From positions 3,869 through 67,868 of IMG/VR virus record IMGVR_UViG_3300046777_000988: a DNA stretch of 64,000 nt. One strand, given 5' to 3'. This DNA is from a virus. Below are positions 1 through 64,000 of this stretch, piece by piece; positions within the stretch are counted from its first letter, which is position 1; every line of letters begins with the position of its first letter. A program made the translations under genes and the position numbers. Below the pieces are notes generated by a model. The model had not been told where the DNA came from and searched no databases. It saw nothing but the letters and a program-made list of their open reading frames with translations.

Positions 1-720
1 GTGATGCCAACGACCGTATTTTTTTGTTACTTTAACGCAGTCAGGGTGCTGTTCAGCAAGAGATTCAGCAAATGATAGTCGATTTGTTCCATCGTTATAA
101 ACAGTATCTGTATTTCCTCCCTTCATCTTCATTGTTTGCGTTTTTTGTTGAGTGAAAGCTAAAAATAAAACTGTTGCATATCCCTCTTTAAGAATGCGAA
201 TAGACAAGTCTGTATCTTCATTGTATTTACCGCGCCACCTAAATGGCAGATCATTCTTAATAAGAATCGTGCTGTATATTCGTGTGTTCAATCTAAATGC
301 TGGCCAATTACATTTAGATTTACAAAAAAAATCATATTCTGGACCAGCAAGAGCAATGTTTTCATATCTATCTACAAAATCTTCCATTGCATAAAAATAA
401 GCAGGAGAATTACATCTGTGCTGATAGTTATTATTCATTCTATTAAACTGCTCAATATTATCGTCTAATATCCAATGCCTTTTATACCCAAGAGATATGC
501 TATGTTCCCAAACAAAGTTTCTTGCTGGTATTGATCCAAGTCCTAAATCATTAAAAGGTAGTGTTATAATTTTACTTTCATCAACAACTTTTTTATATTG
601 GTCAAATTCATTAGGCTCAATAACAAGATTAAAGTTGCATCCCATATTTGTTAATGCTTTAGTTGTTAATATACAATCATATCTACCTTTGCTTATTACA
701 TAGATTGGATATTTAAACAT
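1..720 (-). CDS. TET-associated/GREB1-like glycosyltransferase (GT-A fold), 3' end outside window
   Basis: Not in the ORF track. Manual translation is open for 240 codons: MFKYPIYVISKGR...GSIPARNFVW...HWILDDNI...NTRIYS...WRGKYNEDTDLS...GGNT...GRWHH, motifs typical of phage TAGT/GREB1-like proteins. Confidence 0.8.
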   Translation of the reverse strand, partial: MFKYPIYVISKGRYDCILTTKALTNMGCNFNLVIEPNEFDQYKKVVDESKIITLPFNDLGLGSIPARNFVWEHSISLGYKRHWILDDNIEQFNRMNNNYQHRCNSPAYFYAMEDFVDRYENIALAGPEYDFFCKSKCNWPAFRLNTRIYSTILIKNDLPFRWRGKYNEDTDLSIRILKEGYATVLFLAFTQQKTQTMKMKGGNTDTVYNDGTNRLSFAESLAEQHPDCVKVTKKYGRWHH

Positions 721-958
721 AATGATGACTAGATGCTATTCTATGCGGCATTTCTGGATACCAGATAGAGGGTTGTTTAGGGCCAATTCGTTGGTTTATT
801 AGTTCAGCAAACCGCTTAAAATCATCATCATTTCTAAAATGAACTATAATTTTTCTATTAGATGTCAAGTCGTCCATCGAAAATTCTGGCATCCCATTCC
901 ACTCCAACTGCCAGTCTGTTTGAACTTCAAATAAATTTAGTTGATCTTTATTTTTCAT
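713..958 (-). CDS. small partner protein of the TAGT/GREB1-like gene
   Basis: EWNGMPEF...IIVHF...F..FAELI.Q....SIWYP motif; overlaps the GT start codon. Confidence 0.75.
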   Translation of the reverse strand: MKNKDQLNLFEVQTDWQLEWNGMPEFSMDDLTSNRKIIVHFRNDDDFKRFAELINQRIGPKQPSIWYPEMPHRIASSHHYV

Positions 959-1006
959 TAGAAATATTGTTTGTCGGCATCATTTTTCTTGTATTGTTTT
1001 CATGGT

Positions 1007-2275
1007 TTATTGTTCAACAATTCTCTGCTCAAATCTCGCTTGATGCTTGATAAACTTCATCGGTATGGAAATCGCGGCGCCATGCCTGTTATGCGTAATC
1101 TGCATCAAGTAGTCTTCTGGATTCTTCGATTCTTCGTCTTGAATGATTCGCGTGAAGGAATCGCAGTCCATGTAGAATGTTCTCGATTCACGGACGGCTC
1201 CCTGCTCGTTTAGCTGTGCTAGAAGGACAATGCAGACATTCAGTTCCTTTGCGACGATCTTTGCAGTTCTGGATACCTCTGCTACCTCACGCTCGCGGTT
1301 CTTGGGATCGCTGCCTTCCATTAGCTGGGCATAGTCAACCATGATGATCTCAACCTTATGCTCGGCGACCAGCCTCCTGCACCTAGCACGGAATTGGTTC
1401 ACATTCATGCAAGCCTCGTCAACGATATGGATCGGCCTATTCATCGTCTCAGCGATAGCCTTCTGAAGCCTGAAGTGATCCTCTTTGCGTAGCTTGCCGT
1501 CCAGCAAGTCTGAGAGGGCGATGTTTGAGATGCAGGCGATATGCTTGTCCATGATTTCCTCGGCGGACATCTCCATCGAAATGATAGCAATTGGAACATT
1601 GCTCTGGATCGTAGGATTCGTCACCATCTGTAACGCAGAGGTTGTCTTGCCTGCCTTCGCAGCACCAGCGATGACATGCAGCGTCTTGGGCCTAAAAGCC
1701 CGTGTAGCCTTGTCCCACTTGGATATGCCTGATGGATGCCCTCTGTTGATCTCTCCGTTCGTTCTAGCGGCATCCTCCCACCGATTCACGCAGGATGTGA
1801 GGACATCTTTAGCAACGCGAACATCGGTCTTTGTGGATACCATTCCGGTGATCTCTTTGCTAGCTGTTTCCTGTAGAGTTTCTGGATCAATCGTCCTGTC
1901 GAACGCATCCACAAAAATCTGCTTGCAGGTTAGAAGAATCCTTCTGCGGATCATCACATCTTCCATAGTCTGGAGATAGACATCCCAGTTGGCGGATGTG
2001 GGAACAACCGTGTATATCTCGGTGATACCTTGCTCTCCACCTGCCTCTTCCAGCAGACCCTTATTCCGCAACTCGCAGGTTAGCGTTAATAGGTCGATGG
2101 CTTTCTTGTCATACCACATATCCACAATCGTCTGCCAAATATGCTTGTTGGCGTCGAAGTGGAAGTGGTCCTTGTTCACACGATCAACTGTTTTAGAGAT
2201 GATCTTGTTGCTGTTCATTGCAGAGCAAAGGAATCCTTGCTCCGCATTTATATCATGCGGTAGTTCACGCTTCAT
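1007..2275 (-). CDS. dnaB: replicative DNA helicase, DnaB family
   Basis: LPHDINAEQ N-terminus, Walker A AGAAKAGKT, ISMEM, MVDYAQL, LAQLN, RES and NRHG motifs. Confidence 0.95.
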   Translation of the reverse strand: MKRELPHDINAEQGFLCSAMNSNKIISKTVDRVNKDHFHFDANKHIWQTIVDMWYDKKAIDLLTLTCELRNKGLLEEAGGEQGITEIYTVVPTSANWDVYLQTMEDVMIRRRILLTCKQIFVDAFDRTIDPETLQETASKEITGMVSTKTDVRVAKDVLTSCVNRWEDAARTNGEINRGHPSGISKWDKATRAFRPKTLHVIAGAAKAGKTTSALQMVTNPTIQSNVPIAIISMEMSAEEIMDKHIACISNIALSDLLDGKLRKEDHFRLQKAIAETMNRPIHIVDEACMNVNQFRARCRRLVAEHKVEIIMVDYAQLMEGSDPKNREREVAEVSRTAKIVAKELNVCIVLLAQLNEQGAVRESRTFYMDCDSFTRIIQDEESKNPEDYLMQITHNRHGAAISIPMKFIKHQARFEQRIVEQ

Positions 2276-2286
2276 AGGCAGCGTCG

Positions 2287-2314
2287 ATTTTATGCAGGAA
2301 CGCTAGCCCGTCAA
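2287..2314 (-). promoter_or_regulatory. sigma70-type promoter of dnaB
   Basis: TTGACG-N16-TAAAAT, ending 11 nt before the ATG. Confidence 0.6.
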
Positions 2315-2316
2315 TA

Positions 2317-2562
2317 CTATTTTCGCATTCCAAAAAGATTTAGTAGTTCATCTATTGAACTAGAACCGCTGGGCGGTGGAATGTAATCGTCTTCCTCGAC
2401 ATCCGGCTCTTGATTGAAGCCCTGTTTGTAGCCCTCGTCGTATGTAGTGTTGAAGAACTTCCTGAACCCTGAAGCGGTAAGCGTCACCTTGCCGTTTTCC
2501 AGTTGCTCCCGTAGCGCAGGGTTCTTGGACAGGTAGTAAGCAAATAATTTGTCTTTACACAT
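2317..2562 (-). CDS. hypothetical protein
   Basis: 81-aa ORF filling the gap in the minus-strand run. Confidence 0.65.
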   Translation of the reverse strand: MCKDKLFAYYLSKNPALREQLENGKVTLTASGFRKFFNTTYDEGYKQGFNQEPDVEEDDYIPPPSGSSSIDELLNLFGMRK

Positions 2563-2614
2563 TTAATTTAGTGTATAAATATATTAACGAATATTCAACC
2601 AAACAATTTCATTT

Positions 2615-2875
2615 ATGAATAGCTTAAAAGAACAGTATAAAAATATGCTTAGAGGCAACATGGAAGCTGCAAAAGCCAAGAGTGAGGGCGCTGAAGAATA
2701 TGCTACAGAGCTATTTTTCAAACAAAATCCTATGGGAAATAAAGAAGATTTTATAAAAACATATCGGAGAAAACTAAATGAACCAATAAAAGCTCCTGAC
2801 GCTAATAGCGCGGAAGTTAAATTCGGATCGAATCCAAAGAATACTGATTATAGAGGATTCCGCCGACCCTATTAA
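2615..2875 (+). CDS. hypothetical protein
   Basis: 86-aa ORF with AT-rich initiation region. Confidence 0.65.
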   Translation: MNSLKEQYKNMLRGNMEAAKAKSEGAEEYATELFFKQNPMGNKEDFIKTYRRKLNEPIKAPDANSAEVKFGSNPKNTDYRGFRRPY

Positions 2876-2923
2876 CCTGTATTTTGCTATTTTATTTTTC
2901 ATCAAAACATTCTGTAATAGAAT

Positions 2924-3076
2924 ATGAAAAAATACAACTCCCTCAAAGCGTTCTACGATCAGCCGAAAGACGGAAAGAAGATCACGAAAGAGCAGCAGAA
3001 GGCTCGCAAGGGTTTTACGAAGAACCGAGAGACTGGCAAGGTAAAGGCAAAGCAACTCGGCAAACTAAATTACTGA
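2924..3076 (+). CDS. small basic protein (50 aa)
   Basis: Manual translation MKKYNSLKAFYDQPKDGKKITKEQQKARKGFTKNRETGKVKAKQLGKLNY; stop is 1 nt before the next ATG. Confidence 0.6.
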   Translation: MKKYNSLKAFYDQPKDGKKITKEQQKARKGFTKNRETGKVKAKQLGKLNY

Positions 3077-3077
3077 T

Positions 3078-3455
3078 ATGGCTAAATACGGAAACTACGG
3101 CTGGAGTCCTCGTCAGATGGAGCGCATTAACGAACGCCGCGCCAAAAGAGGTCAGGAAGAATTGCGTAATCGCCGTTACGAAGATGAGCCAGAGGAAGAG
3201 CGTCAGCGTCCTTCTGTGCGTCCAACACCAAGTCCAGCTACAAGCCCCTCTCCCAGTCCTGCACCTAGTCCTGCACCTACTCCAGTAGAATACTCGGAAG
3301 AGAGTCCTTCAATGGCGGCAGAGGCTTTTCAGAGAACTGGTGAATTTAGGAAGAAGTTTAAGCCAGCGGGTTCCATGGCTGCTCAGTATGGATACAAGAG
3401 CAGTTTTCCTGTTAAGAAAGATTCATCTATTAATAGCGCCTACAAGCGTCTATAA
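3078..3455 (+). CDS. hypothetical protein with Pro/Ser-rich linker
   Basis: 125-aa ORF with PSPAPSPAP repeats. Confidence 0.7.
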   Translation: MAKYGNYGWSPRQMERINERRAKRGQEELRNRRYEDEPEEERQRPSVRPTPSPATSPSPSPAPSPAPTPVEYSEESPSMAAEAFQRTGEFRKKFKPAGSMAAQYGYKSSFPVKKDSSINSAYKRL

Positions 3456-3839
3456 TTTAATCAGGTTTATCCCAAACCTCTCAGCTATCTCAATCGCAGT
3501 ATCGTCGTGAGCATAATGTTCCCGATACACAACTTCAGTTATACCGTAGGCTGAAATCATTCTTAGGCAGTTCCCGCAGGGGAGCAATGTGCAAGCAAGC
3601 AGTCTGCATTCGTTTGGTCTGACATACCGAAGCGCATTCTGTTCTGCGTGGATAACGAACTTCCTGCGTTCTTCTCGGTCTGACCAGTATTCGTCAACAT
3701 TAGGAGGAAAGCCGTTGTAGCCTACCGAGGCAACCGAGTTGTCGTGTCGCAGCAATACGCAGCCAACCTTCTTCCACGGGTCTTTAGACTTACGCGCTAC
3801 TACTTCAGCGATGCTTAACGCATATTCGTTCCAGTTCAT
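3450..3839 (-). CDS. dCMP deaminase
   Basis: SKDP, VGYNG, HAEQNAL and PCGNC zinc-deaminase motifs. Confidence 0.95.
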   Translation of the reverse strand: MNWNEYALSIAEVVARKSKDPWKKVGCVLLRHDNSVASVGYNGFPPNVDEYWSDREERRKFVIHAEQNALRYVRPNECRLLACTLLPCGNCLRMISAYGITEVVYREHYAHDDTAIEIAERFGINLIKL

Positions 3840-3842
3840 ATT

Positions 3843-4544
3843 TCAAAAAGGACAAAGTTCAGGATCAATTTGAGGTTCTCTTAATCCAAGTTTTATTTTC
3901 AGTTTTAGTAATTTCTCTTTCTCCTTCTTGCTTTTCTTTGGAGTTTGATTTTTGGGCTTCTTGTATTTCCATCCGTCAGGAGTCGGTTTTGTTTTTGCAA
4001 TCCATTTCAATTTACGAATTTGCTCTACGGTAGCCATCAAGTTTGGAGGTATAGAACAAAACACGCTTTGAGTTATCTTTAGAACTCCACAAGCCATATT
4101 GATGCCGTGCATTGTATTATTTCTTACAATATCACTTATTAACATCATTGAAACTAATTGCTTCTGCTTAAGTCCTTTAATTTTTCCACTGATCTTTTTA
4201 GCATCCAAATTCAGCACATCTTCCTTTCGGTGCGGAAACCAGAGGAATCCATGCTTTATTGCTGCGTGAATTAAATTATGACAAGGACGACAAAGGAGCA
4301 TTAGTCTTTGCTTTTGCTCAAACTCATTAAGGTTAAATAGATATTTTGTGTGATGAACATCATTGCCGGGTTTCCTGCATTTCTCACAAAGTCCGTCTTT
4401 GTTTTTCAAGAACGATTGTCGAAGTATTTTCCATTCCTGTGACTTCAGGTATTCATTCCTATACTCGTTTCGAGTCATCTTGAATTGCGGAATGTTCTTT
4501 ATTCTTCTATATGCTTTCTTTCCGATCTTGTTGGTATATCCCAT
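3843..4544 (-). CDS. HNH endonuclease
   Basis: YLKSQEWK, CEKC, VHHTKY, LLCRPCHNLIH; AT-rich. Confidence 0.8.
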   Translation of the reverse strand: MGYTNKIGKKAYRRIKNIPQFKMTRNEYRNEYLKSQEWKILRQSFLKNKDGLCEKCRKPGNDVHHTKYLFNLNEFEQKQRLMLLCRPCHNLIHAAIKHGFLWFPHRKEDVLNLDAKKISGKIKGLKQKQLVSMMLISDIVRNNTMHGINMACGVLKITQSVFCSIPPNLMATVEQIRKLKWIAKTKPTPDGWKYKKPKNQTPKKSKKEKEKLLKLKIKLGLREPQIDPELCPF

Positions 4545-4577
4545 AAAAATCCTTTCTAAATAAAAAACACAATTTGT

Positions 4578-4693
4578 GGTTCTTTATTACGGTTCTTTAT
4601 TACGGTTCATATTAGATGGGGTGAACGGGTTCACCCCTACCTACCAGTGAACGCATTCACCCCTACCATACCGTGAACGGGTTCACCCCTACC
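4578..4693. repeat. iteron-like repeats: 3 x 26-bp GTGAAC..TTCACCCCTACC plus 2 x 13-bp GGTTCTTTATTAC
   Basis: Copies start at 4621, 4647 and 4673, each with an internal palindrome GTGAAC-N2-GTTCAC; 13-mers lie at about 4578-4603. Confidence 0.85.
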
Positions 4694-5031
4694 CCATCAT
4701 GCTTCTTGCTTTTAGGTATGACGGAATACAGGATTTTTTTACTCAATTTATCAGCCCCAAGTTGCTCTATATTTATATTGTAGATGTTTGAAGTTCGCCT
4801 TCCCTTGCGATCAAATCTTTCTTCAATTTCAATTAGGCCGATAGCCTCAAAGGCATGAAGATATTTCTTTGCTGTCTGTTCAGATACTTTGGACATCTTG
4901 GCTATCCTTTTTATCGAAGGCCAACAAGCCCCGTCGTCGCTGGCGCAATCAGCTAACGCAATCAACACTAATCTAGCATTACCGCTAGTTTCGCTTTTCT
5001 CGAAAACTTCCGAGAGGATTCTTACACTCAT
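4663..5031 (-). CDS. winged-HTH protein resembling a phage replication-initiator N-terminus (short form)
   Basis: MSVRILSEVF...RLVLIALADCASDDGACWPSIKRIA...GLI...RTSNIY. ATG at 5031 preferred over the track start. Confidence 0.8.
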   Translation of the reverse strand: MSVRILSEVFEKSETSGNARLVLIALADCASDDGACWPSIKRIAKMSKVSEQTAKKYLHAFEAIGLIEIEERFDRKGRRTSNIYNINIEQLGADKLSKKILYSVIPKSKKHDGVGVNPFTVW

Positions 5032-5032
5032 A

Positions 5033-5185
5033 ACAATAAATAAACCCCTCTGTTGGCGCATCTGGAGGTATAGAGAGTTTGAGCAAACAACGAGTGTTGC
5101 TCCAGAATACGCCAAAAGAAGGGTCTTGTTTATTATTCATTGTTGTTTGCTTTTATTTAACTCAAGGCTCTCTAGTTCCTCGATA
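5033..5185 (-). ncRNA. structured leader RNA, c4/CI-like architecture
   Basis: Long imperfect stem (about 5033-5135) whose loop is complementary to upstream TAGAGAG and GCAAACAAC. Confidence 0.5.
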
Positions 5186-5190
5186 GGTCA

Positions 5191-5218
5191 ACAATATGCT
5201 ACAGCATTCATATGTCAA
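5191..5218 (-). promoter_or_regulatory. sigma70-type promoter
   Basis: TTGACA-N16-TATTGT. Confidence 0.6.
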
Positions 5219-5232
5219 GCCTGTATAAAATC

Positions 5233-5268
5233 AAAAACCCGTCTCAATAGGTTAGTATCAAGACGGGC
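5233..5268 (-). terminator. intrinsic terminator
   Basis: CCCGTCT...AGACGGG stem followed by TTTTT on the minus strand. Confidence 0.5.
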
Positions 5269-5294
5269 ATTTCGGGCGGGTGAAAGATGAAAAT

Positions 5295-5322
5295 ACAATA
5301 CACTATTTTCAACAAGCGTCAA
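5295..5322 (-). promoter_or_regulatory. sigma70-type promoter
   Basis: TTGACG-N16-TATTGT. Confidence 0.5.
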
Positions 5323-5379
5323 GTGGTTTGAAAGAAAAACTACCTTGAATTTCCGTCAGTATTGTTCAACAATAACTAG

Positions 5380-6246
5380 GTGAACGCATTTCATTCCGGT
5401 TGCATCGGAGATATTATCTACTCCATTCCGACGATGAAGGCATTAGGTGTAACGAACCTTTATGTCGATGATCGTCCGTGGACAAAGCCAATCGTGCATC
5501 GTATCGACGCATTCAAGAGACTGATCGAATCGCAGGGCATCGAGGTCAAGAAGCATGAAGGAGAAAATATCGACTTCGATCTTTCCACCTACCGCAACGG
5601 AGGAATGATCTACGGGGATACTATCGCCAACCGAGTAGCAAGATGGATGGGAGTTAAGATCGACTTGTCCAAGCCGTGGATGCAGATTGACGAGAAGAAT
5701 CCTGCAACGAAAGGTAAGATCATCGTAAGCCGTGGAGCTAGGTGGCACGGAGAGTTCTTTCCGTGGAACAGGCTAACTAGTGAGCTAGGTCACAAGATGG
5801 TATTTGTTGGGCTACCGGAAGAGCATCAAGACTTCTGTTCGCTATTCGGGAATATCGAATACTTGCCCACAATCGACCTGTATGATGTCGCAACAGCTAT
5901 TGCGGGTGCTGACCTATTCATCGGCAATCAAAGCTCGCCTAACTCCATTGCAAACGGAATACACGCCCCAAGCATAGTAGAAACATGCCTATATGCGTTT
6001 GATTGCATATATGAACGGGGCAACACTACCTACTGCCACGATGGTATCTTGAAGGTTCGATTTGACGGAATGACGGTTATTTCGGAAAATCCTTCGCCAA
6101 AACACGGGTGGAAAATCGACATCTTCGGAAGAACGCTAAAGGCTGGCGACAGGCATATCTGCATCGCACTCGCTAGAGCTGATTGCTTTTTGCGAAAGAT
6201 TTACTACAATGTTGACCAACTGACAGAACTTGCGGAGAAATACTAA
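5380..6246 (+). CDS. glycosyltransferase, GT9 (heptosyltransferase)-like, GT-B fold
   Basis: HSGCIGDIIYSIP at the N-terminus and DLYDVATAIAGADLFIGNQSSP, matching GT9 signature motifs. Confidence 0.75.
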   Translation: MNAFHSGCIGDIIYSIPTMKALGVTNLYVDDRPWTKPIVHRIDAFKRLIESQGIEVKKHEGENIDFDLSTYRNGGMIYGDTIANRVARWMGVKIDLSKPWMQIDEKNPATKGKIIVSRGARWHGEFFPWNRLTSELGHKMVFVGLPEEHQDFCSLFGNIEYLPTIDLYDVATAIAGADLFIGNQSSPNSIANGIHAPSIVETCLYAFDCIYERGNTTYCHDGILKVRFDGMTVISENPSPKHGWKIDIFGRTLKAGDRHICIALARADCFLRKIYYNVDQLTELAEKY

Positions 6247-6753
6247 ATGGCTAATATTGCGTTACAGGATGGGAAGGTTGTATTGAAGGATGGGAAGGTG
6301 AGCTGTAGTTGTTGCGCCACGCCCTGCAATTTATGTGAGAGTGTTTTAGTTACCTCGCCGCTGTTGCAGACAATTCAAGATTCTACATCTGTATCTGTAA
6401 CTTATGATTTTCCTGCATTTGAAATTTTCCCGCAAGTTTCTGGAACTGAGACTTTGCCGTGGGATGGAGTTTCGGCTTACAAAGATATACAATATGATGG
6501 GTTTATTCGTTTAGAAATTGTAGGAAATTGTTTTAGAATTTTTATCGTAGAAGTAAGCGGATCAAATCGAGCGGTTAATTTTTATACAACAGGTCAAGAT
6601 TGCGGTTTCCCCACTGATCCATTTTCTGTTCATCAATTTTTCACGATACCTGTAAATGGAACTAATATCGACGCTTTTCAGTATGCAATAGAATTTAGTT
6701 CTTATCCTCCAGGGTTTTATCCAGCGCCAACTATAAGCATTTCATTTTCGTGA
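6247..6753 (+). CDS. putative virion/tail protein with N-terminal CSCC motif
   Basis: DGKVSCSCCATPCNLC followed by an AT-rich variable region. Confidence 0.6.
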   Translation: MANIALQDGKVVLKDGKVSCSCCATPCNLCESVLVTSPLLQTIQDSTSVSVTYDFPAFEIFPQVSGTETLPWDGVSAYKDIQYDGFIRLEIVGNCFRIFIVEVSGSNRAVNFYTTGQDCGFPTDPFSVHQFFTIPVNGTNIDAFQYAIEFSSYPPGFYPAPTISISFS

Positions 6754-7022
6754 CGGAAAATAATTATACCCGTTTACTTGCCCGCTTCGGCAACGCCGCA
6801 CACCGCTTCGCCAACTCTGGCTTCAGCACCGCCCCGTTGGAAATCCTCACTGACCGCGAAGCCGCGTGCCGCGCCTGCCCCGAATGGGACGCCGCTGCTC
6901 TAAATAACACTGGTAGATGCAAGAAATGCGGATGCAGCACTTGGGCTAAATTACGCATGGCAACAGAAAGATGCCCTCTCGGAAAGTGGGAAGCTGTGAG
7001 CGTGGAAGATAGCAAGCAGTAG
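6750..7022 (+). CDS. Cys-rich small protein (DUF6171-like)
   Basis: R...CRACPEW...RCKKCGC...K......CPLGKW. Confidence 0.7.
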   Translation: MTENNYTRLLARFGNAAHRFANSGFSTAPLEILTDREAACRACPEWDAAALNNTGRCKKCGCSTWAKLRMATERCPLGKWEAVSVEDSKQ

Positions 7023-7067
7023 ATTATTGTTGAACAACACTATTGATAATAATATAGTTCCCGATTT

Positions 7068-9128
7068 ATGCAGCCGATCAAGACAACAAACGCCATGAAC
7101 CCCGCGCCAGCAAAGGGGATCGAATCATTTCCAACTCCGGTAATAGACGATGTTGTTATCTCGGAGATCGTCAATTCGTGGAAGGGAGACTACCAGCCGC
7201 TGGAATACGGAACGCTTTGGAAGGATGTTTCTCACGCCCCGAACCAAGGCAGCTTCCCAGAGCATAAGCTAGTTTACCAGCAGCCAACTAGCGAAGATGG
7301 GAAGTGGGTAAAACGCATCTGGGTTAATGATCGCGTCAATCAAGACAGCTACAACTACGCAATCAAGTATAGCGCAGGATCGCAGGATCACCCGATCTAC
7401 ATTAGGACATATATTGTTCCGAGGGAGACATACGCCCCGCTGCTAGACGGAACACCTGATCCGCTATTCCCCGGCGCATTGCTGGTTGACGAGGAAGCTG
7501 TAAGGAATGAGGGCGAGTTAGATTCTAAATACATTACAGTAACGCGAGTTTATGAGACGCTGCCGGGTCCGCAAGTTCCAACGAAACGCTACAACGAGCG
7601 AGGCGACTTAGAGACTGTCATCGTTCAAACCGTTCCTCCATTCACGCCTCCTGATCCAGATGGGCTTCTCGTCACTGGATCGCAGGTAGTGCAGGAGGAG
7701 ATGGGTAAGGGCGTTAAGACGACATCTACTGTTCCACAGCATACCCCATTGGGTATTAGCGAGAAAAAGGCTGGATTGCTTGGTGAAACATTTACGACAG
7801 ATGAAATCGTTCCTCCCAATACGCCAGCAGACCCGCTTACACTACAAGTTGTTTCTTCTTCCGTAGAAAAATTATCAGCAACTAAAGCGAGAAAAAGAAC
7901 CACATCTGGAAGCCCAACTAATCTATCATCTGAATCATTAGTTGAATCACCGCTAGGACTTGTAAATGGGAAGCTGGATAATTCAATTGTAGCACCAAGC
8001 ACGGTTCCAAATGGATCATTAAATGTAGTAAAGGATTCAATATCTCCAATTGATTCAGCTAAATCAGAAAGACAAAAAGTTACAGTTTCAACTTGGCCTA
8101 AAAATGTAGGTGTAGATTCCGACGAGCAACTTGGATTTGGCGTGAGATATGAAGAAACAATTGTAAGTCCAGACCAATTTCTAAACGCACAATATTGGAA
8201 AAATTTAGATTACATTGATTACAAACCGATAGATCAATGGAAATCACTAAGGCGTGAAATTGATAGAGAAAAACTAGCAGAAGTTTTGTTGGCAAAATGG
8301 ATAAGAACTCCAGTTCAAGTTAATGTTACATTGCCAGACAAGCTGCTTGGAGTTAAGGTTTATTGGGGTCATAGTTACGGAGCAGGCAAATCGTTCGATC
8401 ACGGTTTTGCCGTTTCTTCCTCAAATTACAATTTAAGTTCTTCTGGAAGCTCAAAAAACTCTTATGGAGTAAACGGAGATATTTATTTCAATATTCAGCA
8501 AGGATACTCAGGGCCACTTAATGGCGAAAAGCATATATTCTTTATTGAGATAGGAAAAGATAATCGGGTTGAAGATCAAGAAATTGTTAAGACATTAAAC
8601 AATTTTCGAGAACACGGAAGCAGAACGCCACCCACCAGACCACCGCCACCGCCCGGTAATCCTTTTCCAATTTATGCAACAACTCCAGCTAATTACTACA
8701 AGCCTTGGCCGTATATTCAAACAAGAACAGAGAATCTAGTTGTTATTACTGGAGGAAAGTCTGAGACAATGAATAGCTCGCAAAGTCTATCCGCCAGCAT
8801 AAATGGTTCTAGTCGATCAAACGGTAGAGGAACATCAATTGATGTTGATGTTAATGCTAGGTCTGTAAATATTCCGCCAACACTTCACGGAAAAATAACA
8901 ATAGAAGAAGAAACATTTGGGACTACTGGTGGTCAAAGTTTGCTTCCAACATACGGAGTTAGACCAACAACGCTGGATGTAACAAAGGCAGTTCTTGACG
9001 GAAGGGAAGTAAGTATGCCGCAATTCCCTACCGGGAACTTTCTATATCAAGCCGATGTTGAATTATACAAATATGGCTTTGTAAAAGTAACAGCAATTAC
9101 AGTAACTGTTGATCCCAAATATGTATGA
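7068..9128 (+). CDS. putative virion structural (tail) protein
   Basis: 686 aa, beta-rich with internal repeats, in the structural module. Confidence 0.6.
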   Translation: MQPIKTTNAMNPAPAKGIESFPTPVIDDVVISEIVNSWKGDYQPLEYGTLWKDVSHAPNQGSFPEHKLVYQQPTSEDGKWVKRIWVNDRVNQDSYNYAIKYSAGSQDHPIYIRTYIVPRETYAPLLDGTPDPLFPGALLVDEEAVRNEGELDSKYITVTRVYETLPGPQVPTKRYNERGDLETVIVQTVPPFTPPDPDGLLVTGSQVVQEEMGKGVKTTSTVPQHTPLGISEKKAGLLGETFTTDEIVPPNTPADPLTLQVVSSSVEKLSATKARKRTTSGSPTNLSSESLVESPLGLVNGKLDNSIVAPSTVPNGSLNVVKDSISPIDSAKSERQKVTVSTWPKNVGVDSDEQLGFGVRYEETIVSPDQFLNAQYWKNLDYIDYKPIDQWKSLRREIDREKLAEVLLAKWIRTPVQVNVTLPDKLLGVKVYWGHSYGAGKSFDHGFAVSSSNYNLSSSGSSKNSYGVNGDIYFNIQQGYSGPLNGEKHIFFIEIGKDNRVEDQEIVKTLNNFREHGSRTPPTRPPPPPGNPFPIYATTPANYYKPWPYIQTRTENLVVITGGKSETMNSSQSLSASINGSSRSNGRGTSIDVDVNARSVNIPPTLHGKITIEEETFGTTGGQSLLPTYGVRPTTLDVTKAVLDGREVSMPQFPTGNFLYQADVELYKYGFVKVTAITVTVDPKYV

Positions 9129-9397
9129 TGTATCAAGCTAATCCAGTAAGCCAAGTATCTAGCAACCCTATTATTGGAGTTAAGATGCAGAAACTCCAAG
9201 CAGGTGATCATTTTCCGATTGCAAACACTGATGATAATCTTGGAATGATTTCTAAATATACAAAAATACCAACAGATGGAAATTATATTGTTGTAGTAAG
9301 AGGTGGAGTTCTTGGCTTTGTTAAAGCGAATCCAGGTCCACTTCAGCTTTTCAATAACGATCTTGGCTGGACATCAACTCAGGATTGCGAAGAATAA
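9125..9397 (+). CDS. hypothetical protein
   Basis: Start overlaps the upstream stop. Confidence 0.65.
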   Translation: MMYQANPVSQVSSNPIIGVKMQKLQAGDHFPIANTDDNLGMISKYTKIPTDGNYIVVVRGGVLGFVKANPGPLQLFNNDLGWTSTQDCEE

Positions 9398-9436
9398 TCT
9401 TGATTAAAATAACACAAACTATAAATATAAAACATT

Positions 9437-9862
9437 ATGGCTGCATATAAAAAAGGAACAATGTCAAAACCGATAGGATCAACTGGCCTAACTAGAGGGT
9501 CCAGTATTAAAATCGGAGAACCAATTAGTTCCGCCGCATCACAGCTTCCAGCAATAGGGCAATCATATAATAAGATGATTGGAGGCGGCGGCGCAGGAGG
9601 AAGCATGTATAGCGGAGGCGGCTCTGGAGGCGGATTGCCAAGTATGATGGAGCTAGAGGCTTCATCAATGCGATTAGCTGATGCTGCATCAAGAAGAAAT
9701 ATAGCTGAAAAAGAAGCAGAAGCTGATATTGCCGCAAGGCAAGAGGGGTTCAGGTCATTTGATGAAAAACAAAGATATGCAAAAAGAGCTAGAGGCTTTC
9801 AATCGGACTTTATGAACAAAATGAAAAACAGGCCCGGCAAAGTTGTGCAATCCAGTGATTAA
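9437..9862 (+). CDS. hypothetical Gly-rich/coiled protein (possible internal virion protein)
   Basis: 141-aa ORF abutting the next gene. Confidence 0.6.
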   Translation: MAAYKKGTMSKPIGSTGLTRGSSIKIGEPISSAASQLPAIGQSYNKMIGGGGAGGSMYSGGGSGGGLPSMMELEASSMRLADAASRRNIAEKEAEADIAARQEGFRSFDEKQRYAKRARGFQSDFMNKMKNRPGKVVQSSD

Positions 9863-10825
9863 ATGAGACTCACACTAGGAGAAGCGCGGCAACAACTCTA
9901 TTCCGCAATCGTTCCTTCGATTGACAATCAATCGAATATAGATCGTTTTAACTCGTATCTGAATTTGTCGCAAGAAAGATTGATCAATAGCGGCAAATGG
10001 ACTGGGACTATTCTGCCAGTTAGGTTCTATTCTCCTAGCGGGATGATTACGCTGCCTAGAAGGTTCTCGTCTGCATTGGCTGCTAAGTGGAATAAAGACT
10101 CCGCATCCGGTCCAATTAAAATTAGAAACGGCTGGTTCACATATCTCACACCAATTTCTGATTTGTGGACTGCCTCGTATTGGCCTAGATACGGCTACAA
10201 CGAAACATTCTTTGACGACCTAGGGGATGGATTCGCTACATTCGCTAACCCAACATTTCCCACATTCACGCTAAAGATTGAAATCGAGAATGCAAGCGAT
10301 GCGTTTAACGAAGTCGTTATTAAGGGGAAGGATGAGAACAACAATGATATTACCCTAACCGTTACGCTTGTTGATCCAGATATAACTCCAACCCAACAAT
10401 TCTCTAGGGTGGAATTCTTTCAAAAGCCTATCACTAACGGAGGCATCAACCTTTACGCTGTTAGCGGAACAAGCGAAGAGAAGATCGGCACATACGAGGC
10501 TACGGAAACAACAGCAAGCTATCACCGCTACGCAGTTCCTAACGAGCCATCTATTGATAACTTGGATGTTCTTTGCAAGGTGAGATTCGTTCCTTGCGTG
10601 TATGATACCGATGAGGTTATTGTTACAAACCTTGGAGCATTGAAGAATATGCTTATGTCTCTGAAATGGGAAGATGAGGGAGACATGGAGCGTTCTGAAA
10701 TGTATTTTATGAAAGCATTGCAACTCCTGAACGGAGAAAGCCGAGAGGTTCGCGGAGGATCGCAATGGAAACTAAACATTGATAGATCGGCTATGCAGTT
10801 TGAAAACCTTTGGCAAGGGAGATAA
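9863..10825 (+). CDS. putative head-tail adaptor/tail tubular protein
   Basis: Helical N-terminus (YLNLSQERLI), beta insertion and helical C-terminus, as in podovirus adaptors; position supports this. Confidence 0.5.
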   Translation: MRLTLGEARQQLYSAIVPSIDNQSNIDRFNSYLNLSQERLINSGKWTGTILPVRFYSPSGMITLPRRFSSALAAKWNKDSASGPIKIRNGWFTYLTPISDLWTASYWPRYGYNETFFDDLGDGFATFANPTFPTFTLKIEIENASDAFNEVVIKGKDENNNDITLTVTLVDPDITPTQQFSRVEFFQKPITNGGINLYAVSGTSEEKIGTYEATETTASYHRYAVPNEPSIDNLDVLCKVRFVPCVYDTDEVIVTNLGALKNMLMSLKWEDEGDMERSEMYFMKALQLLNGESREVRGGSQWKLNIDRSAMQFENLWQGR

Positions 10826-10828
10826 ATT

Positions 10829-12757
<1,929 letters not shown>

Positions 12758-12760
12758 GAT

Positions 12761-13639
12761 ATGGGATTTACTTCAAGAAAGCTATTCTTGGGATCAGGAA
12801 CCCAACTTCCAAGTATATCTTGGACTCAATCAACAATGCCATCTACTCAGAATTGGAGGGATTCTGCCTATGGCGTCGGAAGATATGTTGCTATTTCTCT
12901 TCTCTCAAATGTATTTGCACATAGCAATGACGGAACAACTTGGACGCAATCAACAATGCCATCTACTCAGAATTGGCAATCAGTAACATACGGTAATTTA
13001 AGATTTATTGCTACTGCTAGCTCAAATGTATTTGCATATAGTAGTAACGGAACAACTTGGACTCAATCAACAATGCCATCTTCGCAGAATTGGTTTGATT
13101 CTGCCTATGGTAATGGCAGATATGTTGCTATTGCTAACAATTCAGATGTATTTGCACATAGCACAAACGGAACAACTTGGACGCAATCAACAATGCCATC
13201 TACTCAGAATTGGCAATCAGTAACATACGGTAATTTAAGATTTATTGCTAATGTTGATAATTCAGATGTATTTGCATATAGTAGTAACGGAACAACTTGG
13301 ACTCAATCAACAATGCCATCAAGTGGTTTTTGGAGTAATATAGCATACGGCAACGGAAAATATGTTACTCTTAAACAGGCATCAGATGTATTTGCATATA
13401 GCAATGACGGAATATCTTGGACTCAATCTACAGCGCCTTTTGTATTAGGAAGTCGTATTGTTTATGGTGGTGGAATATTTGTTTGCACTTCCACATCAAA
13501 TAAATTTACATATAGTGCCGATGGTATAAATTGGATTCAATCAGATATGCCATCTTCACAGAATTGGTCGTGTTTGGTATATGGAGATAAGTTTGTTTCA
13601 ATTGGATATAATTCAAATATTGCAGCATACACAACATAA
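12761..13639 (+). CDS. BNR/Asp-box-like beta-propeller repeat protein (receptor-binding candidate)
   Basis: About seven 39-40-aa repeats, S.DG.TWTQSTMPS..NW...YG...FIA. Confidence 0.8.
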   Translation: MGFTSRKLFLGSGTQLPSISWTQSTMPSTQNWRDSAYGVGRYVAISLLSNVFAHSNDGTTWTQSTMPSTQNWQSVTYGNLRFIATASSNVFAYSSNGTTWTQSTMPSSQNWFDSAYGNGRYVAIANNSDVFAHSTNGTTWTQSTMPSTQNWQSVTYGNLRFIANVDNSDVFAYSSNGTTWTQSTMPSSGFWSNIAYGNGKYVTLKQASDVFAYSNDGISWTQSTAPFVLGSRIVYGGGIFVCTSTSNKFTYSADGINWIQSDMPSSQNWSCLVYGDKFVSIGYNSNIAAYTT

Positions 13640-13686
13640 TCCTTTAATTCCCCATAAATACTGTTAAACAATAAACGACTAAAGAT

Positions 13687-14886
13687 ATGGCAACAATCCC
13701 TTCACGAAAGGCTACATTTACAGAGGAAGAGAAGCGCAAGCTCGTCGAAGGAACTGACGCGCAGGGTAGGCCATTGAGTGAAGCCGAGAAGATGAAGCTC
13801 TCCAAGATGCACACGGCTAGAACGATTGGTGCTGATTGGCGCGAGAGAGGAGCTGAAAGGATGAAGGCCGAAGAGCCTGCTAGAGCGCAGCAAGCGTTAG
13901 CAGAAAGAGCAGCTATTAACAGAAGCCTCGCTCCTAGAGACTACAAGCTGCCTACAAAGGCTGACGAGTTTCAAGATATTCCCGGAGGCGGAAAGGTTAA
14001 GATTGGCGCAGAAACGCTAAAGAGAATGCAGGGCTTTGAGAAAGAGCGAGCAGGACAAGAGCAAGCCCGTAAGGAAAAGATGCAAACAAGCATTGCGGCA
14101 GCGCAACAAAAGGCTGGCGCTGCGCTAAAACAGAGATATGAGGAAGAGTTGGCTTCTCGCGGATTTGCTCCACCCAAGACTAGGCAGGAGCAGGAAGCGA
14201 TTGATAGGGCGAGGATGGATGAGTTTAGAACTATTTCCGCTGCAAGACAAGCAGCGAAAGAGAGGTCTAGTAATGCTCAAAAAGAATACAGGCAATACAA
14301 TACATTAGCTAAACTTCGATTGGCTTCAGGAGATATAGCTGGCGCAGAGGAACTTCGCAAGTTAGCAGATGAGACTGGAGGTTTCATAAAAAGCTCAAGC
14401 GCAAGAAATAGATTTATCGAGAATCAAGAAATGGATAAAGCTAGAGCAGCGATTGGCGCTAAGGTTGAAGCTCGCAAGGCTAAAATGCAGGCACAAAACA
14501 TATCAAATCCAGAAGCGTCTTCGTTCACGCCAACATCATCAGCAGCCCCGTTGGCTATTGGTTCTGACATGCCATCATATCAGTTGCCATATCAAAGACC
14601 CGCTGGACCTATTGAGCAGGGATTTGGTATGACGACTCCAGCAATGGCAGATTATGGAGTAGATTTCTCAAGCATTAGTCCATACAATGTTGGAGGTTTT
14701 GCATTGCCGCAGATTGCGAAATCACCAGTAAGTCAAGAAGCGTTTTCAAAATTAACTGCAAAACAAAAAGACGAGCTTATATCGGAGCAAATTCGCAGGG
14801 GATTAGAATCAACTGGAAGAGGCATCTATAGAGGCGGCAAGGCTGCGTTAAAGGCAATTCTTGAAGGCGCAAGAGCTATAAGGTAA
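13687..14886 (+). CDS. putative internal virion/ejection protein
   Basis: Ala/Glu/Arg-rich helical protein preceding the giant gene. Confidence 0.55.
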   Translation: MATIPSRKATFTEEEKRKLVEGTDAQGRPLSEAEKMKLSKMHTARTIGADWRERGAERMKAEEPARAQQALAERAAINRSLAPRDYKLPTKADEFQDIPGGGKVKIGAETLKRMQGFEKERAGQEQARKEKMQTSIAAAQQKAGAALKQRYEEELASRGFAPPKTRQEQEAIDRARMDEFRTISAARQAAKERSSNAQKEYRQYNTLAKLRLASGDIAGAEELRKLADETGGFIKSSSARNRFIENQEMDKARAAIGAKVEARKAKMQAQNISNPEASSFTPTSSAAPLAIGSDMPSYQLPYQRPAGPIEQGFGMTTPAMADYGVDFSSISPYNVGGFALPQIAKSPVSQEAFSKLTAKQKDELISEQIRRGLESTGRGIYRGGKAALKAILEGARAIR

Positions 14887-14909
14887 ATTATTAGGAATTA
14901 CTAAATCAA

Positions 14910-15770
14910 ATGGCAAACAGAAGATACAACGCTCCACGATCAAGATACTCCAACGAGCGAGACATTGACGCTCCTGCTGGAAGGGTTGATTATTTTGAAA
15001 GAGCAATGATGGAGCAGGCTCCTAGAGCGAGATTTGATTATTCACAGCTAGAAGAAGACTATCCAGTTACAACGATAGCTGAAGACTTTATGATTAAAGA
15101 GAGGAAGCGTCAGGAGCAAAGAGGTCTTCAGGAGGAGATCAATTACAGAAAGTCGCTCATCGAAGACAGAGCTTCCCAGCTTGAGCTAAAGAAAGCCGCC
15201 AGAGACTTGGATATGTATGAGTCTCAGATTAACCGAGAAGACGCTATGCTTGAACAGATGCCAGTTGCTAGGCAGAAATTGGCCGAGCTAGATGTCCGTG
15301 ATCCAGACTTCATCAACAAGGCATACGATATTCAAGAGCAGCATCCATTGGCATTTGAGAGCGATCAGTTCCAGAAGTATATCTTCCAGCCAATGCTGAA
15401 CCGCAACTCGCGCCTGTCTAGTCGCCGCCAAGAAGGCATCGTGACTGATGCAGACTTAAAGGAAGCGATGGGAGAGATTTCAAAATACAACGAGCTTATC
15501 TCTGCTAGAGGTGAAGGCGCTGGTCCATCTCCAGAGGAAGAGCGTTACTTGGGTTTCAGACAGAACCAAATCGACCAGTTTTACGCACAGCGTGGAATGG
15601 AGAATCCAATGTCAGCAGCTGCGCCACAGCCAACAGGTATCGCAACACAACCTGCGCTAGCTCCATCTGCTCAACAATTTTCATTTTCCTCTATTGAAGA
15701 AGCTGAATCTGCGGGCTTGCCTGCCGGGACAATTGTGTATATAAATGGTCGAAAAGCAAGAATCGACTAA
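14910..15770 (+). CDS. putative internal virion/ejection protein
   Basis: Coiled-coil; C-terminal SIEEAESAGLPAGTIVYINGR motif. Confidence 0.55.
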   Translation: MANRRYNAPRSRYSNERDIDAPAGRVDYFERAMMEQAPRARFDYSQLEEDYPVTTIAEDFMIKERKRQEQRGLQEEINYRKSLIEDRASQLELKKAARDLDMYESQINREDAMLEQMPVARQKLAELDVRDPDFINKAYDIQEQHPLAFESDQFQKYIFQPMLNRNSRLSSRRQEGIVTDADLKEAMGEISKYNELISARGEGAGPSPEEERYLGFRQNQIDQFYAQRGMENPMSAAAPQPTGIATQPALAPSAQQFSFSSIEEAESAGLPAGTIVYINGRKARID

Positions 15771-18700
15771 TGCCAATTACATTCCTAGATGAAGAAGAGG
15801 ACATTACTCCTCTAGCGCCACCGACTAAAAGAAAGATTACTTTTCTTGACGAAGAAGAGACTGAGATTGCGCCAACAACTCCGCAGGTAGCGCAGCCAGC
15901 AGTTACTCAGCCCTCCCAATACAAGTATGACCCTGCTCGCTTTAGGCCGAAGGGATTGGTAGCGCCGAAAGCTGAACAAGAGATAGGAACGCTTGAAGGC
16001 ATCGCTAACGCAGCGAGGAACGCATTTGATTCATCTAGGCAGGCACTAGACATCGTTGGAGATGTCACTCCAGAGGAAGCGCAGAACATCGCAAAGATTG
16101 AGTTCGACAAACAATCTAGGAAGTTAGCTCCCGGCTACGACGAGTATCAAAAGGCAGAAGGATTCGACGCTGTATTAGCATTTGCCAAGAACCCAATCGA
16201 GGTAACATCGAATATCGTCGCAGAAGGCTTGGCTGGTAGCTTGCCTGCACTCGGCGCAGGATTGGCTGCTGGTGGCGTTGGAGCTGCTATTGGCGCACCT
16301 ACAGGCATTGGCGCACCGATTGGATTTACCGCTGGTCAAGTCGCAGGAACATTCGCTGGCTCGCTTGCTACAGAATACGGAAGCAAGATTCTAGAAGAAA
16401 TGCAGGAAGGTGGCGTTGACCTAACCAAGCCAGAAAGCATTCAAGGATTCTTTGAAAACGAAGAGGCAGTTGCCAAGGCTAGGGATAAAGCTATTAGTCG
16501 CGGTATTCCTGTTGCTGCATTTGACGCTATCTCCGCTGGTATCGGCGGCAAGCTAGGTCGAGTTATCGGCAAACAATTCCTTACCAAGACTGGCGAGGCT
16601 GCTGCTGAACTCGGAGTTCAAGCCGGACTCGGTGGTGGCGGTGAAGTTGCAGGCGCACTTGTTGCTGGCGAGCCAATCGAAGGTAAGGCAGTATTCGGCG
16701 AGATTATCGGCGAAGCCGGACCGGGCGCTGCCGAGATTATTACAGGCCGCATGGCAGACAGGGCCGCTAGAGTTAAAGCAGAAGAGGACGCGAAGATTAA
16801 AGCTGCCGCACAACTATCCGACAACCTTGAGCAGAATAGCGCACCGCTTACCGCTGCCGCAGTTAAATCAACAACCGCTACGACAATCGAGCAGGATAAA
16901 CTTGCGGCACAACTTGAAGAGCAACTAGACGCTGACGAGATCGCTTCACAGGTTAGCGGTCAACTTGCAGTAACGAAAGAACCTACTGCCGCACCTCCAG
17001 CGATTAAGTCTAAAGAAGAATTTACAGCTATCTACTCGCAGGTAGCACCAGAAGAACTAGACGCGGCAGAGGCAGGATTTACGAATACCCTAGCTACCGC
17101 CGCTACAGAAGAGGCCCGTGCTAACGCACAGAACGCCCTAGAAGCGATTAAAGAGGTTAAGGCTACCGTTACACCTCCTGCGCCTACAGTTGAGCCTACA
17201 ATCACCCCAGCAGTTACACCCGCAGTTCCGACTGCACAACCACCCACACCAGATGCCACTCAAGAAATCATCCAGCCAGAAGGCGTTCGTCAAGAACCTC
17301 AAGACAGAGTTGAAGGCGAAACGCCCGCTGAAACAATCGCTCGCAATCGCATATTCGGTGCAGCGCGAGGCCAAGAAGAAGGGCAAGTAGCCCCGACTCC
17401 ACAACCTATTATCTCGGAAATTCCTCCAACTTCCGAGTTAGTAGGTGCAGAACCAACGCAACCTACTATCAGAGAAGTTCCTGAGATTTCTCCAATCGTA
17501 GGTGCGGAGCCTGCCGCTATTGTTGAACAAGAGCCTGTTGCGCCAGCGGAGCCTGCTGTTGCACGACCAAGTATTATATCCGAAGCGTCAAGAATAACCA
17601 ACGAGCTAAAGCAAAGATGGGAACAAACTGCGCCAGAGGATAGGAGAGAAACATTTAATTGGACTAGCCGCGCCGAAGTAGAGCTTGAGAATTTAATTGG
17701 AAATCTTGCTGGAAATCAAAATGCAGCAGCGAGACAAAATCTTATCGAGGAAATTACCGGAACAAAACCAACTCGCCAAAACTCTGCAATCAAGAATGTA
17801 AGACAAGCTATTCGCGGATACCTACAAGCTAATCCTCTACAAGAAACTGCCGCTCCAACTACAGAGGCAGCAGCGCAGCCAGCACCAAAAGGTGTAACGC
17901 AAGTCGCTGGAGTTCCCCCGCTTGTTAAAGAACTAGCAACTGCTGTCAGAGAATCCGCCGCTCAACTTCGCGCAAGAATCTCCAATGTAAAGATGGGGCC
18001 GATTGAAGGCAATGTAGAGACATTCACATTTGATCTTGATGGACAGACATATCGCGGAGAACTCAAGGGGAGAAATAGGAATTTAGTTTTAGGAGCAAAC
18101 CCAACCGCTGATGCTGCGATTGCAACTCGCGTCTTGCTGGATAAAAATGCGACACCAATTACTCCTGTAACGACTCCTCCTGTAACAGAAGCCGTTACAC
18201 CCGCAGCAGAGGCTGCGCCTACTCCCGCAGGCATCTCCGTAGGCAACAGAGTTAAATCTGGCCGCGATCCTAAAGTATATGTCGTAGAGGAAGTGCTACC
18301 GCAAACAGAAGCAGAGCAGCGCGAAGGAGACTATTCTGTAATGCTTCGTGATGAGAAGAGCGGAACTATTGAAAAGTATCCATTCTCCGTTAGAGGACTT
18401 AAATCTCTCGGAGCTAAGAAGCCGCCACTTCCCAAGAAGCTCGCCCGTAGTGGTGCGACATCATACGATTTCTCTCCCCGCAACGCTCTCGCTGCCGATC
18501 AACAGATTTCTAAAGAGCAGATCATCGCAAATGTTCAGAAGGTTTTTGAGGGAGTTCCAGCAGAAAATATCGAAGTAACAAACGAACCATATCCAGATGG
18601 TGAATACGGATATGTAGCTGCATACAATCCTAATACAAACAAGATCGAGATCAACCAAGCATACTACACGCTGGATGACGATATTGACGCAAAAGTATCG

Positions 18701-21700
18701 CACGAACTCGGACACTATCTTTACCAAGACCCGCGCTGGAAGAAAGCATTTGCACGGCTATACAAGAAGCTAACTCCAACAAGTAAGAAGAAACTAGATG
18801 CTTTCTTGGAACAGGTCTATGCAGACTACGAATCAGGCGACTTTAATGAAGAGGCAGAGATTCGTGCATTCGACAGGTTCTTGAAGGAAGCTCCAGATAA
18901 CAGGAACTTATTCCAGAAGTTTATAGACGAGATTCTTGATTTCGTTACAGATGCTCTTTCAGTATTCAGCCCATACTTCAAAACATTGGCCCGTGATCCA
19001 CGCAGGATTGCAAGAAACATCGCGCTTATTTCCTCTGAAAGATTCAAGGCTGGCGAAGTAATCGAAGGCGTTGATACAACGATTGAGCCTGAAGAGTTGC
19101 GGCTAGCTAGAGCGGTAGAATCTCGCAAGGAGCAGGTCGGTGGAGCAGAGCGTGAAGAGACAAGATACATCACGACACCGAAAGGAATCTTGAGCATGAA
19201 CACCGATGTTCTGCGAGAGAAGTTTTTCGACGGAACCAGCGTATCTCCTGAGAAGACAACGCAGGCGTGGGGATATATTTCAAGACTTCTCGACATCAAG
19301 AGCGGCAACGCGAATGAGCTTGCTGGAGAGATTAACGATACTATTGACGCTGATCTTTTAGCAAAACGAGAGGCAGCAATAGCTGCTGGCGAGAAGGTTG
19401 ATCCAGAAGAAGATGTTAGCAAGCGAATTGGAGCAGCGATGTTTAGCGTTGAGTTGATGAACTACGCTGGCAGGCTGGCAGAGCAAGGCGATACACGGAT
19501 GCTCAAGTTTATGATCCGCAATGTTAATTCCATGCCTACCGATAAATACGCTGGAGACATCAGTGATGCAGCAAGAGCTTTGCGGACACGACTTGAATAC
19601 GATGTATCTGGATTCTCTGCATACACAACTGAGCAGAAAGCTAAAGTTGATCGCACTGCTGCCGTAATGTTTGGAACAAATAAACCAAGCAAAGAACAAT
19701 CTGACGCAGTAAAGGATGCTATTGATGAATCCGAGAAGACCGAACTTGGAAACGCTGGCGAGGTGGCTGGAGAGGTTGAGAAAGTAGAGAAAAGAACAAA
19801 GCGTAAAATTACCGATAAGATCGAGAAGGTTATCGGCAAAGGTTCTCTCAAAGGAATGATTCAAGCCGTTAAAGATACTCCGCTTGAGAAACAGCAAGAG
19901 CGTGGATGGATCGAGAAGGTTGTAAATGATTTTCTAATCAACGCTGGTCTTTCACCTGAAGCCGCATCTACTGCATCAAAACTTTACGAGAGCCTAATCG
20001 CAGAACGCTTCGCTGCTGCAAAGCAAAAGGCATTTGAAGACAATCTTAAAAAGGCAGCGCCTTGGAAAAACTACGCAGCTAGAAATAGCCGACTTGCAAA
20101 GGATGCACTAAATAAAGTTCAGGCCGCTATTAGAACCGGAGTTCTTGATCCAGAGAAAAACACTGAAAGCATTATTGCTGCTGAAAGCGGATGGAGCGGA
20201 TTCACCAAGGATCAATACCAGAGAATCGTCCAACTAGACAGCATCATCAACGATCCGAAGCAGGACGATGTGACGAGACGCGAGGCAATGGCTGATCTGA
20301 ATAAAGTCATATCGGATGCCAAGCTGCCAGTTAGATTCAAGGATGCTCTCGGAGCTTACTATGTAGGAAATGCACTGATGGGTATTCCCACATTGACGGT
20401 GAACATTGCTTCCCCGATTGGATTCACGGTTAGAAACCTAATGACCGATGTCAGCAAGTTTGCCTTTACTGATCCTGCTAGAATCCCAGTCGCATTTGAG
20501 ACTTTCATGGAGAGCATGAGGTCTTGGTATGACCAGACATCTTACGCATTCAAGAATCAAATCTACTTGAACGATGTCGTTGAATACCTGCAAGGACAGA
20601 ATGTATTGCGTGAGCTTTTCGATAAAGGCAAGAAGCAATGGTCTGAAGGCAAGTATGCAGAAGGATTTGTGAACATGGCAGTCGGCATGACGCAGATCAC
20701 CGGACGAGTTCTTTCATCGCTTGACCAAGGCGCAATCTCCATGCTGGAGAACCAGAACATTACACGCTATGCGCTGGAAGCTCTGGCTAATACTAAAGGC
20801 AAGGTTCCAAAGGATAAGCTCAAAGAGTTTGCGAACATGGTTATTGATACTCGCAGAAAGACTATCGCTGAGAATATCGCTAATGGAATGTCCCGTGATA
20901 GGGCTGGCGTTCTTGCTGACCTAGCAGTTAAGTCAGAGGTTATTTCTGCATTGGCTCAATACGATGTTAATCCAATGAATGTGCTGGACTCATCAATCAA
21001 CGATGCGTTGCAGTCTGTCGGAAGAAACAAGACGCTAACGATTAAAGGCATTGAGCAGTCTCAGAAGAACATTTCAGACGAAGGCTTCATGTCATATTGG
21101 CCGATTAAACTTCTTGAAATGGTTTCTGCTGGTGCAGGCAGAGAAGGATCGTCAATGCAGATTTTCGCTAAGATGCTTTACGGATTCGCGCTAGTTCCGG
21201 CTAGAGTGTTCCACAATGTTGCTTGGTTCTCTCCGTATGGCTTCATCCGACTTGGAGTTGATAAGTATAAGAAGAACAAAGGAGAAGATTCACCTTATGC
21301 CATGTCCTTGCAGACTGAAGCTCAATACAAGCAGAGGCTAACTGATGCAATCGCTGGCTCTGTTGCAATGCTTGGACTAGCTGCACTTAGCTCTGCATCA
21401 ACTGATGAAGATGAAGACAAGAAGTTCAAGATCGTTATTACTGGTAATGGTCCTAGTGCAACTACTGACAAGCAATACTTCGATTCTTGGATGAAGAAGT
21501 GGAAGCCATACAGCGTCCACATTGTCGTTAATGGAAACATTATCCCGATTAACATTGGTCGAGGTGGTGAAGCGTTGTTCTTCCCAATCATGCTCGCTGG
21601 AGCGTTGGATGACTGGAAGATTAAGCAGAAGCAGAATCTCACCAAGAAAGAGCCAGAAGACTTGAGCGCGATTGCTCAGATGCTTGGTTCTTCGTTCTTC

Positions 21701-22351
21701 GCATTGGCGCAAAGAGGCCCGTATGCCGCATTCACTAAACCTTTGTTTGACGCATCTAAAGACGGACGAGTGACTGAGGAGCTTGCAAGTCAGGCTGGAT
21801 TCTTTGGTAAGACATTCATTCCAGTTCTTGGTTCATCGCTCGCTAGAAACATATCTGACTTGTTTAACGATCCGGTTGACCGTTCATCTATCGAAGGCGC
21901 GATCTACGCTAACACGCCAGTTGTTGGACCTTGGCTTGGAACGAAAGCATTGAACGCTCTAGGCCAACCAATCCGCGCTGATGACTGGGGCGATAAGCTA
22001 TTCAAGTTAGGCGTTCCAGTTGTATTCTCCTTCCCGAAGGAAACTCCGATGAATGAACTGAACGAGCTTATCCTAAAGCAGGGTAGCGGACCTACGATTC
22101 CAACAAGAGCTAACGCACAAAAGAGATTCGGCGATATTCTCACAGACAAAGAGTTTGAAACATATGTGCGTGAATACGGACGGGTTATGTCTGACAAGAT
22201 GTTCAAGAGCAGAACTAAACTTGCAAACATGAAGCCAGCAGACTACGATGATGAGCTTGAAAAATACGCAAGAGGATATTCTATCGACGGCATTAAGATC
22301 AAAGGTGCGTCAGATTCAGCAGTCCTTGCGGTCAAGCGCATGAGACAATGA
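15770..22351 (+). CDS. giant polyvalent/ejection protein (2193 aa) with Gly-zipper segments and a zincin motif
   Basis: Gly/Ala-rich hydrophobic N-terminal region, P/A/E/T linker, AAYNP...IEIN...SHELGH...EEAE, helical C-terminal region. Confidence 0.8.
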   Translation: MPITFLDEEEDITPLAPPTKRKITFLDEEETEIAPTTPQVAQPAVTQPSQYKYDPARFRPKGLVAPKAEQEIGTLEGIANAARNAFDSSRQALDIVGDVTPEEAQNIAKIEFDKQSRKLAPGYDEYQKAEGFDAVLAFAKNPIEVTSNIVAEGLAGSLPALGAGLAAGGVGAAIGAPTGIGAPIGFTAGQVAGTFAGSLATEYGSKILEEMQEGGVDLTKPESIQGFFENEEAVAKARDKAISRGIPVAAFDAISAGIGGKLGRVIGKQFLTKTGEAAAELGVQAGLGGGGEVAGALVAGEPIEGKAVFGEIIGEAGPGAAEIITGRMADRAARVKAEEDAKIKAAAQLSDNLEQNSAPLTAAAVKSTTATTIEQDKLAAQLEEQLDADEIASQVSGQLAVTKEPTAAPPAIKSKEEFTAIYSQVAPEELDAAEAGFTNTLATAATEEARANAQNALEAIKEVKATVTPPAPTVEPTITPAVTPAVPTAQPPTPDATQEIIQPEGVRQEPQDRVEGETPAETIARNRIFGAARGQEEGQVAPTPQPIISEIPPTSELVGAEPTQPTIREVPEISPIVGAEPAAIVEQEPVAPAEPAVARPSIISEASRITNELKQRWEQTAPEDRRETFNWTSRAEVELENLIGNLAGNQNAAARQNLIEEITGTKPTRQNSAIKNVRQAIRGYLQANPLQETAAPTTEAAAQPAPKGVTQVAGVPPLVKELATAVRESAAQLRARISNVKMGPIEGNVETFTFDLDGQTYRGELKGRNRNLVLGANPTADAAIATRVLLDKNATPITPVTTPPVTEAVTPAAEAAPTPAGISVGNRVKSGRDPKVYVVEEVLPQTEAEQREGDYSVMLRDEKSGTIEKYPFSVRGLKSLGAKKPPLPKKLARSGATSYDFSPRNALAADQQISKEQIIANVQKVFEGVPAENIEVTNEPYPDGEYGYVAAYNPNTNKIEINQAYYTLDDDIDAKVSHELGHYLYQDPRWKKAFARLYKKLTPTSKKKLDAFLEQVYADYESGDFNEEAEIRAFDRFLKEAPDNRNLFQKFIDEILDFVTDALSVFSPYFKTLARDPRRIARNIALISSERFKAGEVIEGVDTTIEPEELRLARAVESRKEQVGGAEREETRYITTPKGILSMNTDVLREKFFDGTSVSPEKTTQAWGYISRLLDIKSGNANELAGEINDTIDADLLAKREAAIAAGEKVDPEEDVSKRIGAAMFSVELMNYAGRLAEQGDTRMLKFMIRNVNSMPTDKYAGDISDAARALRTRLEYDVSGFSAYTTEQKAKVDRTAAVMFGTNKPSKEQSDAVKDAIDESEKTELGNAGEVAGEVEKVEKRTKRKITDKIEKVIGKGSLKGMIQAVKDTPLEKQQERGWIEKVVNDFLINAGLSPEAASTASKLYESLIAERFAAAKQKAFEDNLKKAAPWKNYAARNSRLAKDALNKVQAAIRTGVLDPEKNTESIIAAESGWSGFTKDQYQRIVQLDSIINDPKQDDVTRREAMADLNKVISDAKLPVRFKDALGAYYVGNALMGIPTLTVNIASPIGFTVRNLMTDVSKFAFTDPARIPVAFETFMESMRSWYDQTSYAFKNQIYLNDVVEYLQGQNVLRELFDKGKKQWSEGKYAEGFVNMAVGMTQITGRVLSSLDQGAISMLENQNITRYALEALANTKGKVPKDKLKEFANMVIDTRRKTIAENIANGMSRDRAGVLADLAVKSEVISALAQYDVNPMNVLDSSINDALQSVGRNKTLTIKGIEQSQKNISDEGFMSYWPIKLLEMVSAGAGREGSSMQIFAKMLYGFALVPARVFHNVAWFSPYGFIRLGVDKYKKNKGEDSPYAMSLQTEAQYKQRLTDAIAGSVAMLGLAALSSASTDEDEDKKFKIVITGNGPSATTDKQYFDSWMKKWKPYSVHIVVNGNIIPINIGRGGEALFFPIMLAGALDDWKIKQKQNLTKKEPEDLSAIAQMLGSSFFALAQRGPYAAFTKPLFDASKDGRVTEELASQAGFFGKTFIPVLGSSLARNISDLFNDPVDRSSIEGAIYANTPVVGPWLGTKALNALGQPIRADDWGDKLFKLGVPVVFSFPKETPMNELNELILKQGSGPTIPTRANAQKRFGDILTDKEFETYVREYGRVMSDKMFKSRTKLANMKPADYDDELEKYARGYSIDGIKIKGASDSAVLAVKRMRQ
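17253..17390 (+). CDS. small basic protein nested in the +1 frame of the giant gene
   Basis: MPLKKSSSQKAFVKNLKTELKAKRPLKQSLAIAYSVQREAKKKGK, preceded by an A/C-rich leader. Confidence 0.7.
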   Translation: MPLKKSSSQKAFVKNLKTELKAKRPLKQSLAIAYSVQREAKKKGK

Positions 22352-22980
22352 TCGAATACGAGTTTATAGATATGTCAGACTCTCCTCCCGGCGGATGGAA
22401 GATTAAAGTTCCAAAGACCGGAGTTGAGTTTAAGCACTACGACTTCCGCGCTATCAGCAACGCATACAAGTCACACTGCAATGCTAACGGGATATTGCTT
22501 TCTCCTAACTGGCAGGAAGAGTTCCTGTCAGAGATGTGCAAGCAGAACCAGCATTGGGGTAGGAAGTGCAGACCAGCGGTAGCCAATAGCCTGAAGAGAA
22601 GGCGGCTCTCTTTAACCGCTGTATTGTCATTCCTAAACATGCTCAGAGCTTGGGCGCAATCAACGCTATCAGGCAAAGATGCATTCGTTCCTCAAGAGGA
22701 GGCAGAGAGAAGGGCTGGCATTTGCGCTAATTGCCCGTTTAACACAACTCTACAGTTCTCCTGCGGTGCTTGCATGGGAGCAGTCCTGACGCTTATACAC
22801 GGCATCCTCGGCAAAAGAAAGACGCAATACGACAGCAGCCTTGGAGCCTGTCTAATCTGTTCCTGTTCGCTTAAAGCTGCCGTGCATGTCCCGGTTGATG
22901 TGCAGCGAGAGGGATTGAGCGAGGAACTGAAGAACGACTTTGACGAAATCAAATACTGCTGGAAGAGAGTTGAGAAATGA
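22348..22980 (+). CDS. Cys-rich protein with N-terminal PPGGW module
   Basis: PPGGWKI; RRAGICANCP...CGAC...CLICSCSLKA...CW. Confidence 0.75.
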   Translation: MIEYEFIDMSDSPPGGWKIKVPKTGVEFKHYDFRAISNAYKSHCNANGILLSPNWQEEFLSEMCKQNQHWGRKCRPAVANSLKRRRLSLTAVLSFLNMLRAWAQSTLSGKDAFVPQEEAERRAGICANCPFNTTLQFSCGACMGAVLTLIHGILGKRKTQYDSSLGACLICSCSLKAAVHVPVDVQREGLSEELKNDFDEIKYCWKRVEK

Positions 22981-23924
22981 ATTTTCTACATGAACGAGAC
23001 TTTGGCGACATCATACTAAGCCTATCGGTGGTTCAAGCTGCTGGAGGCGGCAACTACTACATTCAAAACAATCCAAATGCAGTCAGGATGCTCAAGCCCC
23101 TGATAGAACTGCAACCATATATCAACAAGTGTAGCGAAAAGAATCTGCTGAGAATAGATAAGTCGTTCGTTGAATTTAGGAGTCAGGGATTACCTTGGGG
23201 TGTTCAGCTTGCAGAGCTTCACGCTAGATGGGTTAAACAACCTACAGATTTCTCAAAGCCTTGGCTATCCGCTCCAAAAGACAACAAGTTCAAAGGCAGG
23301 ATTATTGTTAACAAGACACAGCGATACGCTAACCCGATATTCCCTTGGACAGAACTTGTGAAGTTAATCGGAGGCAGGATGCTATTCGTAGGACACGATC
23401 ACGAATATGAGTTGTTCTGCAAGAGATTCGGCAAAGTCGAAAGGCTCGTCATCAAAGACTACCTAGAGCTTGCTATTGCTATCAATAGCTCGGACTGCTT
23501 CATCGGAAATCAAAGCTCATCGAACTGCGTTGCGGAGGGACTAAAGCATAGAACGATTCAAGAAGTCTGCTTGTGGCAACCGGATTGTATCTATAAACGA
23601 GACAACGCTACATTCTGCTACGATGGCACGATCAATACGAATGTTGCAGGAACTAGTATAAAACTGCAAAGCGGCCTATTGGTTACAACGGTAAACAAGG
23701 CTCAAACTCCTGCTGGTAACTGGAAGCTAACAGTAAACGGCAAGACGATTAAGAGCTATGCGATAGATGCGCTAGTCATCGAGGCGCAGAGCAAAGGCGT
23801 TACAGGAACAAAGCTGGAGATCGAAGATATGATCGTTAAAGAGACGCTGCCAAGCATCACCGGAAACAATGTATCTGAACGACTGGCTCACGATATTCAA
23901 CGAGTTAAAGACCTAATAGGATGA
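22977..23924 (+). CDS. glycosyltransferase, GT9-like (paralog of 5380)
   Basis: HERDFGDIILSL; DYLELAIAINSSDCFIGNQSS; DCIY.R.N.T.C shared with 5380. Confidence 0.75.
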   Translation: MNFLHERDFGDIILSLSVVQAAGGGNYYIQNNPNAVRMLKPLIELQPYINKCSEKNLLRIDKSFVEFRSQGLPWGVQLAELHARWVKQPTDFSKPWLSAPKDNKFKGRIIVNKTQRYANPIFPWTELVKLIGGRMLFVGHDHEYELFCKRFGKVERLVIKDYLELAIAINSSDCFIGNQSSSNCVAEGLKHRTIQEVCLWQPDCIYKRDNATFCYDGTINTNVAGTSIKLQSGLLVTTVNKAQTPAGNWKLTVNGKTIKSYAIDALVIEAQSKGVTGTKLEIEDMIVKETLPSITGNNVSERLAHDIQRVKDLIG

Positions 23925-24499
23925 ACGAAGCTAGTAAGGCAATGCGCCGAAGACTGATTGAGGATGAACTAGGCATCTTCAACTGGAGCGAGATATTTAC
24001 AGGTAACGGGATTGATGTAGGCTGCGGTCCTGACAAGATTTGGTATGATAGTTGCAGGGCATTTGATCTTGAGCATGGAGACGCCAATGTTATCTCGAAA
24101 TACTTCTCCAACAAGTTCGACTACCTCCACGCCTCGCAGTGCTTGGAACACATGCACAATCCGTTTGAGGCTATCGTAGAGTGGCTGAAGATCGTAAAGA
24201 GTGGGGGACACGCAGTTGTATCAATTCCAGACTGGGTTCTATACGAAGGCAGAGTATGGCCCTCACGCTACAATCCAGATCACAAAAGCACATGGAGCTT
24301 CACGCATGAGTCAAGTCCTGCAAAGCATCATGTCTATATCCCAAAGTTCTTGGAACACATCAAGCCATACGCATACGCTAAGAGGGCTATGCTAATTGAC
24401 AATAATTACAACTACACACTAAGCAAAGACACCGACCAGACATTTGTAGAAGCAAATGGAGTTGAGGCATTTATCGAGTTAGTTCTATGCAAGCTGTAA
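23921..24499 (+). CDS. class I SAM-dependent methyltransferase
   Basis: GIDVGCG, FDYLHASQCLEH, W.KIVKSGG. Confidence 0.9.
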   Translation: MNEASKAMRRRLIEDELGIFNWSEIFTGNGIDVGCGPDKIWYDSCRAFDLEHGDANVISKYFSNKFDYLHASQCLEHMHNPFEAIVEWLKIVKSGGHAVVSIPDWVLYEGRVWPSRYNPDHKSTWSFTHESSPAKHHVYIPKFLEHIKPYAYAKRAMLIDNNYNYTLSKDTDQTFVEANGVEAFIELVLCKL

Positions 24500-25044
24500 T
24501 AGTTCGCGCTAAACGGCAAGCAAAGGAAGTCGATAAACTTGTTAAGCACTGCAAGAGATTGGATGGAACGAGAGTCCTAGTCATTGACGCTTGCGACAAA
24601 GTTACTTCATACCCAGAGCGGAACAATCACGCACTACATCAGGCATTCGGAGTGATGAAGGATAAGCCTTTCGTTTGGCTGGAGCCTGACAGCATTCCGA
24701 TAAAGAAAGACTGGATGCGAGAGTTGGAAGCTGAATACATCAAGCTAAGAAAACCAATCATGCTATCCAGCGACTCCAATCCTCCGCACGATCTTATCGG
24801 AGGCATCGGGGTGTATGGCGGAATAGCTCGAAAGCTAATACCAGTTGGCATCGAAAAGATCGGATGGGATGGATGGATTATCAATCACATCAAACCACTG
24901 GTATCATTCACATCGCTGATCCAGCATTCATACGGAGATTACTCCAGAGGATGCCAGCCTCACATGTTCCCTAGAGACAATAGGATGATACGAAGTAATT
25001 CAGTGATCTTCCACAGAGACAAGTTTCAGGGTCTTATTGTTTAA
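24487..25044 (+). CDS. GT-A-like putative glycosyltransferase
   Basis: FVWLEPDSIP..KDW...LE.EY, GIGVY, IFH.DK; similar to 27277. Confidence 0.5.
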   Translation: MQAVIVRAKRQAKEVDKLVKHCKRLDGTRVLVIDACDKVTSYPERNNHALHQAFGVMKDKPFVWLEPDSIPIKKDWMRELEAEYIKLRKPIMLSSDSNPPHDLIGGIGVYGGIARKLIPVGIEKIGWDGWIINHIKPLVSFTSLIQHSYGDYSRGCQPHMFPRDNRMIRSNSVIFHRDKFQGLIV

Positions 25045-26837
25045 CCGTAAACTGCCTTAAACTTGCTGAAGCATTGCTTCCAGCCTTTGCTATCAGACTT
25101 GTTATTAGGATTAAGAGCCTTTGTCGCAGTTGTGCTATCTAGGTTCAGACGCTCTCTTGCAAGAGCTAGAAGCCCCATCCCTGCGTCCGCAATGTCAGGA
25201 GAGATACCGAACCGCTGCTTCATCTCAGACTTAGGTAGAACCTTGATGCGTAAGGCGAGATTCTTTTCTCCGTTCGGATCAAGTTTCCGCATACACATCT
25301 CTCGCATCAGATCGTCACCAATCCCTTTGACCTGACCAGTCCGCATATATTCCTTCGCGGAATACCAAATCTCAGAGACAGAGTTCACATACCTATCGTG
25401 AGACGGAGTGGGATCGTAGGCCGATACGGGCTTATCAGATGCCCTGCCACCGAACTGCAATCCGTAAACATCCTTCGACCAAGCTACCGAGATGAAGTCA
25501 CCTAACGGTCCACCAGCGCCAGACTTATCGTAGCCTGCGTTTCTAGGTTGAACTCCCCTAGCCAAGCATTCATTACGGAACCATTGCACAACCTGCTGTG
25601 ATCTCGTCATGGATTGGTCGGTGACATCTTCTTGGAAGATTAGATACTCGTCATACTCCAGCCCCTTGTATCCATGCGGCTCTGCGAGTTTGCCTACAGT
25701 CCCGAAGTAGAGAACGGTTCTATCGCCACCATTCGTGAATGATGGATCGAGGAACGCAACCTTAACCTTCTCGTTATCCAGCCATACAGCCTTATCAGTT
25801 GCCTTAGAATTTAGTATCTCTATTTCTGAGTAAATCTGATCGGTAATTCCTGCTGGACACCAGAATCCGCGATACATACGCCAGAACGATGCTGTATTCC
25901 TAGCCTCCTCTGGAATCTTCTCAAAGTCTGCCGGACCTTCCATCCAAGAATAAATCTTCTTCTTGGCAATCATGTTCGGGTTCTTGACGCCATCGAAGTG
26001 CAAGCATACTCCGCGAACCGTATCCCACTGATCGTCTTCAACGGTAATTGATTCCCAGCCATCTTTAGGCTTGGCGAACTTACCGAATGCGTCCACATAC
26101 GAGGCAGGGTTAGAGATGCCGATGAACTGGAAGCGTTCGCAACCTTTGGACAAGTTGAAGAACGCAACCTCGGTGATAGCCTCAGATAGCTCTGAAAGCT
26201 CGTCAGCAACGAAGATGACATTCTTGTTGTGGATACCCTGCATCTTACCTGTAGCGTCACGCTCCTTCTTCTTCTCGCCGGGAATGAGAACGATGCCCGA
26301 TAGGTCAGATCGCTTGCCGTCTTTCGCTACAAAGCTGATCTTATTCTCTGAATCCACCAGCTTGCCGGGTAAACCTAGTTGCTCGCATACTCCCCAGTAT
26401 TTCGTGATCTTACCCCAGATACGCTGCTTGGATGCTTTGATCGTAGTGGAGGTAGCGAGGACCGTTGTATTCTCAGGATCGGCTAGGTAATTCACAATAG
26501 CCCAGATTGCGTAAGCCTCCGACTTACCGCAGCCACCAGAGCCAGCAATAGCTAGGTATTCGTGATCGCAGGCTGCTCGGATCATTCGCTCTGCCCAAGG
26601 ATGCCAGATGAAATTAACCGCTGCCTTGCTGTCTTTCTCAGGCCAGAGAGCGATAGCGATTCGCTTGAAGTGATGGAATATATCGTATCCGCCAGTATCC
26701 TTCGGAATGCGACCCTTAATCTTTTCACGGAACATCGCAAGCTCGATAGCTATTTGATGTGTTCCTTTCTTCCAGTTGAACCCGTATAAATGAAGATAAC
26801 CCTCGATTGGATCACCGTAAATTGGTGCTGAAGTCAT
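25041..26837 (-). CDS. terL: terminase large subunit
   Basis: Walker A GSGGCGKS, Walker B IFVADE, ISNP, RNase-H-like FLDPS, YD, SPDIADA. Confidence 0.92.
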   Translation of the reverse strand: MTSAPIYGDPIEGYLHLYGFNWKKGTHQIAIELAMFREKIKGRIPKDTGGYDIFHHFKRIAIALWPEKDSKAAVNFIWHPWAERMIRAACDHEYLAIAGSGGCGKSEAYAIWAIVNYLADPENTTVLATSTTIKASKQRIWGKITKYWGVCEQLGLPGKLVDSENKISFVAKDGKRSDLSGIVLIPGEKKKERDATGKMQGIHNKNVIFVADELSELSEAITEVAFFNLSKGCERFQFIGISNPASYVDAFGKFAKPKDGWESITVEDDQWDTVRGVCLHFDGVKNPNMIAKKKIYSWMEGPADFEKIPEEARNTASFWRMYRGFWCPAGITDQIYSEIEILNSKATDKAVWLDNEKVKVAFLDPSFTNGGDRTVLYFGTVGKLAEPHGYKGLEYDEYLIFQEDVTDQSMTRSQQVVQWFRNECLARGVQPRNAGYDKSGAGGPLGDFISVAWSKDVYGLQFGGRASDKPVSAYDPTPSHDRYVNSVSEIWYSAKEYMRTGQVKGIGDDLMREMCMRKLDPNGEKNLALRIKVLPKSEMKQRFGISPDIADAGMGLLALARERLNLDSTTATKALNPNNKSDSKGWKQCFSKFKAVYG

Positions 26838-26845
26838 TCCTGTTT

Positions 26846-26908
26846 ATTTTACAAAAATATAAAACTCTTTCAATTATTTCTTGCAAATAAGTCATCTTAT
26901 AGTAATCT
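26846..26908. promoter_or_regulatory. divergent sigma70-type promoter pair
   Basis: Minus strand TTGAAA-N16-TAAAAT (26846-26873), 8 nt before the terL ATG; plus strand TTGCAA-N16-TAATCT (26881-26908), 7 nt before GTG 26916. Confidence 0.6.
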
Positions 26909-26915
26909 GGATTTA

Positions 26916-27272
26916 GTGATGAACATACTTGGTGATTTTCTTTTCAAGAAAACAAACGCAGAACTTTATATTGACGAGCATCGCCCGTCCGTTGTATTTG
27001 ATGTAATTGTTAGACCCGAAGATTATGTCAATGGAACAAACAATCACCCTACAAAGTCTCCTCTTGCTTTGGCTCTGCAAAGGTCACTTGACGGAACTTC
27101 GTATCGGGTGGAAAGAGCGGGTCTTAAAGCTCTCGTTATTTCTCGCGGTATTTACCAGTTTGCTTTCTTTATGCCTCGGCGGGTGTGGAGGAAGGTAAGC
27201 TGCCTAGAGTTCGGCGATAACCCGCCATCCTCGCCTATCAAGTTCACCGCTGAATTTGAGATGATTTTTTAA
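26916..27272 (+). CDS. hypothetical protein
   Basis: 118-aa ORF directly after the promoter. Confidence 0.65.
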   Translation: MMNILGDFLFKKTNAELYIDEHRPSVVFDVIVRPEDYVNGTNNHPTKSPLALALQRSLDGTSYRVERAGLKALVISRGIYQFAFFMPRRVWRKVSCLEFGDNPPSSPIKFTAEFEMIF

Positions 27273-27276
27273 TTCT

Positions 27277-28242
27277 ATGAAGCTAGTTATACCTGTATCC
27301 AAGCACGACCGTCATTTGATCCCCAGTTTTGTCAAATGCCTAGATAAATTCCCAATGGGAACTGAGCATGATCTTTTGATTATCGGCTCAAAGGAAAACG
27401 AAGAAGTCATCCTAGATTTCGAGAAGCAGATCAAGCATCTGTTCGACTCCTCGGAAACTCATATCATTGCAGACACGATGCTGGGTTGGCCGATGTCCTG
27501 TAACTTCTACTTCCAGCAGGCTTGCGTTCATATCCGCAAGGACAAAGAGCTGGATGCTTTCATGTGGTTTGAGTTGGATACAGTTCCCGTTAAGGAGGGC
27601 TGGCTTGATCTAATCTCTTTCGAGTATTACTCAGATACAACTAGGGCCGTTAAGGAGAAGCGCGATCCGATGATTTACATGGGAGCCAAGGAGCGAGTCT
27701 ATGAAGGCAAGAATGGCGAGCTAGTTCCTGAGTCTGTGGCTGGTCACAAGATGGCGCAGGTTGGAGTGTATTCCACAGAAATATGCGATGCACCTGTATT
27801 GAATTCCTTGTCTATGACTACACGGCATTGGACGCATGTAATCCAATGGTATGTCGTTAAGGAGTTAAAGGATTCTCCGCTAATTCAAAACAATTGGCGA
27901 ACAAAAAATTATCGCTATTCTAGCGGACAAATAGTATGTGATTCTGTAGCCAATTTAGCTTGGGATGTTCATTGGAACAAAGCCGTAAACGAGGACGCAG
28001 TTCTAGTTCACGGATGTAAAGATGACTCGCTTGTTAAGTTGTTGTTGAACAATAATAGCAATGAGGATATGAAGATTGCAACGAACTTGACAGTTGAGGA
28101 AGCAGAAGAGATCGCCGATGACATTGAGGATAAGGTTGAAATAACCGAATCTGAACTTGATAGGAAACTAAAGATTTACCAAAAGCGACTCGCCAACTTA
28201 AAGTTCTTCCAAAAGAAAACCCCACAGGAAGAAAATAAATGA
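27277..28242 (+). CDS. GT-A-like putative glycosyltransferase
   Basis: LVIPVS..D, FMWFELDTVP...W, VGVY, LVHGCKD; similar to 24487. Confidence 0.55.
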   Translation: MKLVIPVSKHDRHLIPSFVKCLDKFPMGTEHDLLIIGSKENEEVILDFEKQIKHLFDSSETHIIADTMLGWPMSCNFYFQQACVHIRKDKELDAFMWFELDTVPVKEGWLDLISFEYYSDTTRAVKEKRDPMIYMGAKERVYEGKNGELVPESVAGHKMAQVGVYSTEICDAPVLNSLSMTTRHWTHVIQWYVVKELKDSPLIQNNWRTKNYRYSSGQIVCDSVANLAWDVHWNKAVNEDAVLVHGCKDDSLVKLLLNNNSNEDMKIATNLTVEEAEEIADDIEDKVEITESELDRKLKIYQKRLANLKFFQKKTPQEENK

Positions 28243-30548
28243 GCGATAGACTAGAAACACTTTCAGCTAACGGGAAGCCTCCGGTATCCCGCATTAAGGA
28301 CGCTAAATCAGCCTATGAGATTTGGGAGACTCTACGACGAGCGGATGCCGTCTCGGCATTTGACCGCAGCAAAATTGATGCTGCATACGACAATGAAAGA
28401 CCTTACGACGAACGCGCCCTCATCAATGCTGGGCAGTCTTATCGGGTTAATGTATCGTGGGGCTTTGCAAAGCAAGTATTGGATACTGCGCTTGCTGGTT
28501 ATGTAGATGTCATCAATGCACCGCAGACATTCTTCCGTTGTCCTACACTTTACGGCACTCAGACGGAGCGTGACGAACTAGAGCAAGTCGTAGCCCAAGA
28601 GGTAACGGCAGCTATCCGTTCTTGGCGTAACTTTTTCCCAACCTACCTCAAGCTCTGCAATAGCTTCATCAAGCATGGAGTTGGCATTGCTTTGTTCAAC
28701 GACGAATGGGATTGGCGTTGGAAGGCTACGGATATGTCCGACTTTAAGATTCCCCGCAAAACGGAGATCGGTCAGGACAACATTGATGTAGCCGCCTGCT
28801 TGCGTTTCTACAGCCCTACTCAGCTTTATCAGTTGATTAAGGACGAAGAGACGGCAAAGATCAACGGATTCAACATCGAGGCTTGCCGCAGGGCTATCAT
28901 CTCCTCTGTCAATAATAACAACAATTATTACAACTTCCGCCAGTATGACTGGGAGAAGCTGGAGATGGAGCTTCGCAACAACGACTTGTTCTTCACGACT
29001 CAAGCTGCGAACCAACAGTCAATTCGCGTTGTCCACCTGTGGGTAACTGAGTTCGACAACCGTGTATCGCACTACATGATTAACGACGACAACGGAGTGC
29101 AAGACTTCCTGTTTAAGAAGATCGGTAGATTTGAGAATGCCTACCAAGCCTACACCGTATTCACCTACGGAGTAGGAACTAACGGATACTATCACGGTGT
29201 TCGCGGCCAAGGCTACGATGTATTCGCTATCAACGGTGCGTTAAACCGTGCGTATTGCTCTTTGCTGGAGATTGCATCCTTCGGAAGTGCGCCTACATTC
29301 CAACCTAAAGATGAGACCGCTTTGCAGGAAATGCAGTTCATCCCGAATGGAGTCTATAATTTGCTTTCTCCGGGAATTGATGTCATTAAGGATACTATAG
29401 TTCCCAATGTATCTAACGGAACTCTGCCGATTGTTAGTGCATTCACACAGTTATTCCGCGAAAGAACATCTGCATACAATACGGAATCTCTTATCAATAC
29501 ATCCGTAGAGAAGTCTGCTACACAAGTGCGCGCTGAACTTAGCAATATTGCTAAGATGAGCGTGTCAGCTTTGAATCTTTTCTTCGATCCTTGGGAGTCT
29601 TTGGTTCGTGAGATGATCCGCAGAATGAAGCGGAAAGACTACGATGCTCAAGAGCCGGGAGGAAAGTATATCATCGAACTACACAAGCGTCTCCTGCAAA
29701 GAGGTGCAGAAGGATTCGGTGCTAAAGATCGTTACCTCCAAGCATTCTTCGCTCTGGATGTGGACCGTCTTCGCGTTACGAAGCCCGTAGGCGCGGGATC
29801 AGAAGCAGCCCGCATGGTTGCCTTTGATCGCCTCATGGGAATCTTTGGTAGCCTTCCTGACTACGGAAAGCAGAACCTTATCTGGGACATTGCTTCCGAG
29901 ACCGCTGGATACGAGAACGCAGCTAGATATGCGATCCAACCCGGCGAGTCTGACAAGCCAACGGTTGACGCTTCTATCGCTCAACTCGAAAACAACTCTC
30001 TATTGGCAGGCGGTCAGGTTGCAGTGCTGGACGGACAGAACGATCTCGTCCACGCCAAGATTCACCTTGAAGTTCTCACGCCAATGGTTACGCAGGCTCA
30101 AGAGTTGCTTGAGCTTGATCCTATGCAGTTGGCTCCGATGCTTGAAGGAATCAACGCACTTAACGGACATGTCGCACAGCATGTCGAAAAACTCTCGCAA
30201 GACCCAGCGATGCGTCAGGAAGCAGCGTTCTATCGTAAGACGCTACAAAACGCAGACGAAATCTTGCATAACGGAACGCTAAAAGTTCAGAAACTTATGG
30301 CGGAACAACAGCAGTCTGCTATGATGGGGCAGATGCAAGGAGAGGATTTGGCGCAAGGTCCGCAGATTGACCCAGCCACGCTTGCTAAAATCGAGGCGCA
30401 ACGAGCCGAGCGGCAGGCGAAACTTGAGATGGATGTGCAGATACATCAGCAGAAGATGATTATGCGCCAGCAGGAAGCATCTCAAAAACTAGCAATCCGT
30501 GATGCGGAAGCTGCTAGCAAAATCCAATCGACAGGTATTAGAATATGA
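28239..30548 (+). CDS. portal protein
   Basis: 769 aa with a Q/M-rich coiled C-terminal barrel, immediately upstream of scaffold and capsid. Confidence 0.75.
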   Translation: MSDRLETLSANGKPPVSRIKDAKSAYEIWETLRRADAVSAFDRSKIDAAYDNERPYDERALINAGQSYRVNVSWGFAKQVLDTALAGYVDVINAPQTFFRCPTLYGTQTERDELEQVVAQEVTAAIRSWRNFFPTYLKLCNSFIKHGVGIALFNDEWDWRWKATDMSDFKIPRKTEIGQDNIDVAACLRFYSPTQLYQLIKDEETAKINGFNIEACRRAIISSVNNNNNYYNFRQYDWEKLEMELRNNDLFFTTQAANQQSIRVVHLWVTEFDNRVSHYMINDDNGVQDFLFKKIGRFENAYQAYTVFTYGVGTNGYYHGVRGQGYDVFAINGALNRAYCSLLEIASFGSAPTFQPKDETALQEMQFIPNGVYNLLSPGIDVIKDTIVPNVSNGTLPIVSAFTQLFRERTSAYNTESLINTSVEKSATQVRAELSNIAKMSVSALNLFFDPWESLVREMIRRMKRKDYDAQEPGGKYIIELHKRLLQRGAEGFGAKDRYLQAFFALDVDRLRVTKPVGAGSEAARMVAFDRLMGIFGSLPDYGKQNLIWDIASETAGYENAARYAIQPGESDKPTVDASIAQLENNSLLAGGQVAVLDGQNDLVHAKIHLEVLTPMVTQAQELLELDPMQLAPMLEGINALNGHVAQHVEKLSQDPAMRQEAAFYRKTLQNADEILHNGTLKVQKLMAEQQQSAMMGQMQGEDLAQGPQIDPATLAKIEAQRAERQAKLEMDVQIHQQKMIMRQQEASQKLAIRDAEAASKIQSTGIRI

Positions 30549-30880
30549 CACAAAGACAACTATTCCAACTGAACGCAGAAAAGGTATCGCAACTAGAGCA
30601 ACTGCTGGATAACCAAGTTCTAAAGGAAGCATTCGTTATTGTTAGACAAGAATGCACTCCGAAAGCTCCTACAGATATTGAAGCTGCAAAGTCTATTGGA
30701 GCAGAAGAATTTCAAAGCAAATTAACTTCACTGACCAAAGTAAATCAGAAGAAGTTGAATGACTTGGATAAAGAATATATTATCCAAGCTCGCAGAAAAC
30801 TTTTGTCCACGGGGTTATATACCGAGGATGAAATCATGGAAGCTGAGAGGCTTTCGCAGTCAAACAATCAACAGGAGTAA
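30545..30880 (+). CDS. hypothetical protein (post-portal)
   Basis: Start overlaps the portal stop. Confidence 0.7.
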   Translation: MTQRQLFQLNAEKVSQLEQLLDNQVLKEAFVIVRQECTPKAPTDIEAAKSIGAEEFQSKLTSLTKVNQKKLNDLDKEYIIQARRKLLSTGLYTEDEIMEAERLSQSNNQQE

Positions 30881-30884
30881 TATT

Positions 30885-31007
30885 ATGAAAATGGCAACCG
30901 AGAAACGCATTGCACCCGCAGCAGTTAAAGCAAAGCCCGTAGTTGGCAAGAAGACAGCATCCACAGGTAAATCTTGGGGCGCTCGTCATCGCGCCAAGAT
31001 CAAGTAA
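30885..31007 (+). CDS. small basic protein (40 aa)
   Basis: MKMATEKRIAPAAVKAKPVVGKKTASTGKSWGARHRAKIK; fills the gap exactly. Confidence 0.6.
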   Translation: MKMATEKRIAPAAVKAKPVVGKKTASTGKSWGARHRAKIK

Positions 31008-31023
31008 GCATTAGAAAGAATTT

Positions 31024-32202
31024 ATGTCAGAACAAGCAACAACACCGACACCAACAGAACCAGCATCCACTAGCGCAGCGATCACAAACCTTCGCAGCGC
31101 ATTGGATTCCATTGCAACAAATGATCTCAGCATCCAGCCTCCAAAGGAAGAGCCAAAGGTTAATCCAACTCAGCCTACTCCAGAGCCTCCAAAACAAGAG
31201 GAAGTCAAAGCTGAACCTACGAAAGAAGGACAAGGACAGGTCGAGGAAACTAAGGAACCTGCTAACGATGTTTCTTCCGAGCCAGAGCCAACCGGAGAAA
31301 AAGAGAAGGTCCGCTGGAAAGAACTGAAGCAGGCAGAGAAAGACCTTAAACTTGCACAGAAAGAGCTTGCCGAGCTTAAAGCTAAAGGCAGCGAATTTGA
31401 GCAGGCATCTAAAGAGGTTCAAGACCTAAAGGCGCAGATCGAAGAGATTCAGCGTGAGCGTGAGGCTATCGACGGAGAGCTTTACATGACTCGCGTTACA
31501 GCGACGAAAGAGTATAAGCAATATGTTACCGAGCCTCTGAACGAGATTATCGAAGGCGCAGAGTTCTTCGCTGCTCGCAACAAGATTGACACAGGTGATC
31601 TGATTGACGCATTGCAGGCAGATACAAACGGTGATCCAGCTAAACTTGACGCACTCATGGCTGACTGGTCTGAGCGTGACAAGAGTAAGATATGGACGCT
31701 AGCTGATAATCTTCTTCAGATCGAGAAACGCAAAGCTGAACTTGAGCAACATTCTAAAGAAGCCTACGAGCTTTCTATGGAACGGACGCAGAAAGAACAG
31801 CAGGAGATGTATCAACAATACTTCGCACAACGCGAGTCTGCTATTAGTGAAGTTCTTCCTAAAATTAGCGAGAAGGTATTCAACATCCTTCCCGAAGATA
31901 AGCGTCCAGATATTAACAAACTTCAGCAGGAAGTTATGAACTACGACGAGTGGCCTGAGAACCTGAAGGTTTACGGCATCCTCGGAGCTACCGTTCTTCC
32001 TGACTTGCTGGATACAGTTAAGTCATTGCAGACAGAGTTGAGTGAGACTAAGGCAGCTAACATCAAGCTGCGTGGTGGAGTTCCTGCCGCTGCTGGCGGA
32101 ACATCACCCAAGTCTCCCGCTGATGCTGCAAAGCCTGTTGACTACACCAAGATGGACACGGACGATTTCGTGAAGAACTTGGTTGGTCGAATGGGTGTTT
32201 AA
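31024..32202 (+). CDS. capsid scaffolding protein
   Basis: Disordered acidic N-terminus and long coiled coil, directly before the capsid gene. Confidence 0.75.
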   Translation: MSEQATTPTPTEPASTSAAITNLRSALDSIATNDLSIQPPKEEPKVNPTQPTPEPPKQEEVKAEPTKEGQGQVEETKEPANDVSSEPEPTGEKEKVRWKELKQAEKDLKLAQKELAELKAKGSEFEQASKEVQDLKAQIEEIQREREAIDGELYMTRVTATKEYKQYVTEPLNEIIEGAEFFAARNKIDTGDLIDALQADTNGDPAKLDALMADWSERDKSKIWTLADNLLQIEKRKAELEQHSKEAYELSMERTQKEQQEMYQQYFAQRESAISEVLPKISEKVFNILPEDKRPDINKLQQEVMNYDEWPENLKVYGILGATVLPDLLDTVKSLQTELSETKAANIKLRGGVPAAAGGTSPKSPADAAKPVDYTKMDTDDFVKNLVGRMGV

Positions 32203-32222
32203 GATTCCCCTCCATCCCCAAG

Positions 32223-32253
32223 AAGGCTGCGTGTAAAAAGCGCAGCCTTTTTT
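32223..32253 (+). terminator. intrinsic terminator
   Basis: AAGGCTGCG-loop-CGCAGCCTT plus a T tract. Confidence 0.75.
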
Positions 32254-32504
32254 GTTTCAAATAATACTTGAAAATTATAGCAACTTACGCTAACCCTCAA
32301 GGTGCAGCATAACTAAGCTGTTGAAAAAAATGTTAGTGGATCGCTGATTCCAAAACATCAGTAACAAAATAAACACCGAGCTTAAAAACACCGAAAGGCT
32401 TTTACACTGGCTCAGTAAAAGAAAACAAACCGAGTTTAAGTTGGGCAACTAAACGACAACTTGGATTCTCAAACTAAATTTAACTTAAATAGAAAGATAA
32501 TTAT

Positions 32505-33692
32505 ATGGCACAATATGATATTGCTGATGTAAACAATCAGCTCCAACAAGAAGCAGGCCGAATCGGCGAAATGATCGCCGCCAAGCTCATCGCAACCGAC
32601 CCTTGGAACCGCCTCATCAAGCAGGACACTTTTCCTGCTGGCATGGGTGAGTCCATCCAAACGCTCATTCAAGAGCGCACGACTGTTCCTAACGCTAGCT
32701 CGACTGCGTGGGAAGATGTCGGCACTAATGACGGCACTGGCAACAACTGCAACCCGACCCCTCAGGTTGTTGATTTTGCTCGCACTCTCCGTTCTTACAA
32801 CCTCCAACAGGCTGCTATCCGTTCGCCCGGTTTCTGCGTGAACGATCTCCGCACTGCGTGGAAGGCTGAAGAGCAGCTTGCTGGCGAAGTCAAAGTTCTC
32901 AAAGAGAACAGCCAATGGTTCTGGAGCAACCGCTACCGTGACGAGTTTTCTCGCCTCGCTGGCAACAAGGTTGTCCTCGATGTGCCTGATACGCTTGCAA
33001 TGTCCACCAGCGGAACTGGCGCTGCCTTCCCGGCTGTGGCTCCTGCTTATGCGCTCGATCAAGGTATCCTCGATCAGTTCTACCTCGACCTCTCCCGTGA
33101 TGCCGCTGAAGGTCATTACGCAATGGTTGACGGTGAGCCTCAATACGCTCTCATCTGCTCGCCTGAAACGAGCAACTACCTGAAGAAGCAGAACGCTGAC
33201 ATCCGTCAAGACCTCCGTTTCTCCTCGCAAGTTGATGAGCTTATCAAGCCCTTCGGTGCTGCGTTCAGCTACAGCGGATTCGTCCACTTGGTTGATCGTC
33301 AGGCTCCTCGCTACAACTTCGTTGATGGCGCGTTTGTGCGTGTTCCGTTCTTCACAACCTCCCCTGCCTCCACTGGCAACAAGGCTATCGTGAATCCGGC
33401 CTACCGCTCCGCTGCCTACGAGGTCAGCTTCATCTACAACCCACATGTTTACACCTCGCGTGTTGCACAGGTCATCACCAGCCCCGGTTCGGGATTGAAG
33501 TTCGATCCAGTCAACTACCGTGGTGAGTTCATGTGGATCAACAACAAGGACAACGCCAACAACATCTTGGGTGTTAATGGCTACTTCTACGCCTTGTTCA
33601 TGCAAGGTTCGCAGCCGAAGCGTGTTGAGTGGGGTTATGCCCTCATGCACCTCCGTTGCAGCCCTGCAACCCTCTATCAGTCCTGCTCCTAA
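32505..33692 (+). CDS. major capsid protein
   Basis: 395 aa, strongest codon bias in the window, follows portal and scaffold. Confidence 0.8.
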   Translation: MAQYDIADVNNQLQQEAGRIGEMIAAKLIATDPWNRLIKQDTFPAGMGESIQTLIQERTTVPNASSTAWEDVGTNDGTGNNCNPTPQVVDFARTLRSYNLQQAAIRSPGFCVNDLRTAWKAEEQLAGEVKVLKENSQWFWSNRYRDEFSRLAGNKVVLDVPDTLAMSTSGTGAAFPAVAPAYALDQGILDQFYLDLSRDAAEGHYAMVDGEPQYALICSPETSNYLKKQNADIRQDLRFSSQVDELIKPFGAAFSYSGFVHLVDRQAPRYNFVDGAFVRVPFFTTSPASTGNKAIVNPAYRSAAYEVSFIYNPHVYTSRVAQVITSPGSGLKFDPVNYRGEFMWINNKDNANNILGVNGYFYALFMQGSQPKRVEWGYALMHLRCSPATLYQSCS

Positions 33693-33719
33693 TAGCAGGT
33701 AACTGTTAAACAATAACAA

Positions 33720-33750
33720 GTGCGGTGGAGGTTCTATCCCTCTACCGCAC
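33720..33750 (+). terminator. strong hairpin after the capsid gene
   Basis: GTGCGGTGGAGG-7-CCTCTACCGCAC; no U tract. Confidence 0.5.
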
Positions 33751-33767
33751 TAAACCTAAGAAAAGTA

Positions 33768-37693
<3,926 letters not shown>

Positions 37694-37697
37694 GATT

Positions 37698-37937
37698 ATG
37701 CTAAAGACATACGGACTCATATTTCCAGACGGAACAAAATATCTAGCCAGCGTTGTGCTAGATGATGAAGGTAATCCTCGCATTGATACGATTAGACCAT
37801 ATCCGGTTCCAGATGGATGGGTTGATCCTCGACTTGTAGAGCTTGTTAAACAAGACCCTCCCGGCCCAGAAACAGAATGGGAAAGTTATTTAGAATGGTT
37901 TGAAAACAGAGTAGAAGTGCATTGGAAGCAGATATAA
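37698..37937 (+). CDS. small fibre-associated protein (chaperone-like position)
   Basis: 79-aa ORF between the two fibres. Confidence 0.6.
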
Positions 37938-37938
37938 A

Positions 37939-40190
<2,252 letters not shown>

Positions 40191-40194
<4 letters not shown>

Positions 40195-43175
40195 TCTTAA
40201 CTCAGTCAACAGCGGCATACATACAAGCAAGTCCAGTTAGAACAATTACTAACGAGACTTCATCGTTCCGTCACTTCATGGTGTATTTGGATACACTGTT
40301 ATCGTCTGCGATTACTGGATCAATTGGAATCATTAAGAACGGACTCGGAGTTCTTACGCTATCAGGAAACAATACCTATGCTGGGAACGCTGCGATTAAC
40401 GCAGGCGTATTAACGATCACCGATCTTACTGCGCTACCGGGATGGAATACAGCGGGAAGATATTCTGTCGAGTCAGGCGCAACGCTTGCTGTCTATAACG
40501 CAGTTACTGATGCGAATGTTGTAACGATTCTAGGAACCACCAACTTTAACGCAGGATCGGCTATAGGCTTCGATACTACATCAGGCAATAGGACATACCC
40601 GAATGTCATTGCAAACACCGCTAAAGGGGCTTTAGGGCTAACCAAGCTAGGGGCGAATACGCTGACGATCTCTGGCGCGAATACATATACTGGACCAACG
40701 CTTGTTATCGCCGGAACACTCGCTACATCTACAGCTAACAGAATCCCAGATGCGTCTGCTGTTACAATTCTATCTGGCGCTATAATTACTCTCGGAGGTT
40801 CTGACACCTTTGCTACTCTTGCGGGTGCAGGGACATTAACATGCGGTGCAAACGCATTGACTCTTAACTCCACGAACTCCGCGACATTTAGTGGAACTCT
40901 AACCAATACAGCAGGAACATTCTTTAAGTTAGGGTCAGGAACGCAGACACTTTCTGGATCAACAACTGTTGCTGCAAATGTTCGGCTTGATGGTGGTGGA
41001 ATTATATCCAGCGGGACATTCCTTCAAACAGCAACGGCAAGTTCTCGCAACTTTCAAATAGCACTTAATGCAGGAACAACAGCAACACTCACCGTATCTG
41101 GTGGAACAATGACTGTTACCGGATTGTTCTTTGGAGAGAATAACGGTGGATCAGCAACAGTGAATGTTAATGCCGGAACACTTCAGGTTAATGGCGAGAC
41201 ATGGCAGGCGGGATTACTTAGCACACTTAATGTCAATGGCGGGACTTTTAACGCAAACGGATCGTTTGACATTGGGGGCGGTGGAGGAACAACGACAAGT
41301 ATTGTAAACCTAACATCTGGAACATTTGCAATTACAGGAACAATTCGTTGGGGTATTGGAAGTGCAACAGCAACATCTATATTTAATTTAGATGGAGGAA
41401 CATTTAGATGCGCTGCTTGGATTAGAAACGGTGGAACAAATACATTCAATTTCAACGGTGGAACATTTACTACAAACACTAATAATTTAACGATAACTCA
41501 GCCGCTTATATCCTGCTTGATTAAAAGTGGTGGAGCTATATTTGGAAATGCCGTCACGCTTATCTTTGATACTGTTCTAGCAAATGCACCTAGCGTTTCT
41601 GGAAATCTCGTAATGAATGGAACTGGAACACTGATTCTTCGTCAGGCCAATACATTCTCTGGAACGATTACAATCAATGCTGGCATACTTCAATTTGGGA
41701 ATAGTTCTACAACTGGATCGGCTGGCTCAAGCAGTGGAATAACCAACAACGCAACGCTTACATTTAACCGCACTAATACAATAACGCAGGGAACAGACTT
41801 CCCTGTTATTAGCGGAAGCGGGATTCTTATTCAGGCGGGAAGCGGAACCACTATACTTGGTCTATCAAATAGTTATACAGGAGAAACTAGGATCAACGCT
41901 GGAACTTTGAGATTAGGCAACGCTAATGGATTTGGCTCCGGAGACATTCGCTTTAACGGTGGAACGATGCAATATGGAAGTGGCATTACAACAGATGTCT
42001 CATCGAGAATTGTAAATAACTCCTCCGCTATTCGCATAGATACCAATGGGCAGAATGTTGATTTCGCATCTCTTGGGTCAACCAATACTGGAGGATTTGT
42101 TAAAACCGGAACTGGGATATTAACAATGTCTGGTTCTGGTAATACTTATACTGGAGCCAATACGATTAGCGCAGGAGAAGCTACATTCTCTGGAACTTAT
42201 ACTGCAACAAATACTGTCAATATCAATGGTTCAGCTAATCCAATATTAAATATCAGCGGTAATTTTACACAGACATTCACTGGAAGCGGTGTGCGTAGTT
42301 TTCAACTCGCGGTCAATTCAGGAAATACAGGAACCGTAAATGTAAGTGGATCAGCAGTTGTCACACTTAATGGCGGAATGATGCTTGGTGACAACAATGG
42401 TGGTAACGGAACATTCAATCAAACTGGTGGGACGGTTAGCACTAGCACTAGTGGAACTTGGTTGGCTGGGGCTGTTTGCTTGATAGATGTATCAGGAGGA
42501 ACTTTCACAACACCCGGTATTGAGTGCGGTGGTGGAACTGGTGCTGGGACTGTAACCGTTTCTGGAACAGGAACAGTAAATGCAGGTAGCCTTATTCTAA
42601 ATCGTGGAAGTGGTGTTGGCGTGTCTGCTGTATTGAATGTCAATGGAGGAACGCTGACAACTACTGGCATAACGCATGTTACTACCGCCAGACCAGCAAC
42701 TATAAATTTCAACGGCGGAACATTTACAAACCTTAATACAATGACGATACCTTCAACAGTATCGTGCGTTGTTAAGTCTGGTGGTGCTATTCTTAATTCA
42801 TCATCTGGACAGCTTAATATTCCAAGTGCGCTTACTACAGACGGGACAGGAGGGGGGCTAGTCAAGCAGGGCATAGGAAGCGTATCTCTTACTGGCGTTA
42901 ATACATATACAGGATCGACATCAATCCTTGCTGGAAACCTGATTGTTTCTTCAGCTTCGTTCCAAGTGAATACGGGAAACAAGTGCAACCAAGTTACATT
43001 CACGAATACATCTGTTACTGCGAACTTCACAATCGCTCCGACAATCGGTGACACATTCAAGTTCTTTATCGGATCAACGGTTCAAACAGGATTGTCTGTC
43101 ACGCTTACAGGAACTGGCGTTGCTGGCCGCTCTGGAATATACGACTCGTCTACATCTACTCTAACGATTACCTGA
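40191..43175 (+). CDS. autotransporter-associated beta-strand (PATR) repeat adhesin
   Basis: Repeated LTK.G.GTLTLSG.NTY.G.T.I.AG.L motifs and FNGGT beta-helix repeats; no beta-barrel domain. Confidence 0.9.
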
Positions 43176-43220
43176 AATAATTATTGAATATTGTTAAACA
43201 ATTAAATTATGTTCGCTTAA

Positions 43221-43421
43221 ATGAATTTCGATCCTCAGTCAGCCCCACATCATCCCGGTATTATGGGTTCCGCAACAAGCCTTCTAGCAGTTATCGTATC
43301 AGTTCTGCCTCATGTTGAGCAGTGGCTGCGGATCACATCGCTTGCATTCGGCACTATTGCAGCGATAGTTTCCATTATTGTTATGATAGAGAAACGCAGT
43401 AACGACAAAGATAAAAAATGA
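43221..43421 (+). CDS. small membrane protein (holin-like)
   Basis: Two hydrophobic segments and a charged tail. Confidence 0.6.
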   Translation: MNFDPQSAPHHPGIMGSATSLLAVIVSVLPHVEQWLRITSLAFGTIAAIVSIIVMIEKRSNDKDKK

Positions 43422-43711
43422 AAACACTACTTGTTAAAGCCATCTCCGCTATTACCGGAGCATCCAAATCAGTTATCGAATTCATCATTCCGATCCTCCG
43501 TGATTCGGCTAGTTCGCTACTAAAAGAACTGCTTCCTATCGCATTGGAAGTTGTATCCTCACTGCTCACTTCTGATAAGAGCGGCGACGAGAAACGCAAG
43601 ATTGCCGTGGATAAAATTAAAGACGCAGCAACCCGCGAGGGAATCAACGCATCTAACCGTGCAGTCAACCTCGCTATCGAGCTTGCCCTTGCAAAGCTGA
43701 CCGATAAATGA
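43418..43711 (+). CDS. holin-like protein (LLH-like)
   Basis: KSGDEKRKIAV...INA...IE.A motif. Confidence 0.6.
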   Translation: MKTLLVKAISAITGASKSVIEFIIPILRDSASSLLKELLPIALEVVSSLLTSDKSGDEKRKIAVDKIKDAATREGINASNRAVNLAIELALAKLTDK

Positions 43712-44172
43712 ACGACGAGAAGGCATGGTGGCAGAGCAGGACGATTATCGGAATCGTCGTTATGCTACTTGCTCAAGTCTTGAAGTGGCTAAATGTTGAT
43801 ATAGTCAACGAGGAGTTGACCGACATCGTTACCCTAGCGATGGAGAGCATTGGTGCAGCATTGGCTATTTACGGGCGCGTAAAGGCCCGTAAAACTATTC
43901 GCAGGACTAAACCCGGTGGTCAGTTCAATCCGAATGCAGAAGTGCGTAAAGCAAAGCCTGCGCGAAGCAAGCTACTCGGTCTGTTTATTCTTCTTCTTTC
44001 CTTCAACTGCTACGCTCAAGCCTATCCTTCGCATGTGTGGTATGAGAATCCTATTAGGTTCAATGCGATTGTTGATGACAGACCATTCTTAATCCGCTTG
44101 CTGGATAGCCTGTGGGTCAGCGTTAGCGTTCTTCCTATTAAGGGTGAGATTAAAGGCTCGGCTGATTTCTGA
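43708..44172 (+). CDS. holin-like membrane protein with C-terminal extension
   Basis: KAWWQSRTIIG...AIYGR holin motif plus a further hydrophobic segment. Confidence 0.65.
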   Translation: MNDEKAWWQSRTIIGIVVMLLAQVLKWLNVDIVNEELTDIVTLAMESIGAALAIYGRVKARKTIRRTKPGGQFNPNAEVRKAKPARSKLLGLFILLLSFNCYAQAYPSHVWYENPIRFNAIVDDRPFLIRLLDSLWVSVSVLPIKGEIKGSADF

Positions 44173-44173
44173 T

Positions 44174-44743
44174 ATGGCTACCGAGGCAGAACGGCTAGAG
44201 ATGGGTGACTTCATTCTGAAGTCCGAGGCTCGTAAGGATAAGTTCGGCAGACTTAAAGTTTATCCGCTACCTAAGGCTGACGGTGGCGGCACATTTGAAG
44301 TTGCAGGTATCAACGATAGGTATCATCCAAAGGCTGCAACGCATCTCAAGAATCTTATAGACAACAACCGTCATTCCCAAGCAGAGAACTTTGCAAAGAA
44401 GTATCTTGTTGAATACACCGATGTCGTTAAGAACTGGACTGAACTAGCTCCGCTAGAAGCATTCCTCCGCGATACTGCATTTAACCGAGGACCGAAAGGC
44501 GCCTTGCGTATCTTGCAGATTGCATTAGGCATTGCTGATGACGGGAAGTTTGGACCTGTAACAAAAGCAACTCTAGCTAAAGCAGCAAAGAATGTTGCGG
44601 CACTTCTTGACAACCTGCGTAGTGCTAGGGAAACATACGAGATTCGTGTTGCTCCACCCGTTGGAGCCAGAGCAAAGTTTTGGGCTGGCTTGCAAAACAG
44701 ATGGAACAATGCGTTAGAATTCAGCAAGAAGTTTATAGTTTAA
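44174..44743 (+). CDS. endolysin, GH108-like with peptidoglycan-binding domain
   Basis: DGGG.....GI, D.AFN.G, LQ.ALG..DDG.FGP.T, GL.NR. Confidence 0.85.
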   Translation: MATEAERLEMGDFILKSEARKDKFGRLKVYPLPKADGGGTFEVAGINDRYHPKAATHLKNLIDNNRHSQAENFAKKYLVEYTDVVKNWTELAPLEAFLRDTAFNRGPKGALRILQIALGIADDGKFGPVTKATLAKAAKNVAALLDNLRSARETYEIRVAPPVGARAKFWAGLQNRWNNALEFSKKFIV

Positions 44744-44759
44744 CAATAGAAACAAATAT

Positions 44760-45008
44760 ATGGACCTAGAAAATAAAGCCCTGAAAGAAGCATTCAAGAA
44801 AAAGTATGCTGGGGTAAAAACTGATGAAGAAGACCTGAAGCGTTTTGCTAAAAAGTATTATGGCGAGCAATCAGAAAGCGTCTATAAAGAACCTTCATTG
44901 CTTGAGAAAGCAAAGCGCACGGTAAAAGGGGCTATTGATGTCAATGTTGGCCGCGCTCAAAACGACTATAGTAGAATGAAGCGTGGATACCGCGAGCTTG
45001 ATTTTTAA
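44760..45008 (+). CDS. hypothetical protein
   Basis: 82-aa ORF with A-rich leader. Confidence 0.65.
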   Translation: MDLENKALKEAFKKKYAGVKTDEEDLKRFAKKYYGEQSESVYKEPSLLEKAKRTVKGAIDVNVGRAQNDYSRMKRGYRELDF

Positions 45009-45014
45009 TCCTGC

Positions 45015-45116
45015 ATGACCAGCAAAGAATACAAGTTGTTAATCCTAGCGATGCTGTCTATGTCGGTATCGCTAACTGCACTTTACATGATTGCGAAGCT
45101 AGCCTTTTATGAGTGA
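45015..45116 (+). CDS. small membrane peptide (33 aa)
   Basis: MTSKEYKLLILAMLSMSVSLTALYMIAKLAFYE. Confidence 0.45.
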   Translation: MTSKEYKLLILAMLSMSVSLTALYMIAKLAFYE

Positions 45117-45243
45117 TACCGAAGCGTTGATTAAAGAGAACAAGAAACTAAAAGAGATACTTAGGCAGTGCTTGAAGGCGCGGCAGATTAACCATGTGAG
45201 GCAGATCATTAGGGAGGCATTAAGCAATGAGCGAAGCAATTAA
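45109..45243 (+). CDS. hypothetical protein (44 aa)
   Basis: MSDTEALIKENKKLKEILRQCL...; overlaps both neighbours. Confidence 0.5.
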   Translation: MSDTEALIKENKKLKEILRQCLKARQINHVRQIIREALSNERSN

Positions 45244-45514
45244 ATCAGCAATGAAACGACTCGGTGTGTCTGGCGTGAACAAGCCTAAGAGAACGCCTAG
45301 CCACCCAACGAAGAGTCATGTTGTTCTCGTAAGTGATAATGGAAAACCAAGGACGATTCGATTTGGGCAACAGGGGGTATCAGGCTCACCAAAGAAAGAG
45401 GGAGAGTCTGAATCATATCGCAAGCGCAGGGAGAGTTTCAAGGCTAGGCATCGGGCCAATATCAAGAAGGGCAAGATGAGTGCGGCCTATTGGTCGTCGA
45501 AGGTGAAGTGGTAG
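45227..45514 (+). CDS. conserved basic phage protein
   Basis: NKPKRTPSHPTKSHVV...IRFGQQG...RR.SFKARH...KMSAAYW. Confidence 0.8.
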   Translation: MSEAIKSAMKRLGVSGVNKPKRTPSHPTKSHVVLVSDNGKPRTIRFGQQGVSGSPKKEGESESYRKRRESFKARHRANIKKGKMSAAYWSSKVKW

Positions 45515-45551
45515 CAATTCAGCTACTTACACTGGCATATAAAAATATCTT

Positions 45552-45579
45552 TTGACTTCTTAAAAGAATCTGCCATTCT
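45552..45579 (+). promoter_or_regulatory. sigma70-type promoter (leaderless)
   Basis: TTGACT-N16-CATTCT, 6 nt before the GTG. Confidence 0.55.
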
Positions 45580-45585
45580 AATACC

Positions 45586-45897
45586 GTGCGATTCAAACGG
45601 CTAACAGTCCGAATCAGTGATGAGCCTTGGAAGATTATCTTCAAAAAGCCTACTGAAGACGACTACATCGGTGTTGAAGATGACGACATCGGCCTTTGTG
45701 TCGCTGAAGACCGCAAGATATTTGTTGAGCCTGACCCAGATAGCGTTCTCTCTACCGCGCTTCACGAAGTCCTCCATGCTGTATTCCCACAGTTGAGCGA
45801 GGATGCTGTGATAGATGGCGAGGCTGCGCTAATGGACCTGCTGAACAAGTTTCCGCAAGAACTCCTACACACAAATGATACTTCCAAAACCCGGTAG
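45586..45897 (+). CDS. small zincin-like metallopeptidase
   Basis: G.C....KIFV...TALHEVLHA...E. Confidence 0.75.
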   Translation: MRFKRLTVRISDEPWKIIFKKPTEDDYIGVEDDDIGLCVAEDRKIFVEPDPDSVLSTALHEVLHAVFPQLSEDAVIDGEAALMDLLNKFPQELLHTNDTSKTR

Positions 45898-46072
45898 CTG
45901 GTGGACCTTCCGAGGCAATGAACAAGGCTGCGGTAAGGATCAACAGGTTTGCATGTCTAGCCCAGAAGAAACGATAGCATGGGGGCATGGCTTTAGTTGG
46001 ATCGGATCAACCGATATGTTCCTCAAAGTCTTTACTCCAACTGATGCCAAGCAGCATCCAGAATTAAAATAG
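45875..46072 (+). CDS. hypothetical protein
   Basis: 65-aa ORF with ACACAC leader. Confidence 0.55.
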   Translation: MILPKPGSWWTFRGNEQGCGKDQQVCMSSPEETIAWGHGFSWIGSTDMFLKVFTPTDAKQHPELK

Positions 46073-46089
46073 GAAGGCAGGGTAACTCT

Positions 46090-46302
46090 ATCTCGCTACG
46101 CTACGAACAACAATACTCGCTGTGGAAGACTCGTAAATTTCTCCGTGATTTACTCCATCACACTACTAGGCCCAAGACAGTGACTGAGATTTCAGATCGA
46201 GCCTATAGCTGCCTGCGCCACTTCCCACATTTAGACGAGACTGGCAAACCAATCTTCAGCCAAGACGACTTTGAATGCCCAAAGATACCCAATGAAAGCT
46301 AA
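46090..46302 (+). pseudogene. conserved phage ORF lacking a canonical start (ATC)
   Basis: (I)SLRYEQQYSLWKTRKFLRDLL...RP...RA..CLRHFP; no in-frame ATG/GTG/TTG between the upstream stop at 46042 and this motif. Confidence 0.5.
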
Positions 46303-47056
46303 AACTAGCGAGCGGTTTCAGCCGTTCAACATCACAAAGAAATGGAAGAAGTGGATGGCGGTATCCTGTTCTCACGGAGATCACATCGACCCAGAAGCTA
46401 GGGACGCCGTGCTTTCGTTCCAAAGTCGCTTTCGCCCTGACACGACCATTCACCTAGGAGACTTCGTGGACATGGCGGCTGCTCGTGGTGGTGCGATGTC
46501 AGACCCTAATGCTGCTGATCGTGCTGCTTCTGTAGCTGAAGACCTCGCTGCTGGTGTCGATTTTTTACAGGAGCTTCGGCCACAACATATACTTTACGGC
46601 AATCACGAGGACAGATTGTTTAAGCTGGCGCATTCACCTAATGCATTGGCTGCTCACGCCGCGACTATCGTTATCCAAGAGATCGAGGCTACTGCAAAGA
46701 AGCTCAAGGCTCGCACATACGAATACGACATTCGCTCACATTACACTCTTGGCGGTCATAAGTTCTTGCACGGCTATATGTTCAACATGTCTGCAATCAG
46801 GGATCATGCGGAGACATTTGGTAGCTGTATTATGGGACACCTACACCGAGTAGGGCAGGAGCCGGGTAGGACTCTGCAATCTGCTACCGCTTACTGCGTT
46901 GGTATGTTAATGAGGTTTGACGCTTCCTATGCCAAGACACGCCGCGCTACTTTAGCTTGGAGCCAAGGGTTTGGCTACGGCTACTACACAGACACACAAA
47001 TAACCGTAAACCTATGCGAAAGAAAACCAAACAATCCTTGGATGTTGCCTCTGTAG
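46292..47056 (+). CDS. calcineurin-like metallophosphoesterase
   Basis: SCSHG, LGDFVD, GNHE, HG, GHLH. Confidence 0.88.
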   Translation: MKAKTSERFQPFNITKKWKKWMAVSCSHGDHIDPEARDAVLSFQSRFRPDTTIHLGDFVDMAAARGGAMSDPNAADRAASVAEDLAAGVDFLQELRPQHILYGNHEDRLFKLAHSPNALAAHAATIVIQEIEATAKKLKARTYEYDIRSHYTLGGHKFLHGYMFNMSAIRDHAETFGSCIMGHLHRVGQEPGRTLQSATAYCVGMLMRFDASYAKTRRATLAWSQGFGYGYYTDTQITVNLCERKPNNPWMLPL

Positions 47057-47274
47057 CTGGAGCTTGGCAGGCATTCTTTGATGGAAACAAAATAGATGAT
47101 GACGAGTCCTTGCGTAAAGCAGGATGGCTTGACATCTATACTGTTGCCGAAAAAGTAAACCTGTCGTCATGCACTCTTGGCCGGAACTCAGATAAATACG
47201 GCCTGATTACAAAGCTATTTAGAGTGTATCGCGGAGGTAAGGTTCGTCAGGTTAGGTATTGCAAACCTAAATAA
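47014..47274 (+). CDS. hypothetical protein, possibly DNA-binding
   Basis: GW......AEK.NLS motif. Confidence 0.55.
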   Translation: MRKKTKQSLDVASVAGAWQAFFDGNKIDDDESLRKAGWLDIYTVAEKVNLSSCTLGRNSDKYGLITKLFRVYRGGKVRQVRYCKPK

Positions 47275-47350
47275 GAAGGGGGCTTGCGCCCCCCTCTTAA
47301 CCTATGAACTATGAACACACAAAAACACCGAACCAAAAGCTCGGCGTGTC
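47273..47350. terminator. terminators between convergent operons
   Basis: GGGGGC-TTGC-GCCCCC hairpin, plus CCGAAC/GCTCGG hairpin with a T tract on the minus strand. Confidence 0.6.
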
Positions 47351-47359
47351 GCAATATAA

Positions 47360-47806
47360 CTATTGTTTAACCGTAGTCAATTTGTTTTCAGCGTAAACCG
47401 CTACCGCTAGTGCTGACCAAGTGTGCGACTTTAGCCCGTAGGTCGGACCTTTATCTTCCTTAGTTCCCTGTGGTCCTACAAGGTTCAGCAATGCCTGTCG
47501 GATGTCCTTGTCTTTTGATCGCATCGTGCGACACAAATACATCTTAATGTCCTTCCTGTAGCACAAGAGCGTATCAGTCCTAGCAACCTCTTCAAATCTC
47601 CCCACCCAGCGGCAGGTATCAAATACACTTGCACCTACCGCCATGCCATAACTGGCTACCATCTCGCAGGCTACGATGTCGTATTCCCTGCCGATCAGTA
47701 GTTGACGCATCTCGTAATTATTAAGATGTCCGTGGTCGATAACCCTTCCATCCCACTGCACGAATGCTGAGTCTGTAGGGCCGGGGTCTATTGCGAATAT
47801 AGTCAT
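47360..47806 (-). CDS. RuvC-like Holliday junction resolvase
   Basis: IFAIDPG, VACE, K..I, ALAVA. Confidence 0.8.
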   Translation of the reverse strand: MTIFAIDPGPTDSAFVQWDGRVIDHGHLNNYEMRQLLIGREYDIVACEMVASYGMAVGASVFDTCRWVGRFEEVARTDTLLCYRKDIKMYLCRTMRSKDKDIRQALLNLVGPQGTKEDKGPTYGLKSHTWSALAVAVYAENKLTTVKQ

Positions 47807-48081
47807 ATCAAGTATCCATTTTCTCTAGCCCACTTACCGTTGCTCTCAATCTTCATGTGACACGGGCGGCAGACAGGCATCCAAGTTTCTGTGTTGTTGA
47901 GGTTCTTTCCTCGCCTAGCCTTATGGTGAATGTCTGTTGCTGCTTCTCCGCATATCTCGCAGAAGTGATTCAGCATAAAGTAATCATACCTAATCTTGGA
48001 GTATTCCTTTAGCTCCTTGCGGTGCTTATCGGATACCCTGTTCATAGACTTATTTCTTTTTAGACCTCTTACCGTTTTCAT
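47803..48081 (-). CDS. small HNH endonuclease
   Basis: CEIC...TDIHH...N....W..VCRPCH. Confidence 0.85.
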   Translation of the reverse strand: MKTVRGLKRNKSMNRVSDKHRKELKEYSKIRYDYFMLNHFCEICGEAATDIHHKARRGKNLNNTETWMPVCRPCHMKIESNGKWARENGYLI

Positions 48082-48271
48082 ACTCGTTAAAATAATCGTG
48101 CATTTTATTTAACAACTCTTCTGCCTTATCAGGCGAGATGCTTCGTTCCGCACCGTCTGGGAATGGTCTGCCGCGAGAGTGCATAGGGCTTAACTTGTGC
48201 AGCTTGAATGGCGATATGTAGATATGCAGGTCGCCTGATTCGTCTATGCCTACGAATGGGTGCAGAGTCAT
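48050..48271 (-). CDS. hypothetical protein
   Basis: In-operon ORF. Confidence 0.55.
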   Translation of the reverse strand: MTLHPFVGIDESGDLHIYISPFKLHKLSPMHSRGRPFPDGAERSISPDKAEELLNKMHDYFNEYENGKRSKKK

Positions 48272-48328
48272 TCAAGAAATAACTTGTATGCAGCACACAC
48301 TGCTATGACTGCCAGCAGCAATATGTTT

Positions 48329-48676
48329 TCAGGCTTTATCAGCGCGAGTTTGAGCGGCTTCATCGGTGTATGCAATCTTTGCGTAACGCTTCCGCAGCTT
48401 GTCCATGTTCTCTTTAATTGTCTCATCCCGACTAATACCAACTGACTGACGGAAACCTTCAAGGTAAAATTCAATGTCACCAAGTTCCTCGACTACATTA
48501 ACGAGGTCTAAATCCTTTCGGTAAATTATAGCCTTTTTCACCGCATCCAGCAGCTCTCCTGCTTCGCCGCAGATGCCCATAATCATGTGCAAAGTGTGGC
48601 ACTCGGCTGGCGTTACCTCTTCTTTAATTTTATGCCCGTCCTTAACGAGGGCTGAAACAAATTCTTCGTATGTCAT
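48329..48676 (-). CDS. MazG-like NTP pyrophosphohydrolase
   Basis: GEAGELLDAVKK...EELGD..FY...N..KL..RY. Confidence 0.9.
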   Translation of the reverse strand: MTYEEFVSALVKDGHKIKEEVTPAECHTLHMIMGICGEAGELLDAVKKAIIYRKDLDLVNVVEELGDIEFYLEGFRQSVGISRDETIKENMDKLRKRYAKIAYTDEAAQTRADKA

Positions 48677-48969
48677 AATTCTTCTAGCTTTCTATTTATT
48701 CTCTCCAGCCAATCGTTGTTTGGTTTGGCCTTTGGTTTCTTTGGTTTCGTTTTTGGTTTAGGTTTTCTGTATCTATTCTCAGGTGGAAATACAGGTGGGA
48801 GTATTTCGCAGAGGACTTCAATCGTGGAGAATCTAATCCCGCACTTGCATTGATGCCGCCTGCGAACCTTACTGCCCGTGTATTCGTGTTCTTTGCTGAC
48901 TACAGCTCTACCACCAGCAACTCTGCTGTCGATGATCTTCGTCTTCTTTCCGCACTTAGGACAGTTCAT
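48673..48969 (-). CDS. NrdR-like N-terminal zinc-ribbon protein
   Basis: MNCPKC...IIDSR...RRRHQC.CG.RFST.E; no ATP cone. Confidence 0.8.
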   Translation of the reverse strand: MNCPKCGKKTKIIDSRVAGGRAVVSKEHEYTGSKVRRRHQCKCGIRFSTIEVLCEILPPVFPPENRYRKPKPKTKPKKPKAKPNNDWLERINRKLEEL

Positions 48970-49225
48970 CTTTCTTTTCCTCTCTGACACGACTGTTCTT
49001 CTGCGAAAGAATCAGCTTGGCTACTCGGTGTGACGGCAGGTTGAACAAGTCGCAGAGTTCGTGGTAGAACTTCGTCTTGAAGAAGTCTTCTGCTGTTCGC
49101 TTGGTTTCTTGAAGCTCGTTCTTCGTGCAGGCTGTTGGGTTCTGATAGCGAACATCGTCAACCGCCAGTTGAAAGATTTCCTCTAGCAACCGTTTCGTTG
49201 GGTCGCCTTCTTGTGAGGCGATCAT
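48956..49225 (-). CDS. hypothetical protein
   Basis: In-operon ORF. Confidence 0.65.
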   Translation of the reverse strand: MIASQEGDPTKRLLEEIFQLAVDDVRYQNPTACTKNELQETKRTAEDFFKTKFYHELCDLFNLPSHRVAKLILSQKNSRVREEKKDELS

Positions 49226-49635
49226 ATTTTGGCTTTGAGGATTTGGCAGAGGGATTCGATTGCTTCTTTCCTGTCGAAGCGCAGGCCGCAGGTTATGACC
49301 TCATGCCACATCCCTTCGATCTTGACTTCCCAAGTTGTGCGCTGGCAGTCGTCGTCGCTACTGTCGTAGTTGCGAAGCGGAAAGCCGAGTAAGTATTGAT
49401 CGCTAGGGCGGACCTCTTCAAACTTCATCCGCGCTATCTCTCCCTCCGCAAGCAGTCGCCTGTATCGCTCATGCCGCAGCTCCTCTCGCAGCGAGTCGAT
49501 TTCTTGCAGGGCTAGCAGACTTGGATGCGCTAGGTCTGGCTCGTCTGCTGTTCGCGTAGCGTAGCCGACAGACATCTCGTTCGTGTCAGGCATGGTCATT
49601 ATTACTTCTGGTTCGTTGTAGGTTTGCGTGGTCAT
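49222..49635 (-). CDS. hypothetical protein
   Basis: Preceded by TTGACA-N17-CAAGCT (49644-49672), 8 nt before the ATG. Confidence 0.65.
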   Translation of the reverse strand: MTTQTYNEPEVIMTMPDTNEMSVGYATRTADEPDLAHPSLLALQEIDSLREELRHERYRRLLAEGEIARMKFEEVRPSDQYLLGFPLRNYDSSDDDCQRTTWEVKIEGMWHEVITCGLRFDRKEAIESLCQILKAKI

Positions 49636-49684
49636 AGAGAATCAGCTTGCGCCACATATTGTATTGTGTCAACATCCAATTCCT

Positions 49685-49873
49685 ATGAACAAAAAATTCG
49701 TCCATCTCGGATGCGAGGTATCAATCGAAGGAAATCAAGTAGTCATCAGAAAGCCAGACGGAGAGAAGTTTGAGATAATGACGCTCCGTTTCATCAAAGA
49801 CTATGACCGTGCAGAGGAATTTGTGCGGGAATATATCGACCTCAACCTCTCCGAAACCCTGACTACTGTTTAA
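49685..49873 (+). CDS. hypothetical protein
   Basis: ATG 49685; first gene of the plus-strand operon. Confidence 0.6.
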   Translation: MNKKFVHLGCEVSIEGNQVVIRKPDGEKFEIMTLRFIKDYDRAEEFVREYIDLNLSETLTTV

Positions 49874-49878
49874 CAATA

Positions 49879-50133
49879 ATGAACCTCAAAGAAAAACTAG
49901 ACGAGCATATCGGAGACGACTATTCGATTTTGCTTGCAGACGGGCTAGACGAAGCATTCATCGGCATTGGCTGGCAGTTCAACACTCCGCTTGCTGTGTA
50001 TGATCGTGACAGGTGCATCGAGATTTTAGAGTCGCAAGGCATGACTCCAGAAGAAGCGCAAGAATATTTTTACTACAATACGCAGGGTGCGTATGTTGGT
50101 GAGCAAACCCCAATCTTTCTCGAAAGAATATGA
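49879..50133 (+). CDS. conserved phage protein
   Basis: ADGLDEA.IG...VYD...EEA.EYF.YN..GAYVG..TP. Confidence 0.8.
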   Translation: MNLKEKLDEHIGDDYSILLADGLDEAFIGIGWQFNTPLAVYDRDRCIEILESQGMTPEEAQEYFYYNTQGAYVGEQTPIFLERI

Positions 50134-50303
50134 AACCCGAAGATCAGATAAAAATTTACCTAGAAGAGTCGATGCGGTTCATCGAATCTGCAATGATCTA
50201 TATGACGCGTGACGATATAGGATATGCCGCAGACGAGATTGATCTAGCTAACGAGAAGCTGATGCAAGCCTACGCAATCGCACGGGAGTATTCCGACCTA
50301 TGA
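50130..50303 (+). CDS. hypothetical protein (57 aa)
   Basis: ATGA overlaps at both ends. Confidence 0.6.
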   Translation: MKPEDQIKIYLEESMRFIESAMIYMTRDDIGYAADEIDLANEKLMQAYAIAREYSDL

Positions 50304-50623
50304 GCCAAGAATCACAACTGCTGAAAGACCTGAACGAGTCCTACCGCGAACTCGCTAGGCTATCCGAAGCTCTAGCAGAGATGCGGGAGCAGAGAGATGG
50401 ACTGCAAGCTGAGCTAGAGGAGAACTACATCATCTCAGGGCGCAGCGCGAATCGAGAATGGAAGCTCATCACCGAGCTTAACCAAGCGAAGAAGCTAGCT
50501 GAAGACTGGGAGGAATGCGCGAATCAATTCTTCTTCTGTGCTGGGAAGAATAGAACCGCAAGCTGGGAGCAGTTTGAGAAGGCTGCTACGACATACCAGT
50601 TCCTCAAGAAGAAAGGCGAGTGA
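50300..50623 (+). CDS. coiled-coil hypothetical protein
   Basis: 107-aa ORF. Confidence 0.65.
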   Translation: MSQESQLLKDLNESYRELARLSEALAEMREQRDGLQAELEENYIISGRSANREWKLITELNQAKKLAEDWEECANQFFFCAGKNRTASWEQFEKAATTYQFLKKKGE

Positions 50624-50805
50624 TGCTGAAATCATTCTGGGATCATTCAGGAAAGCCGTCTGTCTTCGTTGTGACAGAGGATGGCAAGGAGATTTATCGC
50701 GGCCCGTTCAAAGAGGGATATGAGTTATACAGCAAAAAAATATCGCTCATGTTTAAGAATTGCCAAATAAATCAAGCCACACTTGAAGTGCAGAACAAAA
50801 CCTAA
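50620..50805 (+). CDS. hypothetical protein
   Basis: Coupled to the upstream gene. Confidence 0.55.
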   Translation: MMLKSFWDHSGKPSVFVVTEDGKEIYRGPFKEGYELYSKKISLMFKNCQINQATLEVQNKT

Positions 50806-50813
50806 ACAAAAGT

Positions 50814-50841
50814 TTGACACTACACCGAGCGAGTGTAGAGT
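50814..50841 (+). promoter_or_regulatory. sigma70-type promoter
   Basis: TTGACA-N16-TAGAGT. Confidence 0.65.
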
Positions 50842-50848
50842 CCATCTC

Positions 50849-50980
50849 GCTGTAGCAATACAGCCGTCCGCGTAGAAACGGACGAAACGAAAGATTAAAT
50901 CGACAACAATAAATATCATCCTTCGCTACGGAAATATTTCTACCCGACAATCAATCGGTCTTTCACCGTAGCGGGGGGTG
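50849..50980 (+). ncRNA. structured leader RNA, c4 a1/b1-like
   Basis: GCTGTA-GCAA-TACAGC, CGTCCG-CGTAGAAA-CGGACG, then a long stem enclosing TTTCTAC and TCTTTC. Confidence 0.55.
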
Positions 50981-50995
50981 GCCCCCTCTAACATT

Positions 50996-52099
50996 ATGAA
51001 TGTAGTAAAACAACCTAGACGCCTCTTCGTCCAAATGAAGAAAGCGGTATTGCGCGAAGATTTGATGGCAGTAACAAAAGACCTGACGCAGAGTATGGTT
51101 CTTAGTCAAATGCTGTATTGGACAAAGACGCTGGATCAAGTGAATCAGTTGATTTTTGAGGAGAACAAGAGGCTCGCAGAGGAAAGCCAACCGCAATGCG
51201 AATACAACTACGGATGGATATGGAAATCCGCTAGAGAGATGCGGGAGGATTTGATGATGGCATTTACTGAGGACTCTATTCAGAAGGCATTCTCTGCATT
51301 GTCTGCTTGCGGACTCTTGATGAAGAGGAACAATCCAAAGGTTCGTTACGACAGAAAACTTCAATACAGGGTTGACCTACTTTTGCTGCGTAGAAAACTC
51401 AAGGAGTGCGGATGGGCAATGACTGATTTCGTGCTTTCAGACACTTACTCAGAGATCGAAACCATTCCGCCTATTACGGAATGCATTCCGCCTATTACGG
51501 AATGGAAGCCGCCTATTGCGGAATCCATCCCGCCTAATACGGAAACAATAACAGAGACTACTAATAAGATTACTACACATATACTACCCCCCAACCCCCT
51601 CAAGGGGGCAGTGAGTGCTAAAGATTCTTTAGTTGTTGAAGGAAGAAGTCCGCATACGGAAAAGCCGGATACGGAAAATCCCGAGTCGGGAAAACCAACT
51701 GATCGGGAATTTGAATCCTTCTATTCCTCCTACCCTCGCAAGGTAGCCAAGCCTCAAGCAAGGAAAGCGTGGAGCAAAAACAAATGTGTATTGGCAGAAG
51801 TCCTACCAGCACTAGAGCAGCACAAGAAGACTTGGAAAGACCCGCAGTTTGTTCCCTACCCTGCGACATGGCTGAACCAACGCAGGTGGGAGGACGAGAC
51901 TATTGTTAAACAAGAGTCAAGTGTGTTTACCAAACAAGAGTCACCAGTCGAGACGATCAAGAACAACGAGTGGGTCGATGACTTCTGGGCATGGCTACAC
52001 CAAGAGCAAGGCCGGACCGATATTGAGCGTGACTATCTCGGAAGCGTAGAGGATCGCTGGCTAGTCGAGTTCATCAAAAGCAAGCAGGAATTATTCTAA
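50996..52099 (+). CDS. phage replication initiator protein
   Basis: N-terminal wHTH (LSQMLYW...WIWKS..E), central iterons, FE.FY..YPRK..K..A..AW...P.PATWLNQ.RWED. Confidence 0.88.
   Translation: MNVVKQPRRLFVQMKKAVLREDLMAVTKDLTQSMVLSQMLYWTKTLDQVNQLIFEENKRLAEESQPQCEYNYGWIWKSAREMREDLMMAFTEDSIQKAFSALSACGLLMKRNNPKVRYDRKLQYRVDLLLLRRKLKECGWAMTDFVLSDTYSEIETIPPITECIPPITEWKPPIAESIPPNTETITETTNKITTHILPPNPLKGAVSAKDSLVVEGRSPHTEKPDTENPESGKPTDREFESFYSSYPRKVAKPQARKAWSKNKCVLAEVLPALEQHKKTWKDPQFVPYPATWLNQRRWEDETIVKQESSVFTKQESPVETIKNNEWVDDFWAWLHQEQGRTDIERDYLGSVEDRWLVEFIKSKQELF
51463..51546 (+). repeat. iterons (probable origin): 4 x 21 bp CATTCCGCCTATTACGGAATG
   Basis: Copies at 51463, 51484, 51505 and 51526; a further ~15-bp repeat at about 51650-51695. 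Confidence 0.85.
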
Positions 52100-52287
52100 A
52101 AACTTTTTTAAGATTTCTCTTGACCAACACCAAAACCTGTCGAATTATTCAAGACCTAGTGAACCCAAATACCAACCATGAAATACCACCTACAACTGAC
52201 ACTCCTCTACATCAAGAGAGAGTGGCTAATGTTTCAACTGATGATCGTCCTAATACTGGACAACATCCTGTCCGCTATTCGCCGAGA

Positions 52288-52413
52288 ATGATCGACAGGC
52301 TTTTCAAGGTCGAAGCAATCCTCCTAGTCATCTTGTCAATATTTTTGATCGGCTGCTCTTGGAAGGAAGCAACCAAACCCAACACACAAACCTGCCCACT
52401 CTGCAACAGGTGA
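52288..52413 (+). CDS. small lipoprotein-like peptide
   Basis: Hydrophobic stretch followed by LIGC. Confidence 0.4.
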   Translation: MIDRLFKVEAILLVILSIFLIGCSWKEATKPNTQTCPLCNR

Positions 52414-52880
52414 AGCTGACCCTTAAACCAGACGAAGTTCAAATCTGCCAGTTAATCGGTCGAATGCGTAGCCTCATTGCCAGAAGCAGCGGGGTGAAAG
52501 ATGCGAAGATCGGAACTCAAGATGGAGCGGAAGCTGATGTTATGGGAATGATGGCGGAATACGGGTTTGCCAAACTGATGAATACCTTTCCAGATTTAGG
52601 CTTGACTCCGCGAAGCGGTTCTCCTGATGGAGTCACACCAAGCGGTAATAGGTATGACATAAAGGCATCAAGGCATCACAACGCTCGGTTGCTTTCTTCG
52701 CTGAAAGTAAACCCTGACATTGATGTTTATGTCCTCTGCGTAGTCGATGGAGTGACCCTTGATTACAAAGGATGGGCATGGAAGCGCGACCTAATTAAAC
52801 CAGAAAACATAATCAACCTCGGACACGGAGAGGGGTATGCCTTGAATCAGGATTCCCTAATAAAGTTTAACGAAAAATAA
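52410..52880 (+). CDS. PD-(D/E)XK-fold protein
   Basis: G..AE...PDG.....YDIKA. Confidence 0.6.
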   Translation: MKLTLKPDEVQICQLIGRMRSLIARSSGVKDAKIGTQDGAEADVMGMMAEYGFAKLMNTFPDLGLTPRSGSPDGVTPSGNRYDIKASRHHNARLLSSLKVNPDIDVYVLCVVDGVTLDYKGWAWKRDLIKPENIINLGHGEGYALNQDSLIKFNEK

Positions 52881-52888
52881 GAAAACAA

Positions 52889-53647
52889 ATGAAAGATACA
52901 GGACACTACTACGACATCAACGGCAAAGCAGTCTTTGAAGTTCCAAACAAATCCAAGGGCGGTATGCGCCCTACAACGCTGCGAGATTGCAAGGCACTCG
53001 GTCTTTTCCCAAGTGTAACTACGATCTTCAAATGCCTAGCATCTCCAGAACTAGACCGCTGGAAGCAACAGCAGGTTCTGATGGCAAGCCTCACGCTACC
53101 TCGTAACCCAGAAGAAAGCGACGAGGATTACTGCTCGCGCATTATGACTGACGCCTTCAAGCAAGTGGAGCAAGCGGCAGACCTCGGAACGCAAATCCAC
53201 AAAGCTCTAGAGATGCACTTCCAAGGCGAGGCATACGACCCCGTGATGGAAGAGTATGTCGCGCCAGTTAAGAAATGGGTCGAGCATAACCGAGTCAAGT
53301 TCCTTCAGCACGAACTGCGATTGGTGAATCCAGAGATCGGCTACGCAGGCACAACAGATGCACTGGTCGAAAAAGACGGTGTGTTGTATGTGCTGGACTA
53401 CAAGAGCCGCAAGACCAAACCGCAATACGACATCGAGCCGTGGAGCAAGGAGCCAATGCAGATCGCGGCCTATGCCAAAGTCGCAGGAGCGAAGCGAGGC
53501 GTGAACCTATACATCTCAACAACAGAACCCGGCAGAATCGGAGAAGCGTGGTATGACGAGAAGGTTCTCGACTCAAACTACGAAGCCTTCACTCATGTCT
53601 GCAAATACTGGCAGTTCGCAAACAAATACCAACCGAAAACAAAATGA
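52889..53647 (+). CDS. PD-(D/E)XK exonuclease (RecB/Cas4-like)
   Basis: PSVTTI, GT.IH, YAGT.D, LDYKS, QIAAY. Confidence 0.9.
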   Translation: MKDTGHYYDINGKAVFEVPNKSKGGMRPTTLRDCKALGLFPSVTTIFKCLASPELDRWKQQQVLMASLTLPRNPEESDEDYCSRIMTDAFKQVEQAADLGTQIHKALEMHFQGEAYDPVMEEYVAPVKKWVEHNRVKFLQHELRLVNPEIGYAGTTDALVEKDGVLYVLDYKSRKTKPQYDIEPWSKEPMQIAAYAKVAGAKRGVNLYISTTEPGRIGEAWYDEKVLDSNYEAFTHVCKYWQFANKYQPKTK

Positions 53648-53952
53648 CAAAAGAACAAGCACTACAAGAACAGATGGACGAGATCATGGACTCTTTCGAG
53701 TTCGACAAGGTTCTCTCCGTGATGCAGCACCTAAACTGGGAATGGAGAGACGCTGGAGTTCCAGAAGAATACGATATTCGCCAGTCAGCAAGGCGCACGA
53801 TGAAGTCTGCTATCGAATGCAACGGGACTTCAAGCACGGGTGGATTCACCGCAATCATTGACGACAATCCAGAGGAAGGATGGGTTCGATTGAACCTGTA
53901 TTTCGGATTCAGCACGATCCACGATGGCGTTGAATACGAAAAAAAATCTTAA
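53644..53952 (+). CDS. conserved phage protein
   Basis: IMD.F.F.KV..VM..L.W.W...P...STGGF. Confidence 0.75.
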   Translation: MTKEQALQEQMDEIMDSFEFDKVLSVMQHLNWEWRDAGVPEEYDIRQSARRTMKSAIECNGTSSTGGFTAIIDDNPEEGWVRLNLYFGFSTIHDGVEYEKKS

Positions 53953-53959
53953 AATAATT

Positions 53960-53987
53960 TTGACACAACCGAAAAACCTAGTAGAAT
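53960..53987 (+). promoter_or_regulatory. sigma70-type promoter
   Basis: TTGACA-N16-TAGAAT, 9 nt before ATG 53997. Confidence 0.65.
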
Positions 53988-53996
53988 TATAGCCCA

Positions 53997-54083
53997 ATGA
54001 ACACACAATCTGATAACATCGGCGACCTCGCAGCCGCTCTAGCAAAGGCGCAAGCGGAGGTTGGAACCGATAATCCATTTTTC
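53997..54083 (+). pseudogene. orphaned 5' fragment of erf
   Basis: MNTQSDNIGDLAAALAKAQAEVGT-DNPFF aligns with the N-terminus of 54792. Confidence 0.8.
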
Positions 54084-54121
54084 CAATTGACAATGATTGG
54101 AAGAATGGATTCAATTTCTGT

Positions 54122-54790
54122 GTGGAGAAAAAGTATTACATCTACTATCACATCTCTGAAAAGACTGGCGAGATTTACTATGTCGGAAAAGGGTCTGGGA
54201 AAAGATACCTTGTTTTCAAGCGGCGTGGTAAATTATGGGATGCGTTCTATAGAAAGCATGGTTGTAATGCTGTAATCGCATTTAAGAATCTATCTGAAAA
54301 AATGGCATTCAAATTAGAGATAAAGGAAATCAATAGATTGAAGAAGATCAATCAATGTAGAGCCAATATCTCTAATGGCGGAGACGGTGTTCATGTAGAT
54401 AAAAGGTGGTGGGGAGAGAATATCAGAAAATCACAAATAAAAAGATTCAAGGAGAATCCAAAACCAAAAGGTAAAGAAAACTTAACATTCAAACATTTCT
54501 GCGATGACAATATTCTTATTAAGGAATATAAAACATTAAACACTATACAAATAGCTAAAAAATATAATGTTAGCACGACAACGGTGTGGATGAGACTGAA
54601 AAGCCTTGGAGTGAAACTTAAAAAGCCCGGTCAGAAGCCAGTAAAAATCATCTGCAAAAATGATGGAGAAATTTTCGATTCAATAAATGCAGCAGCAAAA
54701 AAATATGGAGTCTTTCGAGAAAACATTCGGAAGGTTCTTAAAAACCAATACAAGCACACAAACAACCTAGTGTTTGAATACGCAAAATAA
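54122..54790 (+). mobile_element. free-standing GIY-YIG homing endonuclease with NUMOD1/IENR1 C-terminus
   Basis: YYIYYH...IYYVGKG...R, E, N, and KIIC..DGEIFDSI.AAAK; AT-rich. Confidence 0.85.
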
Positions 54791-54791
54791 A

Positions 54792-55529
54792 ATGAACAGC
54801 CTACAATCAGATCAAATAAATGAATTAGCAACGGCATTAGCCAAGGCACAGTCAGAAATTGGATCGGTTCATAAGGATCAAGATAATCCTTACTTCCGCT
54901 CAAAATTCGCCAGTCTTTCTACAGTATGGGAGACAGTTAAACCAGCACTCACAAAGCACGGGATCAGCATTGTTCAAATGCCCGGTTCAGACGAGCGTGG
55001 ATATTTCGTGCAAACTCAATTGATGCACGGTTCCGGTCAATGGATTCGTAGCACAACCTACATGAAGCCTGCTAAAGAAGACCCGCAGGGAATTGGAAGT
55101 TTGATTTCGTATGCTCGCCGCTACGCTTTAATGGCAATGGTCATGGCCTGCCCTGACGACGACGATGGTGAGGCGGCAATGGGTCGGAGCAGTAACGCTC
55201 CACAAAAGCCCGTAGAATCGCCGAAGCCTGCCGTTAAGGTAGAGTCAGCCAAGCCAGCAGAAAAGCCAGCTACAGAGGCTCCTAAAGCAAAAGAAACGGC
55301 ATCCAAATTCAACGGAGAGAATCACCAAGCGTTATTTCAAGAGTTGATGAAAGCTGGATACACTCCCGAAGAGTTTATCGGCGCCTGTCACTTCGCTAAA
55401 GACGAGCGCATTCCAGCTAAAGCAAAAGACTTTTACAAGATGTCAGACAACACGGCATCTCTATTCCTCTTCGATGGCATCGACGCCATCAAGAAAAACA
55501 TCATAGCTTACAAGGCTATCGCAGAATAA
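54792..55529 (+). CDS. erf: ERF-family single-strand annealing recombinase
   Basis: LA.AL.KAQ, NPYF.SK.A.L, H.SGQW, PQ..GS.ISYARRYAL, DDDG. Confidence 0.92.
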   Translation: MNSLQSDQINELATALAKAQSEIGSVHKDQDNPYFRSKFASLSTVWETVKPALTKHGISIVQMPGSDERGYFVQTQLMHGSGQWIRSTTYMKPAKEDPQGIGSLISYARRYALMAMVMACPDDDDGEAAMGRSSNAPQKPVESPKPAVKVESAKPAEKPATEAPKAKETASKFNGENHQALFQELMKAGYTPEEFIGACHFAKDERIPAKAKDFYKMSDNTASLFLFDGIDAIKKNIIAYKAIAE

Positions 55530-55548
55530 CACCAACCAAATCAATAAT

Positions 55549-55740
55549 ATGGCTAAAGAAAACAGCGGATTCCTCTCGAAAAACAAATACAAAAAAGAGG
55601 AGAAACACCCAGATGTGAAGGGTAAAATCAATGTCAACGGCAAGGACTACGAGATTGCCGGATGGCAGAAGACTAACGAGCAGGGTTCCTACTACTCGCT
55701 CAAAGTTTCCGAACCTCGCGTTAAAGAGGAAGCATTCTAA
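55549..55740 (+). CDS. small SSB-like protein (DUF736-like)
   Basis: SG.L.KN..K....HPD..G.I...G..Y.IAGW...YSL. Confidence 0.75.
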   Translation: MAKENSGFLSKNKYKKEEKHPDVKGKINVNGKDYEIAGWQKTNEQGSYYSLKVSEPRVKEEAF

Positions 55741-55810
55741 TTTGTCATAGGCGACAGGAGGGGGCTGGTTTTTCATGGTTCCCCAGCCTCCTCCAACTCC
55801 TACAAACTAT

Positions 55811-56056
55811 ATGGAATACCTAGTCCTGACCAAGCCGCTCAACCTAGAGCATTACAACTTCGCCAAGTTCTTTCGTGACGAGGACGAAGTAATCAGCTTC
55901 ATTCGTGAGACTCCACATGAGGGCTTCCAGCGGGACATTCGGGTTATTTCGGGAGTAAACTGTCGGAAAACGACAGATTTCGACGACGAAGATTTGCTGG
56001 ATACCTATGTGGAATTAACCAGTATAGCAACACACACAAATGAAGAAGTTGAATAA
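55811..56056 (+). CDS. hypothetical protein
   Basis: ATG 55811 follows a hairpin at 55757-55794. Confidence 0.6.
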   Translation: MEYLVLTKPLNLEHYNFAKFFRDEDEVISFIRETPHEGFQRDIRVISGVNCRKTTDFDDEDLLDTYVELTSIATHTNEEVE

Positions 56057-56195
56057 CAACAATACTTTCCTTGGACTTTACCTTCCTGCTACCTGCAAGA
56101 AGAAGCTGGAGACTCTAGCCAAGTCCCAGCAACGATCAGTTTCCGGCCTTGTTCGCGTTATTGTCGAACAATACCTGAATAAAAAACTAAAATAA
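56040..56195 (+). CDS. ribbon-helix-helix (Arc/CopG-like) regulator
   Basis: Manual translation TFLGLYLP..CKKKLETLAKSQQRSVSGLVRVIVEQYL. Confidence 0.75.
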   Translation: MKKLNNNNTFLGLYLPATCKKKLETLAKSQQRSVSGLVRVIVEQYLNKKLK

Positions 56196-56208
56196 AACCT
56201 AAATACCT

Positions 56209-57273
56209 ATGACACAAACACTCAAGGGGTCATTCAATACCCCGAAAGGCATGATCACTCGCATGGATTTAGCAGAAATGCTGTCCATTAAGCACAAGAC
56301 TGATGTAAAGACAGCACTCAAACTCATCAAAACCTGCGAGCAGGACGACGAGATCGACGAGGATAGTCCATCAAACCACTTTGAATTGCTTGAAGAAGCC
56401 TGCGCCATTCTTGCATACGACAGAGGCGAGATCGACGCGAAGGAACTAAAGTTCTCCATCGTTAAGGCAGAAGCACAACTCGGCACAGAGCAGAGTATCC
56501 TTGAAGCAGCAATCAATACAGGTATGCACAATGGATATACTGCGCTCGCAGAGAAGTATGATTTTGCGAACCTAACGCAGTTCGTTCCGAAGGCTGGTGT
56601 TATCCCTTGCCCAGAGGATTACGCGGCAGCCATCGGCCTCGGTGTAGATATGTCCAGCAAGGGAATGTGGATCGCTGGTGAGGGCATCCGTCACCTTTAC
56701 GCACTCGGTTTCGAGAATGTCGTCACACAGATCGCCGCATCTCTCAAGCTGTCTTACTCTCATGTGTCCGGCTGGCATCGTGCCGCCCAGCGTGTGCCTC
56801 TCAAGTATCGCAGTGAGATTTCCCCAACCGTAGCAGTCGAGATTGCCTGCTCTAAATACTCTGATGACGAAGCGACCAACAACAAGAAGGTTATCGAGCT
56901 AGTCGAGCAAGCCTGCAAAGAAGGCTGGACTGCCCTAGAAGCTCGCAGTCATGTTCGTATGGAACAAGGCAAGGAGCCTCTTGCAAAGACTCCGAAGGGC
57001 GCGAACTCATGGGTAGGAGACATGGGCGGAACAGACGAACTGCTAATCCTCGCTAGTCAATGGAGCATCGGCGGCGGCGCGGGAGAGCTGGATCAGTACC
57101 ACTTCATCGGGAAACTGGTGAAAATTTTCAGCCGCTTGAAGGTTGAAACGCAATCCACGATCCGCCTTATCATTAACGACCGCATGAAACAGCATCACAA
57201 GTTAGAAGAGTCCGGCCAAGCTGGGCTGTTCGACGAAGACACAATGCAAGACCTACTAAAAATCGCTAAATAA
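56209..57273 (+). CDS. hypothetical protein with possible HTH
   Basis: 354 aa; QIAASLKLSYSHVS. Confidence 0.7.
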   Translation: MTQTLKGSFNTPKGMITRMDLAEMLSIKHKTDVKTALKLIKTCEQDDEIDEDSPSNHFELLEEACAILAYDRGEIDAKELKFSIVKAEAQLGTEQSILEAAINTGMHNGYTALAEKYDFANLTQFVPKAGVIPCPEDYAAAIGLGVDMSSKGMWIAGEGIRHLYALGFENVVTQIAASLKLSYSHVSGWHRAAQRVPLKYRSEISPTVAVEIACSKYSDDEATNNKKVIELVEQACKEGWTALEARSHVRMEQGKEPLAKTPKGANSWVGDMGGTDELLILASQWSIGGGAGELDQYHFIGKLVKIFSRLKVETQSTIRLIINDRMKQHHKLEESGQAGLFDEDTMQDLLKIAK

Positions 57274-57275
57274 TT

Positions 57276-57548
57276 ATGGAACAAGAAAATCAAATCGTAT
57301 CTCTCAAAGAGATCGCAGACGGCATTCAGAAGACAATCGACCTTAACGACAGCAATCTTGAGGACAAGGACGGCACTCCGCTGGGCTTCCAGTTCCCGAA
57401 GCAGATCGTCGAGAAGCTAGACGAGGCTCGCTTTCTTTGTCTCTTGACTGATGCTTACCTAACGACATTCGGTGAGTTCTTTGAAGGTGACATGAGCATT
57501 ACGGCATTCCTTGAGAAGCTGGACAAAGCTAAAGCCGCATTGAAATGA
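57276..57548 (+). CDS. hypothetical protein
   Basis: 90-aa ORF. Confidence 0.7.
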   Translation: MEQENQIVSLKEIADGIQKTIDLNDSNLEDKDGTPLGFQFPKQIVEKLDEARFLCLLTDAYLTTFGEFFEGDMSITAFLEKLDKAKAALK

Positions 57549-57688
57549 AAATCGCGCTCATCCTGTTGGCAGTATTGCTGTCTGGGTGTAGCACAATCCA
57601 GCAAGCGAAGACTGATTTCCGTAACTTCAAGAGGACTATATCATTCAACTTGGATCGACCAGTTGTGTATAAAGACAGCGTATTCTAA
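57545..57688 (+). CDS. small lipoprotein (47 aa)
   Basis: MKIALILLAVLLSGCST lipobox; coupled at both ends. Confidence 0.65.
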   Translation: MKIALILLAVLLSGCSTIQQAKTDFRNFKRTISFNLDRPVVYKDSVF

Positions 57689-58302
57689 TGTTCACGCAGA
57701 ACGCTTCGGTTCCACAGCACATCTACGGATGCGTCCAGAAAGACATTCTGCATGGACTGACAGGCGTGAAGGGTTACGAGCCTTGCGTAATTACAGGCAT
57801 CACCTCTGTTCCGAGCAGAGCGTTTTACTTCTCGATCCTTTGCGAAAGCGGAGCGCAATGGGCAAGGATACCTATTCACTACCTGCATCACGAAAAGCCA
57901 GACCCCGAACGGCAATGGTTCTGGCAGGCGCATGACCTTCAGTTATGGGATGCGATGGGTTGGGAGTTCTCGGTTGTGCAATACAACTACTTCCGAGAGA
58001 TGGCTTGCACATTCAGAACTAGATCAGGCAAGGACATTCCTGCGAGGTATTGGTTTACATTAGATCACACAGACAACGGCTTCTCGCTTTGTCCGAGTCA
58101 GCACAAATGTTATCACATTCTGCTATTAGATGACGGGTCTGGACAGATAGCCGCCATGCCGAACAATCGAATCATTTGGAATGATCCATCATTTTGCCGT
58201 GGAGAGTTGCCGAGATACAAGGTGATGCCGAATAAGACTTGGCATTGCGAGAGATTTGATCTATTAAATCCTCAAGATACAGCCATTACACAAGATGCCT
58301 AA
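57688..58302 (+). CDS. conserved phage protein
   Basis: GA.W.RIPI, LQLWD, FTLD, HK, G.IAA.PNNR..W. Confidence 0.8.
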   Translation: MFTQNASVPQHIYGCVQKDILHGLTGVKGYEPCVITGITSVPSRAFYFSILCESGAQWARIPIHYLHHEKPDPERQWFWQAHDLQLWDAMGWEFSVVQYNYFREMACTFRTRSGKDIPARYWFTLDHTDNGFSLCPSQHKCYHILLLDDGSGQIAAMPNNRIIWNDPSFCRGELPRYKVMPNKTWHCERFDLLNPQDTAITQDA

Positions 58303-58798
58303 ACGAAAGAACGGAGAACTGACAGAAGGGGAGAAGCGTTATTGCATGGAGAGAGTCCGAGGCAAGTCGCTCGCTAAAGCATACGAAGCATCAGGATATG
58401 CCGCGACACACAGCAAGTATGCGGCAATCCGTGGTGCAAAGATCGAGAACAGACCTCATGTCCAGAAATACATGGAGGAGTTGAAAGAATCCGTATGGGT
58501 GCAGAACGCAATGAGCATCGCCGAGAAGCGTTCCCTGCTTGCCGATGTGGCTAGAGCAAAGCCAGCGGACATAACCGAGGAGAGTCCTATTGCAAGTCTG
58601 TCTGTGGATGGAGAGGGAAACCGCAGTCTGCAAGGCCCGAAGGTTGGCGACAAATTGAAGGCAATCGAGTTGGATAGCAGGCTTTCTGGCGAGCTATCTG
58701 GTGATGATTCCAAGAACCAAGTTTTGATTCAGTTAGTCAATGACAGGCTAGAAATACCTAGCCTAGACGCGAAGGAGGTGAATCACATTGAAGAGTAA
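58295..58798 (+). CDS. terS: terminase small subunit
   Basis: LT...KRYC...G...AKAY..SGY...A...P.V..Y..EL; K.KAIEL. Confidence 0.75.
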   Translation: MPKRKNGELTEGEKRYCMERVRGKSLAKAYEASGYAATHSKYAAIRGAKIENRPHVQKYMEELKESVWVQNAMSIAEKRSLLADVARAKPADITEESPIASLSVDGEGNRSLQGPKVGDKLKAIELDSRLSGELSGDDSKNQVLIQLVNDRLEIPSLDAKEVNHIEE

Positions 58799-58937
58799 AG
58801 GTTTGTATGCTGCGATCCACGCCAAGAGGGAACGCATTAAAGCGGGTTCCGGCGAGCGTATGCGTAAGGTTGGAAGCAAAGGCGCCCCAACAGCAAAGGC
58901 ATTTAAGCAATCCGCAAAGACAGCAAAAAAGGGCTAG
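58788..58937 (+). CDS. small basic conserved phage protein (49 aa)
   Basis: KGLYAAIHAKRERIKAGSGERMRK.GSKGAPTAKAFK.SAKTAK; AAGGAGGTG SD before a TTG start. Confidence 0.75.
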   Translation: MKSKGLYAAIHAKRERIKAGSGERMRKVGSKGAPTAKAFKQSAKTAKKG

Positions 58938-58956
58938 GTAATCCTAGCCCCGTTTT
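58925..58956. terminator. bidirectional terminator
   Basis: A-tract, GGGCTAGG-TAAT-CCTAGCCC, T-tract, between convergent genes. Confidence 0.7.
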
Positions 58957-58976
58957 GCAGAGTGTTGTTTTATTGT

Positions 58977-59144
58977 TTAACAAGCATTCGCGTAGTTCCT
59001 CAATAAGCGAATGACTCGTTGCGCTTCCGTGTTCGTGTAGTGCCAGATATTCCCAACTGGCAGACCAACCTGCGTCTTGAGCTTAACGATTAGCTCAAGC
59101 TGGCGTTTCGATGCGGTCTTGCTTTCGGATTCGTGTGAAAACAT
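58977..59144 (-). CDS. hypothetical early protein
   Basis: ATG 59144; ASKRQL..I motif. Confidence 0.5.
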   Translation of the reverse strand: MFSHESESKTASKRQLELIVKLKTQVGLPVGNIWHYTNTEAQRVIRLLRNYANAC

Positions 59145-59292
59145 TGTCTCCTCCTTTCCGTTTGAAGGCCAGCACCCGTCCGTCTTCCGTAAGGATGCAG
59201 CAGTTGTCCTTGATGCGCTCGACTCCGTAAATCTCCGCGAGCGGGAGTGAATCGAATGCACGATTCTCGTATGTTGTAGATAGTATTACCAT
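59095..59292 (-). CDS. hypothetical early protein
   Basis: ACACAC leader. Confidence 0.55.
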   Translation of the reverse strand: MVILSTTYENRAFDSLPLAEIYGVERIKDNCCILTEDGRVLAFKRKGGDNVFTRIRKQDRIETPA

Positions 59293-59310
59293 TTTAGTGT
59301 GTGTTTTAGT

Positions 59311-59583
59311 TTAGAGGCAAATCCTACGGCCCCTGTATCGGAGATTATTGTCTAGGTATGCTTGGTCGCCATCCTCGAAACCAATGTCGTATAGCAACTG
59401 ATCGTCGTTGTATGTGAATGGGTTGCAGTATTCCATGCCATCGTATCCATCGTCGAATCCGCGAATATAAGCAGGGTGGTTGTAATATATTGAGTGACGG
59501 AGTTCGGTTTTGCAGTGTGTTTTCGCGTGGGCAGGAGCGAAGGATAGGACTAATGCGCCTGTAATGATAAGTAGTCTTTTCAT
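59311..59583 (-). CDS. secreted hypothetical protein
   Basis: Signal peptide ...APAHA; Y..GF.DG repeats. Confidence 0.7.
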   Translation of the reverse strand: MKRLLIITGALVLSFAPAHAKTHCKTELRHSIYYNHPAYIRGFDDGYDGMEYCNPFTYNDDQLLYDIGFEDGDQAYLDNNLRYRGRRICL

Positions 59584-59589
59584 GTGTGT

Positions 59590-59760
59590 TTATTCTTTCC
59601 CGATTGCTTTAAGAGCGCGATTCAGAATATCGGCCCGTGTGTCGTTAGGACTGACAACCATTGCGGCTATGTCCTGCAATGCAGTCAGAAGTTGTTTCTC
59701 GCGTGAGTTCACGCCACGCTTGCGTGTGTGTTTTGTCCAGTTGGTTTGTGTTGGTTTCAT
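59590..59760 (-). CDS. hypothetical early protein (56 aa)
   Basis: Manual translation MKPTQTNW...QLLTALQDI...RALKAIGKE. Confidence 0.55.
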   Translation of the reverse strand: MKPTQTNWTKHTRKRGVNSREKQLLTALQDIAAMVVSPNDTRADILNRALKAIGKE

Positions 59761-60386
59761 TTGTTTGATTTTCTGCTAGGCTTAAACTCAAATCCCCACC
59801 AAATCGGATTCTCGTTTTCTTCTTCAAGAGTTTGGCAAACGATTACGGAATTGTAATCTGGAAATGCATCATAGCCTTCTGGGACTTCGCCATCTGGCAG
59901 TCTCCAGTAAAGGTCATCGCCGAGACATTCAAGAGTGCCAGTAAATTTATCTAGGATTCTCCCTCGTTTGGAACAACCCTTGAACTCACGCAAAGTCCAA
60001 GTGCCTTTCGTGTCCTGCGAAGGTTTTTGAATAGGCTTATCCCAATAGATGGTGACAGACCATTTAATAGCGTAGCCTTGAGATACTGATTCTAGGACAC
60101 TAACCTTGGTTTTGAATTTGCGATTACCACAAACTCGTTCAATGCGCCCGGACAGATTCCTGAACCATGTTAGATTGTCAAACTCACCTTCCTTTGGTTC
60201 AATGACTTTTCCGATCCCCCATTGGGCGTTATCGCCAGCAATCAATTTCCATGCCGCTTCTTCTTCTGGAGGTGGAAGGGCGCGTGATCCATTGTAAGGA
60301 TGGAATTTAGTGCGTTTTGAGGTAGCAAATACAGTTGCTCCGCAAATTGCTTCTTCGATGTATATTTGTATGGTTGTTTGTTTCAT
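59757..60386 (-). CDS. hypothetical early protein
   Basis: 209-aa ORF. Confidence 0.7.
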   Translation of the reverse strand: MKQTTIQIYIEEAICGATVFATSKRTKFHPYNGSRALPPPEEEAAWKLIAGDNAQWGIGKVIEPKEGEFDNLTWFRNLSGRIERVCGNRKFKTKVSVLESVSQGYAIKWSVTIYWDKPIQKPSQDTKGTWTLREFKGCSKRGRILDKFTGTLECLGDDLYWRLPDGEVPEGYDAFPDYNSVIVCQTLEEENENPIWWGFEFKPSRKSNK

Positions 60387-60529
60387 TGTGTTTTTTTCGA
60401 TGGGTTTGGTTGAGTTTTAGGATAAACCGAAGAACGGAACTTCGGCACATTGTTTTCGCAGGTTTTTGCGATTTTAATGTATGCCTCTGGAGGGAGACAG
60501 GTTGGGTATGTTTTCTCTACTGCGTTCAT
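60383..60529 (-). CDS. hypothetical early protein (48 aa)
   Basis: Manual translation; ATGA coupling. Confidence 0.5.
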   Translation of the reverse strand: MNAVEKTYPTCLPPEAYIKIAKTCENNVPKFRSSVYPKTQPNPSKKTQ

Positions 60530-60552
60530 TGTGTTGGTTTATGGTTTATGGT

Positions 60553-60726
60553 TTATCGTTTAACAATACTGACTGACATTCTCGCGTGATGCCGTGCGAT
60601 ACGGATTGCATTGCACAGAGCTTTTGCGCGGGGAATGGTGATTCGGATTTCATCTAGGTTGTGGCGTTTTGAGTTTTTAACCTCATAAGCCATTAGATCG
60701 TGGATTTCGTTTAGTAATGTGTTCAT
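60553..60726 (-). CDS. hypothetical early protein (57 aa)
   Basis: Manual translation MNTLLNEIHDL...SIVKR. Confidence 0.55.
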   Translation of the reverse strand: MNTLLNEIHDLMAYEVKNSKRHNLDEIRITIPRAKALCNAIRIARHHARMSVSIVKR

Positions 60727-60866
60727 TTCACAACCTCCTCGAAATCAAAAGCGACAACATCCCCGTATTTGACGCATTCGTTCATATATTCCAGTAGTTT
60801 ATCGTATGCTTCCTCCTCGGAATTAGCTTCGATTTCATCGTTGAATGTTATTTTGTATGTTTTCAT
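60723..60866 (-). CDS. hypothetical early protein (47 aa)
   Basis: MKTYKITF..EIEANSEEEA. Confidence 0.65.
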   Translation of the reverse strand: MKTYKITFNDEIEANSEEEAYDKLLEYMNECVKYGDVVAFDFEEVVK

Positions 60867-60876
60867 GTGTGTGCTT

Positions 60877-61020
60877 CTATTTTTTTGTGTGTTGTGTTTC
60901 TGATTTAAACAAGCGGATTGCCTGCTTTTTCGTATATCCGAAATACTGGCGGGAGATTAAATACCCTTCGATTATATCGGAAATCTCTATTGCGCCTTGG
61001 AATGTTGTGCGAATGCTCAT
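60877..61020 (-). CDS. hypothetical early protein (47 aa)
   Basis: GA..ISDII.GYL....YFGYTKKQAI..F. Confidence 0.65.
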   Translation of the reverse strand: MSIRTTFQGAIEISDIIEGYLISRQYFGYTKKQAIRLFKSETQHTKK

Positions 61021-61337
61021 TTTTCCCCCTTTGCTTTGCGGATTGCTTCACGGGCTTTTGCAATCGCTTCGCAATTTTGCAAACCTTCGTGTGTTGCGGA
61101 CTGATCTAGTTTTTCGGCACGAGAAAGCAATTTTTCGAGTGTTGAAAGCAATTCAGGCGCGGCGGTTATAAGGTTCATAGTTGCAAAAGATTTCGGCTTG
61201 CAATCCCAAGCAAAAGCAACCCTGTATCCTTCAAGGGAGTTTACTTCAAGATAATCAAAATCTTTAGGAGTTCCATCATGCCAGCGTGATATGCGATTAA
61301 TTGCCCAAGGGGCGGGAGCGTGGAGTGTTGTTTTCAT
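61017..61337 (-). CDS. conserved phage early protein
   Basis: H.P.PW...LI.AAPELL..L...AR.AI.KAKG. Confidence 0.8.
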   Translation of the reverse strand: MKTTLHAPAPWAINRISRWHDGTPKDFDYLEVNSLEGYRVAFAWDCKPKSFATMNLITAAPELLSTLEKLLSRAEKLDQSATHEGLQNCEAIAKAREAIRKAKGEK

Positions 61338-61534
61338 TTTTCGGTGTGTTGTGTTTGTGTTTTTAGTTGCTGAATCTGATTTTCTATCTCTCGGCCTTTT
61401 GCGATTAACTCACGGGCTTTTTCGAGTGTTAGGTTGTGGTATCGGGCAAAGCATTCCGTAGTGAGGAAATCATTGAACCAGATTCGATATGCTGTGTGTT
61501 CGTTCATATCTGTGTTGTGTGTTAATTTTTCCAA
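61334..61534 (-). CDS. hypothetical early protein
   Basis: Y..W.NDFLT.E.FA......A..LI..GR. Confidence 0.7.
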   Translation of the reverse strand: MEKLTHNTDMNEHTAYRIWFNDFLTTECFARYHNLTLEKARELIAKGREIENQIQQLKTQTQHTEK

Positions 61535-61803
61535 GAATATCCGCCGATAATCCGCGCTCCGTATTTTCTGCGGGAAATGTTATTGCGCGGGATAATATGC
61601 AGAGCCGTGCTTTCGATTATTTCACCGGGTAGATATGCGCCGCGCCTTGCGGTTATTTTGGCCTGAATTTTGCAACCGCTAGTTTTTCCGGCGTATTTTT
61701 CATTCATTCCGAAATCATCCTTTATCTCAATAACCTTGCAAGGAATCAATCCCGCGAAGGAATCGAAAAAAGCTAGTGTGCCGATCGTGTTTTCGTTTTT
61801 CAT
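61522..61803 (-). CDS. hypothetical early protein
   Basis: DSFAGLIPCKV; ACACAC leader. Confidence 0.7.
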   Translation of the reverse strand: MKNENTIGTLAFFDSFAGLIPCKVIEIKDDFGMNEKYAGKTSGCKIQAKITARRGAYLPGEIIESTALHIIPRNNISRRKYGARIIGGYSWKN

Positions 61804-61812
61804 GTGTGTTTT

Positions 61813-61995
61813 CTAGTGTGTTGTTTTTCCGGTGAATTTCGCCATATTCAAATTGAAATCGACATCCACATACCCGAGTTCCTTTAGTTTTTTAATCGCA
61901 TAAAATGTGGGACGATGTGTTTTTTTGTATGTGTGCCATTGTCCAGAATGTTTTGCATAAAAGGCCAGCGTTGCCAGCGTTGAGTTTGTTTTCAT
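61813..61995 (-). CDS. hypothetical early protein
   Basis: Long (ACACA)n leader. Confidence 0.6.
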   Translation of the reverse strand: MKTNSTLATLAFYAKHSGQWHTYKKTHRPTFYAIKKLKELGYVDVDFNLNMAKFTGKTTH

Positions 61996-62098
61996 GTGGT
62001 TTGTGTTGTGTATTGTGTTGTGTTGTGTTGTGTGTTTATCGGTTCGGCTTTGTGCCGCTCCATGCCGCGCACCTGTTAAGATGCGCGGAGTTGGAACA

Positions 62099-62419
62099 TC
62101 ACAGAGTGTCGAGAGCCTTTTGCAAATCCATTTTGAGAATGTTTCGGATCAAGTCAGAATTTTTCCGTGCGTCTTTTCTAATGCGCTCCGCTTGTTCCTC
62201 CGCATCTTTTAGGATTCTTGCCGCTTGTTCCTTTGCAAGGGTAAGGGTGTTTTGCTCCATTTTTCGCGTGTCTGCCCATCCCATTTGCGGGAGTAAATCA
62301 GAGCGCATATCGGATTCAATAAATGGGAGCTGGTCAATTAACCAGTCGCCACAATAGGAATTCGGGCCGAGTTTTTCCGCACATTCGCGGAGTGTTTCGA
62401 TTTCTTGGGATTTTGTCAT
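62099..62419 (-). CDS. hypothetical early protein
   Basis: ATG 62419 preferred; coiled-coil C-terminus. Confidence 0.7.
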   Translation of the reverse strand: MTKSQEIETLRECAEKLGPNSYCGDWLIDQLPFIESDMRSDLLPQMGWADTRKMEQNTLTLAKEQAARILKDAEEQAERIRKDARKNSDLIRNILKMDLQKALDTL

Positions 62420-62522
62420 ATGATTTGAAAGGTTAAGATGGTGAGAATTATTGTTAAAAATAGCAGGCGAATAAAAAATGAGTCTTTTGCTTTTTCGTAT
62501 TGCAAGCGGGATTTCAATTTGT

Positions 62523-63209
62523 TCATGCTGTTGCAATAGCCTCCGCTTTGCGTTTACTTGTTCCGTGCGCGCGGAATCCAATAATGACAGATCGATTTGC
62601 GCGGGAACATAGTTGGCAATCGGCACAAGTGATATCGTCCCTTTGCTGTGCGGGGCAAACGATACCCTTCCGGCCTTGCGGAGTGTAAAAAGTATCGGGA
62701 GTATTTTCCGGCACAACCGCGACAACCGGGCCTGCATTCAAACCGGCAAGGCGGTCGGCGTGGGTGATGGAATTTCCCGATAGGTTAATAGTAAACCCGT
62801 TTGCGTTTGCGTGTGCCACGGCGGCCCGATTGGATTTTTCCATGAGTGAATCCCCTTCGCAAGGTTTGTGCGTATAGGTAAATCCACGGCGGCCCGTGTT
62901 TGCGCTCACTAGCTTGGCAAGGTCTGCCGTGTCTATATTGTCGCCAAGGCCGGGAAGGTCTCCCGCTTGATTGTGCCGCCAAACCTGTCCAACCGGAAAA
63001 GCCTTGATTTGATTTGACAGCATTTCGATTGAATCGCCGCGCTTGCCAAGGGTGACGGCTTGCCAATGGATAGCCAATGGCCCGCCCTTCGCGTAACAAC
63101 CGCCCGATTTAAAGGGGCAAGCATTTGGGCAAGTTTCGGCTGATGATGTAGTCACAGGGATCGGCCCCGTTTTGACATTGGATGATTTTAGAGTCAGGTG
63201 AATGTTCAT
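62523..63209 (-). CDS. Cys-motif (radical-SAM/Gp88-like) phage protein
   Basis: SSN.KTG.IP...TCPNACP....CYA, WRHNQAGD, FTYTH, CPAQ...TC..CQLC, GF.AHG. Confidence 0.75.
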   Translation of the reverse strand: MNIHLTLKSSNVKTGPIPVTTSSAETCPNACPFKSGGCYAKGGPLAIHWQAVTLGKRGDSIEMLSNQIKAFPVGQVWRHNQAGDLPGLGDNIDTADLAKLVSANTGRRGFTYTHKPCEGDSLMEKSNRAAVAHANANGFTINLSGNSITHADRLAGLNAGPVVAVVPENTPDTFYTPQGRKGIVCPAQQRDDITCADCQLCSRANRSVIIGFRAHGTSKRKAEAIATA

Positions 63210-63256
63210 GTTTTGGTTTAGGTTTTTCGCGGGTTAATTCCCGCACATTTAGACAT

Positions 63257-63326
63257 AGCAACCCCCGTGCCAACTCCCGCGCACCCCACAAATGGCCCGA
63301 AAACCTGCACAGCATTTTTCATGCCA
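63257..63326 (-). promoter_or_regulatory. tandem sigma54-type (-24/-12) promoters
   Basis: TGGCACGGGGGTTGCT (63257-63272) and TGGCATGAAAAATGCT (63311-63326), both with exact GG-N10-GC spacing. Confidence 0.65.
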
Positions 63327-63871
63327 TGGGAAGATTTTGCCGCTTTTAGGGAAAAGATTGCCTAGTGCTAGGCAAGGTTTGCCGATAGCATGGAGGGAAA
63401 CGATAGCATACTAGCTAGGCAAGTAAGGGAAGCAATCAAGACAGCAACGCAAGACTAGGCAAGACACGCAAGACATGAGAAGCGGGAGGCCAAACACCTC
63501 CCGCTTTTTCTTGCGGATGTTTGTTCATTTATTTCTGAACAAAATGAAATGATGGAAGGGGAAAGGTAGTGGTAGGGCATGGAATAGCAGGCGAGCCACA
63601 GCGCAAGACTGGCAACGCATTTCCCCGCCCTATAAAAGCACGGCATTCCCTCCCGCATCATTCCCCTTGCCAGCTAATCAAACGCATTCCTGTGCCAACC
63701 TCGCGCAATTTACTTGCAAGCCATTTGCAACAATGGCCTGCATTCCACTATCCTCTAGTGGTCTTATATGAAGTTACTTTGATTATCAATCACTTGCACA
63801 AGCTGTCACGCTATGTCATGCGTATGCCTTGCGCTAGTCTCAACAGGGCGGGGCAGAGCAGGCCGTGAGCT

Positions 63872-63929
63872 GGTAGGTAGGTAGGCAGGCATGACGGACG
63901 GATGGATGGACGGATGGATGGACGGACGG
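63872..63929 (+). repeat. degenerate tetranucleotide tandem repeat (GGTA/GGCA/GGAY)n
   Basis: ggta ggta ggta ggca ggca tgac ggac ggat ggat ggac ggat ggat ggac ggac gga. Confidence 0.8.
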
Positions 63930-64000
63930 AGCGCACACTATACAAGGCACGGCGGTAGGGAGGGGGCATGGCAGGCCGTGAGCCGTGGGGCGGGTAGGCT

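What the first reader, a model, noticed from the sequence alone, without database searches (positions are those of the whole stretch)
17253..17390. Complete small basic gene nested in the +1 frame of the 2193-aa giant gene
Seen: MPLKKSSSQKAFVKNLKTELKAKRPLKQSLAIAYSVQREAKKKGK lies wholly inside the P/A/T linker of ORF 15770, behind an A/C-rich leader (ACAACCACCCACACCAG) like those of real genes here. I recognise the pattern MPLKK..S.K....N...E......KQ..AIA.S from stand-alone small phage proteins. In the host frame the segment reads ATQEIIQPEGVRQEPQ..., breaking the linker composition. Inference: a dual-coded region in which a disordered linker of an ejection protein hosts a DNA-binding peptide gene. 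This could be a general, unannotated feature of such giant genes.
Basis: partly seen in the sequence, partly recalled or inferred. Interest (0 to 1): 0.78.

Follow-up and report, generated by a model that had tools for sequence, protein, structure and literature searches.

The report
Small virion-protein gene nested in giant gene
A 45-codon gene from a widespread family of small, basic phage virion proteins sits, intact and under selection, in a shifted reading frame inside the flexible linker of a 2193-codon phage gene, so this stretch of DNA really does encode two proteins.

Summary
ORF 17253-17390 (45 aa, pI 10.7) lies in the +1 frame of the 2193-aa ORF 15770-22351 of a 67.9-kb freshwater phage. 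It matches phrog_2423 (E 9e-15). The family has hundreds of stand-alone homologues, usually encoded between the large terminase and portal genes. One member was found in purified virions by mass spectrometry.

Eight related phage contigs keep the ORF in the same +1 frame of their giant genes, although the linker around it is almost unalignable. dN/dS is 0.04-0.18 in the small frame and 2.6-17 in the giant frame. The giant frame has no stop there in all six nested copies checked, whereas 75 of 77 non-nested copies have at least one. It is the only family copy in these genomes.

Both gene families are old. The overlap therefore most likely arose when a complete small gene was inserted into a tolerant disordered linker, not by overprinting.

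It is not a general feature of giant genes: only 3 of 80 loci with related giant genes carry it, and one complete relative lacks the family. "DNA-binding" is untested. "Ejection protein" is plausible by synteny only.

The parts
17253..17390 (+). Nested gene: 45 codons plus TAG; a small basic protein (5.1 kDa, pI 10.7) of family phrog_2423; predicted two-helix hairpin (helices 9-21 and 26-44)
   Evidence: Translation. phrog_2423 E 9e-15. Kept in 8 contigs in the +1 frame. dN/dS 0.04-0.18. AlphaFold2 pLDDT 88.6. Charge and pI.
17221..17252 (+). Conserved C/A-rich leader of the nested gene, with no Shine-Dalgarno core. Inferred site of internal translation initiation. The 5' boundary is approximate.
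   Evidence: CTGCACAAC and CAGATG are invariant in the 5-sequence alignment A1. Mean pairwise identity is 0.74 here against 0.62 further upstream. The 20 nt before the ATG have predicted unpaired probability 0.77-0.84: the highest of 20 bins in 3 of 5 diverged copies and second highest in 2 of 5.
15770..22351 (+). Host gene: giant ORF of 2193 codons, probably an internal virion or ejection-type protein. It has a conserved all-alpha N-terminal domain, a hypervariable P/A/T/E linker and a conserved C-terminal half with an HELGH motif.
   Evidence: One open frame of 2034 to 3352 or more codons in relatives. No Pfam, PHROG or PDB match. A distant relative in phage CP2 lies between internal virion protein genes and the tail fibre gene.
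17252..17389 (+). Overlapped segment of the giant frame (residues 495-540, DATQEIIQ...EEGQV): a passively evolving spacer that is kept free of stop codons
   Evidence: dN/dS 2.6-17 in this frame. No stops in 6 of 6 nested copies, against at least one stop in 75 of 77 non-nested family copies read in the same relative frame. Composition.
15941..16975 (+). Conserved N-terminal domain of the giant protein (residues about 58-402), shared with a very large family of giant phage proteins
   Evidence: 1388 representatives at E<=1e-3. Most of the 150 listed are 1500-4500 aa with the match near their N-terminus. 71-79% identical in L011 and L012. AlphaFold2 model is all-alpha, pLDDT 69.

Best explanation
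Shown: window 17253-17390 is a functional protein-coding gene embedded out of frame (+1) in the disordered linker of a giant phage gene. It is a member of the small-protein family phrog_2423 and the only copy of that family in this phage. Purifying selection acts on its own frame. Over the same bases the giant frame evolves freely, except that stop codons are excluded, so both proteins are encoded.

Inferred, origin: both the small-gene family and the giant-gene family are old and widespread, and only one sub-clade of the giant genes holds the small gene. The overlap therefore most likely arose by insertion of a complete small gene, with its leader, into a linker that tolerates almost any sequence. 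It did not arise by de novo overprinting.

Inferred, expression: ribosomes start independently at the ATG, on an unstructured C/A-rich leader within the late mRNA of the giant gene.

Inferred, function: the product is a small, very basic two-helix protein that ends up inside the virion. It may act as a capsid-interior or cargo-associated module that leaves with the DNA and the ejection proteins.
For: Family membership:
- phrog_2423 E 9e-15, residues 1-44 against 1-44 of a 52-position profile.
- 275 of 351 candidate proteins of 24-79 aa match at E<=1e-3.
- 426 relatives in IMG/VR.
- Nine columns are invariant in a 50-sequence alignment: M1 P2 K5 N15 E19 Q28 A31 Y34 S35.

Conservation of the nested copy:
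- It is present in the +1 frame of the giant ORF in the window, L004, L009, L011, L012, L018, L103 and L105. These are all 8 contigs in which the family was found on the giant gene's strand.
- The small protein is 84-98% identical between the window and five of the other nested copies (L004, L009, L011, L012, L018), while the flanks are near random. Mean pairwise nucleotide identity is 0.82 for the ORF and 0.62 for each flank.

Selection:
- NG86 dN/dS is 0.044-0.177 in the small frame and 2.6-17 in the giant frame, over 9 pairs among 5 sequences.
- Variable columns by codon position of the small frame are 15, 5 and 30 of 45 each.

Both frames maintained:
- The giant frame has no stop in 6 of 6 nested copies. 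75 of 77 distinct non-nested copies have 1-8 stops in that relative frame.

Own initiation:
- There is an in-frame stop 2 codons (L004) or 5 codons (L103, L105) before the ATG.
- The leader is conserved and predicted to be unpaired.
- The phage is poor in Shine-Dalgarno sequences (5 of 35 genes).

Sole copy:
- There is one match in the phage's own genome and one in each of 5 of 5 relatives' records.

Insertion rather than overprinting:
- The giant's N-terminal domain has 1388 relatives, mostly at the start of 1500-4500-aa proteins.
- Only 3 of 80 such loci carry the nested gene.
- Complete relative G006 lacks the family.
- 6 of the 7 distinct nested copies form a supported clade (100/88), and one origin is not excluded.

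Virion-interior role:
- Family member ORF22 (S1_022, 7.46 kDa) of Pbunavirus SCUT-S1 was identified in purified particles by nanoLC-MS/MS with 7 peptides and 77% coverage (PMC6521218 Table 1, passages read; gene identity).
- The module is fused to the extreme N-terminus of proteins expected inside capsids. These are a 1721-aa polyvalent protein with LPD23 at 4.6e-23 (L079), an InPase-domain protein at 5.9e-50 (P0125), and the DUF2213 'prohead core protein protease' of Acinetobacter Obolenskvirus (43 bits).
- The Pa193 counterpart (gp24) of the PB1 DUF2213 protein was seen bound to the capsid interior (PMC11456595, passages read). I infer that correspondence from matching gene order and protein masses, not from a sequence comparison.
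- The usual position of the family is between TerL and portal. The portal gene starts within 1.5 kb downstream in 45 of 80 loci. 5 of 5 tested ORFs are phrog_156 portal and 2 of 2 are TerL.
Against: - There is no direct evidence of translation of either frame. The phage is uncultured. The RNA-library contigs that overlap the region cannot show transcription starts or translation, and may be DNA.
- The function is inferred from relatives that are only 44-51% identical to this protein (PB1-like phages) and from domain fusions.
- The two-helix model matched nothing in the PDB, by fold (best E 7) or by sequence.
- A complete related phage does without the gene, so it is accessory.
- The eight nested copies are one lineage. 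They are not independent replicates of the frame statistics.
- The insertion scenario is inferred from distribution. No empty-site or filled-site pair with recognisable junctions was found, because the linkers are unalignable.
- The family tree rests on 45 columns and places L009 in a polytomy.
Confidence: 0.85

Rival explanations
1. The small ORF is a decaying relic of an inserted gene. It is carried along only because the giant gene must stay in frame, and it makes no functional product.
For: The gene is dispensable in a complete relative (G006). No expression data exist (one search is uninformative).
Against: dN/dS is 0.04-0.18 in its own frame, while the host frame shows values above 1. 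Start, stop and length are kept in 8 of 8 copies, with one clean single-codon deletion. The variable columns follow a 15/5/30 pattern by codon position. The leader is conserved. A relic would be expected to drift like the flanks (identity 0.62 against 0.82).
Confidence: 0.04
2. The small frame is reached by programmed ribosomal frameshifting from the giant frame. This would give a truncated N-domain protein ending in the MPLKK module rather than a free 45-aa protein.
For: In the window the small frame is open for 37 codons upstream of the ATG (17142-17252). Phage structural genes often use frameshifts (recalled general knowledge).
Against: In L004, L103 and L105 a stop lies 2-5 codons before the ATG in the small frame. 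The upstream open stretch varies from 1 to 37 codons. No slippery site was searched for, and none stands out in the alignment A1. In every family member seen, stand-alone or fused, the module begins with Met-Pro at the extreme N-terminus.
Confidence: 0.04
3. The 2193-codon frame is not one protein. The real products are an N-terminal protein, the small protein and a C-terminal protein, and the open frame across the small gene is accidental.
For: The overlapped giant-frame segment shows no purifying selection, and its position in the protein varies from residue 373 to 614 among relatives.
Against: The giant frame is uninterrupted in every relative across linkers of very different length (2034 to 3352 or more codons). 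It has no stops across the small gene in 6 of 6 copies, while 75 of 77 non-nested copies would have stops there. Relatives without the small gene are also single giant ORFs with the same N-domain.
Confidence: 0.03
4. The conserved island is a cis-acting RNA or DNA element (a regulatory structure, promoter or packaging signal), and the ORF is incidental.
For: There is an island of nucleotide conservation in a variable region.
Against: The protein-level homology extends to hundreds of stand-alone genes in unrelated phages. The substitution pattern is periodic by codon position. There is no Rfam match at E<=1. There is no sigma-70-like promoter, and terminator-like sites are at chance level (3 found against 2.2 expected).
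Confidence: 0.01

Closest known systems
phrog_2423 small phage proteins (e.g. Pseudomonas phage PB1 gp20, Ab28 gp35 'virion protein', SCUT-S1 ORF22)
   Same: Same family by profile (E 9e-15; PB1 gp20 scores 66.6 bits against the family HMM). Same N-terminal MPL..S......N...E....G.P.KQA.AIAYS core and a basic tail. SCUT-S1 ORF22 was found in virions by mass spectrometry.
   Different: Those genes stand alone, next to portal, MuF-like, terminase or DUF2213 genes. Here the gene has no intergenic space of its own and lies inside another gene's reading frame. Identity to the PB1-like copies is only 44-51%.
Internal out-of-frame overlapping genes of phages (phiX174 E within D; lambda Rz1 within Rz)
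   Same: A complete small gene lies within a larger gene on the same strand in another frame, and both are expressed. phiX174 is described in the review PMC8227390 (passages read). Rz1 within Rz is recalled, not checked; my search for it failed on syntax.
   Different: In the classical cases the nested frame is the young, lineage-restricted, homologue-less product of overprinting (PMC8227390). Here the nested gene is the older and far more widespread one. The host frame over the overlap is the unconstrained one, and the arrangement is best explained by insertion of a ready-made gene.
Polyvalent proteins of phages (Iyer et al. 2017, PMC5512222)
   Same: They are giant multidomain proteins encoded among virion genes, predicted to be packaged and injected (passages read). 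The MPLKK module is fused in frame to the N-terminus of one such protein (L079, with LPD23, weak ART-PolyVal and weak DUF6782) and to an InPase domain (P0125). The window's giant has an HELGH motif.
   Different: The window's giant protein matches none of the Pfam polyvalent-protein domains. The best hit is SprT-like at E 0.3. The module is here a separate out-of-frame gene, not an in-frame header.
Small ejected head proteins of T7-like phages (gp6.7, gp7.3).
   Same: Small proteins encoded just upstream of the portal gene, present in virions and released at infection. This matches the usual genomic position of the MPLKK family and its detection in virions.
   Different: No sequence relationship was tested or is claimed. 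This is an analogy of position and size only.
Pfam DUF6496 (PF20106)
   Same: A small protein family. 15% of the members of one look-alike Atlas cluster carry it (score 0.92, rank 22).
   Different: The protein has no match to PF20106 at E<=10, nor does the six-frame genome. This remains a lead only.

Membership tests
phrog_2423 (small basic phage protein family) | Significant full-length match to the family profile | tested here: met
   E 9e-15, 55.4 bits, residues 1-44 on profile positions 1-44 of 52. 275 of 351 candidates of similar length match at E<=1e-3.
phrog_2423 (small basic phage protein family) | Conserved core residues at the extreme N-terminus (M1 P2 K5 N15 E19 Q28 A31 Y34 S35) | tested here: met
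   All nine columns are invariant in the 50-sequence alignment A2, whose first row is this protein.
phrog_2423 (small basic phage protein family) | Stand-alone gene in a head or packaging module | tested here: not met
   Here the gene is nested in another ORF. Elsewhere the portal gene starts within 1.5 kb downstream in 45 of 80 loci. This is a feature of context, not of the protein.
phrog_2423 (small basic phage protein family) | Product present in virions | not testable with these tools
   Shown only for SCUT-S1 ORF22 (7 peptides, 77% coverage; PMC6521218). The phage of this window is uncultured.
Internal out-of-frame overlapping gene pair | Both reading frames kept open across relatives | tested here: met
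   The nested ORF is intact in 8 of 8 contigs, and the giant frame is open in all of them. There are no giant-frame stops in 6 of 6 nested copies, against at least one stop in 75 of 77 non-nested copies.
Internal out-of-frame overlapping gene pair | Purifying selection on the nested frame | tested here: met
   dN/dS 0.044-0.177. Variable columns 15/5/30 by codon position.
Internal out-of-frame overlapping gene pair | Both proteins actually made | not testable with these tools
   There are only contigs from RNA libraries, which cannot show translation.
Overprinted (de novo) overlapping gene | One of the two frames is lineage-restricted and has no remote homologues | tested here: not met
   The nested gene has hundreds of homologues in unrelated phages. 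The giant's N-domain has 1388. The criterion is taken from PMC8227390 (passages read).
Pfam DUF6496 (PF20106) | Match to the Pfam model at or above its cut-off of 24 bits | tested here: not met
   No PF20106 hit at E<=10 for the protein or for the six-frame genome.
Polyvalent protein (for the giant host gene) | At least one Pfam polyvalent-protein domain (LPD, MPTase, ART-PolyVal, InPase and the like) | tested here: not met
   No family at E<=0.01 on the whole protein. In four pieces, the best relevant hit is SprT-like at E 0.3 around the HELGH motif.
Podovirus internal virion / ejection protein (for the giant host gene) | Homology or conserved position among internal core genes next to tail genes | tested here: inconclusive
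   Only a 75-residue stretch (46.7% identity, E 6e-11) matches the 2478-aa ORF24 of Xanthomonas phage CP2. That gene follows two 'internal virion protein' genes and precedes the tail fibre gene. There are no PHROG or PDB hits.

The most novel reading that the evidence does not exclude
The MPLKK module is a general 'header' that places proteins in the capsid interior and sends them out with the DNA. It can work in cis, as in the fusions to polyvalent proteins, InPase and the DUF2213 head protein, or in trans. In this clade, embedding its gene in the ejection-type giant gene couples the two products in time and amount, as Rz and Rz1 are coupled. More broadly, hypervariable disordered linkers of giant phage proteins would be landing pads where whole foreign genes can insert and stay functional. 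That would be a route to overlapping genes distinct from overprinting, and one that standard gene callers miss.
Probability: 0.2. Interest if true: 0.75.

Novelty: new variant of a known kind. Interest (0 to 1): 0.6.

Why it matters
This is a clean case of true dual coding in an uncultured phage, resting on three lines of sequence evidence that agree. It runs against the usual rule for overlapping genes. Here the small nested gene is the old, widespread one. The large gene's frame is the unconstrained passenger over the overlap.

It points to an origin other than overprinting: insertion of a complete gene into a disordered linker. Gene callers that forbid nested genes would miss the only copy of a virion protein family in these genomes.

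The work also gives the uncharacterised family phrog_2423 a first functional outline. It is virion-associated, portal-proximal, and reused as an N-terminal module on capsid-interior and polyvalent proteins. In passing it exposes a very large family of giant phage proteins, more than 1300 representatives, with no Pfam or PHROG match found here for this member.

Tried and rejected
Searches and tools that gave nothing:
- blastn of 1.1 kb around the site against 50,697 phage records found no match.
- The PDB sequence search found nothing at E<=1 with the giant protein. With the family profile it found only a chance Homer hit at E 1.2.
- Foldseek of the two-helix model gave a best E of 7. Foldseek of the N-domain model gave a best E of 0.78, all helical membrane proteins, so not informative.
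- PF20106 (DUF6496), suggested by the Atlas, did not match.
- Rfam gave nothing at E<=1 in 16000-18500.
- The promoter and terminator scan found no promoter-like site, and terminator-like sites at chance level.
- Pfam and PHROG scans of ten neighbouring ORFs and four pieces of the giant protein were almost empty, so I could not place the portal or capsid genes of this phage.
- Literature searches for 'phrog_2423' or 'DUF6496' returned 0 papers. I found no paper on this family apart from proteome tables.

Ideas considered and rejected:
- I considered that the giant gene arose by fusion of two genes flanking the small gene. I rejected this because the N-domain is normally already the start of giant proteins and relatives without the small gene are single giant ORFs.
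- Antisense stop-free stretches of 151-396 codons cover the small gene in 16 of 80 loci. I took these as chance open frames, not genes.

Sequencing runs: searches show that the phage comes from freshwater samples. Contigs from four RNA libraries overlap parts of 16700-17560. One (X18) covers 17225-17401 only and then diverges. They may be DNA carry-over or relatives, and they show neither transcript ends nor translation.

Tools not used or not available:
- Supplements are closed. Supplementary Tables 3 and 4 of PMC11456595 (the Pa193 virion LC-MS lists) might show whether the Pbunavirus homologue is in virions.
Full report
**What is there.** The window is bases 3869-67868 of a 67,868-bp IMG/VR virus record, estimated 99% complete. 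It comes from freshwater samples. ORF 17253-17390 (+) encodes MPLKKSSSQKAFVKNLKTELKAKRPLKQSLAIAYSVQREAKKKGK. It lies entirely within ORF 15770-22351 (2193 aa), one base 3' of that frame. The 17 bases before its ATG are ACAACCACCCACACCAG. In the giant frame the overlapped bases read residues 495-540, DATQEIIQPEGVRQEPQDRVEGETPAETIARNRIFGAARGQEEGQV. This segment is 30% P/A/T/V and 52% R/Q/G/E, against 72% and 13% just upstream. An ORF of this size in an alternative frame is common; one search lists 80 ORFs of at least 30 aa in 15000-23000. The case therefore rests on homology and conservation.

**The small protein belongs to a real and large family.**
- It matches phrog_2423 at E 9e-15 over its whole length. 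It has no Pfam match.
- tblastn against 50,697 phage records finds 554 records at the lenient limit of E<=10. The 60 best range from 2e-9 to 1e-2.
- In the 5.8-billion-protein collection, 275 of 351 candidates of 24-79 aa match at E<=1e-3. Most are 43-50 aa long.
- Fifty of these align with nine invariant columns: M1 P2 K5 N15 E19 Q28 A31 Y34 S35.
- In annotated phages these are separate small genes in head or packaging modules. In DSL-LC05 the gene lies before a GroES-like gene and the portal gene. In PB1 and Ab28 it lies after the portal and the MuF-like head-morphogenesis genes. In MW202484 it lies before the terminase and portal genes.

**The nested copy is conserved and selected.** Relatives of the giant gene were fetched from IMG/VR. 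Every contig in which the family occurs on the giant gene's strand carries the small ORF, and always in the +1 frame of an uninterrupted giant ORF of 2034 to more than 3300 codons. These contigs are the window, L004, L009, L011 (the same contig as L101), L012, L018, L103 and L105.
- The small protein is 84-98% identical between the window and five of the other nested copies (L004, L009, L011, L012, L018). The linker around it is almost unalignable. Mean pairwise nucleotide identity is 0.82 in the ORF, 0.74 in the 35-nt leader and 0.62 in the 150 nt on either side. This comes from 15 pairs of 6 sequences; about 0.5-0.55 is my estimate, not measured, of what this scoring gives for unrelated sequence.
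- Nei-Gojobori dN/dS for the nine informative pairs is 0.044-0.177 in the small frame and 2.6-17 in the giant frame.
- Variable columns fall 15, 5 and 30 on codon positions 1, 2 and 3 of the small frame. This is the signature of a protein-coding sequence read in that frame.
- It is also the reverse of what the giant frame would show if that frame were the constrained one.
- The nested copy is the only family member in the phage's own genome and in each of five relatives' records, two of which are at least 99% complete.

**The giant frame is also maintained.** I read 77 distinct non-nested family copies in the relative frame that the giant gene uses. Seventy-five have 1-8 stop codons and only 2 have none. 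All six nested copies examined have none. Codon choice in the nested gene is therefore restricted so that the giant protein can be read through. The segment is truly dual-coding, with asymmetric constraint: the small frame carries the amino-acid constraint, and the giant frame carries only the requirement to have no stops and to stay in frame.

**How the small gene is probably expressed (inferred).**
- In L004 a TAA lies two codons before the ATG in the small frame. In L103 and L105 a TAG lies five codons before it. Entry by frameshifting from upstream is therefore excluded in those copies.
- Every family member seen begins with Met-Pro.
- The leader is C/A-rich and partly invariant: CTGCACAAC and CAGATG in the five-sequence alignment.
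- It is predicted to be the least structured stretch locally. Unpaired probability is 0.77-0.84 in the 20 nt before the ATG. That is the top bin of 20 in 3 of 5 diverged copies and the second in 2 of 5.
- Only 5 of 35 genes of this phage have a 4-nt Shine-Dalgarno core, so the missing SD is normal here.
- No sigma-70-like promoter, above-chance terminator or Rfam family lies in the region.

**Origin (inferred).**
- The giant protein's N-terminal domain (residues about 58-402) has 1388 representatives at E<=1e-3. Most of the 150 listed are 1500-4500 aa with the match near their start. The giant gene family is therefore old and was already giant.
- Of 80 IMG/VR loci with this domain, only L101, L103 and L105 hold the nested gene. 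Two others hold a weak family hit on the opposite strand several kb away. Seventy-five hold none within 10 kb.
- The complete relative G006 (70,180 bp, terminal repeats) has no family copy; its best hit is E 0.02 at 11.5 bits.
- In a family tree, six of the seven distinct nested copies form a supported clade (100/88). The seventh, L009, sits in the same polytomy, and a single origin is not excluded. With 45 columns the resolution is low.
- Both partners therefore predate the overlap. By the phylogenetic criterion described in the review PMC8227390 (passages read), the small frame is the ancestral one within the overlap.
- The giant's frame is the young, disordered one, and it is shifted two bases 3' of the small frame.
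- I conclude that a complete small gene with its leader was inserted into a linker that tolerates nearly any sequence. The insert's other frame happened to be, or soon became, stop-free.
- I could not find junctions or an empty site, because the linkers do not align. The shadow of the small gene sits at residue 373, 495, 541 or 614 of different giant proteins.

**What the small protein probably does (inferred).**
- It is 5.1 kDa with pI 10.7, 14 K+R and 2 D+E. AlphaFold2 with the family alignment predicts a two-helix hairpin, helices 9-21 and 26-44, pLDDT 88.6. There are no PDB matches by fold or sequence.
- Virion evidence: ORF22 of Pbunavirus SCUT-S1 (S1_022, 12282-12488, 7.46 kDa) is the family member hit by tblastn at 12282-12410. 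It was identified by nanoLC-MS/MS in purified particles with 7 peptides and 77% coverage (PMC6521218, Table 1 and section 3.4 passages).
- Position: a phrog_156-type portal gene starts within 1.5 kb downstream on the same strand in 45 of 80 family loci. It starts 1.7-3.6 kb downstream in 14 more and lies upstream in 1. Twenty loci have no hit, several of them for lack of room on the contig. Five of 5 tested downstream ORFs are portal and 2 of 2 tested upstream ORFs are large terminase. These loci are dominated by related podophage-like contigs, so they are not independent.
- Fusions, always at the extreme N-terminus:
  - a 1721-aa polyvalent protein (L079), with LPD23 at 4.6e-23 and weak ART-PolyVal and DUF6782;
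  - an InPase-domain protein (P0125, 5.9e-50);
  - acidic proteins of 171-221 aa (L016, L066, L095);
  - the 453-aa 'prohead core protein protease' of Acinetobacter Obolenskvirus phages (43 bits), which carries DUF2213 just as PB1 gp22 does.
- The Pa193 protein gp24, which I take to be the counterpart of PB1 gp22 from matching gene order and masses (not compared by sequence), was seen bound to the capsid interior (PMC11456595, passages).
- Polyvalent proteins are predicted to be packaged and injected (PMC5512222, passages).
- In the half of the family tree that holds the nested copies, other members lie directly downstream of large genes. Examples are L040, after a phrog_770 'DNA transfer protein', and L022 and L030, after ORFs of at least 1929 and 1030 codons.
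- Together this points to a capsid-interior, cargo-associated small protein or module. DNA binding is plausible from the charge but untested.

**The giant host gene.** It has no Pfam, PHROG or PDB sequence match. The N-domain model is all-alpha (pLDDT 69) and has no significant structural match. A 75-residue Gly-rich hydrophobic stretch matches the 2478-aa ORF24 of Xanthomonas phage CP2 (46.7% identity, E 6e-11). That gene follows two 'internal virion protein' genes and an 'endolysin' gene and precedes the tail fibre gene. 'Ejection or internal virion protein' is therefore a reasonable label by position, but it is not demonstrated.

**Verdict.** The generalisation to giant genes at large does not hold: 3 of 80 N-domain loci and 1 of 80 family loci are nested. 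Gene-within-gene arrangements are known in phages. The new element is the direction and origin: an old, widespread virion-protein gene lodged inside a younger, unconstrained stretch of an old giant gene. No experiment on this uncultured phage exists, so translation of both frames remains inferred from sequence evolution.

Noticed in passing
window 15941-16975 (giant protein residues about 58-402); proteins P0135-P0284: The N-terminal domain of the giant protein defines a very large family: 1388 representatives at E<=1e-3, and most of the 150 listed are 1500-4500 aa. The window's member has no Pfam, PHROG or PDB match. The predicted fold is all-alpha with Gly-rich hydrophobic helices. The only cultured relatives found are CP2-like Xanthomonas phages and a Limnohabitans phage.
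   Followed up: partly
L079 6001-11166; L066 3476-4138; L095 6001-6609; L016 9001-9516; P0125: In every in-frame fusion the MPLKK module is followed within a few residues by a G-G motif (AEGGEV, AEGGAV, AKGGMI, AIGGSM, EMGGST). Similar [AK][EKR]GG[KEAx][VI] motifs recur further along these proteins; L079 has about five. They may be processing sites, but this was not tested.
   Followed up: no
L099 2501-3862 (Acinetobacter phage YNAF) versus L098 2501-2707 and 3396-4793 (phage PB1): This is a Rosetta-stone pattern. In Obolenskvirus the module is fused to the DUF2213 'prohead core protein protease'. In PB1-like phages the module (gp20) and the DUF2213 protein (gp22) are separate genes two positions apart.
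   Followed up: partly
L004 2893-11739 versus window 15707-22351: The closest relative (99% identical in the best aligned segment) has a giant frame of 2949 codons stop-to-stop, against 2215 in the window. Near-identical phages therefore differ by roughly 730 codons in this gene, which shows how plastic the linker region is.
   Followed up: no
G006 (record holding L102; 70,180 bp with terminal repeats): This complete related phage has a homologous giant gene (N-domain 57% identical) but no detectable copy of the small-gene family. The best hit is E 0.02 at 11.5 bits.
   Followed up: partly
window 25041-26837 (-): This is probably the large terminase subunit. It matches phrog_5902 (1.1e-7), a family that matches the terminase large-subunit ORFs of other loci alongside phrog_2.
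   Followed up: no
window 40191-43175 (+); 10829-12757, 34127-37693 and 37939-40194 (+): A 994-aa protein carries six PATR (passenger-associated transport) repeats (2e-34). Three large collagen-like tail-fibre proteins lie on either side of the giant gene block.
   Followed up: no
proteins P0122, P0123, P0124, P0130: Some family members are called with an N-terminal extension of 45-75 residues ending in a conserved ...KKATTRSK(T/K) directly before MPLKK. This is either a real upstream fusion in one lineage or a start called too early.
   Followed up: no
window 17225-17401 (run X18, record 3): A 232-base contig from a freshwater RNA library matches only the leader plus the nested ORF, with 4 differences, and then runs on into unlike sequence. 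This is the same island of conservation seen in yet another relative.
   Followed up: no
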